64,000 nt of DNA, taken from the NCBI GenBank assembly GCA_021108325.1, contig JAIORB010000038.1, positions 17,217-81,216 of the forward strand. The letters are read 5' to 3'. Below are positions 1-64,000 of the stretch, one piece after another. The translations under genes were made by a program, and so were the position numbers. The stretch comes from Bacteroidales bacterium. GTDB taxonomy: Bacteria; Bacteroidota; Bacteroidia; Bacteroidales; UBA12077. The notes below the pieces were generated by a model. The model did no database searches and was not told the DNA's origin. It saw nothing but the letters and a program-made list of their open reading frames with translations. The stretch's first letter is position 1. The number at the start of each line of letters is the position of its first letter.

Positions 1-210
1 TTTGATGATATGAGTGAATAATATCTGAGTTTAGTTTGAAAAGGTGCTAAGCGGCTAATTTTATAAAGTACATAAAAATTAGAAATCTTATCATTAGCAT
101 GTTAGTAAATCCCTGCCTGTGGCAGGCAGGCGCTAAGCACTTAAAATGTAATTATTTTAGTTTTAGATTGAACGCATATTTAAAACAAAGAAATTAGAAC
201 ACTGATGATA

Positions 211-240
211 TAAGAAAAGCCCCATAATATATGAGGCTTT
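211..240 (-). terminator. putative intrinsic terminator downstream of ribE
   Basis: Minus strand reads aaagcctc-atatattat-ggggcttt followed by ttttctt, about 20 nt after the ribE stop. Confidence 0.5.
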
Positions 241-260
241 CAATATATTATTAATTGGTT

Positions 261-866
261 TTATTTAGTTAATTGCTGTTTCACAATTCGCGCAACATAT
301 TTCCCAATAATATCGAACTCAATATTTACAACTGTCCCGGCTTTAAATTGATGGAAATTAGTAATATCATAAGTAAATGGAATAATTGCTACTTCAAAAG
401 ATTTGTCTTTTGAATTTACAACGGTTAAGCTTACCCCATTAACAGAAACAGAACCTTTTTCGACCGTAATATAATCTTCCAGAGAAGGATCATATTCGAA
501 AGTAAAATACCAGCTTCCATCAGCTTCACGAACATTTTTACAAACGGCTGTTTGATCAACATGACCCTGAACCAGATGGCCATCTAGCAAGCTGTCTATC
601 TTCATACTGCGTTCAAGGTTCACTTTATCATCAACCTGAAGTAATCCAAGATTCGACTTGTCTAAAGTTTCCTGAATTGCCGTTACTGTAAAAGTTTTAT
701 TATCTTTGTCAACTTTAACAACAGTTAAGCATACTCCATTATGAGCAACACTCTGATCAATTTTTAATTCATCTGCAAAAGAACAATGCATAGTAATATG
801 TAAATTGCCTTTATCTTTTTCAAGTTTTACAACTTTAGCAGCTTCTTCAACTATACCTGAAAACAT
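261..866 (-). CDS. ribE: riboflavin synthase
   Basis: 201-aa ORF with MFSGIVE N-terminus. It has two internally duplicated lumazine-binding halves (HNGVCLTVV / VNGVSLTVV), typical of riboflavin synthase alpha chain. Confidence 0.9.
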   Translation of the reverse strand: MFSGIVEEAAKVVKLEKDKGNLHITMHCSFADELKIDQSVAHNGVCLTVVKVDKDNKTFTVTAIQETLDKSNLGLLQVDDKVNLERSMKIDSLLDGHLVQGHVDQTAVCKNVREADGSWYFTFEYDPSLEDYITVEKGSVSVNGVSLTVVNSKDKSFEVAIIPFTYDITNFHQFKAGTVVNIEFDIIGKYVARIVKQQLTK

Positions 867-1016
867 AATCGTAATTTTAAATGTTAAATTTCTGCGAATT
901 TATGAAGATTTACATGATTAGCAAAGTTATTTTAGAGTTAAGGGTTTCTCATAATGAATAAATATTTTATACTTAGCTTTGTTAAACTAATTTGAAGAAT
1001 AACTGTTTATAAAAAT

Positions 1017-1463
1017 ATGGCAGAAATTGACAAACGCATTGTTAAATTTATAAATAAACATCATGTATTAACTTTAGCAAGCACAAAAAAAAACATTCCT
1101 TATTGTGCTAATTGCTTTTATGTTTATTTCGAAGATGAAAATATGTTGGTATTTACTTCAGATCATGAAACAAAGCATGCACAAGATGTATTAAACCAAA
1201 GCATTGTTGGAGGTTCAATTGTTTTAGAAACGAATGTTATAGGAAAAATTCAAGGAATACAATTTCAGGGAAAAATGTATGAACCAAACAACGATTTGTT
1301 GAAACAAGTAAAAGCAAGATACCTGAAAAGATTTCCGGTGGCTATGCTAATGAAAATCAATTTGTGGGTTGTTGAATTAAGTTTTCTTAAATTTACTGAT
1401 AACCGTTTAGGTTTTGGTGAAAAGTTAATTTGGGGAAAAGAAGAATCAGAAAATATTTCATAA
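1017..1463 (+). CDS. pyridoxamine 5'-phosphate oxidase-like FMN-binding family protein (YhbP/UPF0306-like)
   Basis: 148-aa ORF. The N-terminal pattern HHVLTLAS...PYCANCFYVY...LVFTSDHETKH resembles the YhbP-type split-barrel family. Assignment is by eye only. Confidence 0.5.
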   Translation: MAEIDKRIVKFINKHHVLTLASTKKNIPYCANCFYVYFEDENMLVFTSDHETKHAQDVLNQSIVGGSIVLETNVIGKIQGIQFQGKMYEPNNDLLKQVKARYLKRFPVAMLMKINLWVVELSFLKFTDNRLGFGEKLIWGKEESENIS

Positions 1464-1464
1464 A

Positions 1465-2481
1465 ATGATTTTAGTTACAGGTAGTACAGGCCTCGTCGGA
1501 TCACATTTATTATATGAGCTGACAAAAAAAGGCGAATCGGTTAGAGCGCTAATTCGCAATAGTAAAAAGATCGACTTAGTAAAGAAAATGTTTTTGTATT
1601 ATTCGAATGATTCTGAAAAATTAATTCAAAAGATTGATTGGGTTGAGGGTGATATTCTTGATTTGTATTCATTGGAACAAGCATTCTCTGACATTAAAAA
1701 TGTGTACCACTGTGCAGCTATAGTTTCTTTTGATGGTAAAGACAAAAACCAGTTGATAAATGCCAATGTGCATGGAACCGAAAATGTGGTTAATCTCTGT
1801 TTGAGTAATAATATTGAAAAACTTTGTCATGTTAGCTCCATTGCTTCGTTAGGTGAATCTTTAAATGGAGAACTTATTGATGAAAATTCGAAATGGACCT
1901 CATCCAAATCTCATTCGGCTTATTCTGTAAGCAAGTTTAAATCGGAAATGGAAGTATGGAGGGGAATTAAGGAAGGCTTGAACGCTGTGATTGTAAATCC
2001 GTCGGTTATTTTAGGCCCGGGATTTTGGAACTCAGGTAGTGGTTCGTTAATTACTAAGGTGGCTAAAGGAATGAAATATTTCACAACCGGAGCAACTGGT
2101 TTTGTTGATGTAAGAGATGTAGTTGATGTTATGGTACGGTTAATGAAAAGCGATATCAGTGATGAACGGTTTATTCTGAATGCTGAAAACATGAATTACA
2201 AGACTTTATTCGATAAAGTGGCCGAAGCTATGCAGGTTGACAAACCTAAACGGAAAGCAACAAAGAATCTTTTAAAAGTTGCTGTGTTTTTAGATAAAGT
2301 TGCAGGTATGCTAAGAATAAAAAAACGGGAGATCACGAAAGATATTATCAGGGCAAGTTTATCGGTATCGAAATATTCAAACGAAAAAGTGAAAAAGGCA
2401 ATAGGTAAAACTTTTTTACCTATTGAATCAAGTATCGGTGAAATTGCCGAAAAATTTAAAAAAGAAGTAACAATAAGCTAA
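1465..2481 (+). CDS. NAD(P)-dependent epimerase/dehydratase-family SDR
   Basis: Rossmann motif VTGSTGLVGSHL at the N-terminus and catalytic YSVSK (YxxxK). Starts 1 nt after the upstream stop. Confidence 0.8.
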   Translation: MILVTGSTGLVGSHLLYELTKKGESVRALIRNSKKIDLVKKMFLYYSNDSEKLIQKIDWVEGDILDLYSLEQAFSDIKNVYHCAAIVSFDGKDKNQLINANVHGTENVVNLCLSNNIEKLCHVSSIASLGESLNGELIDENSKWTSSKSHSAYSVSKFKSEMEVWRGIKEGLNAVIVNPSVILGPGFWNSGSGSLITKVAKGMKYFTTGATGFVDVRDVVDVMVRLMKSDISDERFILNAENMNYKTLFDKVAEAMQVDKPKRKATKNLLKVAVFLDKVAGMLRIKKREITKDIIRASLSVSKYSNEKVKKAIGKTFLPIESSIGEIAEKFKKEVTIS

Positions 2482-2530
2482 TTATCAATTAATAATGATT
2501 AGTTATTATTGTAAAAAACATTAAAATAAT

Positions 2531-4690
2531 ATGAAAAAAGAAATTAAGAAAAAAGGAAAAAAGAAGGGTAAGAAGAAGAGCTTTGGAATGAATAAGCAGA
2601 TGCTTACAAATAAGATAATTGGATTGTTTACAAATAATCCAACCAAACTATTTAATTATAAACAAATAGCAAAGCGTTTTGAAATAAAAGATGATTCAAC
2701 AAAAGGTTTAATAACTGCTATTTTATACGAATTAAAAGATTCCGGGACATTAGTAGAAATATCTCGTGGCAAGTTTAAAATTACAACTCAGGGCGGATAT
2801 ATAACAGGAAAAGTTGACCTTACAATGAGAGGTGCGGGATATATTGTTTCCGAAGAATCAGACGAGGATATTTTTGTAACGCAAACGAATTTAAATCACG
2901 CATTAAATGGCGATATTGTTAAAGTTTATTTATATGCTAAAATGCGTGGAAAACAGCCGGAAGGTGAAGTTGTTGAGATTATAAAAAAATCAAAAGAAAA
3001 TTTTGTTGGTGTTGTGGAAGTTTCAAAAAATTTTGCTTTTATGACAGCCAATAGTAAACAAATGCCTTATGATGTTTTTATTCCCTTACCTAAACTAAAA
3101 GGTGCACAAAATGGTGATAAGGTTGTAGTACGAATTACCGAGTGGCCCGAAAAATATAAAAATCCATTTGGCGAAGTTGTAAATGTTTTAGGTAAGCCTG
3201 GAGAAAACGAAACCGAAATGCACGCTATTTTAGCTGAATTTGATTTACCTTATGAATTCGATAAAAAAGTAGAGCAAGCAGCTAATAAAGTTTCAGAAAT
3301 AATTACAGAAAAAGATTATAAGGCTCGTAGGGATTTTCGTGATATCACAACATTCACTATAGATCCGGCCGATGCTAAAGATTTTGATGATGCTTTATCA
3401 ATTCAAAAACTGGGAAATGGAAATTGGCAAATAGGTGTTCATATTGCTGATGTAACACATTATGTTACTCCGGATTCAATAGTTGAAAATGAAGCTTTTG
3501 GGCGAGCAACTTCTGTTTATTTGGTCGACAGGGTTGTTCCAATGATACCGGAGAAACTTTCAAATATGGTTTGTAGCTTACGGCCTAATGAAGAAAAACT
3601 TTGTTATAGTATTGTTTTTGAGCTGGATGAAAATGCCGACATTCTGGATCAGTGGATTGGACGAACCATAATCAATTCTGATAAACGATTTGATTACGAA
3701 GAAGCACAGGCTATAATTGAAGGTGGTGTAGGAGAATTTAAGAGTGAATTACTATTGCTAAATGATTTGGCAAAAAAAATTCGGGCTCGAAGATTTAAAA
3801 ACGGGGCTATTTCTTTTGAGCGCGTAGAAGTAAAATTCGATATTGATGAAAAAGGCAAACCTTTAGGAGTATTTTTTAAAGAACATAAAGAATCGAATCA
3901 ATTGATTGAGGAATTCATGCTTCTGGCGAATAAACGTGTTGCTGAATTCATTGGTCAGGTAAAAAAAGGACAGAAAGCAAAAACTTTTGTATATAGAATT
4001 CATGATAAACCGGATCCTGAGAAACTGGAAAGATTCTCGAAATTTATACAGAGATTCGGATATTCTATAAATACTTCTGGTCATAAAAACATTACTACTT
4101 CAATAAATGATTTATTAGACGAAGTTCAAGGCAAAAAGGAACAGAATGTAATTGAAACATTAGCAGTTCGCTCAATGGCAAAGGCAATATATTCTACAAA
4201 AAATGTTGGACATTATGGCTTGTCATTCCCATATTATACTCACTTTACTTCACCAATACGACGTTACCCTGATATGATGGTTCATCGTATGTTAACCGAT
4301 TATATTAAGGGTGAAAAAAGTAAGAATAAGGACAAATATGAAGATATGTGTAAGCACTCTTCCGAAATGGAAAAAAGGGCAGCCGAAGCTGAACGTGCAT
4401 CAATAAAATATAAGCAAGTTGAATTCATGAAAGAGCATATTGGTGAAGATTTTGATGGAATTATTTCGGGCGTAACAGAGTGGGGCTTTTATGTAGAGCT
4501 AAATGAAAGTAAATGTGAAGGCCTTGTTCATATTCGTGAGTTAGATGATGACTACTATTTTTTCGATGAGGATAATTATTCAATTATTGGCAGGAGGAAT
4601 AAAAAAACCTATCAACTTGGAGATCCTGTGAAAATTAAAATTGTAAAAGCTGATTTAGAAAAAAAGCAGCTTGATTATACCCTTGCATAA
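2531..4690 (+). CDS. rnr: ribonuclease R
   Basis: 719 aa with a Lys-rich N-terminus, an RNB catalytic core (TIDPADAKDFDDALS, HYGL...YTHFTSPIRRYPD) and a C-terminal S1 domain (GIISGVTEWGFYVEL). Confidence 0.9.
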   Translation: MKKEIKKKGKKKGKKKSFGMNKQMLTNKIIGLFTNNPTKLFNYKQIAKRFEIKDDSTKGLITAILYELKDSGTLVEISRGKFKITTQGGYITGKVDLTMRGAGYIVSEESDEDIFVTQTNLNHALNGDIVKVYLYAKMRGKQPEGEVVEIIKKSKENFVGVVEVSKNFAFMTANSKQMPYDVFIPLPKLKGAQNGDKVVVRITEWPEKYKNPFGEVVNVLGKPGENETEMHAILAEFDLPYEFDKKVEQAANKVSEIITEKDYKARRDFRDITTFTIDPADAKDFDDALSIQKLGNGNWQIGVHIADVTHYVTPDSIVENEAFGRATSVYLVDRVVPMIPEKLSNMVCSLRPNEEKLCYSIVFELDENADILDQWIGRTIINSDKRFDYEEAQAIIEGGVGEFKSELLLLNDLAKKIRARRFKNGAISFERVEVKFDIDEKGKPLGVFFKEHKESNQLIEEFMLLANKRVAEFIGQVKKGQKAKTFVYRIHDKPDPEKLERFSKFIQRFGYSINTSGHKNITTSINDLLDEVQGKKEQNVIETLAVRSMAKAIYSTKNVGHYGLSFPYYTHFTSPIRRYPDMMVHRMLTDYIKGEKSKNKDKYEDMCKHSSEMEKRAAEAERASIKYKQVEFMKEHIGEDFDGIISGVTEWGFYVELNESKCEGLVHIRELDDDYYFFDEDNYSIIGRRNKKTYQLGDPVKIKIVKADLEKKQLDYTLA

Positions 4691-4906
4691 ATCATAAAAT
4701 TAACCTTTACCTTAAATTTGCAGCAAATTTCCTAAAGAACTGACAGTCACGGGGTGACTTAATAAAAAAGATATACATAACAGTCTTTATATCATATAAT
4801 TACCCCGTGACTTGCGGATTTAAGGCTTCAGAAAAAATGGGCAAAAAAATTTGCACCTAACTTTTTATGTTGTATTTTTAGAACTCAAACTAAGAATATT
4901 CGAAAA

Positions 4907-5518
4907 ATGATAAAAGAGCATATCTTAAAAAAGCAAAAATTAATAAAACTCAAGATTGTGAGTGTTGCTTCGCATGTTTTTAGTAAACTCGGATTTAAAA
5001 AAGCAACCATGGAAGACATAGCTCATGCTGCCGGAATGGGGAAAAGTTCAATTTATTATTATTTTACAAGTAAAGAAGAAGTTTTTGAAGAAGTAGTAAA
5101 AAAAGAGGCTAATGCCCTGAGTTTAGAACTTGAAAAAAGAGTAATTAATGTAAACGATAATCCAAAAGATAAAATCAGGAACTATATTTTTATAAGAATG
5201 AAATATCTTAAGGAAATGGTTAATTTCTATGAGGCATTAAAAAATGATTACCTGGGGAATCTGGTTTTTACTGAGCGAATCAGAAAAAAATATGATAAAG
5301 AGGAACAGCAAACAATTAAAAATATTTTAGAGGAAGGCGTAAATCAGGGAGTTTTTAATATAACAAATACAAAATTTACGGCTATGGTTCTTGTCACCTT
5401 TCTAAAGGGCTTGGAAACAACTATGATTATTGAACAGGAAATAGACATAAAAAATCTGGAAAAAAATCTGGATGACATTCTTCATGTACTTTTTTATGGA
5501 ATGATTAAATCATATTAG
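4907..5518 (+). CDS. TetR/AcrR family transcriptional regulator
   Basis: N-terminal HTH (FKKATMEDIAHAAGMGKSSIYYYFTSKEEVF) and about 200 aa helical length. Confidence 0.8.
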   Translation: MIKEHILKKQKLIKLKIVSVASHVFSKLGFKKATMEDIAHAAGMGKSSIYYYFTSKEEVFEEVVKKEANALSLELEKRVINVNDNPKDKIRNYIFIRMKYLKEMVNFYEALKNDYLGNLVFTERIRKKYDKEEQQTIKNILEEGVNQGVFNITNTKFTAMVLVTFLKGLETTMIIEQEIDIKNLEKNLDDILHVLFYGMIKSY

Positions 5519-5559
5519 TAAGATGAGATTAAAATTTAAATTACTTTTATAAATAATAA

Positions 5560-5590
5560 AAAACCCCGGGAGCAAGCCGGGGTTTTTTGT
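5560..5590. terminator. bidirectional intrinsic terminator (tetR / M16 peptidase convergent pair)
   Basis: aaaaaaccccgg-gagcaa-ccggggtttttt: a GC-rich stem flanked by an A-run and a T-run, between two convergent genes. Confidence 0.75.
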
Positions 5591-5591
5591 T

Positions 5592-8462
5592 TTAATCTTT
5601 AAAGAGATCTTTTTCCTTAATTTCTATAATTTTTCCGTATTTTTTTAATTCTTCAAGATCAATTCTTTTTTTATCACCAACAATTGCAATAACAACAGGT
5701 TTGGTTTTCAAGTTCTTTTCATTGAATTCAATAATATCATCAAATTCTAATTTACTATAGATTTCTGAATTAATTTTTGCAGGATCGTCATTAAATCCTT
5801 TTCTTTTCCAACCTACAACTGTTGTACTTAAATTTCTATAATTAGGTTTGTCAATTATTGATGATTGTATAAGATAATCTTTGATCATAGGCATTCGTTC
5901 AGATTTCTCAGGCATTTCGCGAATAAGCCCATTGAAAGTTTCAAGTGCTATAAGCGTTTTGTCTGCTTGTGTTCCAACGTAACCCACGAAATAGCTTTGA
6001 CCATTTATATTTATTGGTGTACGAATTGATGCCCCGGCTGAATAGGCTAACGAACGATATTCCCTTATTTCCTGAAGAACCAAGCCCGAGAATCCTCCGC
6101 CAAAATACATTTTAAATGCATCGATATAGGCTTGTTGTTCAGGAATGTAATCGTCTTGATTAGCAAAGAAATAAATTTTACTCTGAAGAGCTTTTTTCTT
6201 ATTTACCAAATAAATAATATTTTCCTTATACTGATTAATTTTTAATTCCTGTGGAGATTTGGTTTTGTTTAAATCGGTTGCCAAAGTTAGGTTTGTATTC
6301 ATTATTTCCATTACTTCATCTGGGCTTTTCTGCCCGACATAATGAATCTCTGTTTCAAATTGAGCAGCCTTGTTAAAAGCTTCTAATAATTCTGCTGTAG
6401 TAAGTTTCTTAATTTCTTTTAATGTTAGCCTGTCAATATAATCTGATTTTTCTTTGTATTTTACATACTCAAACAAAGCATCTGCAACACCATCAGCTTC
6501 AGCCTTTTCCATTTTCCTGTCAGCTTTATTATTTTCTAAAATATTGTTAAGCTTATTTTCTTCTAAAGCAGGATTGTTTATCAAATCATTAATTAATATC
6601 AATGCTTCTTGTAATGATTCTTCTATACCTTCAATGTTGATTGTTATATAGTTATTATCGGAGTATATTGAATAACTGCAACCAATTTTGCTAAATTCTT
6701 GTTTTAATTCACTTACCGATTTAGTTTTAGTTCCTGCATAATTCATTATATCACCGGCATAATCGAGCAATGGAATTTCTATTTTACCTGCTCCGAATTT
6801 TATTTCTAATGAAAAAATATCGTTAACCGGATTATTAACATGATATAGATGTAAATTTTCTTTTATTTCTTTTGTTATAACATCTTTTTCAAAATCAACA
6901 TAATCAGGTTCTACAGCTATCATTGGTAATGATTCTAAATATTCAGCAAATTCAGATTTAGCATCGGTATTTGAGATAACAGGTTCATAATCCGGCTTCT
7001 CAATTTTTTTGGGTTTTGAAAATCCCATTTTGGAATGGAATGCTAAAAAGTTATTGGCGAAATATTTGTTGGCTACATCTATTACATCTTGTTTAGTAAT
7101 AACTTTTATTTTTTCAGGATAGCCGAATATCTCATCTAAATCTTCATTTTTCACAAAAGCGTCACTTATTAAATAAGCTTTGCGTTGTGGGTTTTCTATC
7201 GATTGCTGAAACTCAACATATAAATCTTTTTTTGCAGCCTCAACTTTCCAATCGTCAAAATTACCGGCTTTTAAATTTTGTAATTGCTCTAATACAAGCT
7301 CTTCAGCTGAAATAAGTTTTTGCCCAATAATTTTAGGAACAAAAAATACAAGAGTTGCTCCATGATCGTTATAAGGTAAAGGAATTACTCCTGCAAACAT
7401 TAATTTATTATCGAGACTTAAATTATCTAATAAACCGGACTGATTATAATTTGATAAAATATTCTGAGCAATATCCAGGGCTATTTTATCCGGATGGCCT
7501 TTGGGAACAGTTCTAAATCCCAGCAATCCCAATTTTATCGGGCTTAGTTTTGCTTCAACAAATTCACGACCATCAAAAGGTTCTTCTTCCCATACTTTTG
7601 GTTCAGGCACATCCCCTGATTCCAATTTTCCGAAAGTTTTATCAATTAATGGTTTTACTGTTTCTGAATCAAAATTCCCTGATAGTATCAAAGCCATGTT
7701 ATTCGCAACATAATAGTTCTTAAAAAATTCATACATTTTAGTTAACGAAGGATTCTTTAAATCATCAATTGTTCCTATTATTGTTTGTTGGCCATAAGGA
7801 TGATTTTTAAAGAAATTCTTCTGGAATTTTTCTATCAGATTTGACATGAATTGATCGGAATACATATTTTTTTCTTCGTAAACTACCTCAAGCTCCGATT
7901 GAAAACCGCGAAATACAGGCTCTTTCATCCTGTGTGCATTAAGCTCCAACCATTTTTCAATTTGATTTGGAGGAAAAGAGTTATAAAAGACTGTTTGATC
8001 AGGGCCTGTTCCTGCATTTATATTTTTGCTTCCCATACTGTTTAGTACATTGCTAAATTCATTTGGAATAGCATACTCATTTGCTTTAACCGATTCTTCG
8101 TTTATTAATTTTTGAATAGTTTTTCTTTCTTCTTCATCTGTTGTTTTACCTAACTTGTCGTATAGTTCGAAAATTTTATCAATATGTACCTTTTCTTTTT
8201 CCCAATTTGTTGTTCCAAGTTTAGTAGTTCCTTTAAAAAGTATGTGTTCTTGGTAATGAGCCATTCCGGTAGCATCTGCAGGATCGTTTTTCGCACCGGC
8301 TTTTGTAACCACCATTCCAAAAATTTCAGGAGTATTGTGGTCTTCATTTAAATATACGGTTAATCCGTTTTCAAGTTTATATTCTTCAATGTTTTGCCCT
8401 GACAAAGGCTTTAAAAACAAACCCAGCAAAAGGCTCAGTATCAAATAAATTTTAATTCTCAT
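5592..8462 (-). CDS. M16 (pitrilysin/insulinase) family zinc peptidase, double-length
   Basis: 956 aa with a signal peptide and the inverted zinc motif HYQEH (HxxEH) near the N-terminus. The second half looks like a repeated M16 fold. Confidence 0.85.
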   Translation of the reverse strand: MRIKIYLILSLLLGLFLKPLSGQNIEEYKLENGLTVYLNEDHNTPEIFGMVVTKAGAKNDPADATGMAHYQEHILFKGTTKLGTTNWEKEKVHIDKIFELYDKLGKTTDEEERKTIQKLINEESVKANEYAIPNEFSNVLNSMGSKNINAGTGPDQTVFYNSFPPNQIEKWLELNAHRMKEPVFRGFQSELEVVYEEKNMYSDQFMSNLIEKFQKNFFKNHPYGQQTIIGTIDDLKNPSLTKMYEFFKNYYVANNMALILSGNFDSETVKPLIDKTFGKLESGDVPEPKVWEEEPFDGREFVEAKLSPIKLGLLGFRTVPKGHPDKIALDIAQNILSNYNQSGLLDNLSLDNKLMFAGVIPLPYNDHGATLVFFVPKIIGQKLISAEELVLEQLQNLKAGNFDDWKVEAAKKDLYVEFQQSIENPQRKAYLISDAFVKNEDLDEIFGYPEKIKVITKQDVIDVANKYFANNFLAFHSKMGFSKPKKIEKPDYEPVISNTDAKSEFAEYLESLPMIAVEPDYVDFEKDVITKEIKENLHLYHVNNPVNDIFSLEIKFGAGKIEIPLLDYAGDIMNYAGTKTKSVSELKQEFSKIGCSYSIYSDNNYITINIEGIEESLQEALILINDLINNPALEENKLNNILENNKADRKMEKAEADGVADALFEYVKYKEKSDYIDRLTLKEIKKLTTAELLEAFNKAAQFETEIHYVGQKSPDEVMEIMNTNLTLATDLNKTKSPQELKINQYKENIIYLVNKKKALQSKIYFFANQDDYIPEQQAYIDAFKMYFGGGFSGLVLQEIREYRSLAYSAGASIRTPININGQSYFVGYVGTQADKTLIALETFNGLIREMPEKSERMPMIKDYLIQSSIIDKPNYRNLSTTVVGWKRKGFNDDPAKINSEIYSKLEFDDIIEFNEKNLKTKPVVIAIVGDKKRIDLEELKKYGKIIEIKEKDLFKD

Positions 8463-8588
8463 AATACATCATTTTTATAATTATTAATTTGGTTACAATT
8501 TTAAATTAGATAACGAAGATAATAAAATGTTTGTTGTTTATCAATAAAAAGAAATTTGCTAAAAGACGATTAAGAATTTGGTTCGTTA

Positions 8589-8857
8589 CATATGGTAACC
8601 TTTATTAATTCGTTCGCATCAAAATTTCCATATCTTTTCAAAGGCAAGGAAAAACTTTGAAGGACTATCGGGATAATGCAAAAAGTTTTGACGAAGAATT
8701 TGGAAAGATATGGAAACCCTACGGGAATAAAGATAACAAATAATCTGACTGCGTTATATTTTTTTTCAATAGCTATGGATATTCAAAAAAAATATGCCTT
8801 GTATCTTATTCATTATCTTTATTTTTTGAAAGAAACGAATTAATAGAGGTTACCATA
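8589..8857. repeat. MITE-like / highly structured element bounded by 25-bp terminal inverted repeats
   Basis: atatggtaacctttattaattcgtt (8589-8613) against aacgaattaatagaggttaccatat (8833-8857), 24/25 complementary. Internal 18-bp IR tttccatatcttttcaaa / tttggaaagatatggaaa and a further A/T-run hairpin. Confidence 0.55.
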
Positions 8858-8975
8858 TATAAAAAAATAACTATCCGAATAGTTACCTAATGCAAAGATT
8901 GATTTTATATCCATATTATTGATATTAAACAAAAATTCTTATCTTGCCAATTACTAAAAACTAAAACTATTGAAC

Positions 8976-9443
8976 ATGAAAGCTAAATTATTTTTTACTG
9001 CTCTTTTATTGGCGATATTTTTATCTCCTGATTTATTTGCACAAGAAGCCGATAATGTCCTTGGATATTGGTTAACACAAGAAGGGGATTCTCAGGTAAA
9101 AATTTTTAAAGCAAAAGATGGCAAATATTATGGCAACATAAAATGGCTTGATGAACCAAACGAGGAAGATGGTACAGCAAAAGTTGATGATGAAAATTCT
9201 AATCCGGAATTACAAAAGCGCCCTATTCTTGGATTACAACTTTTAAAATCTTTTAATTATGATGAAAAAGCTAAGGAATGGGTTGATGGAACAATTTATG
9301 ATCCAAAGAACGGAAAAACATATAAGTGTTTTATGTGGTTTGAAGAGGGAGATGACATTACTTTACATGTAAAGGGTTTTATTGGATTTTCATTGCTTGG
9401 AAGAGAAGTTGAATGGAAAAGAGAAGAAAAATTAAGAGAATAA
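8976..9443 (+). CDS. secreted DUF2147-like protein
   Basis: Signal peptide MKAKLFFTALLLAIFL...FAQE. The GYW...VKIF...GTIYDPKNGKTYKC pattern is typical of DUF2147. The track ORF starts at TTG 8970; ATG 8976 is preferred. Confidence 0.55.
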   Translation: MKAKLFFTALLLAIFLSPDLFAQEADNVLGYWLTQEGDSQVKIFKAKDGKYYGNIKWLDEPNEEDGTAKVDDENSNPELQKRPILGLQLLKSFNYDEKAKEWVDGTIYDPKNGKTYKCFMWFEEGDDITLHVKGFIGFSLLGREVEWKREEKLRE

Positions 9444-9463
9444 ATGACCTTAAATATCTACAG

Positions 9464-9487
9464 AACCCGCTTTTTGCGGGTTTTTTT
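9464..9487 (+). terminator. intrinsic terminator
   Basis: aacccgc-ttttt-gcgggtt followed by tttttt, 20 nt after the stop. Confidence 0.75.
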
Positions 9488-9499
9488 ATCTAAAAAATT

Positions 9500-10150
9500 A
9501 TGAATAAAAACGAGATCATTAATAAAACCGTAGAATTTGTAAAAAACAAACTTGAAGGGGATAGTTCCGGTCATGATTGGTGGCATATTTATCGGGTATG
9601 GAATATGTCTAAAAAGCTTCATAAAAAAGAAGGCGGAGATTTGTTTATTATTGAGCTTGCGGCATTACTTCACGATGTAGCTGACTGGAAATTTTATAAA
9701 AATGAAAGTGAAGGCCTAAAAATTATTAGCGATTGGCTTGTTCAATTAAAATTATCAAATGGCATAACTGATAAGATTATTCATGTGATAAAGAATGTTT
9801 CATTTAAAGGTGCTGGTGTAAAAGATAAAATGGACACTATCGAGGGCAAGATTGTACAGGATGCCGATCGCCTGGATGCAATCGGGGCAATTGGAATTGC
9901 GCGAACATTTGCTTTTGGGGGTAAATTTGGCAACGAAATGCATAATCCTGAAAAAAATGCTGAACTACATAATAGTTTCGAAGAATACAAGAACTCCAAA
10001 GGAACAACCATAAATCATTTTTACGAGAAACTATTACTTCTTAAAAGCAGAATGAATACTAAAATTGCAAAAGATATTGCTCAAGACAGGCATCATTTTA
10101 TGGAAGTTTTTTTGAAACAATTTTATGATGAGTGGGAAAATTTAAAATAG
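9500..10150 (+). CDS. HD-domain metal-dependent phosphohydrolase
   Basis: H...HD signature (WWHIYRV, LLHDVAD) and downstream DADRLDAIGAIG. Confidence 0.8.
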   Translation: MNKNEIINKTVEFVKNKLEGDSSGHDWWHIYRVWNMSKKLHKKEGGDLFIIELAALLHDVADWKFYKNESEGLKIISDWLVQLKLSNGITDKIIHVIKNVSFKGAGVKDKMDTIEGKIVQDADRLDAIGAIGIARTFAFGGKFGNEMHNPEKNAELHNSFEEYKNSKGTTINHFYEKLLLLKSRMNTKIAKDIAQDRHHFMEVFLKQFYDEWENLK

Positions 10151-10182
10151 TATTGTTAACTTAGAGTAAAGATAGTTTACAA

Positions 10183-10875
10183 ATGAACTTATTTACTCAA
10201 TATTTAAACGACTTTTTCAATCTCTTTTTCCCTGACTTATGTATTGTTTGTAATTCGCATCTGGTAAATCAGGAAGAACTAATTTGTACGAAATGTTTAT
10301 ATAATTTACCCAAAACGAATTATCATAAAGAAATCGATAATCCTGTGTCACAATTATTTTGGGGGAGAACAAAGCTTGAATATGCAACCGGTTTTTTTAC
10401 TTTTAGCAAAGGTAGTAAATACCAGGGAATGATGCATAAGTTTAAATATCATGGTAACAAAGAAATCGGATATGTCCTTGGAAAATCTTTTGGGAATCAT
10501 TTAAGAAATAGTGTTTTTAATCAGATTGATATAATCATTCCTGTTCCTTTACATAAAAGCAAACTGAAAAAACGCGGATATAATCAGAGCGAATGGATTG
10601 CAAAAGGACTTTCTGAAACTATGCAAATACCTTTGGATGTTAAATCATTTATTCGTTCTGTTGCAACAGAAACACAAACCCGTAAATCGAGGTTTGAACG
10701 ATGGAAAAATGTTGAAAAGATCTTCAAAGTTACAAACGAAAATGCCTTAAAAGGATACCACATTTTGTTAGTTGACGACGTAGTTACAACCGGGTCAACA
10801 TTTGAGGCTTGTGCAAATGCAATTCTGGAAATTGAAGATACCAAAGTTAGTATAGCTGCATTGGCTGTTGCTTGA
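10183..10875 (+). CDS. ComF-family phosphoribosyltransferase-like protein
   Basis: N-terminal Cys pairs (CIVC...CTKC) and C-terminal PRTase motif ILLVDDVVTTGST. Confidence 0.8.
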   Translation: MNLFTQYLNDFFNLFFPDLCIVCNSHLVNQEELICTKCLYNLPKTNYHKEIDNPVSQLFWGRTKLEYATGFFTFSKGSKYQGMMHKFKYHGNKEIGYVLGKSFGNHLRNSVFNQIDIIIPVPLHKSKLKKRGYNQSEWIAKGLSETMQIPLDVKSFIRSVATETQTRKSRFERWKNVEKIFKVTNENALKGYHILLVDDVVTTGSTFEACANAILEIEDTKVSIAALAVA

Positions 10876-10937
10876 TCAGGTAAACAATTTTACTTTTAAT
10901 GAATATCCGGTAATATACCTAATAATTCCTATAAGAC

Positions 10938-11006
10938 CTGTCATTCCTGCGAAAGCAGGAATCTTCTAATAAATAAGTAGATTCCGCATCAAGTGCGGAA
11001 TGACAG
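10938..11006. repeat. REP-like nested palindromic element
   Basis: Outer stem ctgtcattcc / ggaatgacag encloses two inner hairpins (attcctgc-gaaa-gcaggaat and attccgca-tcaag-tgcggaat). Confidence 0.6.
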
Positions 11007-11064
11007 AGCATTTATTGGTCTACATAGGTATGAAAGCGGATATTCATATTACTTTTTAACTAAA

Positions 11065-11628
11065 CTATTTCCCCCATCTTTTATAATCAACCTCTAAGTC
11101 AGCTAAATCTAATACTCTGTTAATTACTGTTGATACCACATCTTCAATGTTTTTAGGTTTCGAATAAAACGAAGGTGTTGCAGGACAAATTATTCCTCCT
11201 GCTAAAGTAATTGTTTCCATATTTTTAATATGGATTAAATTGTATGGGATTTCTCTGGGAATCAAAATTAACTTTTGTTTTTCTTTTAAAATAACATCTG
11301 CAGTCCTTGTAATTAAATCATCTGATGTTCCATTTGCAATTCGCCCAAGAGTTCCCATTGAGCATGGACAAATAATCATAGTATCATATTGAGCTGACCC
11401 CGATGCAAAAGGTGCATAAAAATCATTAACATCGTATTGTTTGAAGGGATAATCATTATATAATTTATTTTCCAATTCATATTCCCAAATCTCTTTGGCA
11501 TTTTTCGAAAAGACTATACCAATATCTTCAATTTGATTCTTAAGTTTAAGAAACTTATCGAAAAGTAATTTGGCATAAATCGATCCGCTTGCTCCTGTAA
11601 TAGCTATTATTATTTTTCTTTTTTTCAT
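11065..11628 (-). CDS. ubiX: flavin prenyltransferase UbiX
   Basis: 187 aa with IAITGASGSIYA, PCSMGTLGRIANG and LILIPRE motifs of the UbiX/Pad1 flavoprotein family. Confidence 0.9.
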   Translation of the reverse strand: MKKRKIIIAITGASGSIYAKLLFDKFLKLKNQIEDIGIVFSKNAKEIWEYELENKLYNDYPFKQYDVNDFYAPFASGSAQYDTMIICPCSMGTLGRIANGTSDDLITRTADVILKEKQKLILIPREIPYNLIHIKNMETITLAGGIICPATPSFYSKPKNIEDVVSTVINRVLDLADLEVDYKRWGK

Positions 11629-11640
11629 CTGTTTATAATT

Positions 11641-12252
11641 TCATCTTTTACCAAAGTTGGCTATTTGATAATAAACAGCAAATGTAAGTGCATTGTTGTA
11701 CTGGCCTCTATCTAAAAAATGAACCTGATCTCCCGGATGATTTCTTATTGGTAAAATAGAATAATTAAAACGCACATTAAAAAATAGATTTTCAATTATT
11801 TTGTATTCTACACCAGCCAGACCAGAGAATTCAAATTCGTTAAAAGGAGGATCAGCAGGTTCGTCGCCAATACGATCTTTATTTTCGGTAGATTTTTGTA
11901 AGTATCCGACAGCTAATCCTATATTCGCGCTGAACTTATCTAAAAAATTATATTTTAAAAAAACAGGGAGTTCAATATAATTTAATTTTGATTGGTAAAA
12001 AACGTTTTGATCTTCACTTTCCCATTTACTGCCTTTTTGAATATACTTTAACTCCATTTGAGCATCAATATATTTATTAATTTTGGCATTGGTATAAATC
12101 CCGAAAGACAAACCTGCCTTATGATATCCACTCGATCTGTCACCATCGAGCTGCGATGCAGACAGGCCTCCGAAAACACCGCCACCAAAGGTTTGAGCAA
12201 ATCCGACTTGACTTATTAGTAATATAATTATAATAAAAAGAGATTTTTTCAT
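11641..12252 (-). CDS. outer-membrane beta-barrel (porin-family) protein
   Basis: Signal peptide, Gly/aromatic-rich alternating strands and about 200 aa length, like OmpA-N/OmpW-type barrels. Confidence 0.55.
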   Translation of the reverse strand: MKKSLFIIIILLISQVGFAQTFGGGVFGGLSASQLDGDRSSGYHKAGLSFGIYTNAKINKYIDAQMELKYIQKGSKWESEDQNVFYQSKLNYIELPVFLKYNFLDKFSANIGLAVGYLQKSTENKDRIGDEPADPPFNEFEFSGLAGVEYKIIENLFFNVRFNYSILPIRNHPGDQVHFLDRGQYNNALTFAVYYQIANFGKR

Positions 12253-12410
12253 AGTCTGAGCTTATATAACAATGATTTAAAATTACTCAAAAAAGAGAAA
12301 CTATAATTGAATAAATTAAGGTTTATTAGCAAACTTTAACTTTTTCCGCCCGTATAGATAGGTATAGTTTTTGTTATTTTGTATTTAGATAACAATTAAT
12401 AGCCTTGCTT

Positions 12411-12794
12411 ATGAAAAAGTTTTTACTCATTATAATTTCTGCATTTATTTTTGGATCCGTATTTGCAAGTCAAAACAGCAATTTAAATAATCCTTTTGGT
12501 GATCAAAATCAGAGTGATTCCACCAGTATTAATTTTTATGAGCTACAGAAATTAAAGTTATATCCCAATCCTGCTTCTAGTTATTTATTCATCGAATATG
12601 ACATTATTTTTGTAAAAGAAGCTAAACTTCAAATTTATAATTCCATCGGTGCTATAGTATACACTAAAACTTTGAAAGAAAAACAAGACAACATTAAGAT
12701 TTCAGTGTCTGATTATAAGAATGGATTATATTTCTGTTCTCTTCAGATTGATGGAAAGCTTTTAAATACAAGAAAAATCCTAATTAATCATTAA
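12411..12794 (+). CDS. small secreted protein with T9SS C-terminal sorting domain
   Basis: Signal peptide. C-terminal LKLYPNPASSYLFIEY...NGLYFCSLQIDGKLLNTRKILI matches the Por secretion tail pattern. ATG 12411 preferred over track TTG 12405. Confidence 0.6.
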   Translation: MKKFLLIIISAFIFGSVFASQNSNLNNPFGDQNQSDSTSINFYELQKLKLYPNPASSYLFIEYDIIFVKEAKLQIYNSIGAIVYTKTLKEKQDNIKISVSDYKNGLYFCSLQIDGKLLNTRKILINH

Positions 12795-13047
12795 ACTTGA
12801 AGTGCCTAAAGTTTAAAATGTCTATAATGCCTAAAATTCAATTTCTTATAATTTTATTTTCAAAATCAATAATGGTTTAGATTCTTCTAATTTGTACGTT
12901 TCCTTGTTCATAATTTTGTAAACTTTATATTTTAAAACCTTTCTTTCAAGCTATAAAATTTATAATTAAAACTTTGTGTTGCTTCCTAATTGCTACAACA
13001 CTCCTTATTATCTATTTTAAATAACTTTAGGCATTTTTAATTTTAGT

Positions 13048-13761
13048 TCACTTTAAGTATTTATTTTTTAATATATCAATTAGTTTTTGTACTCCTGTTC
13101 CTGCTTTTTCCTTAATAAAGCTTACATTTTTGTATGATGTATGAATATCATTAGGATCAATCAAAAAAATTGGAATTCCCTTAGGAGCATAGTCTAATAG
13201 CCCGGCTGCCGGATATACATTTAAAGATGTTCCTATAACCACAAAAATATCTGCTCTTTCGCATATCGAAGCAGCTTCGGCAATAGCAGGGACCGTTTCT
13301 CCAAACCAGACAATATGTGGCCGAAGTTGCGACCCTTTTTCACAGGTGTCGCCAAGTTTTAATTCCCATCCATCAATATCATAAACCAGCTTAGGATCAA
13401 TAGTGCTTCTGGCTTTTTTAAGCTCTCCATGTAAATGGAGAATATTTTTACTTCCTGCTCTTTCGTGTAAATCGTCAACATTCTGAGTTACTATGTGTAA
13501 ATCGAAATATTTTTCAAGTTCAACCAGTCCTTTATGACCTTCGTTTGGTGATGCCTCTAAAAGCTTTTTTCGGCGTTCGTTATAAAAACGCATAACCAAT
13601 TCCGGACTATGTTCCCATGCTTGTGGACTTGCAACTTCCATTACATCGTATTCTTCCCAAAGACCTCCCATGTCACGAAAAGTTTTTATTCCACTTTCGG
13701 CACTGATGCCTGCACCCGAAAGAACTACTAAATTTTTCATATCATTTATTTTGACATCCAA
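13048..13761 (-). CDS. cobB: NAD-dependent protein deacylase (Sir2 family)
   Basis: LSGAGISAESGI, TQNVDDLHERAG, HLHGEL and VIGTSLNVYPAAGL motifs. The true start may be the internal MKNLVV. Confidence 0.85.
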   Translation of the reverse strand: MDVKINDMKNLVVLSGAGISAESGIKTFRDMGGLWEEYDVMEVASPQAWEHSPELVMRFYNERRKKLLEASPNEGHKGLVELEKYFDLHIVTQNVDDLHERAGSKNILHLHGELKKARSTIDPKLVYDIDGWELKLGDTCEKGSQLRPHIVWFGETVPAIAEAASICERADIFVVIGTSLNVYPAAGLLDYAPKGIPIFLIDPNDIHTSYKNVSFIKEKAGTGVQKLIDILKNKYLK

Positions 13762-13895
13762 TTTAAAAATTATTGATCGTATTTAAAAGAAGTTTCCTTT
13801 TTAATTAAATAATCAAAAATTTGCATCGAATTTTTAGTATTTTAGCTGATGCTCCAATTTCAATAAGTTGCTGAAATACTGATAAATAGTTTTTA

Positions 13896-15848
13896 ATGAT
13901 AGATCATAGCACTATACAAAGAATAATTGATACTGCCGAAATAACTGAAGTTGTTCAGGATTTTGTTAATCTTAAAAAGCGTGGTGTAAATTACTTGGGT
14001 TTATGTCCATTTCATAACGAAAAAACACCATCATTTACAGTCTCACCATCCAAAGGGATTTATAAATGTTTCGGATGTGGAAAAGGAGGAAATGCGGTTA
14101 ACTTTATAATGGAGCATGAACATTTAAGTTATCCTGAATCCTTAAAATATCTTGCTAAAAAATATAATATCGAAGTTGTTGAGAAAGAATTAACAGCCGA
14201 AGAAATTCAACAACAGAACGAAAGGGATAGCTTACTCATTGTTACAAAATTTGCAAATTCATATTTTCAGGAAAAGCTTCATAAAAATACTGATGGAAGA
14301 GCAATCGGGTTAAGTTATTTTAAAGAACGCGGTTTCCGTGAAGAGATAATAGAAAAATTCGAATTAGGTTACAGTCTTGATGTTAAAGATGCCTTTACTA
14401 TTGCTGCTAAGGAAGCAGGATATAAAATTGATTTTATTGAAAAAGCAGGATTAACAATTGTAAACGAGAATGGAAAATTTGATCGTTTTCGTGGTCGTGT
14501 GATTTTCCCAATTCATGGTTTATCCGGAAATGTAATTGGCTTTGGTGGTCGTATACTGAAAAAAGATGCAAAAGCTGCCAAATATTTAAACTCTCCCGAA
14601 TCGGATATTTACCATAAAAGCAGAGTGTTATATGGAATGTTCTTTGCAAAAAAATCGATAACACAATTAGATAAATGTTATCTGGTTGAGGGATATACTG
14701 ATGTTATTTCAATGCATCAATCGGGTATTGAAAATGTTGTGGCTTCTTCCGGAACATCATTGACAGTAGAACAAATCCGGTTAATTAAACGATTTACACC
14801 TAATGTTACAATAATTTACGATGGTGATGCAGCCGGAATAAAAGCATCGCTTCGGGGAATTGATTTGGTGTTAGAGCAGGGATTAAATGTACGGGTTCTT
14901 TTATTACCCGAAGGCGAGGATCCTGATTCTTTTGCAAAAAGTAAAAGTTCCGGTGAGTTAATAGAATTTATTGAACAAAACGAAGAAGATTTTATAACAT
15001 TTAAAACTCGTTTACTGGCTAATGAAGCTAAAAATGATCCTGTAAAAAAGGAAAATTTAGTAAGAGAAATCTTGGCAACAATAAATAATATTCCTTCAGA
15101 TACATTAGCAGCACAATATTTAAAAGTTTGTAGTGAGATTTTTAACGTTGATGAGAAACCGATTTATTCGGAATTTGGTAAGCTAAGACGTCAACGAAAA
15201 AAGAAAATAGAAGAACGAAAAAAGAGATTGGTAATAGATAAAAATATCAGTCATGAGAGTAGTTTTTCAAGCTTCATAGAAGGATATTATGCTGAATCTC
15301 AAGAGAAAGAAATTGTTCGATTACTTTTACATTATTCAGACAATACTTTGTATACAGATCAGGAAGATAAATACGATGAACCCAGGAATGTATCTGTTGC
15401 TGAATATATTATTAGCGAAGTTTTACATGATGATCTTGAATTTAAGAATTTAATATATAAACAGATTTTTCAGGAATATTTTGATGCAATTAGTAGTGGT
15501 ATATCAATAAGTAATAAACATTTCACTTCTCATTCTGAACCTAAAATAAGTGAATTAGCAGCAAGCCTACTAAGTTCTCCTTATAAAATTAGTGACATAT
15601 TTAAAAAAGGTGGTTTGCATATTGAGACTGAGGAAATGAAATTAAAACGAATTGTTCCGGAAACAATAATAGCTTACAAACGAAAGATATTAGAAATGGC
15701 TATTGAAGAAGTGAATGGAAAATTAAAATTGGCACAGGAAAAAGATGCTTCTTTAGATGAAATCTATCAGATACAATCAGAATCTAAAAAAATAAATACT
15801 ATTCTAAATACTATTTCAAGAGAAAGGGGCTGGGTAAAGTTTAAATAA
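13896..15848 (+). CDS. dnaG: DNA primase
   Basis: Zinc ribbon CPFHNEKTPSF...CFGCGKGG, RNA-polymerase core, and TOPRIM (VEGYTDV...YDGDAAG). Confidence 0.9.
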   Translation: MIDHSTIQRIIDTAEITEVVQDFVNLKKRGVNYLGLCPFHNEKTPSFTVSPSKGIYKCFGCGKGGNAVNFIMEHEHLSYPESLKYLAKKYNIEVVEKELTAEEIQQQNERDSLLIVTKFANSYFQEKLHKNTDGRAIGLSYFKERGFREEIIEKFELGYSLDVKDAFTIAAKEAGYKIDFIEKAGLTIVNENGKFDRFRGRVIFPIHGLSGNVIGFGGRILKKDAKAAKYLNSPESDIYHKSRVLYGMFFAKKSITQLDKCYLVEGYTDVISMHQSGIENVVASSGTSLTVEQIRLIKRFTPNVTIIYDGDAAGIKASLRGIDLVLEQGLNVRVLLLPEGEDPDSFAKSKSSGELIEFIEQNEEDFITFKTRLLANEAKNDPVKKENLVREILATINNIPSDTLAAQYLKVCSEIFNVDEKPIYSEFGKLRRQRKKKIEERKKRLVIDKNISHESSFSSFIEGYYAESQEKEIVRLLLHYSDNTLYTDQEDKYDEPRNVSVAEYIISEVLHDDLEFKNLIYKQIFQEYFDAISSGISISNKHFTSHSEPKISELAASLLSSPYKISDIFKKGGLHIETEEMKLKRIVPETIIAYKRKILEMAIEEVNGKLKLAQEKDASLDEIYQIQSESKKINTILNTISRERGWVKFK

Positions 15849-15879
15849 AAAATCCGATTAAAAACTTAACCGGATTTTA
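15848..15879. terminator. possible bidirectional terminator (dnaG / creD convergent)
   Basis: aaaatccg ... cggatttt stem with a 14-nt loop between convergent genes. The loop is large, so confidence is modest. Confidence 0.4.
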
Positions 15880-15899
15880 TAAAAACTAAATTATACCAA

Positions 15900-17240
15900 T
15901 CAACTTACTATATCTGAGCTATTATCTCCATTTAAATTAGAATACCAGTCTACTTTTCTTGATAAATACATTACAATTGCTAATGCAATAAATAAGCCGA
16001 TACTTCCAAATAACAATGAATAATCCTGTAATTGAAGAATTGTAAACAAGAAAACATATAATACTATTAAAACCAAGGCTACTATTGCTGTTAGTTTTTT
16101 ATTTTTTAGCATACTATATGAATATGCAGTTATTAAAGTAATAATCGAAAAACTTGCTATTAAGTAGGCCAGGTTAAAGCTGATTTGTTCGGATAATGAT
16201 ACCAGGAGGGTATAAAAGATGCTTAAACCTAAACCTACTAGCAAGTATTGTATTGGATGAATCCTTTTTTTGTTTAGTATCTCGGTGAAAAAGAAAATTA
16301 AAAATGTTAATCCAATGAACATAATAGCATATTTAACAGATCGTAACGATTTTTGATAATGATCGACAGGGAGTAATAATTTAACTCCAAACATAGAATC
16401 ATCAATTGAATAAGTATTTCCCATCCATTTTTGCGGATATGGCCTGTTTAAATGCAGTACTTTCCATTTGGCATTAAATCCATTTTCGGTAATTTCTCTA
16501 TGATATGGAAGAAATGAACCATCAAAGCTAGGATCTGCCCAATCGGAATTAATTTCAATATTTGTTTCTTTTCCAACCGGAATAAAATTCAACGATTCAC
16601 TGCCATTTATATTAAGGTTAAATTGAAATTCAAAACTTTCGGAATCATTAAAATCAATATTTGTCGATACGCCGGTATAGTTGTAATTATTAATTCCAGG
16701 ATTAACATCGTATTCATCTTTATTCCATTTAACTTTAATTCCTTCTTTAATGCCCCGCATATCGGGGATTCGAATTGCTAAAGTTGCATCTTCCCACATG
16801 ATGTCTGATTCCGGAATTTTCCAGTTGCTAAAATCAGGCTTGTTAAAAGTTCCTCTAAAACTTAAATTGGTATTATAAACAATAACTTTATAAATGCCAC
16901 GATAACGAATTTCCGGGTTTAATTTTCCTTCTATATTTAAATCTTCAGGTAAAAAATGAGCATAACGTATTTCTTCTACAATTTCTTTGTCTTTTTTATA
17001 ATATAGTTTATATGGAATAGTGATAATAGGGCCAGCAATTGTTTGTGGATTTCCCCACTTGTAGCTTACTTCGCTAATCACAGAGTTTCTCAGGACATTT
17101 CTTTCATGAATAAGATTTTTAATCATTCCGGCTGGAATCAAAAGAGCTAAAATCATTAAACCGACAATGATAAACTTAATAGTAATTGAGTTTCTTACCC
17201 AGAATTTACTTTCGTTTTTCCCCGACATTTTATTGAGCAT
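15900..17240 (-). CDS. creD: CreD-family inner-membrane protein
   Basis: 446 aa with one N-terminal TM, a large periplasmic segment and five C-terminal TMs. The QYLLVGLGLSIFYTLL region is typical of CreD. Confidence 0.75.
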   Translation of the reverse strand: MLNKMSGKNESKFWVRNSITIKFIIVGLMILALLIPAGMIKNLIHERNVLRNSVISEVSYKWGNPQTIAGPIITIPYKLYYKKDKEIVEEIRYAHFLPEDLNIEGKLNPEIRYRGIYKVIVYNTNLSFRGTFNKPDFSNWKIPESDIMWEDATLAIRIPDMRGIKEGIKVKWNKDEYDVNPGINNYNYTGVSTNIDFNDSESFEFQFNLNINGSESLNFIPVGKETNIEINSDWADPSFDGSFLPYHREITENGFNAKWKVLHLNRPYPQKWMGNTYSIDDSMFGVKLLLPVDHYQKSLRSVKYAIMFIGLTFLIFFFTEILNKKRIHPIQYLLVGLGLSIFYTLLVSLSEQISFNLAYLIASFSIITLITAYSYSMLKNKKLTAIVALVLIVLYVFLFTILQLQDYSLLFGSIGLFIALAIVMYLSRKVDWYSNLNGDNSSDIVS

Positions 17241-17655
17241 TGGTTAGATAAATTAAATACTCGAAATGGCACAAAAAATTGTTTTGCAAATAGTTAATTA
17301 ATGTTAAAAGGTTTAATACATTTTTATTTTTTTTAAACAAAAAACCTTTAAGCAGATGGCATAATTTAGCTAAATTACTGACAATTAATTTAAAAGTCAA
17401 TAAGTTGGTGTTTAGTAATTTTGTAATATGACGAAACAATTACTGAGAATAGATTCTTGTCATCATTATAAATTTGCAAGTTAGTAGGTCAGGTAGAAGA
17501 ATCTGTTTTTCGGATTTGCTATTTAGGAAAGTAAATTTATGAAGAAACCTGAACCTACCAGCAAGCAAAGTAATGTTAAGTTATTATTAATACTTAATTT
17601 AAGGCAGAAAATTGTTTAGCGGAAGTTAATTAATGTTAAAAGGTTTAAAGAAGTA

Positions 17656-20600
17656 TTAAACCGAATGTTTTTTAAGGGAGAATTGTATTGTTGTGCCTTT
17701 GTTAGGCTTGCTGCTAATGTTAATTTCACCACCATTTTTTTCAACAAATTCTTTACAAAGAATAAGTCCTAATCCTGAGCCTTTTTCGTTAGAAAGTCCC
17801 GGAGTGGAGTAATGTGTATCAATTCTAAAAAGTTTTTTCTGATCTCCTTCACTAATTCCTATTCCGGAATCTTTAACTGAATATTTCACAAATTCTGTAT
17901 CGATATAGCAAGAAATTTCAATTTCACCATTTTCGGGAGTAAATTTAACTGCATTCGAAAGTAAATTACGAATAACGGTTTTTATCATATTTTCATCTGC
18001 GAATGCAATAGTATCCTTTTCAATATTTAATTTTAATTGAATATTTTTCGAATCAACTTTTCGCGTAATAAGTTCTATGTTTTCAGTTGTTAATAAATGA
18101 ATGTCAATTGGCTTCGGAGAAAACCTTATTTCCCCCATTTGAGTTGATGACCAATCGAGCAAATTCTCAAGTAAGTTAAATGTAGTTTGCGAAAGTTTAT
18201 TTAGTTCTCCTATAAAACCTTTGGTTTGCTCTTTGTTATATTCATCAAAATCATTAAATATTAAATTAGTTGAACCGGCCAAAGTACTTATAGGATTTCG
18301 AAGGTCGTGAGCAATAATTCGGAAGAATTTATTTTTAGTGGCATTACTTAATGCAAGCTTATCTCGTTGTTCTTCGATTTCCAGATTTTGTTTTTCCAGT
18401 TTTTTGTTTTTAGCACTAATCCATTGGTTTGCGTCTTTAAGGTGTTCGGCCTGAACAAGAATTTCTTCTTTTTGCATTAAGATTTCCTGCGTGCGTTCTA
18501 TTACAATTTTTTCTAACTTATCTTTTTCCTTAATTAAACGATAAGTATACAAACGCACAATAATAATAATTAACATTATACCCAGAAGAATGTACCCGAG
18601 AATGGCAGCGAAACTTCTGTACCATGGTGGAAGTATTTTAAATTTAAATTCAGAAACAGGGCCTTCCAATGTATATAAATTCCTGGATTTAACCTTAAAA
18701 GCATAATCCCCTTTTCTTAAGTTAGTATATTCTTTTTTTGTTTCAGTGTTCCAGGGTGACCAGGTTTTATCGTATCCTTCTAGAAAGTAACTGTATTCAT
18801 TTTTTGATTCATCTTCATAAAATGGCAACGAATAATTAAATGTTAATGAATTGTTTTTAAAATCAAGAATAGTACCAATATTTACTTTAGAATCAGGGTT
18901 TATTATTAAACCGGTAGAGCTGGAATCAAGATTATTTTCTATTTTTTTATAATTTGTTCCATTATAAATTAATGAATCACCTGAAAGAACATTTCTGATC
19001 AACACCGGGTAGATGTTAAAATAATCTTTTTGATTTGTTACATAATATCTAAATGTTCCGTCGGTAGTGCTAAACCAAATAATAGAATCAGCTGTTTGGG
19101 TTGTAATGTAATAACGCGAAACGGTATTTTCTAAAACCCGATACCAGGATAAACTATCATGCGGGAGGCCTTCCTCAACACTATCCGTTGCTGCCAAATA
19201 AGGACGTTCGTCAATAATAAAACTATCTTCGGTATTGTTAAAAACAAAATAATCGTTAGCACTTAAATAGAATAATTCTTTATTGATTTCTGCAAATTGA
19301 ACTGATTGTACCGATGGTAATCCATCAAGAGTATTGTACAAATTAACAATATTGTGTTCTTGGCTAAGAAGAGGTTTTTTAATTCTATAAACTCCCTTAT
19401 AACTAGCACTTGCCCAAATACTCCCTAAAGAATCTTCATTTATATCACGTATTTGATTATTAATATCAAACTTCATTCCATGATCAGTCCATTTCCCGTT
19501 AGAGTAACTCATTAGGGCTATGCCATTAGCTAATCCAAGAAATATTTTGGAAGGATCTTTTTTGTACTGATAAATTTTAAAAATTGCTTTGTAATCAGAT
19601 ATCTTTATTGATTTACCATCATTAATCTGAAAAAGGCCTGTGCTTGTAGCAACAAGAAGTAACATTTTATCTGAAGAAGGAGAAAAAAACGCCTTTCGGT
19701 CATTTAATAATTCTTCAGTAGTTTTATAATTTAAATCAGGTAAAATAAAATATAAAAATCCCCAGGCTTGTTCAAACCTACCTTCTACCGGAGTAAAATT
19801 ATTAATAGAATAATTAATGTTATCTTTTTCTCTTTTTGAATAGTAAACACCAGACCCGGTTGAAACATAATGATTATCATCTAGACTTGCTACATCGGAA
19901 ATGGTTCCGTTTATTCCTTTTTCATCATTCCAATATCTAAAAGGAGATAAAATATCTACCCGGCAAATACCATTTGCAAGAGCCATCCATAAGGCCTGAC
20001 CCTGTTGATAATAAAGGCGGTGAGCAGAACTTATAACACCAGTCGATTCATGATTGATAACATCAACAACATCCCAATTAGTATTAACAAGCAATACTCC
20101 TCCCGTTATTGTACTCATTGCAAATAAATTATCAGAGATTTTAATTCCATGATAAAATGTGTTTTTGATAAAATAATTATTCAGATTTAAAGCATTAGTT
20201 GAAATATCCGAAAACGGTATTATTTGCACCTCTTCACCTGAATCCTCATATAAAAACAAACCTTTTGTCCGAGTACATATAAGTAATTTATCGTTAAGAG
20301 GAAGTATAGAATGAATTCTTTTATCGGCAAAAAATTCTCCTTTTTTAATAAGTACCAATGAATCGTTTTTAAATTTTAATAAACCTTTTCCTATTTCCTG
20401 TACATATAAGTTTTTGTCAACTTTATGACTAAGATAGTATCGTTCTTTATTTCTTTCCCAGCAATCAATTTTTTGATTTTTGTAACGAAATAAATAATTG
20501 TCGGTTAAAAAGAAAACGTCTTTATTAAAACAATGAATATCCCAGACATCACCAAAGTTGGAGTAATTTGAATCAATTAAATGTGTAAGAGAGTTATATG

Positions 20601-20883
20601 TTAATGTGCCATTTTTGTCAGGCAATAAGTGTCCAAATTCTTCGTAAGCTCCCACATAAAGATTATTATTATCGTCAATAGCAATGCTACGTACATTTGA
20701 ATTGTTAGGAACATAAATTTTTCTCCATTCATTTCCGTCATATTCTAAAACACAACTCGAATTCCCAAAATACAAAACACCTCTGTTATCCTGAACAATT
20801 GACCAGTTTTGAGATGGGGCGCTGTAGTCTTTTGGAGAATAATATTTAGATACTAACAGACCTCTTTCTTGAGCAATTGACAC
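17656..20883 (-). CDS. sensor histidine kinase with periplasmic two-component-regulator propeller / Y_Y_Y domains
   Basis: Long beta-propeller-like N-terminal region, Y_Y_Y-like segment (YSYFLEGYDKTWSPW), one TM and a coiled coil. HisKA is FFRIIAHDLRNP and HATPase_c is GSGLGLILCKEFVEKNGG. The true N-terminus probably lies upstream (see finding). Confidence 0.8.
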   Translation of the reverse strand: MSIAQERGLLVSKYYSPKDYSAPSQNWSIVQDNRGVLYFGNSSCVLEYDGNEWRKIYVPNNSNVRSIAIDDNNNLYVGAYEEFGHLLPDKNGTLTYNSLTHLIDSNYSNFGDVWDIHCFNKDVFFLTDNYLFRYKNQKIDCWERNKERYYLSHKVDKNLYVQEIGKGLLKFKNDSLVLIKKGEFFADKRIHSILPLNDKLLICTRTKGLFLYEDSGEEVQIIPFSDISTNALNLNNYFIKNTFYHGIKISDNLFAMSTITGGVLLVNTNWDVVDVINHESTGVISSAHRLYYQQGQALWMALANGICRVDILSPFRYWNDEKGINGTISDVASLDDNHYVSTGSGVYYSKREKDNINYSINNFTPVEGRFEQAWGFLYFILPDLNYKTTEELLNDRKAFFSPSSDKMLLLVATSTGLFQINDGKSIKISDYKAIFKIYQYKKDPSKIFLGLANGIALMSYSNGKWTDHGMKFDINNQIRDINEDSLGSIWASASYKGVYRIKKPLLSQEHNIVNLYNTLDGLPSVQSVQFAEINKELFYLSANDYFVFNNTEDSFIIDERPYLAATDSVEEGLPHDSLSWYRVLENTVSRYYITTQTADSIIWFSTTDGTFRYYVTNQKDYFNIYPVLIRNVLSGDSLIYNGTNYKKIENNLDSSSTGLIINPDSKVNIGTILDFKNNSLTFNYSLPFYEDESKNEYSYFLEGYDKTWSPWNTETKKEYTNLRKGDYAFKVKSRNLYTLEGPVSEFKFKILPPWYRSFAAILGYILLGIMLIIIIVRLYTYRLIKEKDKLEKIVIERTQEILMQKEEILVQAEHLKDANQWISAKNKKLEKQNLEIEEQRDKLALSNATKNKFFRIIAHDLRNPISTLAGSTNLIFNDFDEYNKEQTKGFIGELNKLSQTTFNLLENLLDWSSTQMGEIRFSPKPIDIHLLTTENIELITRKVDSKNIQLKLNIEKDTIAFADENMIKTVIRNLLSNAVKFTPENGEIEISCYIDTEFVKYSVKDSGIGISEGDQKKLFRIDTHYSTPGLSNEKGSGLGLILCKEFVEKNGGEINISSKPNKGTTIQFSLKKHSV

Positions 20884-20945
20884 AAAAGAATTTATAAACA
20901 GGAATAAAAAAAATAAAACGATATGTCTGCTATTAGATTTCAGTA

Positions 20946-21662
20946 TTAATTGTTTTTTAGATTGTTTAAATTTTCTAATGCCTCAATTACGGTTTCTTTA
21001 TATTTTCTACCTATTGGTAATTCGGTATCACCTATATCAATACCGGATAAACTATAAGCATCAATTTTGCCAGTAGCAACAATAAAAGATCTGTGAATTC
21101 GTAAAAATTTATTGTTATTTAATGATGACTCAAAATAGCTCAGTTGTTGTTTGGTTATAACCGTTTTACATAATGTTACAACTTTTACATAATCCTTTAT
21201 GCTTTCAAAGTAAAGTATATTTTTAAAATATACTTTAACCATTTTTTTATTTTCTTTAAGATAAAGGAACTCATTTGATTCTGGTTTCTCTGTTTTCTTT
21301 TCCTGATTTACATTTTCGCAAACACGATTTACGGCCTTAAATAAACGTTCAAAAGTAATCGGTTTTAAAATGTAATCCACAACATTTAAATCAAATCCTT
21401 CAATGGCATAATTTTTATTTGCCGTTGTAAATATAACGGAAGGTGGTGATGATAAACTTTTAAGAAAGTCAATGCCGGTTATGTTTGGCATTTCAATATC
21501 CAGAAAAAGCAGATCGACAATATTTTCTTTAAGAAACTCATAAACAGGAATAGCGTTATCGAATTTCCCAATAATTTCGATATATGGTATTTTTTTTAAA
21601 TATCCTTCAATAATAGTTATAGCTAATGGTTCATCATCTACTATAACACATTGCAACTTCAT
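20946..21662 (-). CDS. LytTR-family response regulator
   Basis: Receiver domain (VIVDDEPLA...LFLDIEMP) plus a C-terminal LytTR DNA-binding domain (FLRIHRSFIV). Confidence 0.85.
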   Translation of the reverse strand: MKLQCVIVDDEPLAITIIEGYLKKIPYIEIIGKFDNAIPVYEFLKENIVDLLFLDIEMPNITGIDFLKSLSSPPSVIFTTANKNYAIEGFDLNVVDYILKPITFERLFKAVNRVCENVNQEKKTEKPESNEFLYLKENKKMVKVYFKNILYFESIKDYVKVVTLCKTVITKQQLSYFESSLNNNKFLRIHRSFIVATGKIDAYSLSGIDIGDTELPIGRKYKETVIEALENLNNLKNN

Positions 21663-21767
21663 AAATATTTTTAAATTAGATGGTTAGATAATGCTCCGAT
21701 TTTAATTAGCAGCAATTTAAAAATAATTTTTAAAAAACTATAAAATAGATTAATAAAAATGAAGATA

Positions 21768-21830
21768 TCTGAGCAAATTACTTTTTATGGGTAGAAGCTT
21801 GCTGTTTGTCGACATGTCAAAAATTATTTA
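21768..21830 (+). promoter_or_regulatory. conserved ~62-bp promoter-proximal block, copy 1 (upstream of protease gene)
   Basis: TCTGAGCAAATTACTTTTTATGGGTAGAAGCTTGCTGTTTGTCGACATGTCAAAAATTATTTA. Roughly 50 of 62 positions are shared with 25199-25260. It contains CTGTTTGTC, resembling the AlgR-type LytTR 9-mer CCGTTTGTC. Confidence 0.45.
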
Positions 21831-21880
21831 AATAATAACAATACTTTAAACCAAATTAACTAACCTAAAAAATTTTTACT

Positions 21881-24800
21881 ATGAAAAAATTTACTCTTTT
21901 AACATTTATTTTTTCTATTACCTTAATATTTACGGTATTTGGGCAAAAGGGTTATATAAACCCTGCTGCAAAGTACTGTGAAATGTTAGGATACAGATAC
22001 GAAGTTACCTCAGTAAAAGGTAGTGGTGAAGTAGGTATTGTTCATTTGCCTGACGGACAAATGGTAAATGCATGGGATTTCTTTAAAGGTAAAGTTGCTC
22101 CCGAATATTCTTATGCTGCAAAGTTAGGTTTCGATGTAGAAACTGAAGTTGTAAAAGAAAACGGATATACTGTTGAAAGAGCAGTATGTGTTCGTATGAA
22201 CAAAGGAGTTGAGGAAAGAATTCCATTATTAGAATTAATGGAATTAAATGGAGAACCTTTAAATGCAGAAGTTGAAAAAACTATTCCAACTATTCAGGAA
22301 ATTGCAAAAGTTGATCCAAATTTTACAAACGTAAAAAGTCTTCCTTCAGAGTTTGACTGGAGAAACTATAATGGACATTCTTATATAGGCGATGTGCGGA
22401 ACCAGGGAAGTTGTGGTTCTTGTTATGCATTTGGAGCAACTGCATGTGCAGAGGGAACTTATAACTTTGCTACCGGCAGCTATGACAGTAATACTTCTGA
22501 TTTTTCTGAAGGCTGGATAGCTTTTTGTTTAAGTGATATATCTCCTTATAGCAGCCATTTTGATGGTTGTAATGGAGCAGATTATGATTATTATGAATTA
22601 CAGGCATTAGTTGATATTGGACATATAGATGAATCTTATTTCCCTTATTCTGATGCAAGTAATCAGTCATGCCCTTCTACAACAGAAAGTGCTCCAAAAA
22701 TCCAATTCGAAGGATGGTACAGAGTACCTTGTGCCGATGTTGATGCTATTAAAACTGCTATTATGACTTATGGTGTTGTTGATGCCGCGGTGTATGTTAC
22801 TACAGCATTTCAAAATTACACAGAAGGAGTGTTTACCGATAGTTATACAACATGTAATTCTAGTCCTTGTTATAATGCGACTACAAACCATGCAATAGCA
22901 TTGATAGGCTGGGGCGTTGATGCAACAGAAGGAGAATACTGGATTTTAAGAAACTCATGGGGTAGCTCATGGGGAGACGGTGGTTATATGAAGTTATCTG
23001 TTAATGCTTCACATGTTGACTGCTCTGTTTGTTATATGGTTTACACTGATGACGGATCAGTTGCTCCAACTGTAACTTCTAATACTGTTACTGGAATTGG
23101 AGATAACACTGCTACTTGTGGTGGTAATGTTACAGATGATGGTGGAGCTGCTATTATCGCTAGTGGTATTGTTTATAGCAAAACATCTGGTGTTAACACA
23201 TCTAATGGAACAGTTGTTGAAACATCACCTACTGTAACAAGTGGTTCTTATAGTTTAACTATGAATGGATTATTATCTGGAACTACATATTATGTAAATT
23301 CTTTTGCTACAAATGCAAAAGGAGCTGGTTATGGAACAGAAAGAAGCTTTACAACAACTGGCGAAGCTCAAATCGAATATTGTTCATCTCAAGGTGCTAA
23401 TTATTCATATGAGTGGATTGCTGGTGTAGTAGTTGGTGATTTCTCCAATACTTCTGGTGCTGCAGGTTATACAGATTTTACCGGTATGACAGCTAATTTA
23501 ACTGCAGGTGAAACTTACAATATTACATTAACTCCTGCTTTTAGTGGTTCTACATACAATGAATATTGGAAAATATGGATTGATTTAAATCATGATGGAG
23601 ACTTTGACGATGCAGATGAAAATGTATTTGATCAGGGAGGAATGAGCAAAACAATAGTTACAGGTTCTATTACAATTCCTGCAAGTGCAGCAGCTGTTAC
23701 AACTCGCATGAGAGTTACAATGAAATATAATGCTGAACCAACAGCTTGTGAAGCGTCATTTAGTTATGGAGAGGTAGAAGATTATACTGTTCAGATACTT
23801 GGAGGAGACACGGAAGCTCCAACTGCTCCATCAAGCTTAATTGCTTCAAATATTACAATGACAAGTGTTGATCTTGACTGGAATGCTTCAACAGATAATG
23901 TTGGTGTTGCAGGATATGATGTATATCAAAACGGTTCTTTAATAACTAATACTACAAATACATATTATAATGTTAGTGGATTAACTTCGGGAACTTCATA
24001 TTCATATTATGTTATTGCTAAAGATGCTGTAGGAAATGAGTCTGATGCAAGTAATACTGTTAATATAACTACAGATACTGATACTCAAGCTCCAACTGCT
24101 CCGGCAAATTTGGCATCTTCAAGTATTACAGCAACATCTGTTGGTTTAAGCTGGAATGCTTCAACTGATAATGTTGGTGTTACCGGGTATGACGTTTATA
24201 AAGATGGTGCTTATTTAGCAAGCACATCTGGTACTTCATATAATGTATCCGGCCTGACAAAGGCTACAACATATACATTCTATGTGAAAGCAAAAGATGC
24301 TGCGGGTAATGTGTCTGCTGCAAGTGATTATTTAGATGTTACAACATTAGATGAAGTTGTTGTTGTTGAATATTGTGATCTTTATGCAACCAGTGCAAGG
24401 TTTGAGTGGATTGATGTATTTGGCTTAAATGATTTATACAATACTTCAGGAGCTAATGCAGGTTATGGCGATTATACTAGCTTAACCGCAAATGTTTCCG
24501 CAGGAACAAGCTACACAGCTAGTTTAAGTGCCGGATTTAAGAGAAGAACATACACTGAATACTGGAATGTATGGATCGACTTTAATATTGATGGTGAATT
24601 TACTAGTGACGAAATTGTTGTTCAGGGAACTGTTGCTGATGGTAATGTTTATACTGCAACGGTAGATATTCCTTCTACAGCAACAATCGGTCAGACAAGA
24701 TTGCGTGTTGCAATGTCTGATGCTGGTTATTCTGCTGCTTGTGGATCATTCAGATATGGCGAAGTAGAAGATTATACTGTTAATATTACAGCTAAAGCTG

Positions 24801-25075
24801 CTCCAATAGCACGAATGGTATATGGAAAACTATTAGGAAATGATGAAGTAACTAATATTAAAGTTTATCCTAATCCTGCAAAAGAAGAATTAAATATAGA
24901 AATACCATTTGATAATGCAAAGGTTAGAATTATTAATTCAACCGGAGCAATTGTTAAAGAAGTAGTGTTAAATAACGAAAAAGTAATTAATATTTCTGAT
25001 TTAGCTAATGGTTTATATATTATTTCAGTAGAAGATGATAAAGGCCCTATTACAGAAACATTTATTAAACAATAA
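21881..25075 (+). CDS. T9SS-secreted multidomain papain-family (C1) cysteine peptidase
   Basis: Signal peptide and a DUF333-like N-domain (NPAAKYCEMLGY...). C1 catalytic residues are QGSCGSCYAF, NHAIALIGWG and NSWGSSWGDGGY. Also two GEVED-type domains (YGEVEDYTV x2), two FN3 repeats (WNASTDNVGV.GYDVY) and a Por tail (KVYPNPAKEELNIE...GLYIISV). Confidence 0.8.
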   Translation: MKKFTLLTFIFSITLIFTVFGQKGYINPAAKYCEMLGYRYEVTSVKGSGEVGIVHLPDGQMVNAWDFFKGKVAPEYSYAAKLGFDVETEVVKENGYTVERAVCVRMNKGVEERIPLLELMELNGEPLNAEVEKTIPTIQEIAKVDPNFTNVKSLPSEFDWRNYNGHSYIGDVRNQGSCGSCYAFGATACAEGTYNFATGSYDSNTSDFSEGWIAFCLSDISPYSSHFDGCNGADYDYYELQALVDIGHIDESYFPYSDASNQSCPSTTESAPKIQFEGWYRVPCADVDAIKTAIMTYGVVDAAVYVTTAFQNYTEGVFTDSYTTCNSSPCYNATTNHAIALIGWGVDATEGEYWILRNSWGSSWGDGGYMKLSVNASHVDCSVCYMVYTDDGSVAPTVTSNTVTGIGDNTATCGGNVTDDGGAAIIASGIVYSKTSGVNTSNGTVVETSPTVTSGSYSLTMNGLLSGTTYYVNSFATNAKGAGYGTERSFTTTGEAQIEYCSSQGANYSYEWIAGVVVGDFSNTSGAAGYTDFTGMTANLTAGETYNITLTPAFSGSTYNEYWKIWIDLNHDGDFDDADENVFDQGGMSKTIVTGSITIPASAAAVTTRMRVTMKYNAEPTACEASFSYGEVEDYTVQILGGDTEAPTAPSSLIASNITMTSVDLDWNASTDNVGVAGYDVYQNGSLITNTTNTYYNVSGLTSGTSYSYYVIAKDAVGNESDASNTVNITTDTDTQAPTAPANLASSSITATSVGLSWNASTDNVGVTGYDVYKDGAYLASTSGTSYNVSGLTKATTYTFYVKAKDAAGNVSAASDYLDVTTLDEVVVVEYCDLYATSARFEWIDVFGLNDLYNTSGANAGYGDYTSLTANVSAGTSYTASLSAGFKRRTYTEYWNVWIDFNIDGEFTSDEIVVQGTVADGNVYTATVDIPSTATIGQTRLRVAMSDAGYSAACGSFRYGEVEDYTVNITAKAAPIARMVYGKLLGNDEVTNIKVYPNPAKEELNIEIPFDNAKVRIINSTGAIVKEVVLNNEKVINISDLANGLYIISVEDDKGPITETFIKQ

Positions 25076-25114
25076 TTGGGATTCTAACACACTTTAATAT
25101 TAATTTAAACTTAG

Positions 25115-25146
25115 AAGAGTGCCAGTAAAATGGCACTCTTTTTTTG
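25115..25146 (+). terminator. intrinsic terminator after protease gene
   Basis: aagagtgcca-gtaaaa-tggcactctt followed by ttttt. Confidence 0.75.
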
Positions 25147-25198
25147 TGCTGTTACCGGATAAAAGACATAAATGTTAAAATAAGTTTTTAAATAAATT

Positions 25199-25260
25199 TC
25201 TGAGCAAATCACTTTTTTGGGGTAGCAACTTGTCGTTTGTCTATATCCAAAAAATAATTA
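25199..25260 (+). promoter_or_regulatory. conserved ~62-bp promoter-proximal block, copy 2 (orphan)
   Basis: TCTGAGCAAATCACTTTTTTGGGGTAGCAACTTGTCGTTTGTCTATATCCAAAAAATAATTA. It contains TCGTTTGTC (8/9 to CCGTTTGTC). No ORF of 60 aa or more follows it. Confidence 0.4.
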
Positions 25261-25408
25261 GAAAAGTAATATTATTTTTCTGCTGTTAATTTCATGGTAG
25301 TCAAAAGATATAATTGTAAATTATTAGGCCTCATGGTCTAGCACTCTATTTAACCCAAATACTTTAATTTATTAACCTAATTTTAAAAGAGCCTCTGGCT
25401 CTTTTTTT
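25261..25408 (+). ncRNA. candidate short transcript (sRNA or 15-codon micropeptide mRNA) between block copy 2 and a terminator
   Basis: Bounded upstream by the conserved block and downstream by the hairpin aagagcc-tct-ggctctt + ttttt (25387-25408). It contains the ORF atggtagtcaaaagatataattgtaaattattaggcctcatggtctag (25294-25341, MVVKRYNCKLLGLMV). Confidence 0.25.
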
Positions 25409-25625
25409 ATAGGGTAAATTGCCTAAAAATGAGGTGACTTTTTTATCTTAAATCTTAGGAACTTGATATTATACCAGAACTCAAAAATAATAGAATTCAG
25501 TTTAAAATAGATGATCATATAAAAAAGTGATTTAAAACAGTTTTTAAATTGACTCATTTATTCACAAAAAAGATGCTTCATAACACATCTAGTTGTAAAT
25601 TTACTTGAATATTTAATATAAGGAG

Positions 25626-26018
25626 ATGGCTTTAAAAGAATCGGATATAAAGAAGTATTCTATACAAATTGCTGAAAAAAATGAGGTGTTTGTATGGATA
25701 GGTCCATGTTCTGTTAAAAAAATGGAATTTACAAAAATACCACTGGATGGTAGAAAGTATGAATGTGGAGGAGAAGTCTTTCTGGCAAATGGACTTGTTT
25801 TACAAGCTAGTTTCAGAATGCAGAAAACCAATGATGTTTTATTAATTGAAGACACTGTTTATACAAAAATTGATGGAATATGGTATAAACTCAATGAACC
25901 TGAATTCCTTGAAAAAACCGGTTTGGACAAAGAAGATGTTTTTCCTGTTGAATGGAAACCGGACATCCCATTAAATCACCCATTAAAAGGACCATACAAA
26001 ATGAACTGGAAAGGATAA
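25626..26018 (+). CDS. hypothetical protein
   Basis: 130-aa ORF preceded by aaggag and followed by a strong terminator. No motif recognised. Confidence 0.4.
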   Translation: MALKESDIKKYSIQIAEKNEVFVWIGPCSVKKMEFTKIPLDGRKYECGGEVFLANGLVLQASFRMQKTNDVLLIEDTVYTKIDGIWYKLNEPEFLEKTGLDKEDVFPVEWKPDIPLNHPLKGPYKMNWKG

Positions 26019-26047
26019 AAAAAGGAGAGCAATTTTGCTCTCCTTTT
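26017..26047. terminator. bidirectional intrinsic terminator (end of the sulfur operon)
   Basis: aaaaaaa-ggagagc-aatttt-gctctcc-tttt between convergent genes. Confidence 0.75.
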
Positions 26048-26069
26048 ATATTAATTCGTTTTTTAACGA

Positions 26070-27119
26070 TTATACAACTTGTTTAATCTTATCGAAATAC
26101 ATTGCAAATGAACGATATAAAAAGTGTGTCCATTTACCAAATGGAACAATAATCAACGCCCATTGAACGAGTACTATTAAATGGAATAAGTACATCCAAA
26201 TATTATTTTCTATTAAATCAAGATCAATAAAAACTCGAACAATAAATGCAGTAAATCCCAATAAAAATAACCAGATTACGAAAAACCAGTCTGATGGTTG
26301 AGAAAACTTATTTACTTCTTTATTCTTTTGAATCCGGCCAGCAACAAAAATGAATGTAATAATAAATATTACAACGCTTTCAATGTATCCGAGAAGAATA
26401 ATAAAAAGATTTTCGGTTCCAAACCAGTCAAGAACAACGGTTGTAAATAGTAATGCTAGATATCCAAAAACAAGGATAAGATGCATAAACCATCGGGTTT
26501 GACTATCGTCGCAACCCAAAGTTCTTTTTTGTGTAAACATATGTATTAAGAGGTCTTGAAACTCTTTGAAATATGTTATAAATTTTACTTTAATACCAGG
26601 CTTAATAATCACAAAATACCACATCCGAAAAAGGTTAGGTAAAATAATAAATGTGAAAACGGAAGCAATCGATAACATTTCAAACAGATGACCGTGGTGC
26701 ATTATAGTTTCTACATTAAAATTCTGGTATACGCTATAGTATATAACGCCAATAGCAGTAATTATAAATGCAAAAAGACTAAATAACAGAGATTTTTGTA
26801 ACAAGCCTGATAAACCTGTCCAGTCGTATTTCGCTGTTAGCCATCGTCGTAACGACATCATAAGCTCGCCCGGATTAGCTTCACGAGGACATGTTGTAGC
26901 ACAATCGCCACAATAATAACATAACCAGGGATCTAAAGATGTAGTTATTTTTTCATCTAAACCTAACACACTTGCCCTAACCATTTTTCTGGGAAATGAG
27001 TTATGTTCATCAGTTAAACTACATACGGCTGTACAGTTACCACAATTATAACATGCATTAAAATCGCCATTACCGTATTTAAAGATTTCTTTTGCAAAAT
27101 CAGGATTTATTTTTGCCAT
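26070..27119 (-). CDS. QmoC-like membrane subunit (HdrC-type 2x[4Fe-4S] domain fused to a cytochrome-b/NarI-like multi-TM domain)
   Basis: N-terminal CYNCGNCTAVCS and CYYCGDCATTCP, followed by at least 5 hydrophobic helices with conserved-looking His (HHGHLFEM, FMHLILVF, LFHLIVLV, KWTHFLY). Confidence 0.7.
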   Translation of the reverse strand: MAKINPDFAKEIFKYGNGDFNACYNCGNCTAVCSLTDEHNSFPRKMVRASVLGLDEKITTSLDPWLCYYCGDCATTCPREANPGELMMSLRRWLTAKYDWTGLSGLLQKSLLFSLFAFIITAIGVIYYSVYQNFNVETIMHHGHLFEMLSIASVFTFIILPNLFRMWYFVIIKPGIKVKFITYFKEFQDLLIHMFTQKRTLGCDDSQTRWFMHLILVFGYLALLFTTVVLDWFGTENLFIILLGYIESVVIFIITFIFVAGRIQKNKEVNKFSQPSDWFFVIWLFLLGFTAFIVRVFIDLDLIENNIWMYLFHLIVLVQWALIIVPFGKWTHFLYRSFAMYFDKIKQVV

Positions 27120-27124
27120 ATCCT

Positions 27125-27403
27125 TTACTTTTTCAGTTTGTAAAAATAAAATTCGTCCATATCGTCTACTTCTCCGGCTTCAATATTTCCGTATTTCTGA
27201 AGAGTCATAAGATGATATGTTACAACATCCAGAGGAAGATCTATTTCTTGTGCTATTTGTGGAACAGTTTTTTCTTCGGTTTCCAGAGATTTTAAAATCT
27301 GCCTTTTGATTTTATTAAAGGCTTTCATATTTTCTTTTACCGAATCGGAAACTTTCCTTTTTGTCTTAATAATGTCTATTGTTTTTCCCATAATTTTATG
27401 CAC
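27125..27403 (-). CDS. small winged-helix (ArsR/MarR-like) protein embedded in the redox module
   Basis: 92 aa. KRQILKSLETEEKTVPQIAQEIDLPLDVVTYHLMTLQKYGNIE looks like an HTH plus wing. It is 2 nt and 5 nt from its neighbours. Confidence 0.45.
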   Translation of the reverse strand: MHKIMGKTIDIIKTKRKVSDSVKENMKAFNKIKRQILKSLETEEKTVPQIAQEIDLPLDVVTYHLMTLQKYGNIEAGEVDDMDEFYFYKLKK

Positions 27404-27405
27404 TA

Positions 27406-29343
27406 TTAATAAATTAAAGCTTCAATCATACTTTCCATTTCTATGTCTGTATATCCGATTAAATCAATTGCATTTTCAGGACATACAGGCAAACACATTC
27501 CACATCCTTTACATAAGGATTTAGATACTTCAGCCACTTCTTTGTCTTTGTATTTAATTTTAGAAATAGCATCGTAAGGACATGCCTCCGTACATTTATC
27601 ACACCATGTACATTTATCGTTATGTATAACGGCCATGGTAGGTTCAAGTTTTATTTCGCCCGAACTTACAAGAGAGTTAACTTTTGAAGCTGCTGATAGA
27701 GCAGATTTAACCGATTCTGTTATATTTAAAGGTGCCTGACATGCTCCTGAAATCAGAACTCCGTCAATTACAGTTTCAACAGGACGTAATTTAGGATGAA
27801 TTTCATTGAAAAATTTATCACGACCAATAGGAACTTTTAGAATGTTTACAATACCTTCATAATCTCTTGGTACCATACCGGTTACCAGGACAACTAAATC
27901 GGCATTAACTTCAAGCTCTTCATTGTCAGTTAAAATATCATTAATTTTAACGATTGTTTCATTTCCAGCTCTTTCAACCTGTGGCGGAGCTTCTTCAAAT
28001 GATTGTAAGAAAATATCTCCTGCTTCTGAAGCTTCATGATAAAGTTTTTCCTGTTTACCATAAGTTCTGATACCCCGGTTAAAATGGAAATTGTTAATTT
28101 CAGAATACTTCTCTTTAGCCAGAATTGCTGTATGAATTGCGGAAGTACAACAATATCTTGAACAATATTTATTAGGACCGTCAATTTGCCGGCTTCCTAC
28201 ACAATAAATATATGCTATATTCTTTATCGTTTTATTGTTATAAATTAATGCGTCTTCGTTCAATTCAATTAATCGTTTGAACTGTTGTAGTGTAATCACA
28301 TTGTCAATTTCACCAAATCCAAATTCACCTTTAGTAGGTTCGTAAGGATTAAAACCTGTGCTTAATTGTATTGCACCAACAGATATATTAACTTCTTCAG
28401 GTTGTTGGTTAAGATCGATATCAGCACAAATTTTTACACACTCACCACATTTGTTACATGCTTCACAATCTATAGCAGGAATTTCAGGGAATTCACTACA
28501 ATAGTTTTTATAGATAGCTTTGCGTTTAGTAATATTGAAATTGAATTCATCATCAACCTCAATTGGACAAACTGCAATAGCTTTTTCAAGATCTTTTATA
28601 TCATGCTTACAGTCAGGTTTTATATACCGTGGTTTTATTTTAAGTGTCAGGTTAAATTCTCCTACACTTCCTTTTTTACCAATAATTTCTGTTCCGGTAT
28701 ATAAGGTAATTTTTGGATGAGTATTAATCTGATGATATAACCTGGTAACAACTTCCTGTCCGGTTTCATTAGTAGTAAAAAGGACATTCCACTGCGAGGT
28801 TCTACCTCCAACAAAATGTTCACGTTCTATTAAATGAACAGTAGTTCCCATTTCTGCTAATTCAAGAGCGGCTCTCATTCCGGCAATACCTGCACCAACA
28901 ACCGCAACAGCATTAATTGAAGGAATTTTAATCGGAATCAATTCTTTCGAATGTTTCACTCTTTCAATTCCTCCTTTAACCAGATTAATAGCTTTTTCTG
29001 TGGCTAAAGGCGGATTATCAGAATGAGCCCATGAGCCTTGTTCACGAATATTTACCTGAACATAATTGTATGGGTTTAATCCTCCTCTTTGAGCAACATT
29101 TCGGAAAGTGTCTAAATGTAATTTTGGAGAACAGGATGCAACAACAATTGCATCAAGCTTTTGCTCTTTTATATCATTTTCAATTTCCTGTTGTGTAGAA
29201 TCTGCACAGGCAAACATGGTGGTTTTTGCAACATAAACACCATCAATTTTTTCTGCGGCTTCTTTAACTTTATCAACATCTACATAGTCTGAGATGTTAG
29301 ATCCACACATACATACGTAAACTCCTATTTTATTTTTCATCAT
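27406..29343 (-). CDS. HdrA-type FAD/Fe-S flavoprotein (QmoB-position, without fused MvhD domain)
   Basis: HdrA N-domain (IGVYVCMCGSNI...VASCSP), FAD fold VVGAGIAGMRAALELAE, inserted ferredoxin CEACNKCGECVKIC, and CSRYCCTSA. C-terminal 2x[4Fe-4S] sites are CTWCDKCTEACP and CKGCGMCLPVCP. Confidence 0.8.
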   Translation of the reverse strand: MMKNKIGVYVCMCGSNISDYVDVDKVKEAAEKIDGVYVAKTTMFACADSTQQEIENDIKEQKLDAIVVASCSPKLHLDTFRNVAQRGGLNPYNYVQVNIREQGSWAHSDNPPLATEKAINLVKGGIERVKHSKELIPIKIPSINAVAVVGAGIAGMRAALELAEMGTTVHLIEREHFVGGRTSQWNVLFTTNETGQEVVTRLYHQINTHPKITLYTGTEIIGKKGSVGEFNLTLKIKPRYIKPDCKHDIKDLEKAIAVCPIEVDDEFNFNITKRKAIYKNYCSEFPEIPAIDCEACNKCGECVKICADIDLNQQPEEVNISVGAIQLSTGFNPYEPTKGEFGFGEIDNVITLQQFKRLIELNEDALIYNNKTIKNIAYIYCVGSRQIDGPNKYCSRYCCTSAIHTAILAKEKYSEINNFHFNRGIRTYGKQEKLYHEASEAGDIFLQSFEEAPPQVERAGNETIVKINDILTDNEELEVNADLVVLVTGMVPRDYEGIVNILKVPIGRDKFFNEIHPKLRPVETVIDGVLISGACQAPLNITESVKSALSAASKVNSLVSSGEIKLEPTMAVIHNDKCTWCDKCTEACPYDAISKIKYKDKEVAEVSKSLCKGCGMCLPVCPENAIDLIGYTDIEMESMIEALIY

Positions 29344-30628
29344 AACCTCCTCTTAAATAACCTGATGTTTCTGCAGAAGCTGCACCTGCTGATAGGATAG
29401 AGTCCGGAATATCCATTGGACCGGATGCTGTGCCAGCTACGTATACACCACTCATATTAGTTTGAGCAGGATTTGCCAGTATGTCTTTTTGTTCAACAAA
29501 ATTATATTGATCAAGCTCAAGTTTATTATTAAACATTGATGAAACACCATCGTTAGCTAGTATCCCTACTGATAAAACAGCCATGTCATGATTTGCTTCT
29601 TTAACAACACCACTTTCAATATCTTCATAACGAAGTTTTAAATCTCCATTTTCAGTTTCTTCAATTTTCCCTATTTTCCCTTTTATGAAAGTAACACCCA
29701 TATCTTTAGACTGTTGATAGAATTCGTTGAAACCTTTACCAAAAGAACGTATATGAAGATAATATATGGTAACGTCAGCCATAGGTAAAGCTCCCATTAA
29801 AAGTTGAGCTTGTTTTATTGAGTACATGCAACATACTTGAGAACAGATAGGATTTCCTACTGTTTCGTCACGCGATCCTGCACATAATACATAAGCAATA
29901 TTATCAGGAACTTTTCCATCTTTTGGTCTTAGTACATTATTGTAAGGCCTTGTAGGTACAAGTTGTCGTTCCATTTGCATTGATGTTACCACATTCTTAA
30001 ATACTCCGAATCCGTATCGTGGTATTAAGGTTGGGTCAAAAAGCTTAAAACCTGTAGCGATTACTACTGATTTAACTTTAATCTGTATTTCTTCTTCCTC
30101 TTGTGTAAAATCTATACAATCTGCAGGGCATACTTTTTCGCATGCTCCGCATAAGCTGCAGTTTTCAATATCAATTGCAGCAACACGAGGGTTTGCAATG
30201 CTGAAAGGAACATAAACAGCTTTTCTGCCAACTAAATCATACTGATATTGATCCTGTACGGTAACAGGACATGCTTCTTCGCACAATTGACACCCTGTAC
30301 ATGCATCTTCAATTACATATCTTGGATGTTTTGTTAAAAGAGCTCTAAAATCATATTCCGATTTTTTATCAATATTACTTACTTCACTGTATGTATAAAT
30401 AGTTATATTGGGATGCCTTGCTGTTTCGGATACTTTCGGTGTGGTTATACAAGCTGAGCAGTCCAGTGTAGGAAAAACTTTACTAAGATGTATCATTTTT
30501 CCGCCAACGGATAAATCTTTCTCAACGATAAGAACTTTATATCCCTGGTCGGCTAAATTTAATGCTGCTTCCTCACCAGAAATTCCTCCTCCGATAACTA
30601 GTACATCATATTCTTCTGTTTTTGACAT
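29330..30628 (-). CDS. QmoA/HdrA-type FAD/Fe-S flavoprotein
   Basis: VIGGGISGEEAALNLA, LDCSACITTPK, CTGCQLCEEACP, CSLCGACEKVCP and CSQVCCMYS. Overlaps the next gene by 14 nt. Confidence 0.8.
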   Translation of the reverse strand: MSKTEEYDVLVIGGGISGEEAALNLADQGYKVLIVEKDLSVGGKMIHLSKVFPTLDCSACITTPKVSETARHPNITIYTYSEVSNIDKKSEYDFRALLTKHPRYVIEDACTGCQLCEEACPVTVQDQYQYDLVGRKAVYVPFSIANPRVAAIDIENCSLCGACEKVCPADCIDFTQEEEEIQIKVKSVVIATGFKLFDPTLIPRYGFGVFKNVVTSMQMERQLVPTRPYNNVLRPKDGKVPDNIAYVLCAGSRDETVGNPICSQVCCMYSIKQAQLLMGALPMADVTIYYLHIRSFGKGFNEFYQQSKDMGVTFIKGKIGKIEETENGDLKLRYEDIESGVVKEANHDMAVLSVGILANDGVSSMFNNKLELDQYNFVEQKDILANPAQTNMSGVYVAGTASGPMDIPDSILSAGAASAETSGYLRGGYDEK

Positions 30629-30644
30629 ATTGAGTTATTTTTAA

Positions 30645-31046
30645 TTAATTCCCTTTAGATTCTGATAAAAATTTGTGGAATGATTTCATGTGTTTAACAA
30701 AAGCTTCTGCACAAACTGAGCATATTGCAGCCATTTTTAATTTTGCAGGATCAATGTTTTTTTCTTTCATTAATTCATGAGTGTTTGCAACAATTTTTGA
30801 TGTTTTATCAGAACAAGTATCACTGAATGAACAATCTGTTCCATCGGCAGCGATAAATACTCCATCGAAACCTTTATCAAAAGCATGTAAAATCCATTTT
30901 GATTTTATTGCGCTTGAGCAAGGAACATTAACGGTATATACTGTTGCGGGATAATGTTTTTTCAGAAGCCCCGCCATATCAATAGCGGGGTCAGAAATTT
31001 TCTCAGTAGAAAAAACCAGAATTTTTGGATTATCTGTGTTTTCCAT
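30645..31046 (-). CDS. MvhD/FlpD-like (methyl-viologen-reducing hydrogenase delta-type) protein, divergent Cys pattern
   Basis: 133 aa with KILVFS...VNVPCSS...AFDKGFDGVFIAADGTDCSFSDTC...KLKMAAICSVCAEAF. The fold-level pattern is FlpD-like, but the N-terminal CxxC position reads STEK. Confidence 0.6.
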   Translation of the reverse strand: MENTDNPKILVFSTEKISDPAIDMAGLLKKHYPATVYTVNVPCSSAIKSKWILHAFDKGFDGVFIAADGTDCSFSDTCSDKTSKIVANTHELMKEKNIDPAKLKMAAICSVCAEAFVKHMKSFHKFLSESKGN

Positions 31047-31051
31047 TTTTC

Positions 31052-31303
31052 TTAGCCTTTCTTCATGTAGATTTTGAAATATCCTGAATCTTCTGCTGTT
31101 CCTAAATATTCGTGTCCTTTTTTAGCAGCCCATTTTGGAATATCTTTTCTTGTACCTTCATCAGCTGAAAGAACTTCCATAATCTGGCCTGAACTAATTT
31201 CAGCTATTGCTTTTTTTGCAGCTAATAGCGGGCCAGGACATGCTGTACCTCTTGCATCAACTGATTTGTCAACGTTTAATGCTTTTAATTCTTCTTCGTT
31301 CAT
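31052..31303 (-). CDS. tusA: TusA-family sulfur carrier
   Basis: 83 aa with VDARGTACPGPLLAAKKAI (CPxP motif). Confidence 0.8.
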   Translation of the reverse strand: MNEEELKALNVDKSVDARGTACPGPLLAAKKAIAEISSGQIMEVLSADEGTRKDIPKWAAKKGHEYLGTAEDSGYFKIYMKKG

Positions 31304-31362
31304 AGTTGTATTTTTTAATTTGTGAAATTATTAATGATAATTATGAAACAATATGATATTTA

Positions 31363-31791
31363 TTAAATAAATAAATGAATATCAGCTTCTTCTGCAGCAG
31401 TAATGTATTCTCCTATACCAACAATATCATCTGCTAAGTCGATAAAATCTTCTAGTTTTTCTCCGCCCCAAATTTTACCGGCTAACCCGCAGATATGAAT
31501 TTTTACATTTGTTAATTCTTTAGCTTCTTTAAAGAATTCATGCCATTCTTTCACATTTAATTTATCTAATGAATTTATAAACTCATCACGCAAATGAGAA
31601 TTTTCGGCAAGTTTTATCTCATCTTTATTTGTTGCAATTTCTTTTTTAAACGCCCTTGCAGCTTGTAAAAGTACATATATATCTACGTCCATATCGTCAG
31701 CAGCAGCCCCGCTAAGTATCACTCCTGCAGCTGTTAGTTTATCTAAACACCCTGAAAAAAGAGCTAAACACATTTTTTTATTATCTTCCAT
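31363..31791 (-). CDS. DsrE3-like (COG2210 / DsrE-DsrF-DsrH-like) sulfur-relay protein, paralogue 1
   Basis: 142 aa with LDKLTAAGVILSGAAADDMDVDIYV, conserved Cys in KIHICGLAGKIWG, and the C-terminal EADIHLFI typical of this family. Confidence 0.6.
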   Translation of the reverse strand: MEDNKKMCLALFSGCLDKLTAAGVILSGAAADDMDVDIYVLLQAARAFKKEIATNKDEIKLAENSHLRDEFINSLDKLNVKEWHEFFKEAKELTNVKIHICGLAGKIWGGEKLEDFIDLADDIVGIGEYITAAEEADIHLFI

Positions 31792-31832
31792 AGTTTTAAG
31801 TTTTTATTGTTAATTATTTAATAAGTATTATT

Positions 31833-32246
31833 TTAAATAAATAAATTAACATCTGCTTCCTGAACAGACTCAATGTATTCGCCAATGCCACAAATGTCAT
31901 CAACGAGATCGATAAAATCTTCCATTTTTTCACCACCGGCAATTTTACCTGCTAAACTACAGATATTAATTTTTACTTCGGTCAATTCTTTTGCCATTTC
32001 AAAAAATTCTATCCATGATGGTGTATTTAATTTTTCAAGAGAAGCTTTAAACTCCTCAGGTGTTTGAATATCTTCACTCATATTAGATATATCAGCAGCC
32101 TTGTTTTTTAAAAATGCATGACCAGCATTTACTAAAACAAATACATCTACTTCCATATCGTCGGCGGCAGCACCACTAAGTATTACACCTGCACTAATAA
32201 GTTTATCAATGCTTGATGTGCCTAAGCCCATTGTCATTTTTGCCAT
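31833..32246 (-). CDS. DsrE3-like (COG2210) sulfur-relay protein, paralogue 2
   Basis: 137 aa, collinear with paralogue 1 (IDKLISAGVILSGAAADDMEVDVFV, KINICSLAGKIAG, EADVNLFI). Confidence 0.6.
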   Translation of the reverse strand: MAKMTMGLGTSSIDKLISAGVILSGAAADDMEVDVFVLVNAGHAFLKNKAADISNMSEDIQTPEEFKASLEKLNTPSWIEFFEMAKELTEVKINICSLAGKIAGGEKMEDFIDLVDDICGIGEYIESVQEADVNLFI

Positions 32247-32271
32247 ATCTTATTTTTTTATAGATTAAACA

Positions 32272-32772
32272 TTAACCTCCACAACCTCCACCTGATGATT
32301 CTTTTTTTACAGGTGTAGGTGCTGCTTCTCCCATTCCTTGTTCAACGAACTCGGGATAAGTAGCTTCCCAATCGAACCAACTGAAATCAAGCATGTAGCA
32401 ATCGGAATATTTTAATAACTTTAATGACTGAACAGCTAATGCTCCGCTACCCACTTCATTACCAATTACTAAAGTTTTAATCCTCCTGTTTGAAAGTTTG
32501 CTCGAAAATTCAAGAAGCCCTCTTGGAATATGAATAGATCCTGAAATATGCCCTAGCATGAAATCATAATCTTCACGACAATCAATTATTTGTATTTCTG
32601 TATGATTATCAATTAAAGCTTTTAATTCTTCCATGCTCATGGTATTAACTTCTGCTTTAGCAGCAGTAACCATATCTTCGGCATTTTCATATACAGTATT
32701 ATCTTTTTTTACACAACTGAAAAGCAGCGTAAGAGATAATATAGCCGGAACAATAAATTTTATGAATCTCAT
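32272..32772 (-). CDS. rhodanese-fold lipoprotein lacking the catalytic Cys, with C-terminal GGCGG tail
   Basis: Track ORF trimmed to ATG 32772 (MRFIKF...LTLLFSC lipobox), which removes the overlap with the upstream gene. The active-site loop position reads LVIGNEVGSG. The C-terminus is ...PTPVKKESSGGGCGG*. Confidence 0.7.
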   Translation of the reverse strand: MRFIKFIVPAILSLTLLFSCVKKDNTVYENAEDMVTAAKAEVNTMSMEELKALIDNHTEIQIIDCREDYDFMLGHISGSIHIPRGLLEFSSKLSNRRIKTLVIGNEVGSGALAVQSLKLLKYSDCYMLDFSWFDWEATYPEFVEQGMGEAAPTPVKKESSGGGCGG

Positions 32773-32785
32773 AATTGAATTAGTT

Positions 32786-33589
32786 TTATTTCCATTCGTT
32801 ATAAGCACCATCATAAACTTTAACATTTGGATATTCTAAAATTGATGTTAATGCAAGAAATACAACACCAGCTCTAACACTTGTAGCACAATAAAGAATT
32901 ATTTCCTTGTTTTTAGTCATTCCTGCACTATTAAAAAGTTTTTCCAATTCAGCTTTTGATTTTAACTTTCCACCATCGGCAAGAACATTTTTAAACTCAA
33001 GATGCTTTGCTCCGTTAATATGTCCTTCGCCCCATTCTGTGTCGTCTCTAACATCAACAATAACTGCAGAGTTTAATTTTGATTTCACATAAGCTTTATT
33101 GCAAAAAATCTTAGAATTTACTTTAGGTGTAAAAGTAACAGCAGTAACTTTTGTAGCTGCATTTGTAACCGGACCTCTGGCGGTTCTCCATGCCTGCATA
33201 TGCCCATCAAGAACTTTAACATCGTTAAATCCTAAATATTTAAGAATCCAGTATAATCTTCCTGAACCTTTATTTGAACCTGTATCGTAAATAACAATTT
33301 TCTTAGCAGGGTCAATTCCCTTTTTTCCTAAAATTGTTGCCAGCTCAGCAGGAGATTTTAGAATTCCTTTTGGTTCTGTAGTACTTGCTAAAGCATCTAT
33401 GCTAACGTTCACAGCATTTCTGATGTGTACTTTTGCATAATCTTCAGCACTTCTTGTAGAAACAATAACTGTGCTTTTATTATTAACTAATTTTTTTGCT
33501 TCTGCTGCAGAGATTAAATCCTGAGCAATTGAAATATTTACAAAAATGGTTAATAATAAAAAACTAAATAATATGTTTTTAAATTTCAT
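32786..33589 (-). CDS. periplasmic two-domain rhodanese (thiosulfate sulfurtransferase-like)
   Basis: Signal peptide (VNISIA-QD). The N-domain is inactive (VIYDTGSNKGSGR) and the C-domain is active (ILYCATSVRAG). Confidence 0.8.
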   Translation of the reverse strand: MKFKNILFSFLLLTIFVNISIAQDLISAAEAKKLVNNKSTVIVSTRSAEDYAKVHIRNAVNVSIDALASTTEPKGILKSPAELATILGKKGIDPAKKIVIYDTGSNKGSGRLYWILKYLGFNDVKVLDGHMQAWRTARGPVTNAATKVTAVTFTPKVNSKIFCNKAYVKSKLNSAVIVDVRDDTEWGEGHINGAKHLEFKNVLADGGKLKSKAELEKLFNSAGMTKNKEIILYCATSVRAGVVFLALTSILEYPNVKVYDGAYNEWK

Positions 33590-33603
33590 AACTTTTCTTT
33601 TTA

Positions 33604-34641
33604 TTAAAATTTAACTTGAACTTGTAATACTACCTGATCATTAGGAATTTCAGCTCCATGTTCAGCCCTATATCTGTAATTTAACTGAATTCTTGTCCAA
33701 TCGTTTAAGAAATAGTTAATTCCATAAGTCGTAATGAATTCAGTATTATCATCAATAGATACGTTAGCATCATAACTTTCTAACTTAAATACAGGTTGTA
33801 AATTCCATTGAGTCATATACATTGCCTGAGCAAAGAAACCACTACGTGTTACACCACCAGTGTGGAATTCGATTGGTGTTCCGTCGCAACCACCACCAGT
33901 TGTATAGTCTCCGCTATCATCGGCCCATAAGTATTCACTCTGGAATAAGAAATTACTATATTTTATTTGAAGTTCACCTCCCAAACGAGTTTTTTTATTG
34001 TCCTCATTTGCTCCTGTTTTACCATAAGCAAAACTTCCACCAAATTGTACGAATTCTACAGGTGAAATAGTTACACGTCCTTTAATACTTTTTGCAATAT
34101 TTTCATCCTCGAAACCTCTTTCGTAATCGTTCATTATTGCAAGATAATAATGAAGCTTAGAATCGGCTGTTCCACCAAATAACATAGCTCCCATATCGCG
34201 TTGTGGGCCTGCAAGTTCATTAACAACCTTTGAACGATAAATTGTATGTAATGACTGGCATGCAGTGTTTTGTTCTAAACTTATCGGAGATTTAAATTGT
34301 CCGAAAGTTACTTTAGCCCAATCATATCTGGTATATGATACAAATGCATCTAGTATCCATGGTGAACCGGATTTGAATTTAGAGAAATCGATCATTACAA
34401 AATAACTTACATCATAAGGTATGCTTCCTAATGCAGCTATTCTGGCACGATTAAGTGTAAAGCTGTTAGCATCATGACCATCAGTTGTTTGCCAATATTC
34501 CCATTGTGGCTGAATATATCCTTTTATACTTACTCCCTCATCAGATGATGCCTCCATACAACCTTGTGCAGAAATTACATTTACAGATGTAAATATAATC
34601 AGCATTGAGAGAGTTAATATTGATATTGATTTTTTAATCAT
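33604..34641 (-). CDS. outer-membrane porin (porin O/P-like beta-barrel)
   Basis: Signal peptide, alternating amphipathic strands, and a C-terminal ...VLQVQVKF ending in Phe. Confidence 0.6.
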   Translation of the reverse strand: MIKKSISILTLSMLIIFTSVNVISAQGCMEASSDEGVSIKGYIQPQWEYWQTTDGHDANSFTLNRARIAALGSIPYDVSYFVMIDFSKFKSGSPWILDAFVSYTRYDWAKVTFGQFKSPISLEQNTACQSLHTIYRSKVVNELAGPQRDMGAMLFGGTADSKLHYYLAIMNDYERGFEDENIAKSIKGRVTISPVEFVQFGGSFAYGKTGANEDNKKTRLGGELQIKYSNFLFQSEYLWADDSGDYTTGGGCDGTPIEFHTGGVTRSGFFAQAMYMTQWNLQPVFKLESYDANVSIDDNTEFITTYGINYFLNDWTRIQLNYRYRAEHGAEIPNDQVVLQVQVKF

Positions 34642-34670
34642 TGTAATTGGTTTTAAATATTATTTATATT

Positions 34671-35648
34671 TTATTCTGTTGGTAAATCAGTAATTACTGT
34701 AGCATCCCACTTACTGGAAGTAAGATCATTATAGATCATTCCATTTGCACCGAATTTTAAGCTATGAGAATTATAACCTAAAACGTATAAATAAGCAGTA
34801 ATAACTGAAGAAGTCTGACCAGTCCAGCAATAAGTTACAACATCTTTAGATGGATCTAAATATATATATTCTTCGCCCGCTAGCGTAAGAGGATTAATTC
34901 TGTGTGCACCAGAAATATTACCATAAGTAGTAACATCAGTAGCAGCCCAGTAATTGTTAATGAAATATGATCCGGGAGCATCTAATACACCAGGACTGTC
35001 ACCTGTTATAGCTGTAACACCTCTTAAACTACCGCTTAATAATGAAGTAACTCTTGCTTCTAAAATAGCAGCACCATCTCCGGTTTCTGTAATATCAGGA
35101 TCTTTGTATTCTGAGGTATGCTCAATAATTGATCCTGGTGATGCAATCCAGTTAGGACTTGAAATAGTATTTGTATTTGGACTCCATGAATCTGTTGAAG
35201 TATGCCATCCGCTCATTCCCCATTTTAATACTTTTGCAGTAGGATAACCACTAAGCCTTAAGGCACAAACAGCATGCCCTGCAGTTTGCCCGGTGTAACA
35301 AACAACAATAATAGTTTTTCCGGCTGCGCTGGCAGCTTGTGTTACAACATTACCATACGAGCAGTTTACAGCACTAGGTATATGACTGGTTGCATAAGCA
35401 TCAGCTTTACGGATGTCTATAACATAATAATTTACTAAATCTGCATTTACAGTTGCAGCGGTAGTTATCCAACCATCTAATATATTATTTAAATCGAGGT
35501 CGTTGTTTTGTAAATAAGTAATTAAAGTTTGAAATTCAGCATCTGTTTCACGTTCCGGTATTAGATCATCAGTATCATCTTTACAAGATGTTAAAACAAA
35601 TGCAGGAATCATTAATAATAAAATAGAGAATCTTAAAAACTGTTTCAT
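34671..35648 (-). CDS. two-domain rhodanese lipoprotein
   Basis: Track ORF trimmed to ATG 35648 (MKQFLRF...FVLTSC lipobox). Two rhodanese-type loops: VVCYTGQTAGH and VTYCWTGQTSS. Confidence 0.7.
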   Translation of the reverse strand: MKQFLRFSILLLMIPAFVLTSCKDDTDDLIPERETDAEFQTLITYLQNNDLDLNNILDGWITTAATVNADLVNYYVIDIRKADAYATSHIPSAVNCSYGNVVTQAASAAGKTIIVVCYTGQTAGHAVCALRLSGYPTAKVLKWGMSGWHTSTDSWSPNTNTISSPNWIASPGSIIEHTSEYKDPDITETGDGAAILEARVTSLLSGSLRGVTAITGDSPGVLDAPGSYFINNYWAATDVTTYGNISGAHRINPLTLAGEEYIYLDPSKDVVTYCWTGQTSSVITAYLYVLGYNSHSLKFGANGMIYNDLTSSKWDATVITDLPTE

Positions 35649-35680
35649 AGTTATATTTATTTTGGTTAGTAAAAGTTTCA

Positions 35681-36166
35681 TTATCCACCACAACCACCTG
35701 ATTCAGGTTGTTTAGTAACTGTAGGATTTTCTCCGGCAAAGCCAAACCAGCCTCCTTGAAGGTTGGAAACATTTTCAAATCCCAGTTTTTTAAGTGCTTG
35801 TGTTGCAAGTGTGCCTCTGGCACCAGACTTACAATACACAATTATTTTGTCAGTTTTAAGAGGAGTGTACATGAATTGTTCTTCCCAATAATATTCATCA
35901 AGAATAAAGAATTCCAATTCACCACGTGGGATAGAGAATGATCCTGGGATATTACCCGCTTCGTATTCGGCAGGTTGTCTAATATCTAATAAAAGGAATT
36001 CTTCTCCGTTATCTATCATTGATTTTAATGTATCAACGCTTATTTCATTTATTTCAGATTTAACAACACTTGCTAATTCTTTTCCGTCTTCATAAATTGC
36101 GGTACAAGCAGAAAGCAAGAAGATAAGCAGTGCTAAAATCGATATATTGAATTTTATATTTTTCAT
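35681..36166 (-). CDS. single-domain rhodanese lipoprotein with intact active site and C-terminal SoxY-type GGCGG tail
   Basis: Lipobox LLSAC, active loop IIVYCKSGARG, and C-terminus ...NPTVTKQPESGGCGG* (DNA: caacctgaatcaggtggttgtggtggataa on the minus strand). Confidence 0.8.
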   Translation of the reverse strand: MKNIKFNISILALLIFLLSACTAIYEDGKELASVVKSEINEISVDTLKSMIDNGEEFLLLDIRQPAEYEAGNIPGSFSIPRGELEFFILDEYYWEEQFMYTPLKTDKIIVYCKSGARGTLATQALKKLGFENVSNLQGGWFGFAGENPTVTKQPESGGCGG

Positions 36167-36194
36167 ATCTTAAGTTTCAATAAGTAATTACAGC

Positions 36195-37409
36195 TTAAAA
36201 AGCACTGAATTTTCCTGTGCGTTCGTTCCATTTAACAAATACATACCAAACAAGTATGATTAACAGAACAATTAAGACCGCTCCTGCATATCCAAAGTAG
36301 TCAGGAAGATAATTCTTAAATTTCATGTTATGAGGAAGCTTATTAACAATAGCAGGAACTATATAAAGTTTTGAAATAGGAGATATTAATAAAAATCCTA
36401 AAGCAGCCATCCATAATTTCACTTGTCCTTCGCCAACTCTCCATAAGGTACCTACGGCACATCCTCCGGCAACGGTCATTCCTAATCCAAATATAAATCC
36501 ACCAATAAGACCACGTAACCAGAATTGACTGAAAACCCAGGTCATTTCTCTTGCGCGAATTGAAATTTCGCTTGCACCTATTCCAAAGAATTTAATAGCA
36601 GTAAATCCAATAAGAGTAATTAGCAATCCTGCCATAACCCCTACAGAACCGTCGCTTTCACCTGTCATGAAAGGATCTCTGAAAGCTTTAACAATGCAAA
36701 AACGAGATCTTTGACAAATAAGACCCATTAATAATCCGGATATGATAAACCATGCTAATACTCCATTTGTACCTGCAACTTTATATGCAAGAATAAATGT
36801 TCCGATTGATACAATCCAGCCTAGCCAAATTTGCCAATTTCCTTTGCCTTCTGGGGCTGCAAGAAAAGTAAAGCTTTTTCCGGAACTCATTCCAGGCCAT
36901 TTTTCCATTTCCCAAAGAAGATATTTAAGTGCAAGAATAGTACCCGCAAAAAGACCTATTGTAAAAACAATTGCACCACCTGATAAGGCAGGAACACCAC
37001 TAAAGAATGAACCAATAGTACACCCAAGTCCAAGGGTAGCACCAATTGCCATAAGTGCACCGCCAATAAAACCTTTTAGCAATTCTCCTTTTGGAGGAAT
37101 TCGTAATGCAAATTCTTTTGAGAAAAGAGCTCCTGCAAAAGATCCTAAAATAAGTACCAGACATAATACACCATAAAGACTTGTACTTGTAGGTGCTGCG
37201 TTTTCAAAAGCAGAAATACCGAAAAGTTTAAAAATGTTTTCTCCCCAGTTGTTAATACCTCCGCTGGCACCCCATGGGCTTTTTACTGTAAACAATAAAA
37301 TGTTTAATAAACCCAGAGTTACACCACCAACCCATACAGGCCAATGTTTTGCGAAAAATGTATTAAATAATTCCCGGAGTATTCCTGGCTCTTTTTGTTG
37401 ATCAGCCAT
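36195..37409 (-). CDS. yeeE: YeeE/YedE-family thiosulfate/sulfur-compound transporter (TsuA-like)
   Basis: 404 aa, polytopic, with duplicated halves carrying GLGCTIGSFFSG and AGGCAVGTLW motifs. Confidence 0.85.
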   Translation of the reverse strand: MADQQKEPGILRELFNTFFAKHWPVWVGGVTLGLLNILLFTVKSPWGASGGINNWGENIFKLFGISAFENAAPTSTSLYGVLCLVLILGSFAGALFSKEFALRIPPKGELLKGFIGGALMAIGATLGLGCTIGSFFSGVPALSGGAIVFTIGLFAGTILALKYLLWEMEKWPGMSSGKSFTFLAAPEGKGNWQIWLGWIVSIGTFILAYKVAGTNGVLAWFIISGLLMGLICQRSRFCIVKAFRDPFMTGESDGSVGVMAGLLITLIGFTAIKFFGIGASEISIRAREMTWVFSQFWLRGLIGGFIFGLGMTVAGGCAVGTLWRVGEGQVKLWMAALGFLLISPISKLYIVPAIVNKLPHNMKFKNYLPDYFGYAGAVLIVLLIILVWYVFVKWNERTGKFSAF

Positions 37410-37418
37410 TTTTACCTC

Positions 37419-37649
37419 CTATTTTTTTTGAATTAGAAATCTAAAAACACCACTTTCAACTTCACCTTCTTCAACTATTGTGTTGCCAGTTTTTTCGCAC
37501 CATTTTGGCAAATCTGATTTTGTTCCAGGATCGGTTCCAAGCATTTCTAAAACTTCACCTGAGTTTAATCCTTTAATTGCTTTAGCCAGTTTCATCATTG
37601 GCATTGGACATGAAAGCCCTTTACAATCTAATGTTTCTTTAATTTCCAT
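37419..37649 (-). CDS. TusA-family sulfur carrier (YeeD/TsuB-like)
   Basis: 76 aa with LDCKGLSCPMPMMKLAKAI, 9 nt upstream of yeeE. Confidence 0.8.
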   Translation of the reverse strand: MEIKETLDCKGLSCPMPMMKLAKAIKGLNSGEVLEMLGTDPGTKSDLPKWCEKTGNTIVEEGEVESGVFRFLIQKK

Positions 37650-37768
37650 AATCGTATAATTTTTTGTTGATTTTCAATGCAGTAAAGATTGTTAATTAAA
37701 TAACACACAAAAAGAAAAGCAGATTGATTTACCACCAGTATAAATTATGAGATTGCATAGTCAGAAAG

Positions 37769-37782
37769 CTGATGCAAATCAG
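37769..37782. promoter_or_regulatory. candidate Crp/Fnr-family operator (CTGAT-N4-ATCAG)
   Basis: Perfect palindrome ctgatgcaaatcag in the divergent intergenic region, 120 nt from the tusA start and 58 nt from the crp-like start. The core TGAT-N4-ATCA is identical to the FNR box. Confidence 0.45.
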
Positions 37783-37839
37783 TTTTTTTTCTGATTTAAT
37801 GTTATATTTGTAATCTTTAGTTCTAATAATGAAAACTTT

Positions 37840-38535
37840 ATGGAAAGATTCTCAGCGTTAAATAGCTGCACTGTAAGTAATTCTAAATGTATTTGTTTCG
37901 ATGTGTTAACGGAAGAAGAACAGGATTTGATAAGTAAAAACCAGATTGAAGTTCGTTATAAAAAAGGTGAAGTAATTTGTAAACACGGAACATTTGCCCC
38001 TCATATTATATTTTTGAAAGAAGGATTAGCCAAGGTTTATCTGGAAGGATTAAATGATTCTTTAATTTTAAAGATAATCACATCAGGTAATTTGATTGGG
38101 CTTACTACGATCATGGAGGACAATAATGTGTTTCATTATTCATCATCAGCATATGTTGATTCAACAGCAAACCTTATTGATATAAATATATTTAGAAAAA
38201 TTATTAAACAAAATGCTGAGTTTGCAAGTTCTATAATAAATATATTATGTGAAAACTCTTTACAAACTTTCGGAAGATTTTTTTGCCTGACTCACAAGCA
38301 ATTATACGGCAGGATGGCTGATATTATTTTATGTTTATCAGAAAGAATCTTTAAAGAAAGAAATTTTGAAATGAATCTTTCGAGAAAAGAACTTGCTGAA
38401 TTAACCGGAATGTCGACAGAAAGTGTTATTCGAATGCTTAAGAAATTTAAAGACGACGGTATAATTGAAATGCATGGAAAGACTCTTAATATTTCAAATT
38501 ATGATTTGTTAAGAAAAATTAGTGAATACGGATAA
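37840..38535 (+). CDS. Crp/Fnr family transcriptional regulator (N-terminal C-X6-C-X-C)
   Basis: cNMP-binding-like beta-roll plus a C-terminal HTH (LSRKELAELTGMSTESVIRMLKKF). N-terminal Cys10/Cys17/Cys19. Confidence 0.8.
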   Translation: MERFSALNSCTVSNSKCICFDVLTEEEQDLISKNQIEVRYKKGEVICKHGTFAPHIIFLKEGLAKVYLEGLNDSLILKIITSGNLIGLTTIMEDNNVFHYSSSAYVDSTANLIDINIFRKIIKQNAEFASSIINILCENSLQTFGRFFCLTHKQLYGRMADIILCLSERIFKERNFEMNLSRKELAELTGMSTESVIRMLKKFKDDGIIEMHGKTLNISNYDLLRKISEYG

Positions 38536-38559
38536 AAGTAAGTTGATAATATTTAATTA

Positions 38560-38590
38560 AAGAGCTGTCAAATTTGATGGCTCTTTTTAT
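38560..38590 (+). terminator. intrinsic terminator
   Basis: aagagc-tgtcaaatttgatg-gctctt followed by tttat. Confidence 0.55.
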
Positions 38591-38719
38591 TTTATGTTGC
38601 CTTGCTTTTATTGTGAGAAAATGGTCAATATATTTTAGCTTGACATATTGATTTTATGTCAAATTCAAAATGGTTAATCAACAAGACTATAATTTTTAAT
38701 GAAGTTTGATACGTTAATC

Positions 38720-39412
38720 TTATCCGTTTTTACTAATACTTTTAAGTAGTTCCAGATTCTTAATTTCAATTTTTTTTCTATTTAATTCAATTATTTTTTC
38801 ATCGCTAAATTCCGATAAAATCCGAGCTACACTTTCTATAGCCATTCCGGATAATTCGGCTAAATCTTTCCTTGTAATATATGAAAAAACATCAATAGAT
38901 TTAAATTCTTCTCTATTTAGATACAATAGGGTATTTGCCAGCTTCCCATGTAGTTGTCTAAGGCCTAAGTTTAAACATTTAGTAAGCATGATATTATAAT
39001 TCTTACAATACCAGCTCGCTGTTTCACGAGAAAAATCACAACTTTGAGAAATTAAATCTTTAATACCTTCCCGATCAATTGAACAAACTTTTGTTTCTTT
39101 TAGTGCAGCAGCAGAAAAGTAATATGTATCATCCCCAAAAAGAGATGTTAATCCTAGAAAATCACCTGGTTTTAGTAATTTTATTATGATATTCCTTTCA
39201 GGGCCTTCGATATATGTTTTAACTAGTCCGTCCAAAACATACAATATGTTTGAAACACGGGAGCCTTCTTTTATTATTGTTTCTCCTTTTTTATAATTAA
39301 TATGGATTTTTTGTAAATTATAAAATTCCTCTATTTTTTCAATGTTTTGAATAAAACAATCTGAACTTCTGTTACATTCATTGCAATTTGTTTTTTCGAA
39401 ATATCGATTCAT
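38720..39412 (-). CDS. FNR-like regulator with C-X2-C-X5-C cluster motif
   Basis: N-terminal CNECNRSSDC has the same spacing as E. coli FNR Cys20/23/29, and there is a fourth Cys in KVCSID near residue 110. The HTH is ITRKDLAELSGMAIESVARILSEF. Confidence 0.8.
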   Translation of the reverse strand: MNRYFEKTNCNECNRSSDCFIQNIEKIEEFYNLQKIHINYKKGETIIKEGSRVSNILYVLDGLVKTYIEGPERNIIIKLLKPGDFLGLTSLFGDDTYYFSAAALKETKVCSIDREGIKDLISQSCDFSRETASWYCKNYNIMLTKCLNLGLRQLHGKLANTLLYLNREEFKSIDVFSYITRKDLAELSGMAIESVARILSEFSDEKIIELNRKKIEIKNLELLKSISKNG

Positions 39413-39517
39413 ATTAGAAGATTGTTCTTTGTGCTATAATAGCAAGTTTCTTAAAAATTACAATATAAAGATATAAAATTTATAATAAAGAAATTGTCCA
39501 AATTTAATAGTATTAAT

Positions 39518-39553
39518 AAAAAAACAGGAAACGACATCTGGTTCCCTGTTTTT
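39518..39553 (-). terminator. intrinsic terminator after the flavoprotein gene
   Basis: Minus strand reads acagggaac-cagatgtc-gtttcctgt followed by ttttttt. Confidence 0.7.
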
Positions 39554-39609
39554 ATGTATTTAAAGCTGTATTAGTATTTCTGCTAATAGTTCTATTTTAA
39601 CATATTTTT

Positions 39610-40965
39610 TTATTTAAACATTGTTTTATAAGCCACATTTTCTGCTGCTTTTAGTAAAGGATAACCTGCAGGAGAGGCTGTTAGTAAAGGATGAGTCCCA
39701 ATTTGTGAAGTTAAAATGGAATTTATATTCATTCTGTTTTGAATAATGACACCAATAATATTTGTTAATTCTCCTACGGATGAACCTCCAACTACTTCTC
39801 CACCTAAAATTACATTTGATTCTTTTCCGACAATTAATTTAACAAGTTGTTTCTTTGCTCCAGGGAGTGCCCCCGGGTGTTTATCCATTCCCTCAAATAC
39901 CCCTGTTATTACATCAAATCCTTCTTCTGAGGCTTGCATCTCAGTTATTCCGGCAACTCCAAAAGCAATATCACCAATCATTGTTGAAAAAATTGAAATT
40001 GTTCCACTAAATGTTTTAATGGCACAAAGTTTAAATAAATTCATTCCGGCAGTTCTGGCTTCGGCGCATGCTGTAGATGCCAACATTGTACAGCATGGTT
40101 TTCTTGTTATAAAATCATGCTTTTGGGCACAATCACCTACTGCAAAAATATCCGGGTCATCTGTTCTCATATATTCATCAACATTTATGCAGCCTTGTTT
40201 ACTTAAGCTTAATTCGGATTCTTTTGCTAGTGTAGTATTAGGATGATATCCTATTGATAATACAACTGCATCTGTTTCAAGTATTTTACCGTTATCTAAC
40301 AATACTTTATTTACTTTTTTATCCCCTTCTAATTCTTTAACACCGATGCCGGTTATAATTTTAACACCCCTTTCCTGGAGCACTTCTTCTGCCTTAATTG
40401 ATATTTCTTCGTCGAAGCATAAACCCAAAATATGAGGTAATTTTTCAATTAGAATAATTTCCTTACCAGTTTTTTTCAATTCATCAGAAAGTTCAACACC
40501 TATAAATCCGGCACCAACAACAATAATTTTATTGCATTTATCAAGCTTGGTTTTCATTATATCAAGGTAGTCTTTATCTTTTGGTACTGAAAAAACATTT
40601 TCTAAATCAGCTCCTTTTAACCATGTGGGAACTGATGGAGAAGAACCTGTCGCCAGAACGAGCTTTTTATATGAAATTTCTTCCTTATCTTTTAAAATAC
40701 AAGTTTTTTTTTCGCGGTTAATAGAAATAGCTTCTCCAATAATCAGATTAACACTTGAGTTTTCAAGCATCTTTTCAGATGGTAATATGTTATCATTCGT
40801 ACCATTAATTGAAGCGAATGTATAAGGTATACCGCATGGAACAAGAGTTTTTTCTTCTTTTCTTATAACTGTAAATGTTTTATCAGGATAAACTTTTTTC
40901 CCTGTTAGGGCTGTAACCATACCTGCGGCACTACTCCCTATTACTAATACATCAGTACTTTTCAT
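39610..40965 (-). CDS. CoA-disulfide reductase / NADH oxidase-type pyridine nucleotide-disulfide oxidoreductase
   Basis: VIGSSAAGMVTAL, a single redox Cys in TLVPCGIPY (Nox/CoADR position), a second GxGxxG (VVGAGFIGVELSD) and AVGDCAQ. No C-terminal rhodanese domain. Confidence 0.8.
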   Translation of the reverse strand: MKSTDVLVIGSSAAGMVTALTGKKVYPDKTFTVIRKEEKTLVPCGIPYTFASINGTNDNILPSEKMLENSSVNLIIGEAISINREKKTCILKDKEEISYKKLVLATGSSPSVPTWLKGADLENVFSVPKDKDYLDIMKTKLDKCNKIIVVGAGFIGVELSDELKKTGKEIILIEKLPHILGLCFDEEISIKAEEVLQERGVKIITGIGVKELEGDKKVNKVLLDNGKILETDAVVLSIGYHPNTTLAKESELSLSKQGCINVDEYMRTDDPDIFAVGDCAQKHDFITRKPCCTMLASTACAEARTAGMNLFKLCAIKTFSGTISIFSTMIGDIAFGVAGITEMQASEEGFDVITGVFEGMDKHPGALPGAKKQLVKLIVGKESNVILGGEVVGGSSVGELTNIIGVIIQNRMNINSILTSQIGTHPLLTASPAGYPLLKAAENVAYKTMFK

Positions 40966-41019
40966 TATATAAATATTTAAAATATTAATTAATAATTATA
41001 AAATTCTATCCCGTATTGG

Positions 41020-41508
41020 TTAAATATTTTGTACAGTGAATTTATAATGCGTGTTTTCTTTAGAGTTATTAAGCATCTTGGCAAGGATTGTTTCTTCTTT
41101 TTTTGTCTTTTTTAACATATAGTAAAATATATTAATCATTGTTTCATTCAATTCATTTTCAGAGGCTAATATGTTATAAAGTTTAATAAGGCAATTATCA
41201 AAATATAATTCTATTTTAATTAAATCAGCCATAGACAAGTCTGGTCCTGTTTTTATATTTTTGAAACATTCCGATATTTGATTTGATAATTTGTTAGAAG
41301 GAAAACCTAACCAACAGTTCATTGCTTTTGCAATTTTTTTATGTTTTTCAAGATAGCTTTCACGAAATTTTTCATGTTGATACAGATCATATATTAACAG
41401 TTTAATTTCTTCGTTTTCAACCTTTTCATAGAGTCCAAAGTATAATTGAGCCACTTGTTTATGATAAGATTGAATTTGTTCGATGATTTTGCTTTTTTGT
41501 TTATACAT
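41020..41508 (-). CDS. hypothetical helical protein
   Basis: 162-aa ORF with helical heptad-like composition. No motif recognised. Confidence 0.35.
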   Translation of the reverse strand: MYKQKSKIIEQIQSYHKQVAQLYFGLYEKVENEEIKLLIYDLYQHEKFRESYLEKHKKIAKAMNCWLGFPSNKLSNQISECFKNIKTGPDLSMADLIKIELYFDNCLIKLYNILASENELNETMINIFYYMLKKTKKEETILAKMLNNSKENTHYKFTVQNI

Positions 41509-42090
41509 TTTAATCTCCTTTCTTGTTAAAATTTTATATTTGGTATGTTTGAAATAAGCTTCTTATCCAACTACTTAAAGTTAGTATGTTTTAATGTTAA
41601 CTTTTGTTAATCTTAAGGGTTTTACATCAAGAAAACTCTTGAGATTTATCAAATTATTTCTTATTTAATTAATACTTAAAGAACCCTTTTTGGTCAAAAA
41701 TTAAAACTCTTTCTTGGGAAATGTTTGTTTTACCTGACCTTTGGAATTGTGATTATTGAAGCTGTAAATATTTGCTGAATGCTGACTGCTCTGGCATTTC
41801 TTAATTTGTCGACTTTTTTAATAGTTATTTTCTTGCATAAGAAAAATGCATTTAAAAGATTCTCCAGTTTCCTTTTCCATTTTTTAAAACTCCTGTTCGT
41901 CGAACATTTCTCAGTATTCCTGATTGTCTATTCCAGTCATTTTTTCATGTATTATTAAAACATTAATAGCAATAATTAAATATATATTTCATTTGTTAGA
42001 GAAAATTTAAACTTTGTTTAAGTATTTTTGTCTTAAGTGTAATAATTTTCAAAATTAGGGGTCAAAAATATTTATATTAATTTTTACAAG

Positions 42091-43272
42091 ATGAAACAGA
42101 TTGACAGAAGGATAGTCATTGTTGCCGCCTTTGTTTTTATTGTTGGTATGGCATTTGGATTAATGAAGTTTTTAATAGCGCAGAAAGAAAAACCTTTTAA
42201 ACGACCGGCAGTAATTGCTAAACGACTAGTTAAAGCAGAAGAAGTAAAATATAAAACAATTATTTCGCCTGTATTTGCAACCGGTAGATTAACATCTGTT
42301 TCAGAAATAGATGTTATTGCTGAGGCATCAGGGAAAATTTTAAAATCAAATATTCCTTTGAAAAAAGGAGCCGAATTTTCTAAAGGCGATGTATTATTTA
42401 CTATTTATACTGACGAAGCTATCTTAGCTTTAAAAGCCAAAAAAAGCAAGTTTTTAAATTCATTAGCAAATCTTTTACCGGATATAAAAATTGATTATCC
42501 TGAATATGAAGCTCAGTTCAGCAAATTTTTTACATCAATAGATGTGAACAAAAAACTTCCTGAGTTTCCTGAATTTGAAAGTGAAAAACTGGAGATTTTT
42601 CTTGCCGGCAGGAATGTGTTAAGTGATTATTATGGAATTTTAAAGGACGAACTTCAATTAAGTCGCCATACAGTTGTTGCTCCCTTTAACGGAGCTTATT
42701 CTGATGTTTACTTAGAAGCTGGAGCCTATACTAATATGGGCGGGAGAGTTGCTCATGCTATTCAAACAGATATTTTAGAACTAGAAGTTCCTTTGGAAAA
42801 AATTGATGCCGAATGGGTTAAAATAGGCGATAAAACAAAAATTACTTCTGCCTCACGAAATACTAATTGGCAAGGGAAGGTAGTAAGGAAAAGTAAGTTT
42901 GTTGACCCTAATACTCAATCTTTGGGAATGTTTATCCGAATAAACAATACAAATGAAAACCCTTTATTAGCAGGGGAGTATTTAAAAGCTACTTTCCCCG
43001 GCCGTTATGTTAAGAATGTAATGGAAGCCCCAAGAAATGCGATTTTTAATTCTAACGAAGTTTTTGTTATTAATGAGGGTCAATTGCAGAAGAAAATCAT
43101 TAATGTGATTAAGGTAAATGAAAATACATTAATATTTAATGGTTTAAAAGAAGGGGAGATGCTTGTTATGCAACCTTTAATTAATGTATTGGAAGGAACT
43201 TTAGTTGAAATTCAGGGACAACAAAAAGAAAGAAAACCAACTAAAAAGAGTGCTAAATCCAAAAAAGATTAA
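42091..43272 (+). CDS. RND efflux periplasmic adaptor (HlyD/MFP family)
   Basis: N-terminal TM, lipoyl/hairpin/beta-barrel pattern, and a Lys-rich tail. Confidence 0.8.
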   Translation: MKQIDRRIVIVAAFVFIVGMAFGLMKFLIAQKEKPFKRPAVIAKRLVKAEEVKYKTIISPVFATGRLTSVSEIDVIAEASGKILKSNIPLKKGAEFSKGDVLFTIYTDEAILALKAKKSKFLNSLANLLPDIKIDYPEYEAQFSKFFTSIDVNKKLPEFPEFESEKLEIFLAGRNVLSDYYGILKDELQLSRHTVVAPFNGAYSDVYLEAGAYTNMGGRVAHAIQTDILELEVPLEKIDAEWVKIGDKTKITSASRNTNWQGKVVRKSKFVDPNTQSLGMFIRINNTNENPLLAGEYLKATFPGRYVKNVMEAPRNAIFNSNEVFVINEGQLQKKIINVIKVNENTLIFNGLKEGEMLVMQPLINVLEGTLVEIQGQQKERKPTKKSAKSKKD

Positions 43273-43299
43273 TATTAAAATATATAAAGGTTACCCTTT

Positions 43300-43422
43300 A
43301 AGTAATTTCTAAAAATAGTGAAATTCGAGGCGCAATAAATTTTAAAACCTGAGTTTACTATTGTAAATGATGGATTTAAAATTTTGAAGCAATGAAGAAG
43401 TTTGAATTTTTAGAGATTACTT
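43300..43422. repeat. structured intercistronic element (17-bp inverted repeats)
   Basis: aagtaatttctaaaaat (43300-43316) against atttttagagattactt (43406-43422), 16/17 complementary. Lies between the adaptor and pump genes. Confidence 0.45.
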
Positions 43423-43435
43423 TTAATAAATTAAG

Positions 43436-46400
43436 ATGATGAGGAAACTAATAGAACGTTTTGTTGAATATCCTATATATGCTAATCTTATTATAGCTTT
43501 TGTATTAATTGCAGGATTAGTAAGTTTATTTTCCATGAAAAAAGCTTTTTTTCCGGAAGCTGAAAGCCGAATTATTACCGTATCTGTTTTTTATCCGGGA
43601 GCTTCGCCTGTTGAAATGGAAGAAGGAGTGACTTCGCGTATAGAAGAAGCTATAAGAGGCCTTGTGGGTATCAAGGAAATAAATTCAACATCGGTTGAAA
43701 ATAGTGCCAGTGTAACTATTGAAACGACAGGAGAATATCCTATTGATGAAGTTTTAATGGAAGTTAAAACAGCGGTTGATGGAATTTCATCATTGCCAAC
43801 GGCAGCTGAACGGCCCGTAGTTGCAAAGCGCAGATCAAGATCTGGTGCGCTTTATATGACATTAGTTTCTGCCGGGGAATATGATGTTGATTTAATGACT
43901 TTAAAAGAGTATGGTCAGCGAATAGAGGAAGACTTGATGAACTCCGGAGTTATGAGTCAGGTAACAGTGTCGGGATTTCCGCCGCCTGAAATTTCAGTTG
44001 AAGTAAAGGAAGAGGAATTACTTCGTTACAATATTACTATAAGTGAAATCATTAGAGCAATACAATTAAATAATCAGGATATTTCCGGTGGTCAGATTAA
44101 ATCTGATGAAGAAGAGTTATTAATTCGTCTTCGCTCCAGAAGTACCGACCCTGTTAAAATAGGGAATATTATTGTCCGCGGACAATCTGAAGGAGGTTTT
44201 ATAAGAATTCGTGATATTGCCGAAGTAAAAAAGAAATTTGCTGATACATCAAACGAATCATGGATTAATGGTAGAAATGCCGTATTTATTGGTGTCGATA
44301 AATTGCCTGAAGAAGACCTGGAAGAGATTACAATATATGCCAGGAAATATGCAGAAGAATTTAATGCTGAAAATCATGGTGTGAGATTAGAAACGGCATT
44401 TTCTTATTTAGAAATTTTAAATAGTCGTTTAGATTTACTTACAAAGAATGGTATAATCGGTTTAACTTTAGTAATTCTTGTATTATCCATGTTTTTAAGT
44501 GTGAGGTTATCCTTATGGGTGTCATGGGGTATTCCGTTTAGTTTCCTGGCAATGTTTATTTATGCTAACCTTGCCGGGATTACCATAAACATGATATCCT
44601 TATTTGGAATGATACTGGTAATTGGAATTCTGGTGGATGATGGAATTGTAATAGCGGAAAATATATATCTGCATTTCGAAAAAGGTAAAACACCAATGAA
44701 AGCAGCCGTTGATGGCACTATGGAGGTTATGCCTGCTGTTTTAACTTCGGTTACTACAACTATTATTGCATTTATACCTTTATTGTTACTCACAGGAACA
44801 CGAATGGAAATGATATATCATATGGCTATTGTGGTCATAGCAAGTTTATTCTTTTCATTATTCGAAGCTTTCTTTGTTTTACCTGCTCACCTAAGTAGTA
44901 ACATGATACTTAGTCGTAAAAGTTTAGAAAAGAAAAAAAGAGGGATTAAAAAATATTTTGAACGATTTATTATTTGGTTACGAGATGATATTTACCATCA
45001 TACTTTAATTTGGTTGTTAAAATGGCGACATGCAGTAATCGGAATTCCTGTTGCATTATTTTTAATTACAATTGGTTTGGTTGCCGGTGGTCATATTAAG
45101 AATACCTTCTTTCCAATGGTCGATTTTGATAATTTTGAAGTTAATATAGCTTTTACTCCAGGTGATGGTGAAAAACAAACAAAACAGTATTTAGATAAAT
45201 TTGAAATTTCCGTTTGGGAGGTAAATAAAGAACTATCAGAAGAATTCAATTTGGATGAAGATATTATTGATTTTGTAATGAAATCAGTTGGAAGTTCGTT
45301 TAGCGGCCAGGAAATTGGTTCTCATGCCGGAAATCTCAGGATTTACCCGATAAATCTGGAAGGGATAGATATTAGCGGGCATGATATTGCTAATCGGGTA
45401 AGAAAGAAAATTGGAAAAATTCCCGAAGCCAGAAAATTTACCGTAGCGGGTCGAAATCGCTGGGGAGCCCCTGTTTCAATAAGCTTAATGTCTAAAAATT
45501 TACAGGAATTAGATGAGGCGAAAGAATATTTAATGAGCCGTTTAACGGAGTTGCCACAATTAAAAGACATTAATGAAAATGTAGCTTTGGGAAAGCAGGA
45601 GATTAGACTAAAATTAAAGCCTAAAGCCTATTTTCTTGGTTTAGACGAAAATATAATAGCACAACAGGTGCGTCAGGGATTTTACGGAGGACAGGCACAG
45701 CGTTTGCAGGAAGGCCGTGATGAATTGCGTGTTTGGGTGCGTTATCCAAAGTCGGATCGACTTACTATCGGACAAATGGAAAATATGAAAATTAAAACGG
45801 CTAAGGGAGAATTTCCATTAACCGAATTAGTCGATTATCATATGGAAAGAGGTCCTGTTGCAATTAATCGCTATAATGGTTCGAGAGAAATAAGGGTTGA
45901 AGCAGAAACTGTTAATCCATTTGCTCCGGTTCCTGAAATATTAGATCAAATTAGTCATGAAATTATGCCCGATGTTGAAGCTCAGTTTGCAGGTATTCGA
46001 TATGAATATCAGGGTCAACAAAAAGCAGGAAATGAGGCTATGGCTAAAATTCTACCATATTTCTCAATCGCATTTTTGCTTATTATATTTATCATGATTA
46101 TTCATTTTAAAAGCTTTAATCAAACCTTAATAATATTGGCCATGATACCATTATCGATGCTTGGAGTGTTCTGGGGGCATGGAATTCATGGAAAGCCTTT
46201 ATCATTAATGAGTCTTTGGGGAATGGTTGCTTTAACCGGTGTAATTATTAACGATGCTATTGTTTTTCTTGCTAAGTACGATGGAAATTTATTGGAAGGG
46301 AAAAAAGTTCATGATGCAATAGTTGAAGCAGGAAAATTGAGATTAAGACCTATAATTCTTACTACTGTTACAACATCAGTCGGATTATTCCCAATGATTC

Positions 46401-46648
46401 TTGAAAAAAGTGTACAGGCTCAGTTTCTTATTCCTATGGCAATTAGTTTGGCATATGGAGTAGCAATTGGTACAATATTTATACTGATATTCTTCCCGGT
46501 TTTAATTATGTTGTTAAATGATATAAGAGTTTATTTAAAACTATTATGGACAGGGATTAAGCCTGAACGCGAAGATGTTGAAGTAGCTATAATCTTAAAT
46601 AAGCGTAAATTAAAATACGAATCAAATACACGAGATAAAGATGAATAA
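43436..46648 (+). CDS. RND efflux permease (AcrB/CzcA superfamily)
   Basis: 1070 aa with 12-TM architecture, two large periplasmic loops and the VIGILVDDGIV motif. Confidence 0.9.
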   Translation: MMRKLIERFVEYPIYANLIIAFVLIAGLVSLFSMKKAFFPEAESRIITVSVFYPGASPVEMEEGVTSRIEEAIRGLVGIKEINSTSVENSASVTIETTGEYPIDEVLMEVKTAVDGISSLPTAAERPVVAKRRSRSGALYMTLVSAGEYDVDLMTLKEYGQRIEEDLMNSGVMSQVTVSGFPPPEISVEVKEEELLRYNITISEIIRAIQLNNQDISGGQIKSDEEELLIRLRSRSTDPVKIGNIIVRGQSEGGFIRIRDIAEVKKKFADTSNESWINGRNAVFIGVDKLPEEDLEEITIYARKYAEEFNAENHGVRLETAFSYLEILNSRLDLLTKNGIIGLTLVILVLSMFLSVRLSLWVSWGIPFSFLAMFIYANLAGITINMISLFGMILVIGILVDDGIVIAENIYLHFEKGKTPMKAAVDGTMEVMPAVLTSVTTTIIAFIPLLLLTGTRMEMIYHMAIVVIASLFFSLFEAFFVLPAHLSSNMILSRKSLEKKKRGIKKYFERFIIWLRDDIYHHTLIWLLKWRHAVIGIPVALFLITIGLVAGGHIKNTFFPMVDFDNFEVNIAFTPGDGEKQTKQYLDKFEISVWEVNKELSEEFNLDEDIIDFVMKSVGSSFSGQEIGSHAGNLRIYPINLEGIDISGHDIANRVRKKIGKIPEARKFTVAGRNRWGAPVSISLMSKNLQELDEAKEYLMSRLTELPQLKDINENVALGKQEIRLKLKPKAYFLGLDENIIAQQVRQGFYGGQAQRLQEGRDELRVWVRYPKSDRLTIGQMENMKIKTAKGEFPLTELVDYHMERGPVAINRYNGSREIRVEAETVNPFAPVPEILDQISHEIMPDVEAQFAGIRYEYQGQQKAGNEAMAKILPYFSIAFLLIIFIMIIHFKSFNQTLIILAMIPLSMLGVFWGHGIHGKPLSLMSLWGMVALTGVIINDAIVFLAKYDGNLLEGKKVHDAIVEAGKLRLRPIILTTVTTSVGLFPMILEKSVQAQFLIPMAISLAYGVAIGTIFILIFFPVLIMLLNDIRVYLKLLWTGIKPEREDVEVAIILNKRKLKYESNTRDKDE

Positions 46649-47945
46649 AAAGAGTTTAATACTATATATTTTTTTAGTGGCAATTGTTTTTTCTGCTTTA
46701 TCAGTAAAATCACAGGAAACTGCTTTAAGTGTTTCTGATGCTTTAGAAAAAGCTCTGGAAAATAATTACGGAATCATAATATCGAAATCGGAAATTGAAA
46801 TAGCCAAAATCAATAATAACTGGGGAACTGCAGGACGAATACCAACAGTGGGTTTTGATGTTTCATCAATAAATAATAAGGAGTTACTTGACAATACAAG
46901 CACCAATATGATTTCGGGAGGAATAGGTGTAAATTGGACTATTTTCAACGGATTTAAAGTAAATATTACAAAAGATAAATTGGAGAGACTCGAAAATCTT
47001 ACAAAAGGTCGTTCGGCGGTTGTTGTAGAAAGTACAATTCAGGATGTTATAATGAGTTATTACAATATTCTACTTCAAAAAGAACAATTGGAAGTACTGA
47101 AAACGGTAATGCAATTATCAAAAGATCGATTTGATTATGAGCAAGTCCGACACGAAATAGGAGGCTCGGTTACATATAATGTTTTGTTGGCAAAGAATAT
47201 TTATCTGAATGATAAAGCTTTATATTTAAATCAGGAAGTTGTTGTGCGTAATACTATCAGAAATTTTAATTTTCTGGTAGGAGAAGAGCCCCAAATAACC
47301 TGGACTTTTTCTGAAGAATTTAATTCTGATACTACTGAATATATTTTAGGAGATTTGATGGATAAGATGTTGGCCAATAATCAAACCCTGCAAAATCAAT
47401 ACGCAAATCTTTTACTTCAGAAAAACGAGATTGATTTACAGCGCAGCAACTTATATCCTCGATTAAGTTTATCGGCAGGTATTGATAATTCATATTCATG
47501 GATTAACTCCGAAGGGCAGGCAGAAATTTATAATGAGGCACTTACTCCTTATGGAAATGTGAGTTTGTCGTATGATATTTATTCGGCAGGAAATCGCAAA
47601 AGAGCTATAAACATTGCAAAAATAAACGAAGAGATAACTCAGGTTGAAACTGATGAAATAAAACATAGCTTAACAAATCAGCTTTATAATGAGTTTGAAA
47701 CCTATAACTTGCGCAAAGTACTTTTAAATGTTGCTAATGAAAGTTTAGAAGCAGCCGAAATGAATCTTCAGATTGCCGACGAAAAATTCAAATCAGGAGC
47801 AATAAATTCATTTAATTATCGCGATATTCAGTTAAGTTATTTAAGGTCGGCAATTAATCAGCTGCAATCTGTTTATAACCTGATTTATTCCAATACTACA
47901 TTGACTCGTTTGACAGGAGGCTTTTTGGACGAGAAGAATCCTTAA
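46641..47945 (+). CDS. TolC-family outer-membrane efflux protein
   Basis: Signal peptide and duplicated OEP repeats. Its start overlaps the pump stop by 8 nt. Confidence 0.8.
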   Translation: MNKKSLILYIFLVAIVFSALSVKSQETALSVSDALEKALENNYGIIISKSEIEIAKINNNWGTAGRIPTVGFDVSSINNKELLDNTSTNMISGGIGVNWTIFNGFKVNITKDKLERLENLTKGRSAVVVESTIQDVIMSYYNILLQKEQLEVLKTVMQLSKDRFDYEQVRHEIGGSVTYNVLLAKNIYLNDKALYLNQEVVVRNTIRNFNFLVGEEPQITWTFSEEFNSDTTEYILGDLMDKMLANNQTLQNQYANLLLQKNEIDLQRSNLYPRLSLSAGIDNSYSWINSEGQAEIYNEALTPYGNVSLSYDIYSAGNRKRAINIAKINEEITQVETDEIKHSLTNQLYNEFETYNLRKVLLNVANESLEAAEMNLQIADEKFKSGAINSFNYRDIQLSYLRSAINQLQSVYNLIYSNTTLTRLTGGFLDEKNP

Positions 47946-47949
47946 GTTT

Positions 47950-49233
47950 TTAATTTTTTGAAGAAAAAATCTCAGGTGAAAAGGCTAATTGTATCCACAT
48001 GAAGTATTGTGTATTTGCCACATTACCATTAACTCCCTGAAGAATTTCCATGCTTTTGGTAGCATTAAATAATGACAATCCTATCCTTAATTCCGCAGGT
48101 ATTTCAGCTTTATATTTATACATAATATCAATTTCATCCCCTAAGGGTTTATTTAATTTAGCTGTAATATCAATAGGGTCGGGAATGCTTTTTTGTGTTG
48201 AAAAATTATGATAAACTATACGTAAACTATTTTTACTGTTAAATGCCACATTAGCTTTAGCATATATATCGACTATGCCTGCATCGGAAACACTTTTTGA
48301 GAGTATCGAAAAATAGTCCATGTTTCCTAAAAACTTGTTTCTGGCTCCATACAGGAGATCAAATGAATAATCAGTATCTGATGCGCTTGAAGGATCATTA
48401 CCACTAATAATATCTATTCCGGGCCCTAGTCCAAGTTTATTTGAAAATTTATATATCCCTTTTAACGACACTAAATAAGCATTTATCTTCTGGCTATTTA
48501 TATTAGTTCCTGTTTGATGATAAAAATATCCGTCAATTTCAAACCTTTTACTTTTTGTTTTAAAATAGGGGCCATACGTGGCAGTTACATAAACAGTTTC
48601 ACTACCTTCTTCCTTTTGATATCCTGACAAAACACCCATAAAACTTAATTTTGAACTTTGCCCTAAATTCTTACTTAAATATATAAAGTCTAAAAACTTC
48701 ATCTTATCAGGAGTATATTCATTCCCAATCTTGTTTTCAGTATCATTATTTAATGATAATCCGACATCAGCTCTAAAATCTTTATTATCAAATTTGTATA
48801 ACACCCCATCGTATGTTAAGCCGGTTTGACTCCAATTTCTCTTTGCAATGAGTCTTTGATCATCATATGCCCACTCTTGTCGTCCGATTTTTAAAAATGA
48901 ATAATCACCAAGATTTAGTTGAAACCATGCTTCATATAAATCAATACTGGCAATATCTCCTTTAACTGAAGTAGAACTATAAAGACCTTCATCTCCCCAT
49001 ACTCTCACATCTTGTCCCGTAATGTTTAAACTGTATTTTTCATTATCATACGATAATCCAAGGCGGGTTCTCTGCGATACAAAATACGCAGTATTATCAT
49101 CTTCTGAAAACATCGATTTATAACCATGTCGTATTTCGCCTCTTGGCCTTAATAGTGCCTTAATAGTAAGTTGAGCCTTTAATGATGTAAATGCTATAGC
49201 AATTAATAAAGTAGTGATTCCGATTTTTTTCAT
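47950..49233 (-). CDS. outer-membrane porin (alginate-export-like barrel), downstream of pstB
   Basis: Signal peptide with beta-strand-rich, Tyr/Gly-rich sequence. Same strand as the pst genes. Confidence 0.5.
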   Translation of the reverse strand: MKKIGITTLLIAIAFTSLKAQLTIKALLRPRGEIRHGYKSMFSEDDNTAYFVSQRTRLGLSYDNEKYSLNITGQDVRVWGDEGLYSSTSVKGDIASIDLYEAWFQLNLGDYSFLKIGRQEWAYDDQRLIAKRNWSQTGLTYDGVLYKFDNKDFRADVGLSLNNDTENKIGNEYTPDKMKFLDFIYLSKNLGQSSKLSFMGVLSGYQKEEGSETVYVTATYGPYFKTKSKRFEIDGYFYHQTGTNINSQKINAYLVSLKGIYKFSNKLGLGPGIDIISGNDPSSASDTDYSFDLLYGARNKFLGNMDYFSILSKSVSDAGIVDIYAKANVAFNSKNSLRIVYHNFSTQKSIPDPIDITAKLNKPLGDEIDIMYKYKAEIPAELRIGLSLFNATKSMEILQGVNGNVANTQYFMWIQLAFSPEIFSSKN

Positions 49234-49414
49234 AATTATTTGATTAACTGTTTACCGATATATTTATTTCATTCATGTGTCTGGTATAAAAAGAATAAAT
49301 TAGGATTATCAACCCTGTCAGGGTTGTGTTAATAAACTGATAACTGGCTTTGTCCGATTTAGAATTTTACATAATTAACCCTGACGAGGGTTTTTAGATT
49401 AGACTCATTCACAA

Positions 49415-50176
49415 TTAACTATATATCCCTTTGATATAAGATTTAGTTATTTCATTCCTGGGATGCTCAAATATTTGTTCAGCAGGTCCGTGTTCAATAA
49501 TTTCTCCCAGGTACATAAATATCACGTAATCTGCTACTCTTTTGGCCTGCCTTAAAATATGTGTTACCATTACAATAGTATAACGCTGTTTTAGTTTTAC
49601 AAATAATTCTTCAACCTCCCGGCTCGAAATAGGGTCAAGAGCTGATGTAGGTTCATCTGCCAATAAAATATCAGGATCGACTGACAAGCCACGTGCAAGA
49701 CATAATCTCTGTTGTTGCCCTATTGAAAGTGCCGATGCAGGATCTTTCAACCTGTCTTTTACCTCATCCCATAAACTAACTTGTCTTAAATAGTACTCGA
49801 CTCTTTTATTCAGAAACCTTTTTTTTCGTCTTCCACTGATACGCAACCCATAAGTAATATTATCATAAATACTCATCGGCAGTGGATAAGGGCTCTGTGC
49901 TAATAAACCCATTTTTTTTCTTAATTCGGTAATTTCTGTTTTTGGATGAAGTATATCTTCATCTCCATTAAAAATTCTGCCTTGTGTTTTAACTTCGGGA
50001 TACAAATCTGTAAGACGGTTCAGGCTTTTTAACAAAGTTGTTTTACCGCAACCTGAAGGCCCAAGAATTACTGTAAGTTTCTTTTCGGGAATCTGAACGT
50101 TTATATCTTTTAAAATATGATTTTTACCTATATGCAGATTAAGATTCTCGATATTTATTTTTGTTTCATTAATCAT
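49415..50176 (-). CDS. pstB: phosphate ABC transporter ATP-binding protein
   Basis: Walker A GPSGCGKTT, signature LSIGQQQR, Walker B LLADEPTSALD, and PstB-typical length. Confidence 0.9.
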   Translation of the reverse strand: MINETKINIENLNLHIGKNHILKDINVQIPEKKLTVILGPSGCGKTTLLKSLNRLTDLYPEVKTQGRIFNGDEDILHPKTEITELRKKMGLLAQSPYPLPMSIYDNITYGLRISGRRKKRFLNKRVEYYLRQVSLWDEVKDRLKDPASALSIGQQQRLCLARGLSVDPDILLADEPTSALDPISSREVEELFVKLKQRYTIVMVTHILRQAKRVADYVIFMYLGEIIEHGPAEQIFEHPRNEITKSYIKGIYS

Positions 50177-50182
50177 AATTCA

Positions 50183-51061
50183 TCATTTAATCTTATTTTT
50201 TTGATATTTCATAGAAAAACCGCGCGAAGCAATACTTATTATTAAAACTATTACGGTTAAAACCACAGCTGATGCATACGCTCTGTTTTGTACTTCGGGT
50301 ATTGGCGAACTCAATTGAAAAAATACTGATAAAGGCAAAGTTGCAGTAGGCTGTGAAAGTGAGGTTGGAATATAATCGGTATATCCTGCTGTAAAAAGTA
50401 CGGCTGCGGCATCGCCAATTGCTCTTCCGAATGCGAGCAAAATTGCAGTTATTATTCCAGGGATACATTGCCGCAGCATAACCCTGAATGCTGTTTCAGA
50501 TCGGGTTGAACCCAAAGAAAATGCTGACTCCAGTAAGCCTTTGGGGACTGTTTTCAATACTTCGTCCATTGAACGAACCATTATAGGAATTATGAATAAA
50601 GTAACTGTTAGTATTCCGGCTAATAAAGAAGTGCGTAAGCCTAATAATACCATTAAAGTAAATCCGAAAGCACCGTACACTATTGAGGGAACTCCCCATA
50701 AAAGATCAAGGAAAAACCGGATAGAATTCACAACATTTTTCTGTTTCAATTTATGAACATTCATGTAAAGGGCAAGCGGAAGACTAACAGCCAATGCAAG
50801 CAATGTCGCACCACCTGACAGATACAAAGATCCTATTATTGCATTCAAAATACCGCCTTCTTTTCCAAAATAATAACCACCTTTAGGGGTTTGTGTAATC
50901 ATGCTCCACGATAATGAAGGCATGCCTTTTACAAGAATGCTGATGATGATTGCCAACAACGCTATTATAATTATAACAGTAGATATTATCATTAATACCC
51001 TGTAAAATAGTTCTTCTGATTTTCTTAAAAGCTGACGATTCATTTTAAATCTTCTTTTCAT
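50183..51061 (-). CDS. pstA: phosphate ABC transporter permease PstA
   Basis: 6-TM permease with the EAA-like loop ESAFSLGSTRSETAFRV. Confidence 0.85.
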   Translation of the reverse strand: MKRRFKMNRQLLRKSEELFYRVLMIISTVIIIIALLAIIISILVKGMPSLSWSMITQTPKGGYYFGKEGGILNAIIGSLYLSGGATLLALAVSLPLALYMNVHKLKQKNVVNSIRFFLDLLWGVPSIVYGAFGFTLMVLLGLRTSLLAGILTVTLFIIPIMVRSMDEVLKTVPKGLLESAFSLGSTRSETAFRVMLRQCIPGIITAILLAFGRAIGDAAAVLFTAGYTDYIPTSLSQPTATLPLSVFFQLSSPIPEVQNRAYASAVVLTVIVLIISIASRGFSMKYQKNKIK

Positions 51062-51965
51062 AATGTATTATAATATATCGCGATCCCATGTTAAAAATAG
51101 TAACCACAATAAATAATATTAATGCTGCCAGCATTAATGCCGAATCATACATCGGGATAGACAACATTTCGCCATAATTGTTAGCAATCAGCGCGGGCAA
51201 AGGGTAACCTGCCTGAAAAATTCCAGTAGGAATATGTACAACATTGCCTACAACCATAAGAACAGCTATTGTTTCACCAAACGCCCTGGATACGCCTAAT
51301 CCAAATGATGATATTATCCCGGGAAAAGCTTTTCGTGTTAATACTTTTTTTATTGTTTCCCACTTTGTTGCTCCCAATGATAGTGATGCCTCAGATAATT
51401 CAATCGGGATTGTTTTGTAAACTTCAATAAGAATATTCAGAATAAATGGAATTATCATGACTGCCAAAACCACTGCGCCAGCTAAAATGCTATAACCGGA
51501 CGAATGTACATTAAACCATCCGGCTATTTTTGAGACAAAAGGGACTATAATTATTATGCCCCATACACCATAAATTACAGAAGGGATACCTGCCAGGATA
51601 TCTATTACAGGTTGCATTATTTTTAATACAACTCTCCTGGCATATTGTGTCAGATAAATAGCTGTTAATAAACAAATCGGAGCTGCTATTATGACCGAAA
51701 TAAATGTTACCCACAATGAGCTTATTATAAATGGAAGAAATCCAAACTTGCCCGACATTGGTTTCCACTCGCTTGAGAATATAAGTTCTGTTAAAGATTT
51801 TTCACCAAATAATAATGAGGATTTAATTAATAAACCGGTAAGCAGAATGAAAGGCATTGCTAAAACCAGAATATAACAACATTTCATCCAAAAAGTGCTT
51901 AACTTTTCACGTAAATTTCTCCGTAACTTAAAATTAGTTAACACTAATGCTCTCATTATTATCAA
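51045..51965 (-). CDS. pstC: phosphate ABC transporter permease PstC
   Basis: 6-TM permease with EASLSLGATKWETIKKV. Overlaps pstA by 17 nt. Confidence 0.85.
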   Translation of the reverse strand: MIIMRALVLTNFKLRRNLREKLSTFWMKCCYILVLAMPFILLTGLLIKSSLLFGEKSLTELIFSSEWKPMSGKFGFLPFIISSLWVTFISVIIAAPICLLTAIYLTQYARRVVLKIMQPVIDILAGIPSVIYGVWGIIIIVPFVSKIAGWFNVHSSGYSILAGAVVLAVMIIPFILNILIEVYKTIPIELSEASLSLGATKWETIKKVLTRKAFPGIISSFGLGVSRAFGETIAVLMVVGNVVHIPTGIFQAGYPLPALIANNYGEMLSIPMYDSALMLAALILFIVVTIFNMGSRYIIIHYEKKI

Positions 51966-52015
51966 ATTGATTTTAGCTTTAGTTTAAATGAGTGTTGGAA
52001 AGTGTGTTTGTGTAC

Positions 52016-52085
52016 CGATAGCTATCGATACTTTGTGACTTAGCCCCGAAAGCTTTCGGGGTAGTGGCAGAATTTTTATTGCCAC
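52016..52085. repeat. three consecutive palindromic hairpins in the pstS-pstC spacer
   Basis: cgatagctatcg (52016-52027), ccccgaaagctttcgggg (52044-52061) and gtggca-N10-tgccac (52064-52085). The CGATAGCT / CCGAAAGCTTTCGG motifs recur at 61084-61142. Confidence 0.65.
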
Positions 52086-52122
52086 AAAAACACTAAGAAT
52101 GCACTAAGTTTTACATGCTAAA

Positions 52123-53106
52123 TTAAAGTTTGGCAAGTTCATTTATCAATTTATCATCAGATAATTGAACATATCCTCCTTCTTTTACATATACTTGTCC
52201 GTCCGTAACAATCCATTTCAAAAATTCTATCACTTCTTTACTTTCAGGTTTTCCTTTTGCTACGAAATATAATTCCCTTGCCGGTGGTGAAGGATATTTC
52301 TCTTCTTCAATAGCAACCATCATATCATCGAGAGAATCATAAAAGTTCTCATCATCATCAATTACACCATTTTCATTAATGTCAATTGGAATAACGTCAA
52401 GTCCCTGATGTTTTTTTCTTGAGCTTATATCATATATATAAATAACATTATTGTATCCGATTCCATAAATGTCAGACTTAACTGCATCAGCCATTCCGGG
52501 ATCACCAAAAATTCCTATACCATTAAGACTTTCCTGGTTTTTACCAAGATATGCTCCCCACATTTGAGCTGCACCGCAGGCATCAGAGCGGGTATATACA
52601 TTCATGTTTGTATTCTTCATTGTTTTATCTGCAAGCCATTCGTCCCAGGTTTTAATTTTTCCGTTAATAAAAATATCAATAAACTCATCGCGGGTTATAC
52701 CACGTTCTTTTACAATATCCAGTACCGGAGAATTTGCATTTATGGTGGGAAGTACCGCATCTTTTGTAACCGCTACCCACCAAACACCTTTTGCTTTTTC
52801 TACATCAGAAATTTCTCGTGAAAACATTCCCAAGTCTACAATTCCTGATAAAGCATCTGTCATTCCTTTTCCCGCTCCTCCTGCAGAAATATCTATTCGC
52901 ACTTTTGGGTGAATTTTACGGAATTCTTCTGCCCAGCGCGTAGTCATTGGATAAAGGGCAAAGGCACCTGAAATAGTAATTGTGCCTTTCAGTTCTTCTG
53001 CTGAATCATTTGAACCTGAATCAGATTCAGTATTTGTTTTTTTATTGTTACAGGCAAATAAAGTAACAATCAAAAAGATCAAAGAGAATAATTTAATTTT
53101 TTGCAT
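52123..53106 (-). CDS. pstS: phosphate-binding lipoprotein PstS
   Basis: Lipobox LFAC. GAFALYP...SAGGAGKG...TRSDACGAA is the pattern of PBP-type phosphate binders. Confidence 0.85.
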   Translation of the reverse strand: MQKIKLFSLIFLIVTLFACNNKKTNTESDSGSNDSAEELKGTITISGAFALYPMTTRWAEEFRKIHPKVRIDISAGGAGKGMTDALSGIVDLGMFSREISDVEKAKGVWWVAVTKDAVLPTINANSPVLDIVKERGITRDEFIDIFINGKIKTWDEWLADKTMKNTNMNVYTRSDACGAAQMWGAYLGKNQESLNGIGIFGDPGMADAVKSDIYGIGYNNVIYIYDISSRKKHQGLDVIPIDINENGVIDDDENFYDSLDDMMVAIEEEKYPSPPARELYFVAKGKPESKEVIEFLKWIVTDGQVYVKEGGYVQLSDDKLINELAKL

Positions 53107-53286
53107 AAAAATTGTTTTAGATTAATAATTCAAAAGTAGTCTCTGAAATAATCAATTAAAACAGTTTAAAACCCTAAATTTCTGTGTAAGTATTTATACT
53201 TAGAGGTAGCGAGAAGAGCAAATCATAATAGGGAAAGTGAATTGTATTCTTTCAAGGTTTTTAATTTATATTCGAATGTTTTGGTA

Positions 53287-55410
53287 TTATAATTTTAAAC
53301 GCTCAAGCATATTAATTGCATTTGTATTTTCAGGATTTAACTGGAGCGATTTTTTGTAATTTTCTATTGCCAGTTTTGTTTCTCCATTTAACATACAAGC
53401 TTCGGCAAAACTATCATATACATTAGAGGATTCTGGGAATAATTTAACATTTAAGGAAAGTATTTGTATAGCATCAGAGAATTTTTCCTGCCGCAAATAT
53501 CTATATCCTAAAACATTTAATATCCCTTCAAGATTATTTGTGTTAGTTTTTATTTCGTCCGGGTGGTTTAATATTTCAGTAATCCCTTTTTCTATATTTC
53601 CTGCTGTAAGGAGCTCTAAAGGCAGTTTATAATCCGCATCAACTTTAATAGCTCTTTTTGTTGTGCCCAACCAATTAATATCGACATATTGAATGCTGTC
53701 ATTTAATGAGTTGAATGTAAAATTAAGAAATGGGAGTCTGGACTTAAATTTACCATCCGATTCAGGATAAAGCAATGTTTTAATTTTAAAATAATTGTCA
53801 ATATAGTCATCAATTGTACATGTTAGCTCATTATTAATTTTTTGGATATCCAGTTTAAGATATGATGAAACGGAGTATTTTCCACAGATTTTTTCAAAAG
53901 TATTATCGGATAAATTAACATTCGTTGATTGTTGGAATTTATAACTCAGAATTGAATCCATTTCAGGGTCTTTTCCTAAAAGGAAATCTTTATGCAAATA
54001 TTCTGTATAGATGTCGGGTGTTATCCATTTTCTTGTATCTTCTAAAATACTCGATTGAGTTAATCCGGTTGATATTACAACCTGAATTTTTGAATTTGGC
54101 AAGTTAATTTTTCTGGGTATTGAATAAAAATTGGGGCCTTGTGCTGTGGGTTCTCCTACAAAAATAGCATCTGTTTGTTGTTGAAGCATAGATGAAAAAA
54201 TTACAGCGGCCGAAAAGGTTTTTCTTCCAATAATTACAAAAAGTTTCCCTGGTTGATTTATTTTTTCATTTGAACTTATGAATTCTGCTAATGGAATAAC
54301 TTCAACAGCATTTCCTCCATCATTGTTTCTTACATCAACTACAAAGCGTTCAAAATCAAACTGATTTACTGTAGATTCCAGTTTTTTAATAAAATCCTCC
54401 ATTGGTTCATCATTCATTGGTATGCAACGGTTATATTGCAAGTAGAGAGTTTTATCTTCTTCACGATATTCAAACCAATAGTTTGATTTTCGGTCATTTG
54501 AAATTGCAGGTGAAAAATCATTATCGATTTTTCGCATTACAGACCAATACAAATTTGGGATATAATGAACAGGCTTACTTTCAAATGTATATTTTTCTCC
54601 TGAAGAGTTCTCAAGGGTAAACTGTGCTACTTTATCTGATTCAACTATTTTTTCGGCTTGTAACCATTCAGATATTAGGATTATTCCCACACGATTTTTT
54701 GTGTGAAATTCATTTTCGGCGCTAATATTCTTTTTTAACTTATTGTAAATTTCGATAACATCTTTACCATTTATTTTAAGAACTTTTGATCCTATAAGAT
54801 GTTTTAATCCTCGTCCTGCATCGGTTATGTAGATTCCATCATCAAAATAATAAATGTTGATTGGATAAATATGCCAGCCAAGAGTAAGAGATTGTATATT
54901 AGGGTAACTGTGCGCATCATTTGGAAGTGCTAGAATTCTTGCAAACTCAGCTTTTATTTTATTATTATCAAATTCATCAATATTTTCTTCGAATAACTTT
55001 ATTTCATTTTTAAAATATTCTTCATCAACTAAAGAATATAAATCGGGATGTGTAACTTCCATTTGATTTACGAGAAAGCTTAAGTCTTCCCTCCATTCTG
55101 TTTTAGTAGGATTTGGAGGAAATCCAAAATGTAATAATATTTTATAATTTATAATGAATACCAAAATAATAATTGTGATGATAGAAGTGAATAATAAAAG
55201 CACAAACCCTGGTATTTTTAGCCATAAGGTTGATAACCTTATCAGCTTAATATTTAGTAATACTATGGTTAAGGCGAAGCTTATAATAGTTATATAAAAA
55301 CTTAACTTGAAAATAAAACCAAATGGAATCTTAAAAAGTATTATAGTTGATGTCAGACTCAACACAAAAATTATTGAGCTTATTATCAGAAAATTTTTAG
55401 CTGTTTTCAT
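53287..55410 (-). CDS. membrane-anchored S41-peptidase-like protein with C-terminal TPR repeats
   Basis: Three to four N-terminal TMs, a central region with VRNNDGGN...IGRKTFSAAVIF (S41-like Ser motif), and C-terminal TPRs (AIENYKKSLQLNPENTNA). Confidence 0.5.
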   Translation of the reverse strand: MKTAKNFLIISSIIFVLSLTSTIILFKIPFGFIFKLSFYITIISFALTIVLLNIKLIRLSTLWLKIPGFVLLLFTSIITIIILVFIINYKILLHFGFPPNPTKTEWREDLSFLVNQMEVTHPDLYSLVDEEYFKNEIKLFEENIDEFDNNKIKAEFARILALPNDAHSYPNIQSLTLGWHIYPINIYYFDDGIYITDAGRGLKHLIGSKVLKINGKDVIEIYNKLKKNISAENEFHTKNRVGIILISEWLQAEKIVESDKVAQFTLENSSGEKYTFESKPVHYIPNLYWSVMRKIDNDFSPAISNDRKSNYWFEYREEDKTLYLQYNRCIPMNDEPMEDFIKKLESTVNQFDFERFVVDVRNNDGGNAVEVIPLAEFISSNEKINQPGKLFVIIGRKTFSAAVIFSSMLQQQTDAIFVGEPTAQGPNFYSIPRKINLPNSKIQVVISTGLTQSSILEDTRKWITPDIYTEYLHKDFLLGKDPEMDSILSYKFQQSTNVNLSDNTFEKICGKYSVSSYLKLDIQKINNELTCTIDDYIDNYFKIKTLLYPESDGKFKSRLPFLNFTFNSLNDSIQYVDINWLGTTKRAIKVDADYKLPLELLTAGNIEKGITEILNHPDEIKTNTNNLEGILNVLGYRYLRQEKFSDAIQILSLNVKLFPESSNVYDSFAEACMLNGETKLAIENYKKSLQLNPENTNAINMLERLKL

Positions 55411-55577
55411 TTTGTGTTTTTTAAATAAAAAAATATCTTTTACATAAAGTTTAGAATTGAAGCAAGTTACAAAAGAATTTTGATATTAACAGAATGATAA
55501 AGAAAGAGGTTGTTAAACGATAGTTTGATAGAAGATTGACAGAGTATAAAATAAAATGTCAAACAAAATTTTAAAAA

Positions 55578-55606
55578 TAAAAAAAGCCACTGATGAGCAG
55601 TGGCTT
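55578..55606 (-). terminator. intrinsic terminator ending the accD-accA-carboxyltransferase operon
   Basis: Minus strand reads agccactg-ctcat-cagtggct followed by ttttttt. Confidence 0.75.
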
Positions 55607-55656
55607 TAATACTAAGTTAACAATATCTGTTATCTTGGATAATAATTACGCTTAAT

Positions 55657-57594
55657 TTACAATTTTTCTACAGCCATTAATGGCTGATCTTTAGTAATTA
55701 AAGCGGCATCATCAACCAGAATCTTAATAATTTTACACTTGAACGGAGCTTCAATTTCGTTGAAAAGTTTCATAGCTTCAAGTATACAAATAGTGTCTCC
55801 CTCATTAACTTCAGACCCTTCCTTTACGAACGGAGGTTTATCTGCAGCAGAAGCATTATAGAATGTTCCTGCCATAACTGCGTTAATTGTATCCTTATAT
55901 TCCTGTGTATTTTGTTTTTCTACTTTTTCTTCAACTTCAATAACTTCTTCATGTGTTTCTGCATGGATATTTTGTTTAATTTCAGGTTCTGTAAAAACAT
56001 GTTCTTTTGTACTATCATTTCCAGATCGCATCGACATATTAAAATCACCTTTTCTGATAACTAATTCACTAAGTTGCATTTTTGAAGCTTTGTCTAAAAT
56101 AGCATTCATCCCTTCATAATCTTCCGGATGTAACATTGGATTTGCAGTACCCGAAACAGTTGATTCTACTGATATTTTCTTTTCTTTTTCAGGAGTTTTT
56201 GTAAACTCTTCTACTTCAATATCAGCAGGAGTTTTTGGTCTTTTATCTTCCGACAATGTTCTCCATTTGAAATATTCCATCGAAACATCAGGAAACAGGC
56301 AATAAGATAAAATATCTTCTTCGTTTTCAATTAATTCCGGGTTTACAGCATTTTTAGTAGCTGTAGGTAAGATTGGTTTAAGATCATCAGCAGGTCGGTG
56401 ATCAATTGGTTTTTCCTTACCCAGAATTTGCTTAATGAATTTTGGTGTGATAGGAGCAGGCGAACGGCCATACATTCCTTTCACATAATTCTTTACTTCT
56501 TGTGGAACAACCTTATATCTTTCACCTGTTAAAACATTCATTACTGCCTGAGTACCTACAATTTGACTTGTTGGAGTAACCAGGGGAGGATATCCAAGAT
56601 CTTTTCTAACTTTTGTAACTTCTTCCAATGCTTCAGGTAATTTTTCAATTGCTCCCTGTTGTTCGAGTTGTGAACGGAAATTTGAGATCATTCCACCAGG
56701 AATTTGGTGTACAAGAATCTCAGAATCGACAATTGGTTCATAACCTCGACCTTTTGTTCTAAGAGGAGTAAGATCAGCAAAATATTTATTTACTTTTCGT
56801 AATGCTTCAACATCTAAATCAACATCAAATTCAGTTTCCCGGAAAATAGAATTCATAGTTTCTACAGGTGGTTGTGACGAAAATCCTGCCATTGATGAAA
56901 TAGCACAATCAATAGCTCCGGCACCGGCTTTAACTCCTTCAAGATATGCAGTCTCGGCCATTCCGCTTGTTGCATGACAATGAATCTGAATTGGAATATC
57001 CAGTTCTTTCTTTAGCGCAGACATAAGATTTTTTGACATGGTTGGAGATAATAACCCGGCCATATCTTTTATACAAAGCGAATCAATTCCCATCTGAACT
57101 TGTTCCTTTGCATCACTTACATATTTTTCAATTGTATGCACAGGACTTATAGTATAAGAAAGTGATCCCTGGGCATGAGCCCCGTGTTTTTTTACAGATT
57201 TAATAGCTGCTTCTAAATTTCTGGAATCATTTAATGCATCGAAAATTCTGAATATATCAATCCCGTTTTCATGTGCTGTTTCAACAAAGCGATCAACCAA
57301 ATCGTCAGGATAGTTTTTATAACCAACAATGTTCTGACCCCTTAACAACATCTGTAAAGGAGTTTTTTTAGCCTTTGATTTTATTAGCCTGATTCTTTCC
57401 CATGGATTCTCGCGTAAAAACCTTAAACACACATCGAAAGTTGCTCCGCCCCAAACTTCCAGCGAATAATAACCAACAGTGTCAATAACATCAATTATAT
57501 CAATAATATCTTTGGTTCTCATTCTGGTAGCCCAAAGTGACTGATGTCCGTCTCTTAAGGTAGTATCGGTAATTCTTAATTTGTTCTGTTTCAT
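55657..57594 (-). CDS. 5S-type (pyruvate/oxaloacetate) carboxyltransferase fused to an AccB-like biotin carboxyl carrier domain (OadA/PycB-like)
   Basis: RITDTTLRDGHQS with a TIM-barrel carboxyltransferase and PYC_OADA region. A long acidic linker and an AccB-like segment LSELVIRKGDFNMSMR follow, then the biotinyl motif ILEAMKLFNEIEA. Start trimmed to ATG 57594 (MKQNKLRITD), 13 nt after the accA stop. Confidence 0.8.
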   Translation of the reverse strand: MKQNKLRITDTTLRDGHQSLWATRMRTKDIIDIIDVIDTVGYYSLEVWGGATFDVCLRFLRENPWERIRLIKSKAKKTPLQMLLRGQNIVGYKNYPDDLVDRFVETAHENGIDIFRIFDALNDSRNLEAAIKSVKKHGAHAQGSLSYTISPVHTIEKYVSDAKEQVQMGIDSLCIKDMAGLLSPTMSKNLMSALKKELDIPIQIHCHATSGMAETAYLEGVKAGAGAIDCAISSMAGFSSQPPVETMNSIFRETEFDVDLDVEALRKVNKYFADLTPLRTKGRGYEPIVDSEILVHQIPGGMISNFRSQLEQQGAIEKLPEALEEVTKVRKDLGYPPLVTPTSQIVGTQAVMNVLTGERYKVVPQEVKNYVKGMYGRSPAPITPKFIKQILGKEKPIDHRPADDLKPILPTATKNAVNPELIENEEDILSYCLFPDVSMEYFKWRTLSEDKRPKTPADIEVEEFTKTPEKEKKISVESTVSGTANPMLHPEDYEGMNAILDKASKMQLSELVIRKGDFNMSMRSGNDSTKEHVFTEPEIKQNIHAETHEEVIEVEEKVEKQNTQEYKDTINAVMAGTFYNASAADKPPFVKEGSEVNEGDTICILEAMKLFNEIEAPFKCKIIKILVDDAALITKDQPLMAVEKL

Positions 57595-57607
57595 AATATT
57601 ATCTCTA

Positions 57608-58441
57608 TTATTTATTAACTGAGAATTTTCCCATTCCGGAATATTTTTCAAATCTGCTTTGAATTAATTCTTCAATGCTTAGTTTTTTTAATATTTCAAG
57701 ATTTTTTAATACAGATTTTTTTGCTGATTCAGCAATTGCTTTATAGTTTGTGTGGGCGCCTTCGCCTGGTTCACTAATTATTTCATCAATAACTCCGTGT
57801 CTAAGAAGATCGCTGGCTGTAAGATTTAAAGCATTAGCAGCATCTGGAGCATATTTAGCATCCCTCCAAAGAATCGAAGCACAACCTTCAGGTGATATAA
57901 CCGAATATATGGCATTTGACAACATCAATATTTTATCGCCAACACCAATTCCAAGAGCACCACCACTACCTCCTTCACCTATTACAACCGAAATTATCGG
58001 CACTTCAATTGAAGCCATTTCAGTAAGATTTTTTGCTATAGCTTCTGCCTGACCTCTTTCTTCAGCCTCAAGACCGGGAAATGCTCCGGGTGTATCAATA
58101 ATAGTTACAATTGGCACATTAAATCTTTCAGCTAACTTCATTAATCTGAGAGCTTTTCTATAACCATCAGGTTTAGCCATACCAAAATTTCTTTCAAGAT
58201 TTTCATTGACCTTTTTCCCTTTATTATGGCCAATTAGCATTACTTTTTGACCTCCTATTTCGGCAAAACCACCTATCATAGCTTTATCGTCGGAATAATA
58301 TCTGTCGCCATGAAATTCCACAAAGTTTTTTACTATTAACGAAAGATAATTTTGTAGAATAGGCCTTTTAGGATGCCGGCTTATACTTACAATTTCCCAG
58401 GCCGACAATGCTGGTTTTTTGGTTTTTTTCTTATCAGTCAT
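57608..58441 (-). CDS. accA: acetyl-CoA carboxylase carboxyltransferase alpha-type subunit (short N-terminus)
   Basis: ISRHPKRP, IGHNKGK, RNFGMAKPDGYRKALRLMKLAERF, DTPGAFPG and VIGEGGSGGALG. It lacks about 40 N-terminal residues relative to E. coli AccA. Confidence 0.85.
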   Translation of the reverse strand: MTDKKKTKKPALSAWEIVSISRHPKRPILQNYLSLIVKNFVEFHGDRYYSDDKAMIGGFAEIGGQKVMLIGHNKGKKVNENLERNFGMAKPDGYRKALRLMKLAERFNVPIVTIIDTPGAFPGLEAEERGQAEAIAKNLTEMASIEVPIISVVIGEGGSGGALGIGVGDKILMLSNAIYSVISPEGCASILWRDAKYAPDAANALNLTASDLLRHGVIDEIISEPGEGAHTNYKAIAESAKKSVLKNLEILKKLSIEELIQSRFEKYSGMGKFSVNK

Positions 58442-58492
58442 TTTTTTCTTCTAATAATTTAGTTCTTAATTGAAGAAAGATTTTAAATTTGA

Positions 58493-59320
58493 TTACCTGT
58501 TATAAAAGCTAAGGACATTACTTAAATAATCTTTCATATCCTTTCTGTTAACAATGGAATCAATAAATCCATGTTCAAGAAGATATTCTGAAGTCTGAAA
58601 ATCATCAGGAAGTTTTTCCCCGATTGTTTGTTCAATTACCCTTCGGCCTGCAAATGCAATTAAAGCTCCAGGCTCGGAAATATTTAAATCGCCTACCATG
58701 GCATAACTTGCCGAAACACCTCCGGTAGTTGGATTAATAAGAACAGAAATGTAAGGAATGTTTTTTTTGTTCAACCGTGCAACCCCGGCGCATGTTTTAG
58801 CCATTTGCATAAGTGAAAGTATTCCCTCCTGCATTCTGGCGCCTCCCGATGCAGAAAAAACAATATAAGGTAAATTATTATCGTAGGCATAATTTGCAGC
58901 CTGTAGTATTTTTTCGCCTGTACCGCTTCCCAGGCTTCCACCAAGAAATCTGAAGTCCATTACTGCAACAACAGCATTAAAACCATTAATTTTACCCCGA
59001 CCTGTTACTACAGCTTCTGAAATACCTGTTTTTTTAATGGCAAGTTCATATTTATCCTTATAACTACCTTTTAGGTCATTAAATTTAAGTGAATCTTTCG
59101 GGCTAATATTGTTGAATAGCTCTTCGAAAGTGTTTTTATCAAATAAAAGATTTATCCGTTCATGCGAGGTAATACTACCGTGGTAGTTACAATTCGGGCA
59201 AACATTCAGATTTTCTTCCCATTCACTTTTGTAAATATGTGAATGGCATTCTTTACACTTAACCCACAAATCCTTTTTTGATTTCTTTTTTGCAGTTGTA
59301 GTTTCGCTATACCATGCCAT
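58493..59320 (-). CDS. accD: acetyl-CoA carboxylase carboxyltransferase beta-type subunit
   Basis: Zn ribbon CKEC...CPNC and the GGSLGSGTGEK, SGGARMQEG motifs. Confidence 0.85.
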   Translation of the reverse strand: MAWYSETTTAKKKSKKDLWVKCKECHSHIYKSEWEENLNVCPNCNYHGSITSHERINLLFDKNTFEELFNNISPKDSLKFNDLKGSYKDKYELAIKKTGISEAVVTGRGKINGFNAVVAVMDFRFLGGSLGSGTGEKILQAANYAYDNNLPYIVFSASGGARMQEGILSLMQMAKTCAGVARLNKKNIPYISVLINPTTGGVSASYAMVGDLNISEPGALIAFAGRRVIEQTIGEKLPDDFQTSEYLLEHGFIDSIVNRKDMKDYLSNVLSFYNR

Positions 59321-59833
59321 CTATCTATTCTCCGCTATTTATGTTTCTAATTCTAATGTAAAATTTTTCAATACTGTGTTATGTTCAAACAAATTATTGA
59401 AATAATTAGCTCGGCAAAGTAGTTATTTTTATAAAAAAAAGCTAGATAAATTGTAATTATTATGACTTATAAATAATCAAAAAGCAAGACTGAAACAGCA
59501 TAAAAGATCGGTATGTCAGTAATTTATGTTGTTATGTAAAGTTCATTATATTATGGAGGCTCCATGTCTGAATATTGAATTAAAAAAAGACTCCTAGTTT
59601 TCTAGAAGTCTTTTAAAGCCTGTGGCCTCAATGATGACTATTACCAGAATTTCCACCAAAACACAGACAAACATTAAAAACGATATAAATTAATGTTTGT
59701 CGCGTATTTAAGAATTAATTTTAAGGTCAGGATTTCCGCAAACATTATTTTTAAAACTTTTTAATGTTTGTTGGATAAAAAATTGTACTTTTAAGGTCAG
59801 AATTTGAGTAAACATTAAAAATTAGATTAATTA

Positions 59834-60964
59834 ATGCGTGAGCTGCTTTATCCAATCAATCCTGACAGAAATGTTCCATGGAATGATATTCCTTCGTTAC
59901 CCATTAGAAAGGAACTTTATCAAACAACAGAAATATTGGGGAAGCTTGGAGATGCAAAGGCAGCTTTAGCAAGACTTCACGGTCGTAGTGCCATAATTCC
60001 AAATCAGGGACTATTGATTAATACAATAAGCTTACAGGAAGCAAAGATTTCTAGTGCGATTGAGAACATATTCACAACTGATGATGAGCTATATAAAGAA
60101 TATAGCGATCAAAATATCGAAACAACCGGAGCATCCAAAGAGGTATTAAGATATCGGGAAGCACTTTGGTCTGGCTACAACTATTTACAAAAAACAGGAC
60201 AATTTGATCAAAACTACTTTTTACAGGTATTTCAGGAAATAAAACAAACAAGGGATGGAATTCGCCCCGACTTTTTAAATACAACAATTAAACAAGGAGG
60301 TTCAGGACCAAATGCAGGGCAGGTTATCTATACTCCTCCTAGAGGAGTTACCGTAATTAAAGACAAACTAGACAATCTTGTAGATTTCTTGAATGATGAT
60401 GAACAGTATAGAATAGATCATTTACTAAAAATGGCAATTGCTCATTTTCAGTTTGAGGCTATTCATCCTTTCCGTGATGGAAATGGCAGGTTAGGACGTA
60501 TATTCAATATCCATTATTTGACGAACAAAGGACTACTGGATGTTCCAATATTGTTCCTCAGTCGATACATTTTGGATCATAAGGATGATTATTACACTGG
60601 ATTAATGGGTGTCTCTCAAAGAGGTAACTGGAAGGACTGGTTATTATTTATGATGAGAGCCATTGAAACCACTTCGAATATTACGTTCCATAAGATTAAT
60701 GAAATTGTGTCTATAAAAGATTCAATTCTAGAATTTGTAAAGAAAGATGAACGAAAATTTCGTAATCAGGAAGGTCTTATTGAGTTCTTATTTTCTCAAC
60801 CGTTTACAAAGGTAAAACACTTGGTTGATTCAGGAATTTATGCAGAAAATACAGCGAGAAATTATCTAAATAAGTTATGTGATATGCAGGTGTTGGAGAA
60901 GAAAGAAATGGAGGGACATCATTACTATCTAAATCTTGAATTGTACAGGATACTTTCAGAATAA
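59834..60964 (+). CDS. Fic-family protein (AMPylase-type toxin fold) with intramolecular inhibitory motif
   Basis: Active-site HPFRDGNGRLGR (HxFx[DE]GNGRxxR), N-terminal inhibitory motif SSAIEN ([ST]xxxE[GN]) and a C-terminal wHTH-like region. Confidence 0.85.
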   Translation: MRELLYPINPDRNVPWNDIPSLPIRKELYQTTEILGKLGDAKAALARLHGRSAIIPNQGLLINTISLQEAKISSAIENIFTTDDELYKEYSDQNIETTGASKEVLRYREALWSGYNYLQKTGQFDQNYFLQVFQEIKQTRDGIRPDFLNTTIKQGGSGPNAGQVIYTPPRGVTVIKDKLDNLVDFLNDDEQYRIDHLLKMAIAHFQFEAIHPFRDGNGRLGRIFNIHYLTNKGLLDVPILFLSRYILDHKDDYYTGLMGVSQRGNWKDWLLFMMRAIETTSNITFHKINEIVSIKDSILEFVKKDERKFRNQEGLIEFLFSQPFTKVKHLVDSGIYAENTARNYLNKLCDMQVLEKKEMEGHHYYLNLELYRILSE

Positions 60965-61030
60965 TGCTTAATTCAATAAAATTAGAATCTTCGAATTTAA
61001 GTGGTTTTAACAAGCTGAGATAAACCCAAT

Positions 61031-61065
61031 AAAAAAAGACTCCTAATTTCTTAGAAGTTTTTTTA
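61031..61065. terminator. bidirectional terminator between the convergent Fic genes
   Basis: aaaaaaa-gactcctaa-tttc-ttagaagt-tttttt. Confidence 0.65.
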
Positions 61066-61067
61066 TA

Positions 61068-61155
61068 CCTGTGGGCCCACCTGTCCCGATAGCTCCCGAA
61101 AGCTTTCGGGACGGGATGAACTAGCTCCGAAAGCTTTCGGAGCCTGATTATGAGT
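61068..61155 (-). pseudogene. tRNA(CAT) 3'-half remnant interrupted by a palindromic insert (att-like duplication)
   Basis: cctgtgggcccacctg (61068-61083) is identical to 63846-63861, and cctgattatgagt (61143-61155) is identical to 63880-63892. The T-arm is replaced by the 59-nt tcccgatagctcccgaaagctttcgggacgggatgaactagctccgaaagctttcggag. There is no 5' half. Confidence 0.6.
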
Positions 61156-61233
61156 TAAAAGTGAAGATGATATTTTGGGTTGTTTCACATCAGGTTTTTT
61201 ACCTTCTGAATAGTATTGTCGTTGAAATGAATT

Positions 61234-62763
61234 TTATTTTGCAGCTTTTTTTACCAGTTCACCTAAGAATTTTGCAAAATCAGTTATATCGCCATCAACA
61301 CTTGCCTTTTCCAAAGCAGCCATATATGCATCTCGCTTTTCTACTGGAACAACTGTCCAGGAATAACCACCTGATGCAAGCATTGTATTAAAAAGAAAAC
61401 GTCCAATTCGACCATTACCATCCATGTACGGGTGAATATATACAAATATAAAGTGACCAAGAACAGCTCTTACGCAAGTCTCTTTTTCTTCTTTAAGTAA
61501 GTCAAAAAACACAGGTATTGCATCACGAACAGCTTCAGGATTTAAAGGTGTATGTTTTGAGCCTTTGATAAAGACCTGACTATTTCTGTATCCAGCAAGG
61601 TCGCTCGCTTTTACTATTCCTGCAGCAACGCTTGGTGCAAATAATTCACGATACCAGTCTCCATGGTCGTTATCAGCAACCTCGCCAGCATTTGTACCAC
61701 CAAGTATTGTTTTTATACTCTTCTTAACGGTTTGGAATGCCTGATAATATCCACGTGCTGCCATCGTGTTTTTTTCCTTTTTGTCTGCTTCACTTACTTC
61801 AGGATCCCATTTGCCATCACGTACTCTTTCAATTAATTCTGCTGTTACACGATACCCTTCAATGGATAACGAGTTATATGCATCATCCGCATAATTTTCT
61901 TCCACCTCCTTAAGATAAGCATCAATATCAATTGGCAGTACTTTGGATGGGGGAAAGTTGGTAATTGCTGTTTCACGCATTTTATACCACATTAATTTAA
62001 TGCGATTGGCATATGGAGATGTTTCTCTTGCATTTAAAATGTTTGGCAGTTTTTCTTTAAAGGGATCTGTTTCCCTTACGTCATATCCGGCAGATTTCAT
62101 GGTTTTAACAATAGTATCTGCTATTTTATCATTGCCAATATTTCTGAATGCTCCAACAAGGCGGCCTGCTACAGCACTATGACCACCTTCAAGGAGTTTC
62201 CCGAGTAGATTGGAACCATCCTTAACCATGGCAAGACATGTTCTGGCATCTGTGGCCTGACGTGTAAAAAAATCTTCTCCTATAGATATTAAGCCTGCTT
62301 CAAGAGAATAGAGGTTTGCCCCTTCTACGATTGTTCTATTCTGTTTTTCTGGTACCGAAAGGTTTGTGTCAAAAATAGATGTATTATGGGGCAAAACAAG
62401 ATTGTTATTTGATGCTTTTGATGAGCGAACTAACAATTGTTCTGGTACTGTATAATTACCAGCATGAAGCATCAGGGATTGTTCAGGAGATAAACACCAG
62501 TCATCTCTAAAACGGTTTTTGCAATATACAGAAACGAAATACCAGAAAGACATATACCATGATGTAGTATCTCCATCGGTCTCATCAGGTCTGGTTGATA
62601 TGTACCATCCCCTTACAACTTCTTTTAAAAAACCATTTCCCACAAGCCTTTCTTTTACCGTGCGTGTCATTTCGCTTGCCTGGATAACTGCAATACCTTT
62701 TTCATTTTGCATTTTTTGCAATTCTTCTAAAGCTTGTGCCAATTTTTCCTGTGGTGTCGCCAT
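61234..62763 (-). CDS. Fic-family protein, long form
   Basis: Active-site HPYMDGNGRIGR and upstream inhibitory-type motif SLSIEG. 509 aa. Confidence 0.8.
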   Translation of the reverse strand: MATPQEKLAQALEELQKMQNEKGIAVIQASEMTRTVKERLVGNGFLKEVVRGWYISTRPDETDGDTTSWYMSFWYFVSVYCKNRFRDDWCLSPEQSLMLHAGNYTVPEQLLVRSSKASNNNLVLPHNTSIFDTNLSVPEKQNRTIVEGANLYSLEAGLISIGEDFFTRQATDARTCLAMVKDGSNLLGKLLEGGHSAVAGRLVGAFRNIGNDKIADTIVKTMKSAGYDVRETDPFKEKLPNILNARETSPYANRIKLMWYKMRETAITNFPPSKVLPIDIDAYLKEVEENYADDAYNSLSIEGYRVTAELIERVRDGKWDPEVSEADKKEKNTMAARGYYQAFQTVKKSIKTILGGTNAGEVADNDHGDWYRELFAPSVAAGIVKASDLAGYRNSQVFIKGSKHTPLNPEAVRDAIPVFFDLLKEEKETCVRAVLGHFIFVYIHPYMDGNGRIGRFLFNTMLASGGYSWTVVPVEKRDAYMAALEKASVDGDITDFAKFLGELVKKAAK

Positions 62764-62796
62764 AATGTTAACCTTTTAATGTAATTTTATGTGATA

Positions 62797-62885
62797 TTTC
62801 CAGTGTAAACCGTCGTACAGATTCCAGTGTAAGCTGCTGTGTAATATTCAGTATAAGCTGACGTGTAATTTCCAGTGTAAAGCAC
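62797..62885 (-). promoter_or_regulatory. four tandem ~24-nt direct repeats (TTACACTGGAA core) immediately upstream of Fic-509
   Basis: Minus strand: tttacactggaaattacacgtcagc / ttatactgaatattacacagcagc / ttacactggaatctgtacgacgg / tttacactggaaatatcac, ending 34 nt before the ATG at 62763. Confidence 0.55.
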
Positions 62886-63529
62886 AAAAATAGTGAATTA
62901 TTATATATTATGGCATATTCTCATAAAAAACATTCAAAAATAGACTACTATCCACCCCTTACCAATCCATTACGAACCCAATAAAAAAACTCCTGGTTTT
63001 AAAACTTGATTGGGTTTATTATATTATTTTAAGGCCAAAATATAACCAAACATTAAAAAAAGAAATATTTGATGTTTGGTGTTGCGATATATTATAAATA
63101 GTCAAACACAAAATATAAGTAATCCGATAGAATATTTTCCTAAGATGTAAAATTTATTTTAACCGAAGATTCTTCTGTGATTAAAATTAAAAAGCAATAA
63201 ATACCAATTCCTTACGAAATCCCAATAAAAAAAGACTCCTAGTTTCCTAGAAGTCTTTTATGTCACGCGGTATTCCAAGATGAAAATCTCTTATAGAATT
63301 TTAGTTAAGGTTAAATATTAAAATTAGTGATTGTCAGTATTTTAGACTAACTTCGCAATTCTAAATTTTTCTAAGAATTAAATGTTATTTCTATAGTAAT
63401 AAGATTCCTAAATTAAGAGGAAATAATAATTAACTTATAATCAATAGATAGTTAGACTAAATTTTCTCAATAGCCTTTAGTAATAGAAATGGTGATAGTT
63501 AATTTAAATTAATTGAAAGGATAAATCAT

Positions 63530-63694
63530 ATGCGTGAAAAAAAGCCGAATAATTTCCCGTCACCCAATTTGAATAATTTGCAAAGAGTTGCGATTGATCA
63601 CAAAACAGTAATCTTTATTGCAGTGGGAGCTGATCCAGAAAAAGCCAAGCGTCGTTATTTAGAGCAAATTAATAGTAAATTTGTTAAAAAGTGA
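63530..63694 (+). CDS. possible 54-aa small protein
   Basis: ATG preceded by gaaaggataaatcat. It encodes MREKKPNNFPSPNLNNLQRVAIDHKTVIFIAVGADPEKAKRRYLEQINSKFVKK. It is below the track cutoff and no motif was recognised. Confidence 0.25.
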   Translation: MREKKPNNFPSPNLNNLQRVAIDHKTVIFIAVGADPEKAKRRYLEQINSKFVKK

Positions 63695-63849
63695 CAATAG
63701 ATATCGATGTTTAGAATAAAGTTTTTATTTGGAACTACTTGAGAAATTTATTGAATTTAGATTAAATACCATTCATATTCACAATTCCCTTACGACCAAT
63801 AAAAAAAGGAGTCAGATCAAAATAATCTAACTCCTTTTCTAAAAGCCTG

Positions 63850-63923
63850 TGGGCCCACCTGGGCTCGAACCAGGGACCCCCTGATTATGAGTCAGGTGCT
63901 CTAACCAGCTGAGCTATGGGCCC
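63850..63923 (-). tRNA. tRNA with CAT anticodon (elongator Met or lysidine-type Ile2; not initiator)
   Basis: Reverse complement is GGGCCCATAGCTCAGCTGGTTAGAGCACCTGACTCATAATCAGGGGGTCCCTGGTTCGAGCCCAGGTGGGCCCA. It has a 7-bp acceptor stem, D, anticodon (CT-CAT-AA) and T (GGTTCGAGCC) arms. G1-C72 is paired and there are no GGG/CCC anticodon-stem pairs. C4-G69/C5-G68 are as in tRNA-Ile2. No encoded CCA. Confidence 0.85.
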
Positions 63924-64000
63924 GATTTATCATATGATAAATTTCGGATTGCAATATTAACGAAATGTTATTAAATACGCAATAGTTTTCAAAAAAAAGC

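Follow-up and report, generated by a model that had tools for sequence, protein, structure and literature searches.

The window, meaning the whole 64-kb stretch of DNA that was analysed, contained 15 co-directional ORFs on the minus strand at positions 26070-37649 (Table 1). With first-ATG artefacts set aside, the ORF check agreed with the coordinates and the intergenic gaps of -14 to 59 nt given in a preliminary description of the locus. The strong bidirectional terminator placed there at 26017-26047 was found as a hairpin at 26020-26047 whose 12-bp stem includes five G-C pairs and which is flanked by T-runs on either strand, and no comparable minus-strand terminator was found inside the operon. 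The divergent regulatory region at the other end was also recovered, with a Crp/Fnr-family gene upstream of the operon. Searches of Pfam, NCBIfam or PDB agreed with every earlier family assignment at the superfamily level and the profile-HMM check moved no ORF to an unrelated family.

The scan for catalytic partners covered window ORFs of at least 110 aa outside 21881-25075 and 59834-60964. As previously described, none of these ORFs encoded Apr, Sat, Dsr, Sox, Psr, HdrB or a lipoate-binding protein, and none of these was recognised within 10 kb on either side of approximately 85 related loci. No sulfite-forming or sulfite-consuming enzyme was present in the scanned ORFs or the flanks, which would limit the chemistry to the S0/S2- couple. 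In addition, domain searches of all 15 proteins found no CCG domain (HdrB/DsrK) or other recognised S-S-cleaving site.

Table 1. Features of the operon and its upstream region, in the direction of operon transcription.
Feature	Position	Strand	Description and match
CoADR/NSR	39610..40965	-	CoADR/NADH-oxidase-family flavoprotein, single active-site Cys44; Pyr_redox_2 206.6 bits
Crp2	38720..39412	-	Second Crp/Fnr-family regulator, N-terminal C-x2-C-x5-C; cNMP_binding + HTH_Crp_2
Crp1	37840..38535	+	Divergent Crp/Fnr-family regulator; cNMP_binding + HTH_Crp_2
Palindrome	37690..37705	.	TGTTA-N6-TAACA, ~41 nt upstream of first start codon
TusA1	37419..37649	-	TusA/YeeD-like carrier, 76 aa, CPMP motif, paired with transporter; PF01206 88.9 bits
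Transporter	36195..37409	-	YeeE/YedE-family inner-membrane sulfur (or selenium) transporter, 404 aa; PF04143 185 bits
RhdG1	35681..36166	-	Single-domain rhodanese lipoprotein, C-terminal SGGCGG tail; PF00581 76.5 bits
Rhd2a	34671..35693	-	Two-domain rhodanese lipoprotein, active Cys in both domains; two PF00581 stretches
Porin	33604..34641	-	Outer-membrane beta-barrel porin, anion-selective OprO/OprP family, signal peptide; PF07396 (Porin_O_P) 49.7 bits, cut-off 20.9
Rhd2b	32786..33589	-	Periplasmic SseA/TST-type two-domain rhodanese, type I signal peptide; PF00581 133.9 bits, two stretches
RhdG2	32272..32826	-	Rhodanese-fold lipoprotein, C-terminal SGGGCGG tail; PF00581 49.2 bits
DsrEa	31833..32246	-	DsrE3-like sulfur carrier, two-Cys type; PF13686 (DrsE_2) 39 bits, cut-off 25
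DsrEb	31363..31791	-	DsrE3-like sulfur carrier, one-Cys type typical of core; PF13686 35 bits, cut-off 25
TusA2	31052..31303	-	TusA, 83 aa, CPGP motif, core member; PF01206 80.9 bits
MvhD-like	30645..31046	-	MvhD/FlpD-like small iron-sulfur protein; PF02662 94.9 bits
QmoA-like	29330..30628	-	Short HdrA (HdrA432), FAD domain + inserted 2x[4Fe-4S] ferredoxin domain; HdrA2 model 140-563, 470 bits
QmoB-like	27406..29343	-	Full-length HdrA, 645 aa (HdrA645); HdrA2 model 1-640, 568 bits
wHTH	27125..27403	-	Winged-helix protein, 92 aa, between QmoB-like and QmoC-like; weak ArsR/HTH_20 matches
QmoC-like	26070..27119	-	Membrane subunit; qmoC model NF038018, positions 4-360 of 360, 162 bits
Terminator	26020..26047	.	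Bidirectional, intrinsic; closes operon + convergent 130-aa ORF

Proteins of the envelope module

TusA1 scored 59.8 bits against the NCBIfam TusA model, under the cut-off of 78, and the Cys14 of its CPMP motif was kept in 4/5 homologues. The transporter aligned over its full length to its top NCBIfam match, YedE/FdhT (137.7 bits, cut-off 350), and scored 97.6 bits with the TsuA model (cut-off 400). Its Cys130, Cys232, Cys238 and Cys317 were present in 7/7 homologues.

In RhdG1, lipobox Cys21 and active-site Cys112 were present in 11/11 homologues and tail Cys159 in 10/11, and 74 of the 90 family members terminated in GGCG[GD]. The AF2 model showed a rhodanese domain with pLDDT above 90 and unstructured residues 145-161, where pLDDT dropped from 75 to 42; the C-terminal tail is predicted to be flexible. 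Foldseek matched RhdG1 with single-domain sulfurtransferases and with rhodanese domains of persulfide reductases. RhdG2 had been described as Cys-less. Only its active-site Cys is missing in this lineage: the protein retains lipobox Cys38 and tail Cys182, both present in 13/13 homologues, as well as two further Cys that are not conserved. The active-site Cys was still there in the more distant homologues L027, L034 and L066. All 14 RhdG2 homologues terminated in GGCG[GD], behind variable, P-, A-, E- and K-rich linkers, and the listed start is probably too far upstream, with the true start at ~32772 where the signal peptide begins. The tail was found in 24/24 locus homologues of the two single-domain rhodanese lipoproteins. 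The GGCGG tails were already noted in the preliminary description, although no link was drawn there to the carrier arm of SoxY, whose motif these almost invariant tails share; in SoxY, GGCGG is established as the C-terminal motif that binds sulfur (PMC6067878).

The family of the two-domain rhodanese lipoprotein Rhd2a was borne out, but its listed start is also probably too far upstream, the signal peptide beginning at ~35648. Each domain has an active-site loop, CYTGQTA (Cys132) and CWTGQTS (Cys289), and these loops, like lipobox Cys37, were present in 10/10 homologues. The lipid Cys is followed by K-D-D-T-D-D, and in homologues by K-D-D, K-E-E or K-R-D-N-D-D. K-(D/E)2 is a lipoprotein export signal of Bacteroidetes (PMC5080379), and Rhd2a is probably exposed at the cell surface. 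The porin, which always lay between Rhd2a and Rhd2b in long loci, had a weak match with ExtI (44.8 bits, cut-off 150) as its sole NCBIfam match. Rhd2b has an inactive N-terminal domain and Cys234 in its C-terminal domain (loop CATSVRA, 12/12 homologues), and scored 113.8 with the 3-MST model (cut-off 250) and 68 with ExtH (cut-off 200).

Proteins of the core

DsrEa, of a two-Cys type that occurs in long operons, matched PDB 2qs7 (E=3.7e-12), whose conserved Cys lines up with Cys96 of DsrEa; Cys96 was present in 11/11 homologues and Cys119 in 10/11. Most core loci had one to three DsrEb-type copies upstream of TusA, and Cys101 was kept in 54/54 homologues. TusA2 was always directly upstream of MvhD and its single Cys22 was invariant (65/65). 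Overall, homologue alignments showed that the conserved Cys form an unbroken series from the lipoproteins to TusA.

The MvhD-like protein kept all five Cys in 65/65 homologues and aligned to positions 644-769 of HdrA2, its C-terminal MvhD portion. In canonical Qmo, QmoB carries the MvhD element as its C-terminal domain. The QmoA-like protein kept 14 of its 15 Cys in at least 66/67 homologues, including the CxxC at residues 57/60 and the set C249/C262/C266/C267. The QmoB-like protein has a cluster domain at its N-terminus, an FAD domain, and ferredoxin domains both as an insert and at the C-terminus; MvhD is not fused to it. Its residues 3-643 matched the HdrA structures 5odc and 9sfi end to end (E about 1e-127), and sHdrA 6tjr was matched at E=2e-21. 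By homology, this is a complete HdrA of the bifurcating or confurcating flavoprotein type. The 92-aa winged-helix protein is Cys-free and was found in 57/64 complete loci; in Foldseek, its AF2 model (pLDDT 82) had matches with E about 1e-3 to the ArsR/SmtB, MarR and Zalpha folds, and the protein may be a regulator or a subunit.

The QmoC-like protein has an N-terminal HdrC-like 2x[4Fe-4S] dicluster domain, of which residues 3-98 matched PDB HdrC, fused to a six-helix membrane domain that is probably dihaem and quinone-interacting. The eight cluster Cys and Cys203 were present in 81/81 homologues, His213 and His332 were invariant even in outgroups, and His144, His193 and His313 were invariant inside the subfamily. 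The earlier Qmo-like label holds as resemblance only: the score was 162 bits against an equivalog cut-off of 300 for NF038018, which was also reached by none of the ten nearest representative clusters, and by these measures the subunit is not a canonical QmoC. No Apr linkage was seen among its nearest relatives. Outgroup genes instead adjoined HdrA-like flavoproteins together with MvhD and NiFe hydrogenase, or with NuoE/F-like modules, which points to a generic quinone-linked HdrA scaffold with an interchangeable partner, here with sulfur carriers in the partner slot.

Conservation and regulation

The gene-neighbourhood search showed the gene set of the earlier description to be real but not an indivisible 15-gene route. 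As judged from synteny, the operon is a composite of a 7-8-gene core distributed across Bacteroidales and a 7-gene envelope module of one sub-lineage. The core has the order (Crp/Fnr) / DsrE-TusA-MvhD-HdrA432-HdrA645-wHTH-QmoC-like with a conserved upstream palindrome. Among the 65 Bacteroidales loci with enough upstream sequence, 64 had the TusA-MvhD-QmoA-QmoB-QmoC set; DsrE was detected in 57 or more and wHTH in 57. Since the core is a conserved unit, DsrE and TusA are argued to work with the redox complex. Carriers of the core included the isolates Labilibaculum and Ancylomarina (Marinifilaceae), and most core loci had no uptake module. The envelope module (TusA-YeeE-rhodanese-rhodanese-porin-rhodanese-rhodanese) was restricted to the one sub-lineage, always in identical order. 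The arrangement is far beyond chance; the order recurs in independent genomes where RhdG1 identity drops to 47-51%. According to record titles and MAG labels, hosts came from sulfidic, anoxic settings (Black Sea, Zodletone spring, sulfidic cave).

A Crp1 homologue was divergent to the operon in 42/64 complete loci. Cys10 of Crp1 was present in 33/33 homologues and Cys137 in 30/33, and most had an N-terminal C-x2-C. Exact TGTGA-N6-TCACA was found in 33 of the 43 homologous Crp/operon intergenic regions and the TGTTA-N6-TAACA variant in 8, including the window; the palindrome is a candidate operator that the Crp/Fnr regulator may bind. Crp2, with Cys10 and Cys13 in 14/16 homologues and Cys110 in 14/16, may be part of the same regulatory unit. 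A CoADR/NSR-family flavoprotein, omitted from the preliminary description, lay 2 kb upstream of the operon in its own transcription unit with a terminator-like hairpin at 39553-39520. It scored 233 and 224 bits with CoA-disulfide reductase models, under their cut-offs, and homologues lay within 10 kb of the core in four other loci (L043, L056, L063, L075). CoADR-family enzymes are known persulfide and CoA-persulfide reductases; the flavoprotein is a candidate NAD(P)H-dependent (per)sulfide reductase with a loose tie to the operon.

Proposed route and alternatives

The preferred reading, to which we give a probability of roughly 0.45, is that sulfane sulfur would be delivered from outside the cell to TusA/DsrE and then reduced to sulfide by the Qmo-like complex, the two modules together handling zero-valent sulfur under anoxia. 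Surface Rhd2a would take sulfane sulfur from polysulfide or elemental sulfur, and the anion-type porin would admit polysulfide, or the sulfur of loaded carriers, to the periplasm. Soluble Rhd2b would relay it as Cys-persulfides, in parallel with RhdG1 and RhdG2, whose flexible tails may act as a SoxY-like swinging arm, and the YeeE/YedE-type channel would pass it through the inner membrane to its cytoplasmic partner TusA1. In the core, the DsrE3-like proteins and TusA2 would hand protein-bound persulfide to a membrane-anchored flavin/iron-sulfur complex of MvhD, the QmoA/QmoB-like heterodimer and the QmoC-like haem-b/Fe-S subunit, linked to the menaquinone pool. This complex would most likely reduce the persulfide to sulfide, possibly by drawing jointly on menaquinol and a low-potential donor, e.g. 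ferredoxin, at the HdrA flavin (electron confurcation). The divergent regulator would turn the operon on via the palindrome.

The invariant carrier Cys of TusA2, DsrEb and DsrEa argue for this reading, as do the core synteny, the sulfur carriers in the partner slot, the full HdrA, the constant gene order of the envelope module, its lipoboxes, active-site loops and tails, the export signal of Rhd2a, the anion-type porin, the palindrome with its Cys-bearing regulator, the lack of sulfite enzymes in the scanned ORFs and flanks, and the sulfidic, anoxic origin of the hosts. Against it, the transporter scored highest with a selenium-associated model, MvhD, HdrA-like proteins and QmoC are known from understood systems as electron carriers only, and none of the 15 proteins could be assigned the catalytic step. 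The 'complete path' and menaquinone coupling of the preliminary description are inferences, no catalytic site for cleaving S-S bonds was identifiable, and we agree with it that the direction of electron flow is not readable from sequence. The outside-in relay is analogous to the rhodanese-YeeE-TusA chain proposed for Desulfurivibrio dismutans (PMC12142623). No published description of this gene cluster was found in the literature. For organisms that lack Dsr and Apr, orphan Qmo-like sets of 'type II' have already been noted, with no function given (PMC10504309). No physiological report of sulfur reduction by core-carrying isolates, and no expression data, were found in the literature.

The electrons could also run the other way, which we consider unlikely. 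The HdrA-type flavin would then oxidise sulfide or thiol-bound sulfur as far as persulfide/polysulfide by bifurcation, one electron going to menaquinone via QmoC and the other to ferredoxin; TusA/DsrE would carry the sulfane sulfur and the long version would export it via YeeE, rhodaneses and porin as extracellular sulfur, yielding sulfide detoxification and low-potential reductant. The S0/HS- potential lies between menaquinone and ferredoxin (textbook values), the nearest outgroups hold electron-donating modules (Mvh-type hydrogenase, NuoEF-like) beside MvhD/HdrA/QmoC-like genes, so that sulfur carriers could by analogy be on the donor side, and hosts came from sulfidic habitats. However, YeeE/TsuA-type proteins are importers by their NCBIfam names, Rhd2a, with both rhodanese domains active and a probable surface location, looks together with the porin more like an acquisition device (cf. 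Sus-type systems), SQR-like sulfide-binding flavoprotein chemistry is not evident, and regulator family and habitat suggest anoxia, with a menaquinol sink scarce. In favour of this direction, a published survey speculated on relief of sulfide toxicity by Hdr genes of Labilibaculum and Ancylomarina (PMC11129491). A housekeeping role, in which no energy is conserved, is rather improbable, though many genomes do have the core without the uptake module. The core would lower intracellular sulfane sulfur or make biosynthetic sulfide from TusA/DsrE persulfide, with the quinone a merely convenient electron source, and the envelope module would scavenge sulfur for assimilation. Sulfur trafficking for biosynthesis also uses TusA, DsrE and rhodanese families, and CoADR-family enzymes, the rhodanese domains of which match RhdG1, lie near the core in the window and the four other loci; yet a four-subunit haem/FAD/multi-cluster complex with seven exported proteins is heavy for assimilation where sulfide is abundant, and HdrA-type flavoproteins of full length typically belong to energy metabolism.

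Import and reduction of selenite/selenide carriers, or of tellurium, through YedE/YedF-like and ExtH/ExtI-like components is very unlikely. The full-length YedE/FdhT match (a selenium metabolism membrane protein), the ExtI and ExtH matches and weak YedF matches of the TusA proteins all fall far under curated cut-offs (138 vs 350, 45 vs 150, 68 vs 200 and 36 vs 79-110), selD, selenoprotein signals and ExtJKL cytochromes were not found in the scanned window ORFs, and DsrE3-like proteins, TusA and SoxY-type tails are hallmarks of sulfur relay. Least credible of all is an ordinary QmoABC set whose APS reductase or Dsr partner is encoded at another locus of the genome. Its subunit types are present, but the QmoC-like scores, the lack of recognised apr, sat and dsr within 10 kb in the related loci and the type II precedent speak against it, and the gene set does not appear to be a constant companion of aprAB/dsrAB, as Marinifilaceae isolates carry the core and the family was reported incapable of sulfate reduction in a genomic survey (10.1101/2022.07.25.501493).

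On the preferred reading of sulfur delivery and reduction, these fermentative bacteria would use sulfur as an electron sink or acceptor. Since the core mostly occurs without the uptake module, its primary role may concern intracellular sulfane sulfur and not respiration of external sulfur. The locus would represent a cell-envelope sulfur-harvesting module joined to a widely conserved, uncharacterised DsrE-TusA-MvhD-HdrA/Qmo-like membrane redox complex.

Operon layout and family assignments

The ORF listing of the window showed 15 minus-strand ORFs from 26070 to 37649, with short gaps or small overlaps between them, and a hairpin with T-runs on each side closed both this operon and a convergent ORF of 130 aa. 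A hairpin search of the same interval found no comparable minus-strand terminator inside the operon. The 15-gene minus-strand operon of the preliminary description was thus borne out by both the ORF listing and the hairpin. A Crp/Fnr-family gene was divergent from the operon across an intergenic region of 190 nt. A scan for sigma-70 promoters was uninformative (75 matches against 71 expected). The convergent 130-aa ORF had no Pfam match, and its position was kept in nine related loci surveyed in other genomes (e.g. L004-L006, L008-L010, L014 and L023).

The families that had been named for the individual ORFs were all upheld by profile searches and PDB matches. The operon encodes two TusA proteins with the motifs CPMP (TusA1) and CPGP (TusA2), a PF04143 YeeE/YedE channel (185 bits), four rhodanese proteins and a barrel of the Porin_O_P family. 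Two PF13686 DsrE3-like proteins were identified, one of which matched PDB 2qs7 (E = 3.7e-12) with the conserved Cys aligned. The FlpD/MvhD protein was encoded by a separate gene (133 aa) upstream of the QmoA-like gene. The QmoA-like protein, an HdrA-like protein of 432 aa, spanned the FAD and inserted ferredoxin domains, and the QmoB-like protein of 645 aa aligned end to end with solved HdrA structures (residues 3-643, E about 1e-127). Residues 1-98 of the QmoC-like protein matched HdrC and its whole length matched the qmoC model; it was 98% identical to a homologue in the Bacteroidales MAG GCA_030611105.1.

No Apr, Sat, Dsr, Sox, Psr/Phs, HdrB or lipoate-binding protein was found among the scanned window ORFs of at least 110 aa, a set that left out 21881-25075 and 59834-60964. 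Within that set the lack of catalytic partners reported from the sequence was confirmed. The remaining scanned ORFs encoded housekeeping, efflux, phosphate transport, carboxylase and regulatory proteins.

Positions of features in and around the operon
Feature	Position	Strand	Remarks
Secreted protein, 1064 aa	21881-25075	+	From its translation: papain-like motif QGSCGSCYAF, fibronectin-like repeats, apparent T9SS C-terminal sorting domain
Convergent ORF, 130 aa	25626-26018	+	Shares the terminator with the operon
Terminator hairpin	26020-26047	both	12-bp stem
Operon	26070-37649	-	15 ORFs
QmoC-like gene	26070-27119	-	
wHTH gene	27125-27403	-	92 aa
QmoB-like gene	27406-29343	-	645 aa
QmoA-like gene	29330-30628	-	432 aa
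RhdG2 gene	32272-32826	-	Rhodanese lipoprotein
Palindrome variant	37690-37705		TGTTA-N6-TAACA
First Crp/Fnr gene	37840-38535	+	Divergent from the operon
Second Crp/Fnr gene	38720-39412	-	
Terminator-like hairpin	39553-39520		By the CoADR-like gene
CoADR/NADH-oxidase-family flavoprotein	39610-40965	-	One active-site Cys, Cys44, in the motif LVPCGIPY; upstream of the operon by 2 kb, past two Crp/Fnr genes
ORF, 162 aa	41020-41508	-	Directly upstream of the CoADR-like gene; no Pfam or NCBIfam match
RND efflux operon	42091-47945	+	Adaptor, AcrB-like pump, outer-membrane factor; ordinary, no relation to the operon
Alginate_exp-type porin, then Pst-like phosphate ABC transporter set	47950-53106	-	Ordinary, no relation to the operon
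Carboxylase subunit	55657-57651		Sole Biotin_lipoyl match

Conservation of the core and its redox scaffold

One genome per species was scanned with an alignment of the QmoC-like protein and the 15 window proteins were then mapped onto the loci. A QmoC-like relative was encoded in at least 526 species-level genomes. The best 80 loci were all from Bacteroidota, chiefly Bacteroidales in the wide sense, with Labilibaculum, Ancylomarina, Draconibacterium, Mangrovibacterium, Mariniphaga, Tenuifilaceae, Prolixibacteraceae and Lentimicrobiaceae among them. Upstream sequence was long enough in 65 loci, and 64 of these had the order TusA-MvhD-QmoA-like-QmoB-like-QmoC-like. One to three copies of a DsrE-like gene lay 5' of TusA in at least 57 loci (that of Labilibaculum euxinus is present, yet too divergent for the phmmer threshold used), the small winged-helix (wHTH) gene was detected in 57/64 loci and a divergent Crp/Fnr gene was found in 42. 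The complete seven-gene envelope block (TusA1-YeeE-RhdG1-Rhd2a-porin-Rhd2b-RhdG2) was present in only nine of the mapped loci; it also occurred in L084 and L086, which were reached via distant RhdG1 homologues, and the sequence of L085 ended after Rhd2a. The envelope gene order was constant even where RhdG1 identity was about 50%, and partial versions (Rhd2b-RhdG2, or RhdG2 alone) preceded the core in a few other genomes. Because of these distributions, the operon is a composite of a widely conserved core of 7-8 genes and a lineage-specific envelope module. The description of a 15-gene operon stood as regards the co-directional gene set, which is nevertheless not one indivisible unit. The window is slightly unusual in retaining both DsrE types, the two-Cys DsrEa typical of long operons with core and envelope module and the one-Cys DsrEb typical of the core.

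Neither HdrB nor the MvhAG hydrogenase was found in the window or in the related loci of Bacteroidales. A hidden catalytic partner near the core was considered and rejected: when the non-core ORFs of 83 loci were clustered, the 'families' that recurred proved to be antisense shadow ORFs, and no catalytic sulfur enzyme was among the real recurrent neighbours, namely DUF134, a protein of the MBL fold, a ferritin-like protein and, in seven loci, a PF02635 DsrE. Extra 'QmoB' matches downstream in L063 were likewise dismissed as Hdr subunits, since they are P-loop NTPases with ferredoxin domains, a radical SAM enzyme and a protein with a CGGC domain; those in L058 were set aside only by analogy with L063. 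A set of DUF134, NifX-like, Mrp/MinD-type ferredoxin-domain P-loop NTPase, CGGC-domain and radical SAM genes recurred near several core loci (6004-12231 of L063, also L041, L076 and others) and may serve the maturation of Fe-S clusters or of a cofactor.

The QmoC-like protein scored 162 bits over the full length of the qmoC equivalog model NF038018, which has a cut-off of 300. When 1.8 billion representatives were searched, the QmoC-like proteins of Bacteroidales formed one cluster and the next relatives were only 36-41% identical; the ten nearest clusters scored 141-224 bits on the qmoC model and none of the ten reached 300. Three outgroup neighbourhoods were inspected. In L087 (JGI 3300032020) the QmoC-like relative lay between a giant HdrA-like flavoprotein and MvhD with NiFe-hydrogenase subunits, in L088 (Aminicenantes CP070757.1) it was accompanied by hydrogenase and NuoE/F-like genes, an HdrA-like protein and FlpD, and in L089 (Fidelibacterota CP070638.1) by NuoE/F-like genes. 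All three clusters appear to encode uncharacterised hydrogenase or NADH complexes that are linked to quinone and may be bifurcating. Since the outgroups hold a hydrogenase or NADH module and canonical Qmo holds APS reductase, HdrA-like, MvhD and QmoC-like proteins together are a general membrane-linked flavin/iron-sulfur scaffold with an exchangeable partner module. DsrE and TusA genes take the partner position in Bacteroidales.

The cluster-binding Cys residues were kept in MvhD and in the QmoA-, QmoB- and QmoC-like proteins, as were Cys22 of TusA2 (65/65) and Cys101 of DsrEb (54/54). The QmoB-like protein scored 568 bits on the HdrA equivalog (cut-off 1100) and stopped at position 640 of the HdrA2 model. 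Conserved His residues suggest that the QmoC-like protein binds haem b, probably as two haems. Its Cys203 was rejected as a lineage-specific catalytic residue, being invariant also in the hydrogenase- and NuoEF-linked outgroups. The Pfam profile search found no CCG domain or other S-S-cleaving module in the 15 ORFs, and no PF02754/HdrB match was found in these or in the scanned flanking ORFs. The wHTH protein has no Cys and its gene is separated by 2 and 5 nt from those of the QmoB- and QmoC-like proteins. The only matches of a fold search were generic winged helices of the ArsR, MarR and Zalpha types (E about 1e-3), and with generic matches only and no Cys, the roles of DsrD-like effector and persulfide-sensing ArsR were discarded. 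The protein could be a structural subunit, since a site between the QmoB- and QmoC-like genes is odd for a regulator.

The core resembles QmoABC of sulfate reducers and Chlorobi in its two HdrA-derived flavoproteins, HdrC::haem-b membrane subunit and MvhD-type element, and type II Qmo-like sets in that its HdrA-like subunits are nearer to true HdrA. Unlike canonical QmoABC, the operon has no aprBA/sat neighbour, its QmoC-like protein falls under the equivalog cut-off, a wHTH gene is added between B and C, and DsrE and TusA lie directly upstream. In addition, its MvhD is a gene of its own before the QmoA-like gene, whereas in Desulfovibrio an MvhD-like domain forms the C-terminus of QmoB. Type II Qmo-like sets occur with or without Dsr/Apr, and experiments on them have been called for (Neukirchen et al. 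2023, PMC10504309). The sHdr-LbpA system, which is defined by HdrB and LbpA and has a DsrE3/TusA/rhodanese relay (PMC11094781, PMC4175335), also combines DsrE3-like and TusA carriers with HdrA- and HdrC-type proteins, and the QmoB-like protein matched sHdrA (PDB 6tjr, E = 2e-21). However, the operon lacks the HdrB1/B2 CCG-domain subunits, the lipoate-binding protein and the lipoate ligase of that system, and has a putative membrane haem-b anchor and MvhD instead; among the scanned window ORFs LbpA and lipoate ligase were absent, the sole Biotin_lipoyl match being a carboxylase subunit. Full-length HdrA, MvhD and an HdrC-like dicluster domain are shared with Mvh-Hdr bifurcating complexes and the L087-L089 clusters, but hydrogenase, NuoEF and HdrB are missing and sulfur carriers take the adjoining position.

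The envelope module and the regulatory region

In the homologue alignments, the conserved Cys residues of the envelope proteins formed an unbroken thiol chain. The two-domain rhodanese lipoprotein Rhd2a kept both active-site loops (CYTGQTA and CWTGQTS, 10/10). The mature protein begins with C-K-D-D-T-D-D, which agrees with the lipoprotein export signal of Bacteroidetes, K-(D/E)2 or Q-A-(D/E)2 directly after the lipidated Cys (PMC5080379), and similar motifs were found in homologues. Surface display of Rhd2a is probable. The porin is a member of the anion-selective OprO/P family. Rhd2b is a soluble periplasmic protein of SseA/TST type with an inactive N-domain and a C-domain whose Cys234 was kept in 12/12.

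RhdG1 and RhdG2 are lipoproteins ending in SGGCGG and GGGCGG, with Rhodanese as their only Pfam domain. All 24 locus homologues of the two carried the tail GGCG[GD], preceded by a variable linker rich in P/A/E/K, and in a collection of 5.8 billion proteins 74 of 90 RhdG1-family proteins ended in GGCG[GD] and the others mostly in GGCG[E/S]. The AF2 model of RhdG1 (41-sequence alignment, pLDDT 86.5; the structural statements refer to monomer models) showed a confident rhodanese fold and unstructured residues 145-161, over which pLDDT fell from 75 to 42. The active-site Cys of RhdG2 was lost in the lineage of the window (loop VIGNEVGSG) and retained in the more distant loci L027, L034 and L066 (VYCDNGERS-type loop). 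RhdG2 of the window's lineage can therefore act only through its tail, and it seems from the aligned loops to have gone from an enzyme to a pure carrier. The C-terminus of SoxY, which serves the Sox system as its swinging arm, is likewise GGCGG, and its role in binding sulfur is well established (PMC6067878). The likeness to SoxYZ thus lies in an exported protein with a flexible arm and a C-terminal GGCGG whose Cys is presumed to bind sulfur; the arm differs in being carried on a lipidated rhodanese domain, not a SoxY fold, and SoxZ and other Sox genes are lacking. No rhodanese with a GGCGG-type tail was found described in the literature searched.

The YeeE-type channel, directly after which RhdG1 is encoded, kept four membrane Cys (7/7), and the gene of its TusA/YeeD-like partner TusA1 lies 9 nt upstream. 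A YeeE/YedE-family channel next to a CPxP TusA-like protein recalls the thiosulfate importer TsuA/TsuB (YeeE/YeeD). The transporter scored below both TsuA models (97.6 bits, cut-off 400, and 90.4 bits, cut-off 645); its better full-length match was YedE/FdhT (137.7 bits, cut-off 350). YedE-, TusA- and DsrE-family proteins also share one operon in the YTD cluster (YedE-TusA-DsrE-CHP), which is uncharacterised, belongs to sulfur disproportionators and has been reported only from Desulfobacterota, Nitrospirota and Acidobacteriota (PMC12998232). Unlike YTD, the operon adds a Qmo-like complex and an envelope relay. The YTD proteins CHP1-3 are probably absent, since none of the 15 ORFs was left without a family assignment; this was judged by families, not by CHP sequences. 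An outside-in relay from rhodanese through YeeE to TusA has been proposed for sulfur disproportionators (PMC12142623). ExtH/ExtI of Geobacter, from the selenite/tellurite cluster ExtHIJKL, similarly pairs an outer-membrane porin with a rhodanese lipoprotein; the matches were 44.8 bits for ExtI (cut-off 150) and 68.2 for ExtH (cut-off 200), and no cytochrome c genes (multihaem ExtK/L) were found nearby in the scanned window ORFs. In the Sud/Psr systems, which transfer polysulfide sulfur in the periplasm, exported rhodaneses feed a sulfur-reducing respiratory enzyme. The operon shares the exported rhodaneses but lacks a molybdopterin Psr/Phs, and its sulfur is apparently imported and handled in the cytoplasm.

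An exact TGTGA-N6-TCACA palindrome was present in 33 of 43 Crp/Fnr-operon intergenic regions, and 8 of the 43, that of the window included, had a TGTTA-N6-TAACA variant. Homologues of the divergent Crp/Fnr regulator usually had an N-terminal C-x2-C and a conserved internal Cys, a pattern compatible with sensing of redox, oxygen or sulfane. Just upstream, the window has a second Crp/Fnr gene and the gene of a CoADR/NSR-family flavoprotein, and in four further loci (L043, L056, L063 and L075) CoADR homologues lay no more than 10 kb from the core. Since its family includes NAD(P)H sulfur and persulfide reductases, this flavoprotein may be a missing terminal enzyme or a parallel route.

Proposed function, alternatives and significance

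With no enzyme that forms or consumes sulfite in the window or the flanks, the plausible chemistry is limited to the S0/S2- couple. The reading preferred here, with a probability of roughly 45%, is outside-in delivery of sulfane sulfur followed by its reduction by the Qmo-like complex. Outside-in flow is favoured because the probably surface-exposed Rhd2a, the porin and the importer-type channel read as acquisition; the sulfur would end in TusA/DsrE persulfides. The HdrA-type flavoprotein and the quinone-interacting subunit would combine menaquinol and ferredoxin at a bifurcating-type flavin, matching the potential of sulfur. Ferredoxin would be needed beside menaquinol because, by textbook potentials, menaquinol is too weak as the sole reductant of sulfur. 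In this reductive scheme, the nature of the substrate and the sense in which electrons flow are both deduced.

The other readings were given less weight. A non-energetic role in sulfane-sulfur homeostasis or assimilation is unlikely, and the same machine running oxidatively is quite unlikely. Selenium handling is highly improbable, every selenium-family match being far under its cut-off. An ordinary Qmo serving Apr or Dsr elsewhere in the genome, the explanation to which constant company of the core with aprAB/sat or dsrAB would have pointed, is scarcely credible: the qmoC score is sub-threshold, the 10 kb on either side of about 85 related loci yielded no recognisable apr, sat or dsr, and the core is present in Marinifilaceae isolates, a family unable to reduce sulfate according to a genomic survey (10.1101/2022.07.25.501493).

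Type II Qmo-like sets, rhodanese-YeeE-TusA relays, YTD and the parts of sHdr are already known kinds, and the system is not categorically new. No description of a DsrE-TusA-MvhD-HdrA-HdrA-wHTH-QmoC cluster was found in the literature searched. What appears undescribed is this tight unit across Bacteroidales, the candidate conserved operator of the core, and the envelope module with its surface rhodanese, porin and SoxY-tailed rhodanese lipoproteins.

A wider proposal, possible but doubtful, is that many anaerobic Bacteroidales have an unrecognised, Mo-pterin-independent use of zero-valent sulfur, in which a TusA/DsrE persulfide would be the direct partner of an HdrA-type, menaquinone-linked, flavin-based confurcating (or bifurcating) complex with no HdrB/DsrK-type subunit. 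One lineage would be fed by a 'sulfur utilisation locus', whose surface rhodanese lipoprotein, anion porin and GGCGG-arm rhodanese lipoproteins would pass sulfur to the YeeE-type channel. If true, a large group of fermentative Bacteroidales of sediments, seeps and sulfidic waters, covering at least the 526 species-level genomes with a QmoC-like subunit, would take part in sulfur cycling through an enzyme system invisible to marker-gene surveys based on psr, dsr, apr, sox and sqr. The HdrA/Qmo-type scaffold would accept a sulfur-carrier protein as partner, persulfide chemistry would be possible without a CCG-domain subunit, and the principle of the SoxY carrier arm would have been invented a second time, on a rhodanese lipoprotein. 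Orphan type II Qmo-like complexes would also gain a testable function, for which Labilibaculum, Ancylomarina and probably Draconibacterium are cultured, genetically approachable hosts of the core.

Follow-up and report, generated by a model that had tools for sequence, protein, structure and literature searches.

Genes for a Qmo-like membrane complex with no genes for APS reductase nearby raise the question of what such a complex could serve. We analyzed a 64,000-nucleotide stretch of a Bacteroidales contig (the window), in which an earlier note had recognized a short and a long HdrA-type flavoprotein and an HdrC::cytochrome b fusion on the minus strand at 26070–30628. All three parts of this Qmo design were present and their coordinates were correct, but the inventory had omitted the MvhD/FlpD-like and winged-helix genes of the same unit, which are interspersed with or adjacent to the three ORFs. 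This region forms the redox end of a sulfur operon of 15 genes (Table 1). The sulfur-related neighbors named by the note were also recovered: Pfam found two TusA, two DsrE-fold, and four rhodanese proteins, and additionally a porin and YedE/YeeE.

Table 1 Features of the sulfur operon and its flanks in the window.
Position	Strand	Feature	Basis
26020..26047	.	Terminator hairpin, bidirectional, closes operon	12-bp stem, T tract on both strands
26070..27119	-	QmoC-like (349 aa): HdrC-type 2x[4Fe-4S] fused to NarI/HdrE-like cytochrome b	NCBIfam qmoC, HdrC, AF2/Foldseek
27125..27403	-	Winged-helix (ArsR/Z-alpha-like), Cys-free, 92 aa	Pfam HTH_5, HTH_20
27406..29343	-	Subunit B (645 aa), full-length HdrA-type Fe-S flavoprotein	PDB HdrA 9sfi_A/5odc_A, E about 1e-127
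29330..30628	-	Subunit A (432 aa), QmoA layout: HdrA core	PDB HdrA match, E 3e-112
30645..31046	-	MvhD/FlpD-like Fe-S protein, rewired Cys pattern	Pfam FlpD E 4.5e-27
31052..31303	-	TusA sulfur carrier, CPGP active-site Cys22, first core gene	Pfam TusA E 6e-23
31363..31791	-	DsrE-fold (PF13686 DrsE_2), sulfur-transferase-like	Pfam; PDB 2qs7_A E 6e-17
31833..32246	-	Second DsrE-fold protein	Pfam; C96 invariant
32272..33589	-	Two exported rhodaneses (184 aa; 267 aa two-domain)	Pfam Rhodanese; signal sequences in translations
33604..34641	-	Outer-membrane anion porin, phosphate-selective porin O/P family	Pfam Porin_O_P E 4e-13
34671..36166	-	Two further exported rhodaneses (340 aa; 161 aa)	Pfam, translations
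36195..37649	-	YedE/YeeE-family sulfur transporter and second TusA/YeeD-like carrier; operon start	Pfam
37840..38535	+	Crp/FNR-family regulator, divergent, N-terminal Cys cluster	Pfam

Every motif of the QmoA/HdrA signature set claimed for subunit A (GGGISG, LDCSAC, CTGCQLCEEACP, CSLCGACEKVCP, and CSQVCC) was found in its translation. The protein covers residues 146–561 of methanogen HdrA, which are the thioredoxin-reductase core and the inserted ferredoxin, and consists of a FAD domain, an intact inserted 2x[4Fe-4S] ferredoxin, and the CSQVCC cluster. Subunit B, said to have a full HdrA layout, did align with HdrA end to end (4–643 against 4–649, E 5e-127), with an N-terminal 4-Cys domain, a FAD core, an inserted ferredoxin, and a C-terminal 2x[4Fe-4S] domain; its motifs are VCMCGSNI, GAGIAG, CSRYCC, and the C-terminal CTWCDKCTEACP and CKGCGMCLPVCP. 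However, the inserted ferredoxin is degenerate, retaining a single complete four-Cys set (C259, C296, C299, and C302), and the protein has no DCxxC motif. Subunit A showed 44% identity with HdrA, 36% with an apr-linked QmoA, and 58% with archaeal A447, and subunit B showed 37% identity with HdrA versus 28% with an apr-linked QmoB. Type II QmoAB(C) was reportedly treated by Chernyh 2020, as cited by others. Judged by percentage identity, A and B are not canonical QmoA/B and have more in common with methanogen HdrA than with an apr-linked QmoA/B, which fits the published 'type II Qmo' of Vulcanisaeta moutnovskia and Ammonifex degensii, by definition a Qmo whose QmoA/B resemble typical HdrA more than they do bacterial QmoA/B (PMC10504309; DiSCo, PMC8477390).

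In the 349-aa protein, both expected Cys motifs were present, CYNCGNCTAVCS and CYYCGDCATTCP, although the first ends in CS rather than CP; the N-terminal part matched HdrC (E 2e-15), and six predicted TM helices come after it. NCBIfam qmoC aligned over the full length with 161.9 bits, under its cut-off of 300. The AF2 model (pLDDT 91.4) matched HdrC, NarI, and EtfD in Foldseek and predicts a NarI/EtfD-like fold. Eight Cys, C203, H213, H313, and H332 are conserved in the family. Among 95 diverse QmoC-family members, including the apr-linked QmoC of Archaeoglobus and Desulfofundulus, H213 was invariant, H313 and H332 reached at least 98% conservation, and 72 carried a TM2 His. The His/Cys set is common to the window protein and the apr-linked QmoC of Archaeoglobus sulfaticallidus and Desulfofundulus; the candidate heme-ligand His are conserved as in real QmoC. 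In Desulfovibrio QmoC, the hemes b are reducible by quinol (PMC3333476). The partners of the QmoC module vary between AprBA (L085 and L169), [NiFe] hydrogenase (L084, L151, and L153), and TusA/DsrE, and the module has been exchanged between types within the TusA-linked operon (L160–L167).

The MvhD-like protein has the Cys pattern C43, C72, C78, and C109xxC112, which includes a new CxxC, and all five Cys were invariant in 108 sequences. When aligned with methanogen MvhD, the C-terminal domain of QmoB, and a hydrogenase-linked FlpD, the protein proved to have lost two canonical Cys and gained three. The same rewiring was seen in both archaeal TusA-linked MvhD homologues and is kept from Bacteroidales to archaea; it co-varies with TusA linkage, and MvhD domains linked to apr or to hydrogenase do not have it. 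The operon encodes neither an HdrB/HdrD CCG domain nor any other site known to cleave S-S bonds, and the rewired MvhD-like protein is the only candidate site for S-S chemistry there. The winged-helix gene, present in 79 of 80 genome loci, always lies between subunits B and C; its product is 39–41% identical to the archaeal counterpart, and its predicted model resembles Z-alpha and ArsR-family folds.

The catalytic Cys of the sulfur carriers do not vary: TusA C22 was invariant in 103 sequences, and C101 of the first DsrE-fold protein was also invariant. Linkage to TusA and DsrE-like genes is almost universal; in 72 of 94 loci, TusA has a DsrE-like gene just ahead of it, and the second DsrE-fold protein of the window, 59% identical to the first, is a recent paralogue. 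The 184-aa rhodanese has a lipoprotein signal and a C-terminal GGCGG and lacks the catalytic-loop Cys; the 340-aa protein is two-domain, and the 161-aa protein combines a CKSGAR loop with a C-terminal GGCGG. The 404-aa YedE/YeeE protein (Pfam Sulf_transp, E 3e-54) is preceded by a 76-aa TusA/YeeD-like protein (Pfam TusA, E 2e-25), with NCBIfam YedE and TsuA matches falling under their cut-offs. TsuB/YeeD-type TusA proteins split thiosulfate, giving persulfide (PMC11582611). In the window, this external-sulfur import module (porin, four exported rhodaneses, and YeeE/TusA) shares the operon with the redox genes; most genome loci do without the extension, which was seen in about 10 of 80 (about 10–15%). 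About 45 of the 80 have a Crp/FNR homologue in divergent orientation to the cluster.

Across the 99 related loci with sufficient upstream DNA, 94 had the fixed order TusA–MvhD–A–B–wHTH–QmoC with the rewired MvhD. The other five differ solely by an NAD(P)H-binding module (Fer4_20 + Pyr_redox_2) inserted in A, with TusA further upstream. Because of this near-constancy, the recurrence of the order is not chance. The core genes are also present in cultured Labilibaculum euxinus, and the operon content is electron-transfer proteins, sulfur carriers, and the winged-helix protein only. Neither the window nor the related bacterial loci, about 160 with a combined 2.2 Mb, contained an AprA, AprB, or Sat homologue, and Sat and sulfate reduction are reported to be missing from the host lineages (PMC10128000, PMC9765461). 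The earlier statement that APS reductase is missing therefore holds for these bacterial loci but not throughout: the TusA–MvhD–A–B–wHTH–QmoC module also occurs in archaea, and in archaeal locus L168 it adjoins sat-DUF6955-aprBA, a DsrEFH-type-II-like trio, and dsrC. Accordingly, TusA linkage alone does not exclude service to APS reductase, and the L168 module may serve it there; in archaeal loci L087, L170, and L171, no apr was found within 8–10 kb.

Canonical QmoABC (type I; Desulfovibrio, Archaeoglobus, and Chlorobaculum) resembles the window in having two HdrA-like flavoproteins, one short and one long, along with a di-heme cytochrome b of HdrC::HdrE type (PMC3333476), an MvhD-type module, and the QmoC His/Cys set. 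In contrast, the window MvhD is a separate gene with another Cys pattern, subunit B has complete HdrA architecture without fused MvhD, A and B are only distantly identical to their apr-linked counterparts (values above), and the window-type operon never adjoins aprBA/sat in bacteria but always follows TusA. Type II Qmo in organisms with or without Dsr/Apr was noted in 2023 (Neukirchen), its function being left open (PMC10504309); the type II literature searched made no mention of the fixed TusA/MvhD/wHTH synteny, a Bacteroidales distribution, or a function. Methanogen MvhAGD-HdrABC (PDB 5odc, 9sfi, 8rvu) likewise has an HdrA aligning end to end with subunit B, a separate MvhD-family protein, and an HdrC-type 2x[4Fe-4S] domain, whereas the window has neither HdrB (CCG) nor hydrogenase, its HdrC is fused to a membrane cytochrome b, a proposed A/B heterodimer replaces the HdrA homodimer, and its MvhD has lost two of four canonical Cys.

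The sHdr-LbpA system (PMC11094781) likewise combines Hdr-related Fe-S flavoprotein genes with genes for TusA, rhodaneses, and DsrE-family proteins, but HdrB1/B2, HdrC1/C2, and LbpA are missing from the window, sHdr has no membrane cytochrome, and sHdrA is a short 349-aa form (6tjr) with a weak partial match to A and B. In DsrMK(JOP) with the DsrC trisulfide, a NarI-type di-heme cytochrome b similarly connects the quinone pool with reduction or oxidation of protein-bound sulfur in the cytoplasm; however, DsrK has a CCG catalytic domain that is missing here, Dsr has no HdrA-type flavoproteins, and the carrier here would be TusA/DsrE, not DsrC. YedE/YeeE, TusA, and DsrE-family proteins also occur together in the YTD cluster and in DsrEFH type II with YeeE-TusA, and for archaea, synteny of DsrEFH type II with qmoAB has been reported (PMC12998232, PMC13293266), as also seen in archaeal L168 and L170. 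The window DsrE-fold proteins belong instead to PF13686 and have no BLAST similarity to the archaeal 113/107/59-aa trio, and the complete YTD cluster is reported only from Desulfobacterota and Nitrospirota (PMC12998232).

As a whole, the best explanation, which we hold tentatively, is a reductase that is linked to menaquinone, may confurcate electrons, and acts on sulfane sulfur bound to TusA/DsrE; the gene content suggests a protein persulfide or trisulfide as substrate. The domain architecture, cofactor motifs, synteny, and lack of apr/sat nearby are direct observations, whereas the quinone link, the TusA-bound substrate, the direction, and confurcation are inferences. The searched literature contained no biochemical or expression results on any member. 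The membrane complex would be assembled from HdrA-type parts after the Qmo pattern ('type II Qmo'), with the A/B heterodimer mimicking the HdrA homodimer and the rewired MvhD-like Fe-S protein as a separate component. The QmoC-like di-heme cytochrome b and its two [4Fe-4S] clusters would exchange electrons with menaquinone, and the partner would be sulfane sulfur on the active-site Cys of TusA/DsrE-fold carriers, not APS reductase. External thiosulfate, polysulfide, or S0 may be taken up via the porin, periplasmic rhodaneses, and YeeE/TusA, and sulfane sulfur would yield H2S with electrons from menaquinol, S-S cleavage being likeliest at the MvhD-like protein with its extra CxxC. Against this reading stand the scarcity of the import extension, the lack of a known S-S-cleaving site, and the archaeal module beside sat-aprBA. 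Menaquinol (about -75 mV) is also too weak a reductant on its own for persulfide or S0 (about -270 mV); the reductive model would need a putative second donor. A low-potential co-donor is probable, namely ferredoxin, or NAD(P)H in the GltD/NfnB-like-insert variants, which would constitute flavin-based confurcation.

The same complex and partner could instead oxidize sulfide or TusA/DsrE-bound sulfane sulfur, with menaquinone as electron acceptor and, through bifurcation, ferredoxin or NAD(P)+ as a further one, for detoxification or to provide TusA persulfide for biosynthesis. Transfer from sulfide to menaquinone is thermodynamically downhill (potential values in PMC3333476), HdrA-type parts suit bifurcation, Qmo works oxidatively in sulfur oxidizers (PMC10504309), TusA/DsrE cascades supply the oxidative sHdr and rDsr systems (PMC11094781, PMC13293266), and Marinilabiliales track sulfide-producing sulfate reducers in sediments (PMC10128000). 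We nevertheless consider oxidation unlikely: sulfide would not need the porin, rhodanese, and YeeE import route, the operon encodes no further sulfane-sulfur oxidizer (no CCG/HdrB, LbpA, Dsr, or Soe), and the carriers are heterotrophic fermenters whose FNR-like regulators point to anoxic expression.

It also seems rather improbable that the complex is a type II Qmo of a generic kind and that its true redox partner (AprAB-like, DsrC-like, another enzyme, or a small-molecule disulfide/persulfide such as CoA persulfide) is encoded elsewhere, with TusA/DsrE as accessories in sulfur delivery, maturation, or sensing. Such a partner would agree with the setting of L168, with the occurrence of type II QmoAB in V. 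moutnovskia and A. degensii, which reduce sulfate (PMC10504309), with the lack of a recognizable catalytic S-S site in the operon, and with a CoA-disulfide-reductase-like gene 9 kb off within the window. It is opposed by the bacterial Apr/Sat results and host reports given above, by the three archaeal loci without apr nearby, by TusA as invariant first gene with an invariant catalytic Cys, and by the co-variation of MvhD rewiring with TusA linkage. Selenium rather than sulfur, handled by YedE/YedF-type trafficking and a reductase, is highly improbable. Although the 404-aa transporter scores best in NCBIfam with 'selenium metabolism membrane protein YedE/FdhT' and the 83-aa TusA weakly matches YedF, the scores are far under the cut-offs (137.7 against 350 and 36.8 against 110, respectively), the transporter is missing from most loci, rhodaneses and DsrE-fold proteins are sulfur-transfer families, and no selD or selenoprotein genes are among the annotated window ORFs. 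Under the favored reading, that of a reductase of carrier-bound sulfane sulfur, the operon probably allows these fermenters to move electrons between membrane and carrier-bound sulfur with no need for the enzymes of sulfate reduction.

On the minus strand, 15 closely spaced genes, whose identities were assigned by Pfam and NCBIfam, run from 37649 to 26070 and end at a 12-bp bidirectional terminator hairpin. The window has a G+C content of ~31%, and the locus shows no compositional break. The window proteins share 98% identity with those of a Bacteroidales MAG, which holds the closest relative of the QmoC-like protein; an exact-sequence look-up of the QmoC-like protein itself matched no record. 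The earlier note described the locus by its three large ORFs, which are indeed there, but it left out the MvhD-like and winged-helix (wHTH) genes that belong to the conserved unit. The porin and all four rhodaneses carry signal or lipoprotein sequences, and the catalytic Cys residues of TusA (C22) and of the DsrE-fold proteins (C101/C96) are invariant. A sigma-70 promoter scan was uninformative (61 sites seen against 63 expected). The remaining large ORFs of the window are housekeeping or unrelated genes. A reading of the locus in terms of selenium was dropped since the scores fell under the NCBIfam cut-offs.

Table. Positions of the features discussed, in the window unless a related locus is named.
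Feature	Coordinates	Strand	Description
Genes 1-2	from 37649	-	TusA (76 aa) and YedE/YeeE transporter (404 aa)
Genes 3-4		-	Rhodaneses, 161 aa then 340 aa
Gene 5		-	Porin, phosphate-selective O/P family, 345 aa
Genes 6-7		-	Rhodaneses, 267 aa then 184 aa
Exported single-domain rhodaneses	35681-36166; 32272-32826	-	Two of the four rhodaneses
Genes 8-9		-	DsrE-fold proteins, 137 and 142 aa (PF13686)
Gene 10	31052-31303	-	Second TusA, 83 aa (TusA83)
Gene 11	30645-31046	-	MvhD/FlpD protein, 133 aa (MvhD-like)
Gene 12	29330-30628	-	Flavoprotein, 432 aa (subunit A)
Gene 13	27406-29343	-	Flavoprotein, 645 aa (subunit B)
Gene 14	27125-27403	-	Winged-helix protein, 92 aa (wHTH)
Gene 15	26070-27119	-	Fe-S/membrane protein, 349 aa (QmoC-like)
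Terminator hairpin	26020-26047		Operon end
Crp/FNR-type regulator	37840-38535	+	Divergent from the operon
Crp/FNR-family regulator	38720-39412	-	
CoA-disulfide-reductase-like flavoprotein	39610-41508	-	451 aa; the span also takes in the 162-aa ORF that follows
130-aa ORF	25626-26018	+	Convergent to the operon
1064-aa secreted protein	21881-25075	+	Just past the operon 3′ (QmoC) end
914-aa subunit A variant	L012 5017-7761	+	
Trio/dsrC region	L168 9122-14273; 1983-2330		Archaeal contig
Trio	L170 4823-5669		Archaeal contig

The two exported single-domain rhodaneses both end in a Gly-rich single-Cys tail (...SGGCGG), which is kept in 17 and 19 homologues from related loci. In the 184-aa rhodanese the usual catalytic-loop Cys is missing, so that the tail Cys may be its sole sulfur carrier, like a swinging arm. 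At the N-terminus, both Crp/FNR-family regulators bear a Cys cluster (C10/C17/C19 in one and CxxCx5C in the other), and they may sense redox state, oxygen, or persulfide. After the CoA-disulfide-reductase-like flavoprotein (NCBIfam CoADR, 233 bits, under the cut-off) comes a 162-aa ORF that Pfam does not match; this ORF, together with the Crp230-type regulator, was seen again near the cluster in five related loci (L036, L062, L069, L070, and L123). The 130-aa ORF, which shares the terminator of the operon and also has no Pfam match, is conserved only in the closest relatives (loci L001-L003, L005, L006, and L016). Read by eye, the translated 1064-aa protein seems to contain a region resembling papain-like peptidases, several FN3-like modules in repeat, and, at the C-terminus, a sequence of the T9SS sorting type; such a layout would be in keeping with a Bacteroidota origin.

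Scanning species-representative genomes gave at least 562 confirmed matches to the QmoC-like protein, among which, to judge from the search pattern, more distant QmoC relatives are included. The best 80 of these at least 562 matches all carry the operon, and nearly all are labelled Bacteroidota, mostly Bacteroidales. When the 80 best genome loci were pooled with metagenome loci, 99 loci had at least 5.3 kb of upstream sequence, and the order TusA-MvhD-A-B-wHTH-QmoC was found in 94 of them; the other five have a 914-aa variant of subunit A. Of the 94 loci, 72 have a DsrE-fold gene ahead of TusA. A divergent Crp/FNR gene occurs in about 45 of the 80 genome loci, and only about 10 of the 80 share the YeeE/rhodanese/porin extension of the window operon. 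The operon is present in the isolates Labilibaculum euxinus (a minimal operon) and Ancylomarina longa and in MAGs labelled Draconibacterium orientale and Mangrovibacterium sp. An alignment-based scan of metagenome contigs aimed at distant clades gave mostly the same Bacteroidales clade and brought out QmoC-swapped and hydrogenase-linked variants. Among 1.8 billion representative proteins, the Bacteroidales QmoC clade has one full-length representative (60% identity), and the next relatives show 36-41% identity.

At its N-terminus, the 349-aa protein resembles HdrC (E 2e-15). Its AF2 model (pLDDT 91.4) has six TM helices and a C-terminal helix, and Foldseek matched the model to HdrC, NarI of nitrate reductase (probability 0.99-1.0), and mycobacterial EtfD. 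We aligned 95 sequences of the QmoC superfamily, including the QmoC of Archaeoglobus and Desulfofundulus, two proteins whose fetched loci show aprBA adjoining. The heme-ligand His residues on which the cytochrome b assignment of the earlier note depended proved to be conserved: H213 in 95/95 sequences, H313 in 93/95, H332 in 94/95, and a His at the start of TM2 in 72/95. C203 is present in 91/95, and the eight cluster Cys residues are invariant or nearly so. In the predicted topology, H141/H144 and H313 lie toward the outer membrane face and H213 and H332 toward the inner face, and two bis-His hemes b would need just this modelled placement. The protein joins an HdrC-like 2x[4Fe-4S] part to an HdrE/NarI-like cytochrome b. 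The motifs listed in the earlier note for the three ORFs are all present, except that the first cluster motif of this protein ends in CS, not CP. Against NCBIfam NF038018 (qmoC), it scored 161.9 bits over its full length, missing the cut-off of 300. We dropped this cut-off as a marker of canonical QmoC because it is unreliable: the QmoC of Desulfofundulus, encoded beside aprBA/sat (apr-linked), scores 201, under the cut-off, while an archaeal TusA-linked QmoC with no apr gene within 8 kb on either side passes at 305.7.

Subunit B aligned end to end with the solved methanogen HdrA (4-643 vs 4-649, E 5e-127) and has the four-domain architecture of HdrA. The inserted ferredoxin attributed to it by the earlier note is present, but with one complete four-Cys set only, the other cluster being degenerate. 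Subunit A corresponds to HdrA residues 146-561 (E 3e-112), comprising the FAD core, the inserted 2x[4Fe-4S] ferredoxin, and the CSxxCC cluster; by its sequence, this is the layout of QmoA, a short HdrA-like subunit. The FAD motifs are GGGISG in A and GAGIAG in B. The MvhD-like domain fused to the C-terminus of QmoB is absent from subunit B, and an MvhD-family protein with a changed Cys pattern is encoded by a separate gene. As the apr-linked reference, we used Desulfofundulus thermobenzoicus L085 (sat-aprBA-qmoA-qmoB-CCG protein-qmoC). Subunit A shares 44% identity with methanogen HdrA and 36% with apr-linked QmoA, and subunit B shares 37% (full length) with HdrA and 28% (partial) with apr-linked QmoB. 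With one HdrA and one apr-linked Qmo as references, A and B therefore appear nearer to HdrA than to apr-linked Qmo, the property that defines type II Qmo (PMC10504309). The Qmo-like identity put forward earlier thus stands for the architecture, but not for membership of the canonical clade.

A alone has the FPTxDCxxC motif and an inserted 2x[4Fe-4S] ferredoxin that is complete, and B alone has the N-terminal 4-Cys domain and C-terminal ferredoxin; this asymmetry fits an A/B heterodimer in place of the HdrA homodimer. In the five loci with the ~914-aa subunit A (L012, L107, L110, L129, and L156), a GltD/NfnB-type insert (Fer4_20 + Pyr_redox_2, NAD(P)H-binding) lies in the ferredoxin domain, and this HdrL-like variant implies a pyridine-nucleotide partner. 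The wHTH protein is Cys-free with an acidic C-terminus (DDxDE...Y). It keeps one position in the operon across Bacteroidales and archaea; regulators are not usually so constant, and it may therefore be a structural subunit. Its single-sequence model (pLDDT 82) gave generic Z-alpha and ArsR/MarR folds by Foldseek. A DsrD-like identity was rejected, with no Pfam DsrD match and no DsrD in the top 50 Foldseek matches.

Four canonical Cys residues (FxC, xxCSG, GGC, and GDCHY) are common to methanogen MvhD, hydrogenase-linked FlpD, and the domain at the C-terminus of apr-linked QmoB. The window MvhD-like protein departs from this pattern: C43 and C72 are retained, the other two are lost, and C78 and C109-x-x-C112 are gained, although Pfam FlpD still matches at E 4.5e-27. 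These five Cys residues are invariant in 108 sequences, and both archaeal TusA-linked MvhD homologues show the same losses and gains. The rewiring co-varies with TusA linkage, making the MvhD-like protein a candidate site for action on S-S bonds. It is the only such candidate found because no HdrB/DsrK-type CCG domain is encoded: none was detected by tblastn in the window or the bacterial loci (2.2 Mb) or by Pfam in the operon, and a CCG-protein query matched just the ferredoxin part of QmoC in all loci. Speculatively, its cluster-plus-disulfide chemistry might resemble that of ferredoxin:thioredoxin reductase.

AprA, AprB, and Sat gave no tblastn match in the window or any bacterial locus (2.2 Mb in total), nor were they seen among the large window ORFs. 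The genetic linkage to AprBA (and Sat) by which canonical Qmo is recognized is therefore missing from the window and these bacterial loci. Genome surveys have described Marinifilaceae as incapable of sulfate reduction (PMC9765461) and Marinilabiliales as lacking Sat (PMC10128000). The QmoC module was found with three sets of partners: AprBA/Sat (L085 and Archaeoglobus L169); [NiFe] hydrogenase, HdrA-like, and FlpD genes (L084, L151, and L153); and TusA/DsrE, as in the window. The hydrogenase-linked loci hold the nearest non-TusA relatives of the window QmoC (38-56% identity). They encode a 460-aa FAD oxidoreductase, HdrA-like proteins, a canonical FlpD, and the small and large [NiFe] hydrogenase subunits, with a HycI maturation protease also in L084, and the cluster looks like a quinone-linked Mvh/Hdr-like hydrogenase complex. 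In six loci (L160-L162 and L165-L167), QmoC is ~40% identical to that of the window and closer to the apr-linked type (44-47%), and the other proteins of these TusA-linked operons mostly share 58-82% identity with those of the window. These identities indicate replacement of the membrane subunit inside an otherwise conserved operon. From the variety of partners and these swaps, QmoC behaves as an exchangeable quinone/membrane module; the variable element is the partner position, filled in the window by TusA/DsrE.

The six-gene module also occurs on the archaeal contigs L087, L168, L170, and L171. In L087 and L168, identity to the window proteins is 51-58% for subunit A, 47-48% for subunit B, 44-54% for TusA, 34-44% for the MvhD-like protein, and 39-41% for wHTH. 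The archaeal TusA-linked QmoC is sister to Archaeoglobus QmoC (~50% identity). In L168, the module is convergent to sat-DUF6955-aprB-aprA, which is followed by a DsrEFH-type-II-like trio, with dsrC upstream; L087, L170, and L171 have no apr within 8-10 kb. The L168 arrangement tempers the earlier suggestion that sulfur carriers take the place of AprAB. The trio (113, 107, and 56-59 aa) adjoins the module in L168 and L170, and in L168 it is seemingly co-transcribed with sat-DUF6955-aprB-aprA. A 2026 paper reported that archaeal dsrEFH type II genes occur with qmoAB (PMC13293266). Taken with that report, the archaeal module suggests that TusA linkage is a general trait of this Qmo type and coexists with APS reductase in some archaea. 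The apr-adjacent archaeal locus does not alter the picture for Bacteroidales, in which no Apr is known.

The window system resembles Qmo in its probable quinone-linked HdrA-type electron module but not in apr linkage, and it would resemble DsrMK/DsrC in having a membrane cytochrome b serve a protein-bound sulfur species, but it has no CCG domain; it belongs to neither. HdrABC differs in its HdrB with CCG domains (non-cubane clusters), and the shdrC1B1AHC2B2 genes and lipoate-binding LbpA of sHdr-LbpA are not among the 15 operon genes. YedE and TusA are present as in YTD/DsrEFH type II (YedE + TusA + DsrE + at least two DsrF/H-like hypothetical proteins), but the full set is not: the DsrE-fold proteins have no similarity to the archaeal type-II-like trio, and no chp genes were recognizable. 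By sequence comparison, the system fits type II Qmo, a loosely defined and functionally open group with known examples in V. moutnovskia and A. degensii (PMC10504309).

On the parts list, cofactor motifs, and synteny, we base an inferred mechanism in which external thiosulfate, polysulfide, or S0 would cross the porin and pass via the periplasmic rhodaneses and YeeE to the YeeD-like TusA. TsuB/YeeD proteins split thiosulfate into persulfide and sulfite (PMC11582611). Sulfane sulfur would then move via the DsrE-fold proteins to TusA83, and menaquinol electrons would flow through the two hemes and two [4Fe-4S] clusters of QmoC to the A/B pair and the MvhD-like protein, with release of H2S. Menaquinol, at about -75 mV, cannot alone drive a couple near -270 mV (S0/H2S), so a second low-potential donor is expected; the value midway between the ferredoxin and menaquinol potentials is close to that of the sulfur couple. 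Ferredoxin could donate electrons either to the inserted ferredoxin of A, which is intact, or to the one at the C-terminus of B, and NAD(P)H would be the donor in the 914-aa variants. The scheme applied here is the confurcation with an unknown third partner proposed for Qmo in 2012 (PMC3333476).

The main rival is the reverse direction, from sulfide to quinone and ferredoxin, which is thermodynamically possible. The operon, however, contains an import route for oxidized or zero-valent sulfur and no component able to oxidize sulfane sulfur further, and its hosts are anaerobic fermenters with FNR-like regulators; for these reasons, reduction is favoured. That the operon represents a new enzyme class, a flavin-based electron-confurcating/-bifurcating sulfane-sulfur:menaquinone/ferredoxin (or NAD(P)H) oxidoreductase in which the rewired MvhD-like protein with its added CxxC replaces HdrB/DsrK as the cleavage site for TusA/DsrE persulfides or trisulfides, is a proposal we consider rather unlikely to hold.

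A literature search for a TusA-MvhD-HdrA-HdrA-QmoC operon returned no description, only general statements on type II Qmo and the archaeal dsrEFH-II/qmoAB synteny. We likewise found no mention in the searchable literature of the fixed order with the altered MvhD, its breadth in Bacteroidales, the MvhD Cys rewiring, or the NAD(P)H-module variant. Qmo/Hdr-type complexes are central to anaerobic energy conservation, and the means by which Qmo links the oxidation of quinol to low-potential chemistry in the cytoplasm has been a standing question since 2003. In cultivable Bacteroidales, the operon combines the Qmo architecture with small sulfur carriers as a minimal set of partners. If carrier-bound sulfane sulfur is reduced or oxidized by this system, abundant ‘fermenters’ of sediments, wetlands, and digesters would join a cryptic sulfur cycling that is missed by dsr, apr, sox, psr, and phs surveys, and type II Qmo would gain the function left open in the literature. 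Should the new enzyme class prove real, current marker-gene surveys would be overlooking a cytoplasmic, quinone-coupled respiration of S0/thiosulfate in hundreds of fermentative Bacteroidales species and in some archaea, and the long-sought ‘third partner’ logic of Qmo would be identified.

What the first reader, a model, noticed from the sequence alone, without database searches (positions are those of the whole stretch)
35681..36166. Rhodanese lipoprotein carrying a SoxY-type GGCGG-COOH swinging-arm cysteine
The ORF ends ...GENPTVTKQPESGGCGG*. This is read directly from the minus strand as cct gaa tca ggt ggt tgt ggt gga taa. The tail follows a Pro/Thr/Gln linker attached to a single rhodanese domain with an intact catalytic loop (IIVYCKSGARG). 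The protein starts with a lipoprotein signal (LLSAC).

A Cys embedded in GGCGG at the extreme C-terminus is the defining feature of SoxY. In SoxY it covalently carries thiosulfate-derived intermediates on a flexible arm. I am not aware of a described rhodanese with this tail.

The fusion suggests a self-loading periplasmic carrier. The rhodanese Cys would abstract sulfane sulfur from thiosulfate or polysulfide and pass it to the arm Cys, or the reverse. That would replace the SoxXA plus SoxYZ division of labour.
Basis: partly seen in the sequence, partly recalled or inferred. Interest (0 to 1): 0.88.

Follow-up and report, generated by a model that had tools for sequence, protein, structure and literature searches.

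The report
Rhodanese lipoprotein with cysteine-tipped flexible tail
A small exported sulfur-transfer enzyme of a sediment Bacteroidales bacterium ends in a floppy Gly-Gly-Cys tail like that of the sulfur carrier SoxY, and this undescribed tail is conserved and always encoded beside sulfur-handling membrane machinery, most likely as an arm that hands sulfur over.

Summary
ORF 35681..36166 (-) encodes a 161-aa lipoprotein-type rhodanese with an intact catalytic loop, a disordered linker and the C-terminus GGCGG. It is not chance. The tail Cys is kept in 85/91 homologues while the linker drifts.

A paralogue eight genes away (32272..32772) carries the same tail but has lost the catalytic Cys. Across 1.5 Mb of related loci, 122 of 128 Gly-Cys C-termini sit on rhodaneses.

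The conserved core is G-G-C plus 0-2 residues (GGCGG, GGCGD, GGCG, GGC-COOH), not strictly GGCGG.

Tailed rhodaneses occur in Bacteroidota, Zixibacteria and Verrucomicrobiota. They are encoded next to a YedE/YeeE-TusA importer (as here), a PsrABC-type reductase, or an Otr-like multihaem cytochrome.

Here the gene lies in a 14-gene operon: TusA, YedE, tailed rhodanese, LES-type rhodanese lipoprotein, porin, soluble rhodanese, second tailed rhodanese, two DsrE-like proteins, TusA, and a Qmo/Hdr-like complex.

Best reading: a persulfide-carrying arm that delivers sulfane sulfur to the YedE cysteine relay. It works like SoxY or Sud but belongs to neither family. "Replaces SoxXA" is not supported.

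I found no description in the searchable literature. All chemistry is inferred. Verdict: new variant of a known kind.

The parts
35681..36166 (-). T1: 161-aa tailed rhodanese lipoprotein, the subject of the finding. Lipobox Cys21, catalytic Cys112, tail Cys159.
   Evidence: ORF and translation. PF00581 at E 2.4e-21. 90 homologues. Cys columns 88/91, 84/91 and 85/91. AF2 model mean pLDDT 85. Foldseek gives ordinary single-domain rhodanese hits: 6mxv, 2hhg, TSTD1 6bev.
36104..36166 (-). Signal peptide with lipobox L-S-A-C (residues 1-21).
   Evidence: Sequence. The lipobox Cys is conserved in 88/91. It is followed by the conserved motif T-A-I-Y-E-D-G, with no K-(D/E)2 export signal.
35831..35833 (-). 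Codon of catalytic Cys112 in the loop C-K-S-G-A-R.
   Evidence: Invariant in the 27-sequence alignment A1.
35684..35734 (-). Flexible tail: a linker of about 12 residues (ENPTVTKQPES) plus the terminal GGCGG. The Cys159 codon is 35690..35692.
   Evidence: pLDDT is 73 then 53 over the last two 10-residue blocks. The linker is variable while G157, G158, C159 and G160 are about 91-93% conserved (83-85 of 91). Among 250 distinct tailed rhodaneses, the distance from the domain's GG motif to the Cys is at least 15 residues, with modes at 21-22 and 34-35.
32272..32772 (-). T2: paralogous tailed rhodanese lipoprotein (166 aa from MRFIKF). It has no catalytic-loop Cys, an invariant Cys in the 'IIDCRE' strand, and the tail SSGGGCGG.
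   Evidence: PF00581 at E 7.5e-13. 91 homologues. Loop column is G51/S38/C2, DCRE Cys 92/92, tail Cys 91/92. 31% identical to T1, E 1e-23. AF2 mean pLDDT 84 with tail pLDDT 45.
36195..37409 (-). YedE/YeeE-family membrane protein (Sulf_transp), 28 nt upstream of T1.
   Evidence: PF04143 at E 3e-54. NCBIfam YedE/FdhT and TsuA models match below their cut-offs. The alignment to Spirochaeta thermophila YeeE aligns two Cys directly with chain Cys (GLGC/GGC and AGGC motifs); the third (RSRFCIV) aligns to Ala in the deposited chain, which from memory is the C22 site.
37419..37649 (-). TusA-family protein, first gene of the operon and presumed cytoplasmic acceptor of YedE.
   Evidence: PF01206 at E 2e-25. 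The TusA-YedE-T1 order is conserved in loci L003-L045.
34671..35648 (-). Tandem-rhodanese lipoprotein (Rhd340) with C-K-D-D-T-D-D after the lipid Cys.
   Evidence: PF00581, two stretches. C-K-[DE][DE] follows the lipobox in nearly all orthologues. This fits the Bacteroidetes lipoprotein export signal K-(D/E)2 (PMC5080379).
33604..34641 (-). Outer-membrane porin of the phosphate-selective O/P type.
   Evidence: PF07396 at E 4e-13. Conserved between the two tandem rhodaneses.
32786..33589 (-). Soluble exported tandem rhodanese (Rhd267) with an SPI-type signal ending ..AQ|D.
   Evidence: PF00581 at E 3e-39. Weak match to the ExtH model NF040901. N-termini. In some loci this protein carries a ..DGGC tail.
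31363..32246 (-). Two DsrE_2-like small proteins (31833..32246 and 31363..31791).
   Evidence: PF13686 at E 1e-9 and 1.7e-8. Conserved synteny.
31052..31303 (-). Second TusA-family protein.
   Evidence: PF01206 at E 6e-23.
26070..31046 (-). Qmo/Hdr-like redox module: MvhD/FlpD (30645..31046), HdrA-like 432 aa (29330..30628), HdrA-like 645 aa with a 2x[4Fe-4S] domain (27406..29343), and QmoC-like membrane FeS subunit (26070..27119).
   Evidence: Pfam. NCBIfam HdrA2 and QmoC models match below their equivalog cut-offs. Conserved synteny.
26020..26047 (-). Terminator-like 12-bp hairpin that ends the operon.
   Evidence: Intergenic gaps inside the operon are at most about 60 nt, except 286 nt before the QmoC-like gene (coordinates).
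37840..39412 (.). Two Crp/Fnr-family regulators (37840..38535 + and 38720..39412 -) upstream of the operon.
   Evidence: Pfam cNMP_binding plus HTH_Crp_2. A Crp-family gene also precedes the Psr- and Otr-linked tailed-rhodanese modules.

Best explanation
T1 is a membrane-tethered periplasmic sulfane-sulfur transferase and carrier.

Proposed mechanism:
1. Its rhodanese Cys112 picks up zero-valent sulfur as a persulfide. The donor would be polysulfide or thiosulfate that entered through the operon's porin, or the neighbouring exported rhodaneses.
2. The sulfur is passed to Cys159 at the tip of a disordered, Gly-flanked tail of 15 or more residues.
3. This thin arm reaches into the periplasmic mouth of the adjacent YedE/YeeE-type membrane protein and hands the sulfur to its cysteine relay.
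4. The sulfur then goes to cytoplasmic TusA, the DsrE-like proteins and a Qmo/Hdr-like quinone-linked redox complex.

T2 is the paralogue that has a tail but no catalytic Cys. It would be a second arm loaded in trans. In relatives the same kind of arm (GGC-COOH) would serve PsrABC-type or Otr-like periplasmic reductases.

Shown here: the anatomy, the conservation, the low-confidence (probably disordered) tail, and the gene linkage. Inferred: every chemical step, the direction of transfer, and the redox direction of the pathway. I favour a reductive pathway in which sulfur is the electron acceptor.
For: - Anatomy. T1 has a lipobox, a rhodanese domain with an intact C-X5 loop, and only two free Cys.
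- Flexibility. The tail has low pLDDT in both T1 and T2 models. The linker is rich in E, A, P, K and S and is never shorter than 15 residues.
- Selection. The tail Cys is kept in 85/91 (T1 family) and 91/92 (T2 family) while the linkers vary.
- Specificity. 122 of 128 Gly-Cys C-termini among 3321 ORFs are on rhodaneses.
- Linkage in Bacteroidota. TusA-YedE-T1 adjacency and the whole operon order hold across 45 Bacteroidota species-level genomes.
- Linkage in other lineages. The same adjacency recurs with different rhodanese architectures: a Zixibacteria triple rhodanese ending SSGCGG/GGGCGG, a Verrucomicrobiota tandem rhodanese ending DDGGCG, and an unassigned lineage ending EVEEGC.
- Sister group. 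GGC-COOH proteins sit at the head of a rhodanese-porin-rhodanese-PsrABC module, or after an Otr-like cytochrome and cytochrome b.
- Control. In one metagenome scan, tail-bearing proteins had such neighbours in 12/14 cases against 5/25 for tail-less ones (Fisher p 1.2e-4).
- Co-variation. The T1 and T2 tails of one genome share the residues after the Cys in 32/36 cases (permutation p 1.5e-4). This fits a shared docking partner.
- Acceptor. The YedE here keeps Cys at all three positions of the S. thermophila YeeE pore (two align directly with chain Cys, the third rests on the published numbering).
- Literature. SoxY's GGCGG Cys carries sulfur (PMC6067878). Passing sulfur from the SoxY Cys along the three Cys of YeeE-like SoxT is called 'conceivable', and the hand-off is described as unknown (PMC11582611).
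Against: - No biochemical evidence exists for any adduct on either Cys.
- I could not measure whether the tail reaches Cys112 or the YedE pore, because no model coordinates or complex prediction were available.
- Four homologues (P0080, P0081, P0083, P0085) keep the catalytic Cys but lack the tail, so the tail is dispensable in some lineages.
- PMC11582611 itself questions direct Cys-to-Cys sulfur passage in YeeE-type channels, since the Cys are about 7 A apart. For E. coli and S. thermophila YeeE the substrate is free thiosulfate.
- Which membrane holds the lipid anchor is unknown.
- The co-variation and association statistics are not corrected for phylogeny. The T1/T2 co-variation could also reflect gene conversion.
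Confidence: 0.55

Rival explanations
1. Resolving cysteine. The tail Cys attacks the persulfide on Cys112 (or a partner's persulfide). This releases sulfide and forms an intramolecular disulfide or trisulfide. T1 would then be a thiol-dependent thiosulfate/polysulfide-cleaving enzyme, or a redox-gated one, rather than a carrier that delivers sulfur to YedE.
For: T1 has two free Cys, one catalytic and one on a flexible segment long enough in principle to fold back. From general knowledge, C-terminal resolving cysteines are common in thiol enzymes, and rhodaneses use thiol acceptors such as thioredoxin or glutathione.
Against: None of the 14 conserved operon genes has a thioredoxin, DsbD or CcdA-type domain that could re-reduce such a disulfide in the periplasm. 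T2 keeps the tail but has no catalytic-loop Cys. A 147-aa non-rhodanese exported protein in L137/L138 carries the same ..VEEGC tail beside a YeeE gene. The tight linkage to membrane acceptors is not explained by this model.
Confidence: 0.2
2. Structural or regulatory cysteine. The tail Cys forms an intermolecular disulfide (T1-T2 heterodimer, or a tether to a partner), or it senses periplasmic redox or sulfide state. It does not carry substrate sulfur.
For: T1 and T2 are always co-encoded, are adjacent in reduced operons (L025, L029, L039, L041, L042, L045), and their tails co-vary.
Against: GGC-tailed proteins of the Psr and Otr modules, and the Zixibacteria and Verrucomicrobiota proteins, occur without a T2-like partner. 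A structural disulfide would not need a disordered spacer of 15 to 35 residues or flanking glycines.
Confidence: 0.12
3. The tail is a sorting, anchoring or metal-binding signal, for example C-terminal processing, lipidation or Cu/Zn binding. It would be unrelated to sulfur transfer.
For: From general knowledge, short C-terminal Cys-containing motifs serve as sorting or lipidation signals in other systems. The acidic stretch before GGC could bind cations.
Against: No hydrophobic segment follows the motif. The motif is absent from the other exported proteins of the loci, including T9SS-tailed proteins, and 122 of 128 occurrences are on rhodaneses. Its neighbours are sulfur enzymes, not metal systems.
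Confidence: 0.05

Closest known systems
SoxY (sulfur carrier of the periplasmic Sox system)
   Same: It is an exported protein whose substrate-binding Cys sits in a carboxy-terminal GGCGG sequence on a mobile arm (PMC6067878). The last five residues of T1 are identical. SoxY-bound sulfane sulfur is proposed to be imported through YeeE-like SoxT proteins (PMC11582611), and T1 is encoded next to a YedE/YeeE homologue.
   Different: T1 has no SoxY domain; only PF00581 is found. No SoxZ, SoxXA or SoxB was found in the window. The arm hangs from a disordered linker of about 12 residues on a catalytic rhodanese domain. The motif is looser, G-G-C plus 0-2 residues. The resemblance covers five residues only, so convergence is likely.
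Sud, the periplasmic polysulfide-sulfur transferase of Wolinella succinogenes (PDB 1qxn)
   Same: It is a periplasmic single-domain rhodanese-fold protein that binds polysulfide sulfur on a Cys and supplies a membrane sulfur reductase. It gives a weak but significant sequence match to T1 (E 1.9e-5). GGC-tailed relatives of T1 head operons that end in PsrABC-type genes.
   Different: Sud has a single cysteine (title of Klimmek et al. 1999, cited in PMC6378623) and no cysteine tail. As far as I know it has no lipid anchor. T1's immediate partner is a YedE-type membrane protein, not Psr.
ExtH/ExtI of Geobacter sulfurreducens (rhodanese-like lipoprotein plus outer-membrane porin, encoded with the polysulfide-reducing cytochrome MccSep/ExtKL)
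   Same: It is a precedent for a rhodanese lipoprotein working with an outer-membrane porin next to a periplasmic polysulfide reductase (PMC13510729 and its reference 58). Rhd267 of this operon weakly matches the ExtH model.
   Different: The resemblance concerns the neighbouring tandem rhodaneses and the porin, not T1. I could not check whether ExtH has a cysteine tail. The scores are far below the ExtH family cut-off (68 against 200 bits).
YTD gene cluster (YedE, TusA, DsrE-2, Chp2, Chp1) of sulfur-disproportionating bacteria, and TsuA/TsuB (YeeE/YeeD) thiosulfate uptake
   Same: The core is the same: a YedE/YeeE membrane protein, TusA and DsrE-like proteins. The YTD function is also undetermined (PMC9751629).
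   Different: Those systems are described without exported rhodaneses, a porin or a Qmo/Hdr-like module. The gene order also differs. Correspondence of Chp1/Chp2 to any protein here was not tested.

Membership tests
Rhodanese-like domain family (PF00581), sulfurtransferase type | Profile match above the curated threshold. | tested here: met
   76.5 bits against a cut-off of 22.2, E 2.4e-21, covering profile positions 1-100 of 102. Foldseek top hits are all rhodanese domains.
Rhodanese-like domain family (PF00581), sulfurtransferase type | Catalytic Cys at the start of a six-residue active-site loop after the central strand. | tested here: met
   IIVY-C112-KSGAR-G. The Cys is invariant in alignment A1 and present in 84/91 homologues.
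Rhodanese-like domain family (PF00581), sulfurtransferase type | Sulfane-sulfur transfer activity with a persulfide intermediate. | not testable with these tools
   This needs an enzyme assay or mass spectrometry.
SoxY | SoxY domain (immunoglobulin-like fold, Pfam SoxY family). | tested here: not met
   A Pfam scan at E <= 0.01 returns only PF00581. The AF2 model is an alpha/beta rhodanese fold.
SoxY | Cys within a carboxy-terminal GGCGG. | tested here: met
   The window protein ends GGCGG. The last residue varies among orthologues (G, D, E, S or absent).
SoxY | Partner SoxZ, and a context with soxXA and soxB. | tested here: not met
   No Sox family was found among the 50 window ORFs scanned against Pfam, which is not every ORF of the window. 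The rest of the genome could not be examined.
SoxY | Covalent carriage of thiosulfonate or persulfide on the arm Cys. | not testable with these tools
   This needs mass spectrometry of the loaded protein.
Sud-type periplasmic polysulfide-sulfur transferase | Exported single rhodanese domain with sequence similarity to Sud. | tested here: inconclusive
   An export signal is present. Similarity to 1qxn is only 28 bits, E 1.9e-5, weaker than to many other rhodaneses.
Sud-type periplasmic polysulfide-sulfur transferase | A single essential Cys. | tested here: not met
   Mature T1 has two Cys, at positions 112 and 159.
Sud-type periplasmic polysulfide-sulfur transferase | Functional coupling to polysulfide reductase PsrABC. 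| tested here: not met
   No Psr genes are in this operon. GGC-tailed relatives are encoded with PsrABC-type genes.
Bacterial lipoprotein (signal peptidase II substrate) | N-terminal signal peptide ending in a lipobox [LVI][ASTVI][GAS]C. | tested here: met
   ...IFLLSA-C21. The Cys is conserved in 88/91. Acylation itself is not testable here.
YTD cluster / TsuAB-type YedE-TusA sulfur import module | Adjacent YedE/YeeE-family membrane protein and TusA, with DsrE-like proteins. | tested here: met
   PF04143, PF01206 and PF13686 all hit within the operon. Two pore Cys align directly with S. thermophila YeeE chain Cys; a Cys is also present at the third site.
YTD cluster / TsuAB-type YedE-TusA sulfur import module | Presence of the two conserved hypothetical proteins Chp1 and Chp2 (PMC9751629). 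| not tested

The most novel reading that the evidence does not exclude
The Gly-Gly-Cys tail is a general 'plug-in' delivery arm. YedE/YeeE-type membrane proteins would then not only take up free thiosulfate. They would also accept protein-bound persulfide sulfur that a carrier's C-terminal arm threads into the channel.

On this reading the 14-gene operon is an envelope-spanning covalent sulfur relay. It would run from a surface-exposed rhodanese, through the porin, soluble rhodanese, tailed rhodaneses, YedE, TusA and DsrE, to a Qmo/Hdr-like complex. That would constitute a previously unrecognised mode of zero-valent-sulfur respiration in anaerobic Bacteroidota. The same arm would be reused for Psr- and Otr-type reductases and found in at least three phyla.
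Probability: 0.3. Interest if true: 0.85.

Novelty: new variant of a known kind. Interest (0 to 1): 0.7.

Why it matters
How periplasmic sulfur carriers hand zero-valent sulfur to membrane importers is an acknowledged gap. PMC11582611 states that the sulfur is transferred to the cytoplasm 'by unknown means'.

A rhodanese with a SoxY-like cysteine arm encoded right beside a YedE/TusA pair, in several phyla and in several domain architectures, gives a concrete two-cysteine system to test. The experiments are accessible: mass spectrometry, Cys-to-Ser variants and disulfide trapping to the transporter.

It also points to a widespread, unannotated sulfur-handling operon in sediment, cold-seep and sulfidic-spring Bacteroidales. 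These organisms are usually regarded as fermenters. Finally, it offers a simple sequence marker, an exported rhodanese ending in G-G-C plus 0-2 residues, for finding such systems.

Tried and rejected
- **Chance or low-complexity artefact.** Rejected by the conservation and the specificity to rhodaneses.
- **Selenocysteine read-through.** The T1 stop is TAA. One relative (L083) has TGA exactly at the tail-Cys codon (..SDSGG[TGA]D[TAG]). The downstream hairpin is not better than shuffles (z -0.63), and no other case was found. This is left open as a nonsense mutation or Sec.
- **ThiS/MoaD-like C-terminal GG thiocarboxylate carrier.** Rejected. The fold is rhodanese, the protein carries an export signal, and no adenylating enzyme is in the operon.
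- **A curated family for this protein.** NCBIfam gives only sub-threshold matches to rhodanese domains of MoeB/MoeZ, GlpE, PspE and similar.
- **Literature.** Searches for rhodanese plus GGCGG, C-terminal cysteine, swinging arm, YeeE/HdrA/Bacteroid*, and Psr/porin/lipoprotein returned nothing describing such a tail. The library lacks most subscription journals, so absence is not proof.
- **A strict split of GGCGG with YedE versus GGC-COOH with Psr/Otr.** This holds in the Bacteroidota sample. It is broken by L137/L138, where ..EEGC-COOH lies next to YeeE.
- **Metagenome scan with the 19-sequence GGC alignment.** It failed because no conserved stretch was available. It was repeated with 8 sequences.
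- **Sigma-70 promoter scan.** Uninformative: 60 sites found against 61 expected.
- **Tail-to-active-site distance.** Not measurable, because the model coordinates are not exposed.
Full report
**1. The observation**

The minus-strand ORF 35681..36166 encodes 161 residues. It starts with a signal peptide ending in the lipobox L-S-A-C (Cys21). It contains one rhodanese domain (PF00581, 76.5 bits, E 2.4e-21) with the loop IIVY-C112-KSGARG. It ends ...ENPTVTKQPESGGCGG, followed by TAA. After lipid modification of Cys21, the mature protein would have just two cysteines, the catalytic Cys112 and Cys159. An AlphaFold2 model built on 27 homologues is confident for the domain (mean pLDDT 85). Confidence drops to 73 and then 53 over the last two ten-residue blocks, so the tail is probably disordered. 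Foldseek finds only ordinary single-domain rhodaneses: 6mxv, 2hhg and human TSTD1.

**2. It is not chance**

A search of 5.8 billion proteins returned 90 homologues, all from Bacteroidales or Bacteroidota metagenome bins where named. In the alignment the lipobox Cys is present in 88/91, the catalytic Cys in 84/91 and the tail Cys in 85/91. G157, G158 and G160 are conserved in 83-85 of 91 (about 91-93%), whereas the linker changes freely. The last residue varies: GGCGG, GGCGD, GGCGE and GGCGS all occur. Four homologues lack the tail but keep the catalytic Cys.

A second ORF of the same operon, 32272..32772, which I call T2, is a paralogue of T1 (31% identity, E 1e-23). It also has a lipobox and ends SSGGGCGG. 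In its 91 homologues the tail Cys is kept in 91/92 (GGCGG, GGCGD, GGCG, rarely EGC). The catalytic-loop position, however, is Gly or Ser (G51/S38/C2), and a different Cys in the strand IIDCRE is invariant. The T2 model also has a confident rhodanese-like core and a low-confidence tail of pLDDT 45.

Across the window and all 138 fetched loci (1.5 Mb, 3321 ORFs of at least 60 aa), 128 ORFs end in a Gly-Cys tail, and 122 of them match a rhodanese profile. Two of the six exceptions are a 147-aa exported protein ending ..HVEEGC. It sits between rhodanese genes, about 2 kb from a YeeE gene, in L137/L138.

**3. The genomic setting**

T1 lies in a tightly packed minus-strand operon running from 37649 to 26070. 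It is closed by a 12-bp terminator-like hairpin at 26047..26020. The gene order is:
- TusA
- YedE/YeeE-family membrane protein (PF04143)
- T1
- a tandem-rhodanese lipoprotein
- a phosphate-porin-type outer-membrane channel
- a tandem rhodanese with an ordinary signal peptide
- T2
- two DsrE_2-like proteins
- a second TusA
- MvhD/FlpD
- two HdrA-like flavoproteins
- a QmoC-like membrane iron-sulfur protein

A scan of one genome per species found the family in 45 Bacteroidota bins. The record titles assign them to Bacteroidales, Tenuifilaceae, Marinilabiliales, Lentimicrobiaceae, Draconibacterium and Paludibacter, and one bin is labelled Chlorobiota. My reading of the isolate labels (for example CSMAG, ZodW, SulCav, GSL) is that several come from sulfidic settings; the titles do not state the sources. 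The whole gene order is conserved. In six loci the three middle genes are missing and T1 and T2 are adjacent.

The YedE protein keeps the cysteines that line the pore of Spirochaeta thermophila YeeE. Two of them (in GLGC and AGGC motifs) align directly with chain cysteines. The third (RSRFCIV) aligns to Ala in the deposited chain, which I take from memory to be the C22 site. Its two halves are in swapped order relative to that structure.

The tandem-rhodanese lipoprotein has C-K-D-D-T-D-D after its lipid Cys, and nearly all its orthologues have C-K-[DE][DE]. This matches the Bacteroidetes lipoprotein export signal K-(D/E)2 that sends lipoproteins to the cell surface (PMC5080379). T1 (C-T-A-I-Y-E-D-G) and T2 lack it. 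The rest of the window is ordinary Bacteroidota chromosome, with T9SS-tailed proteins, primase, RNase R and an RND efflux pump. It contains no Sox genes among the ORFs scanned.

**4. The tail is a wider phenomenon**

An exhaustive profile search of 1.84 billion representatives gave 44,398 rhodanese hits. Among the best 148, 32 end in a Gly-Cys tail. The tails come in two forms. In one the Cys is followed by one or two residues, as in GGCGG. In the other the Cys is the last residue, as in ..[DE]xGGC-COOH. Most of these proteins are 150-200-aa lipoproteins with an intact catalytic Cys.

Their neighbourhoods fall into three recurring patterns:
- (A) Crp regulator, tailed rhodanese, tandem-rhodanese lipoprotein, porin, tandem rhodanese, then a molybdopterin oxidoreductase, a 4Fe-4S protein and NrfD. 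This is a PsrABC/PhsABC-type reductase.
- (B) Crp regulator, Otr-like multihaem cytochrome c (PF11783), cytochrome b, then the tailed rhodanese. This is often followed by module A.
- (C) TusA, YedE, then the tailed rhodanese, as in the window.

In the metagenome scan, 12 of 14 tail-bearing proteins with enough flank had such neighbours, against 5 of 25 tail-less relatives (Fisher p 1.2e-4). The test is not phylogeny-corrected.

Pattern C recurs outside Bacteroidota with different rhodanese architectures. Zixibacteria have a minimal TusA-YeeE unit followed by a three-domain rhodanese lipoprotein ending SSGCGG or GGGCGG. A Verrucomicrobiota genome has YeeE followed by a tandem rhodanese ending DDGGCG. 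Another lineage has a 531-aa rhodanese ending EVEEGC followed by YeeE and TusA. Within genomes, the T1 and T2 tails tend to share the residues after the Cys (32/36; permutation p 1.5e-4). The spacer from the domain's GG motif to the Cys is never shorter than 15 residues. It is rich in Glu, Ala, Pro, Lys and Ser.

**5. How it most likely works**

Three things are shown: the anatomy, the conservation, and the linkage to membrane sulfur machinery. The rest is inference.

I think T1 is a tethered periplasmic sulfane-sulfur transferase whose catalytic Cys forms a persulfide, which is established rhodanese chemistry. Its tail Cys then receives that sulfur and carries it, on a thin Gly-flanked arm, into the acceptor next door. 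Here the acceptor is the YedE pore with its cysteine relay, followed by TusA, the DsrE-like proteins and the Qmo/Hdr-like complex.

T2 has a tail but no catalytic Cys. This shows that the arm can matter without a cis active site, so loading in trans by T1 or by the soluble tandem rhodanese is likely.

The sister modules end in Psr-type and Otr-type enzymes. Polysulfide and tetrathionate reductases of these types are reductive, and my reading of the isolate labels is that many source environments are sulfidic. For both reasons I favour a reductive role, with zero-valent sulfur as the electron sink. The direction remains unproven.

Published parallels support the plausibility:
- The Cys in SoxY's C-terminal GGCGG carries the substrate (PMC6067878).
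- In Hyphomicrobium, SoxY-bound sulfur is imported by the YeeE-like SoxT1A 'by unknown means'. A relay from the SoxY Cys along the three transporter cysteines is called conceivable, though the authors note the 7 A spacing (PMC11582611).
- Sud supplies polysulfide sulfur to Psr.
- Geobacter couples a rhodanese lipoprotein (ExtH) and a porin (ExtI) with a polysulfide-reducing cytochrome (PMC13510729).

**6. Rival explanations**

- A resolving-cysteine role, producing an intramolecular disulfide with sulfide release, is chemically reasonable. However, no thiol-disulfide oxidoreductase is encoded in the conserved operon. It also does not explain T2, the tailed non-rhodanese protein, or the linkage to membrane acceptors.
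- A purely structural T1-T2 disulfide fits the co-variation. It does not fit the many tailed proteins that occur without a T2.
- A sorting or metal-binding signal is unlikely, given the restriction to rhodaneses in sulfur operons.

**7. Comparison with known families**

T1 is a bona fide member of the rhodanese family. It is not a SoxY: the domain test fails, no SoxZ, SoxXA or SoxB was found, and the resemblance is five terminal residues only. It is not a Sud orthologue either, since the similarity is weak, it has two cysteines and it has a lipid anchor. Functionally it looks like a fusion of what Sud does (catalytic pick-up) with what SoxY does (arm-borne carriage).

No curated NCBIfam model names the family. 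Source annotations say only 'rhodanese-like domain-containing protein'. Five full-text searches found no description of such a tail. The library omits most subscription journals, so this is not proof of absence.

**8. Verdict**

This is a real, conserved and apparently undescribed variant of a known kind of protein. It carries a specific, testable mechanistic hypothesis that bears on an open question, namely how sulfur is handed to YeeE-family transporters. I score interest at 0.70. The lack of any biochemical evidence, and of phylogeny-corrected statistics, keeps confidence in the mechanism at about 0.55.

Noticed in passing
window 32272..32772 (-): The paralogue T2 keeps the lipobox and the GGCGG tail but has Gly/Ser where the catalytic Cys should be. 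It has instead an invariant Cys in the strand 'IIDCRE' (92/92). This may be a relocated reactive Cys or a pure carrier.
   Followed up: partly
window 34671..35648 (-) and 33604..34641 (-): The tandem-rhodanese lipoprotein has C-K-D-D-T-D-D after its lipid Cys, and C-K-[DE][DE] is conserved in orthologues. This matches the Bacteroidetes surface-export signal. It is encoded next to a Porin_O_P-type channel, which suggests a surface rhodanese plus porin pair resembling Geobacter ExtH/ExtI.
   Followed up: partly
window 26070..31046 (-): A Qmo/Hdr-like set (MvhD, two HdrA-like proteins and a QmoC-like protein) is encoded with TusA and DsrE-like proteins. No AprAB, DsrAB or HdrBC is in the window, so its redox partner and direction are unknown.
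   Followed up: no
window 36195..37409 (-): The two homologous halves of the YedE protein align to S. thermophila YeeE in swapped order (query 221-339 to chain 6-114, and query 76-153 to chain 239-317). Its best NCBIfam match is the YedE/FdhT selenium-type model, below the cut-off.
   Followed up: partly
L083 4345..4893 (+): A T1-like gene next to TusA-YeeE has TGA exactly where the tail Cys codon should be (..SDSGG[TGA]D[TAG]). It could be a selenocysteine tail or a nonsense mutation. The downstream hairpin is not significant (z -0.63), and this is the only case found.
   Followed up: partly
L137/L138 7269..7712 (+): A 147-aa exported protein with no Pfam domain ends ..PEHVEEGC. This is the same tail as the neighbouring 531-aa rhodanese (..AEVEEGC). 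It lies about 2 kb from a YeeE-TusA pair, flanked by rhodanese genes, with multihaem cytochromes and a Rieske/cytochrome b pair further along.
   Followed up: no
L047-L050, L060, L065, L066, L074, L076, L077: There is a recurrent module of a Crp regulator, an Otr-like multihaem cytochrome c (PF11783), cytochrome b (Ni_hydr_CYTB) and a GGC-tailed rhodanese. A TusA or a 76-aa protein sometimes follows, and the module is often fused to the rhodanese-porin-rhodanese-PsrABC module.
   Followed up: partly
L026 10719..11624 (-), L031 9934..10839 (-), L060 13672.., L065 13665..: In some genomes the soluble tandem rhodanese (the Rhd267/Rhd281 type) also carries a ..DGGC or ..GGGGC C-terminal tail. The tail therefore appears on at least three rhodanese architectures within the same system.
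   Followed up: partly
window 39610..40965 (-), with 37840..38535 (+) and 38720..39412 (-): A CoA-disulfide-reductase/NADH-oxidase-type flavoprotein without a rhodanese domain lies just upstream of the operon, beyond two Crp/Fnr-family regulators. A homologue is similarly placed only in L010.
   Followed up: no
L099 1624..1899 (+), L107/L108 11995..12276 (+): Small non-rhodanese ORFs end ..AMAGGC or ..EMVGGC. They look like ThiS/MoaD-type carriers with a residue after the GG. They are unrelated to the exported tails but are caught by the same pattern.
   Followed up: no
window 41020..41508 (-) and 25626..26018 (+): Two ORFs that flank the locus (162 aa and 130 aa) have no Pfam match.
   Followed up: no
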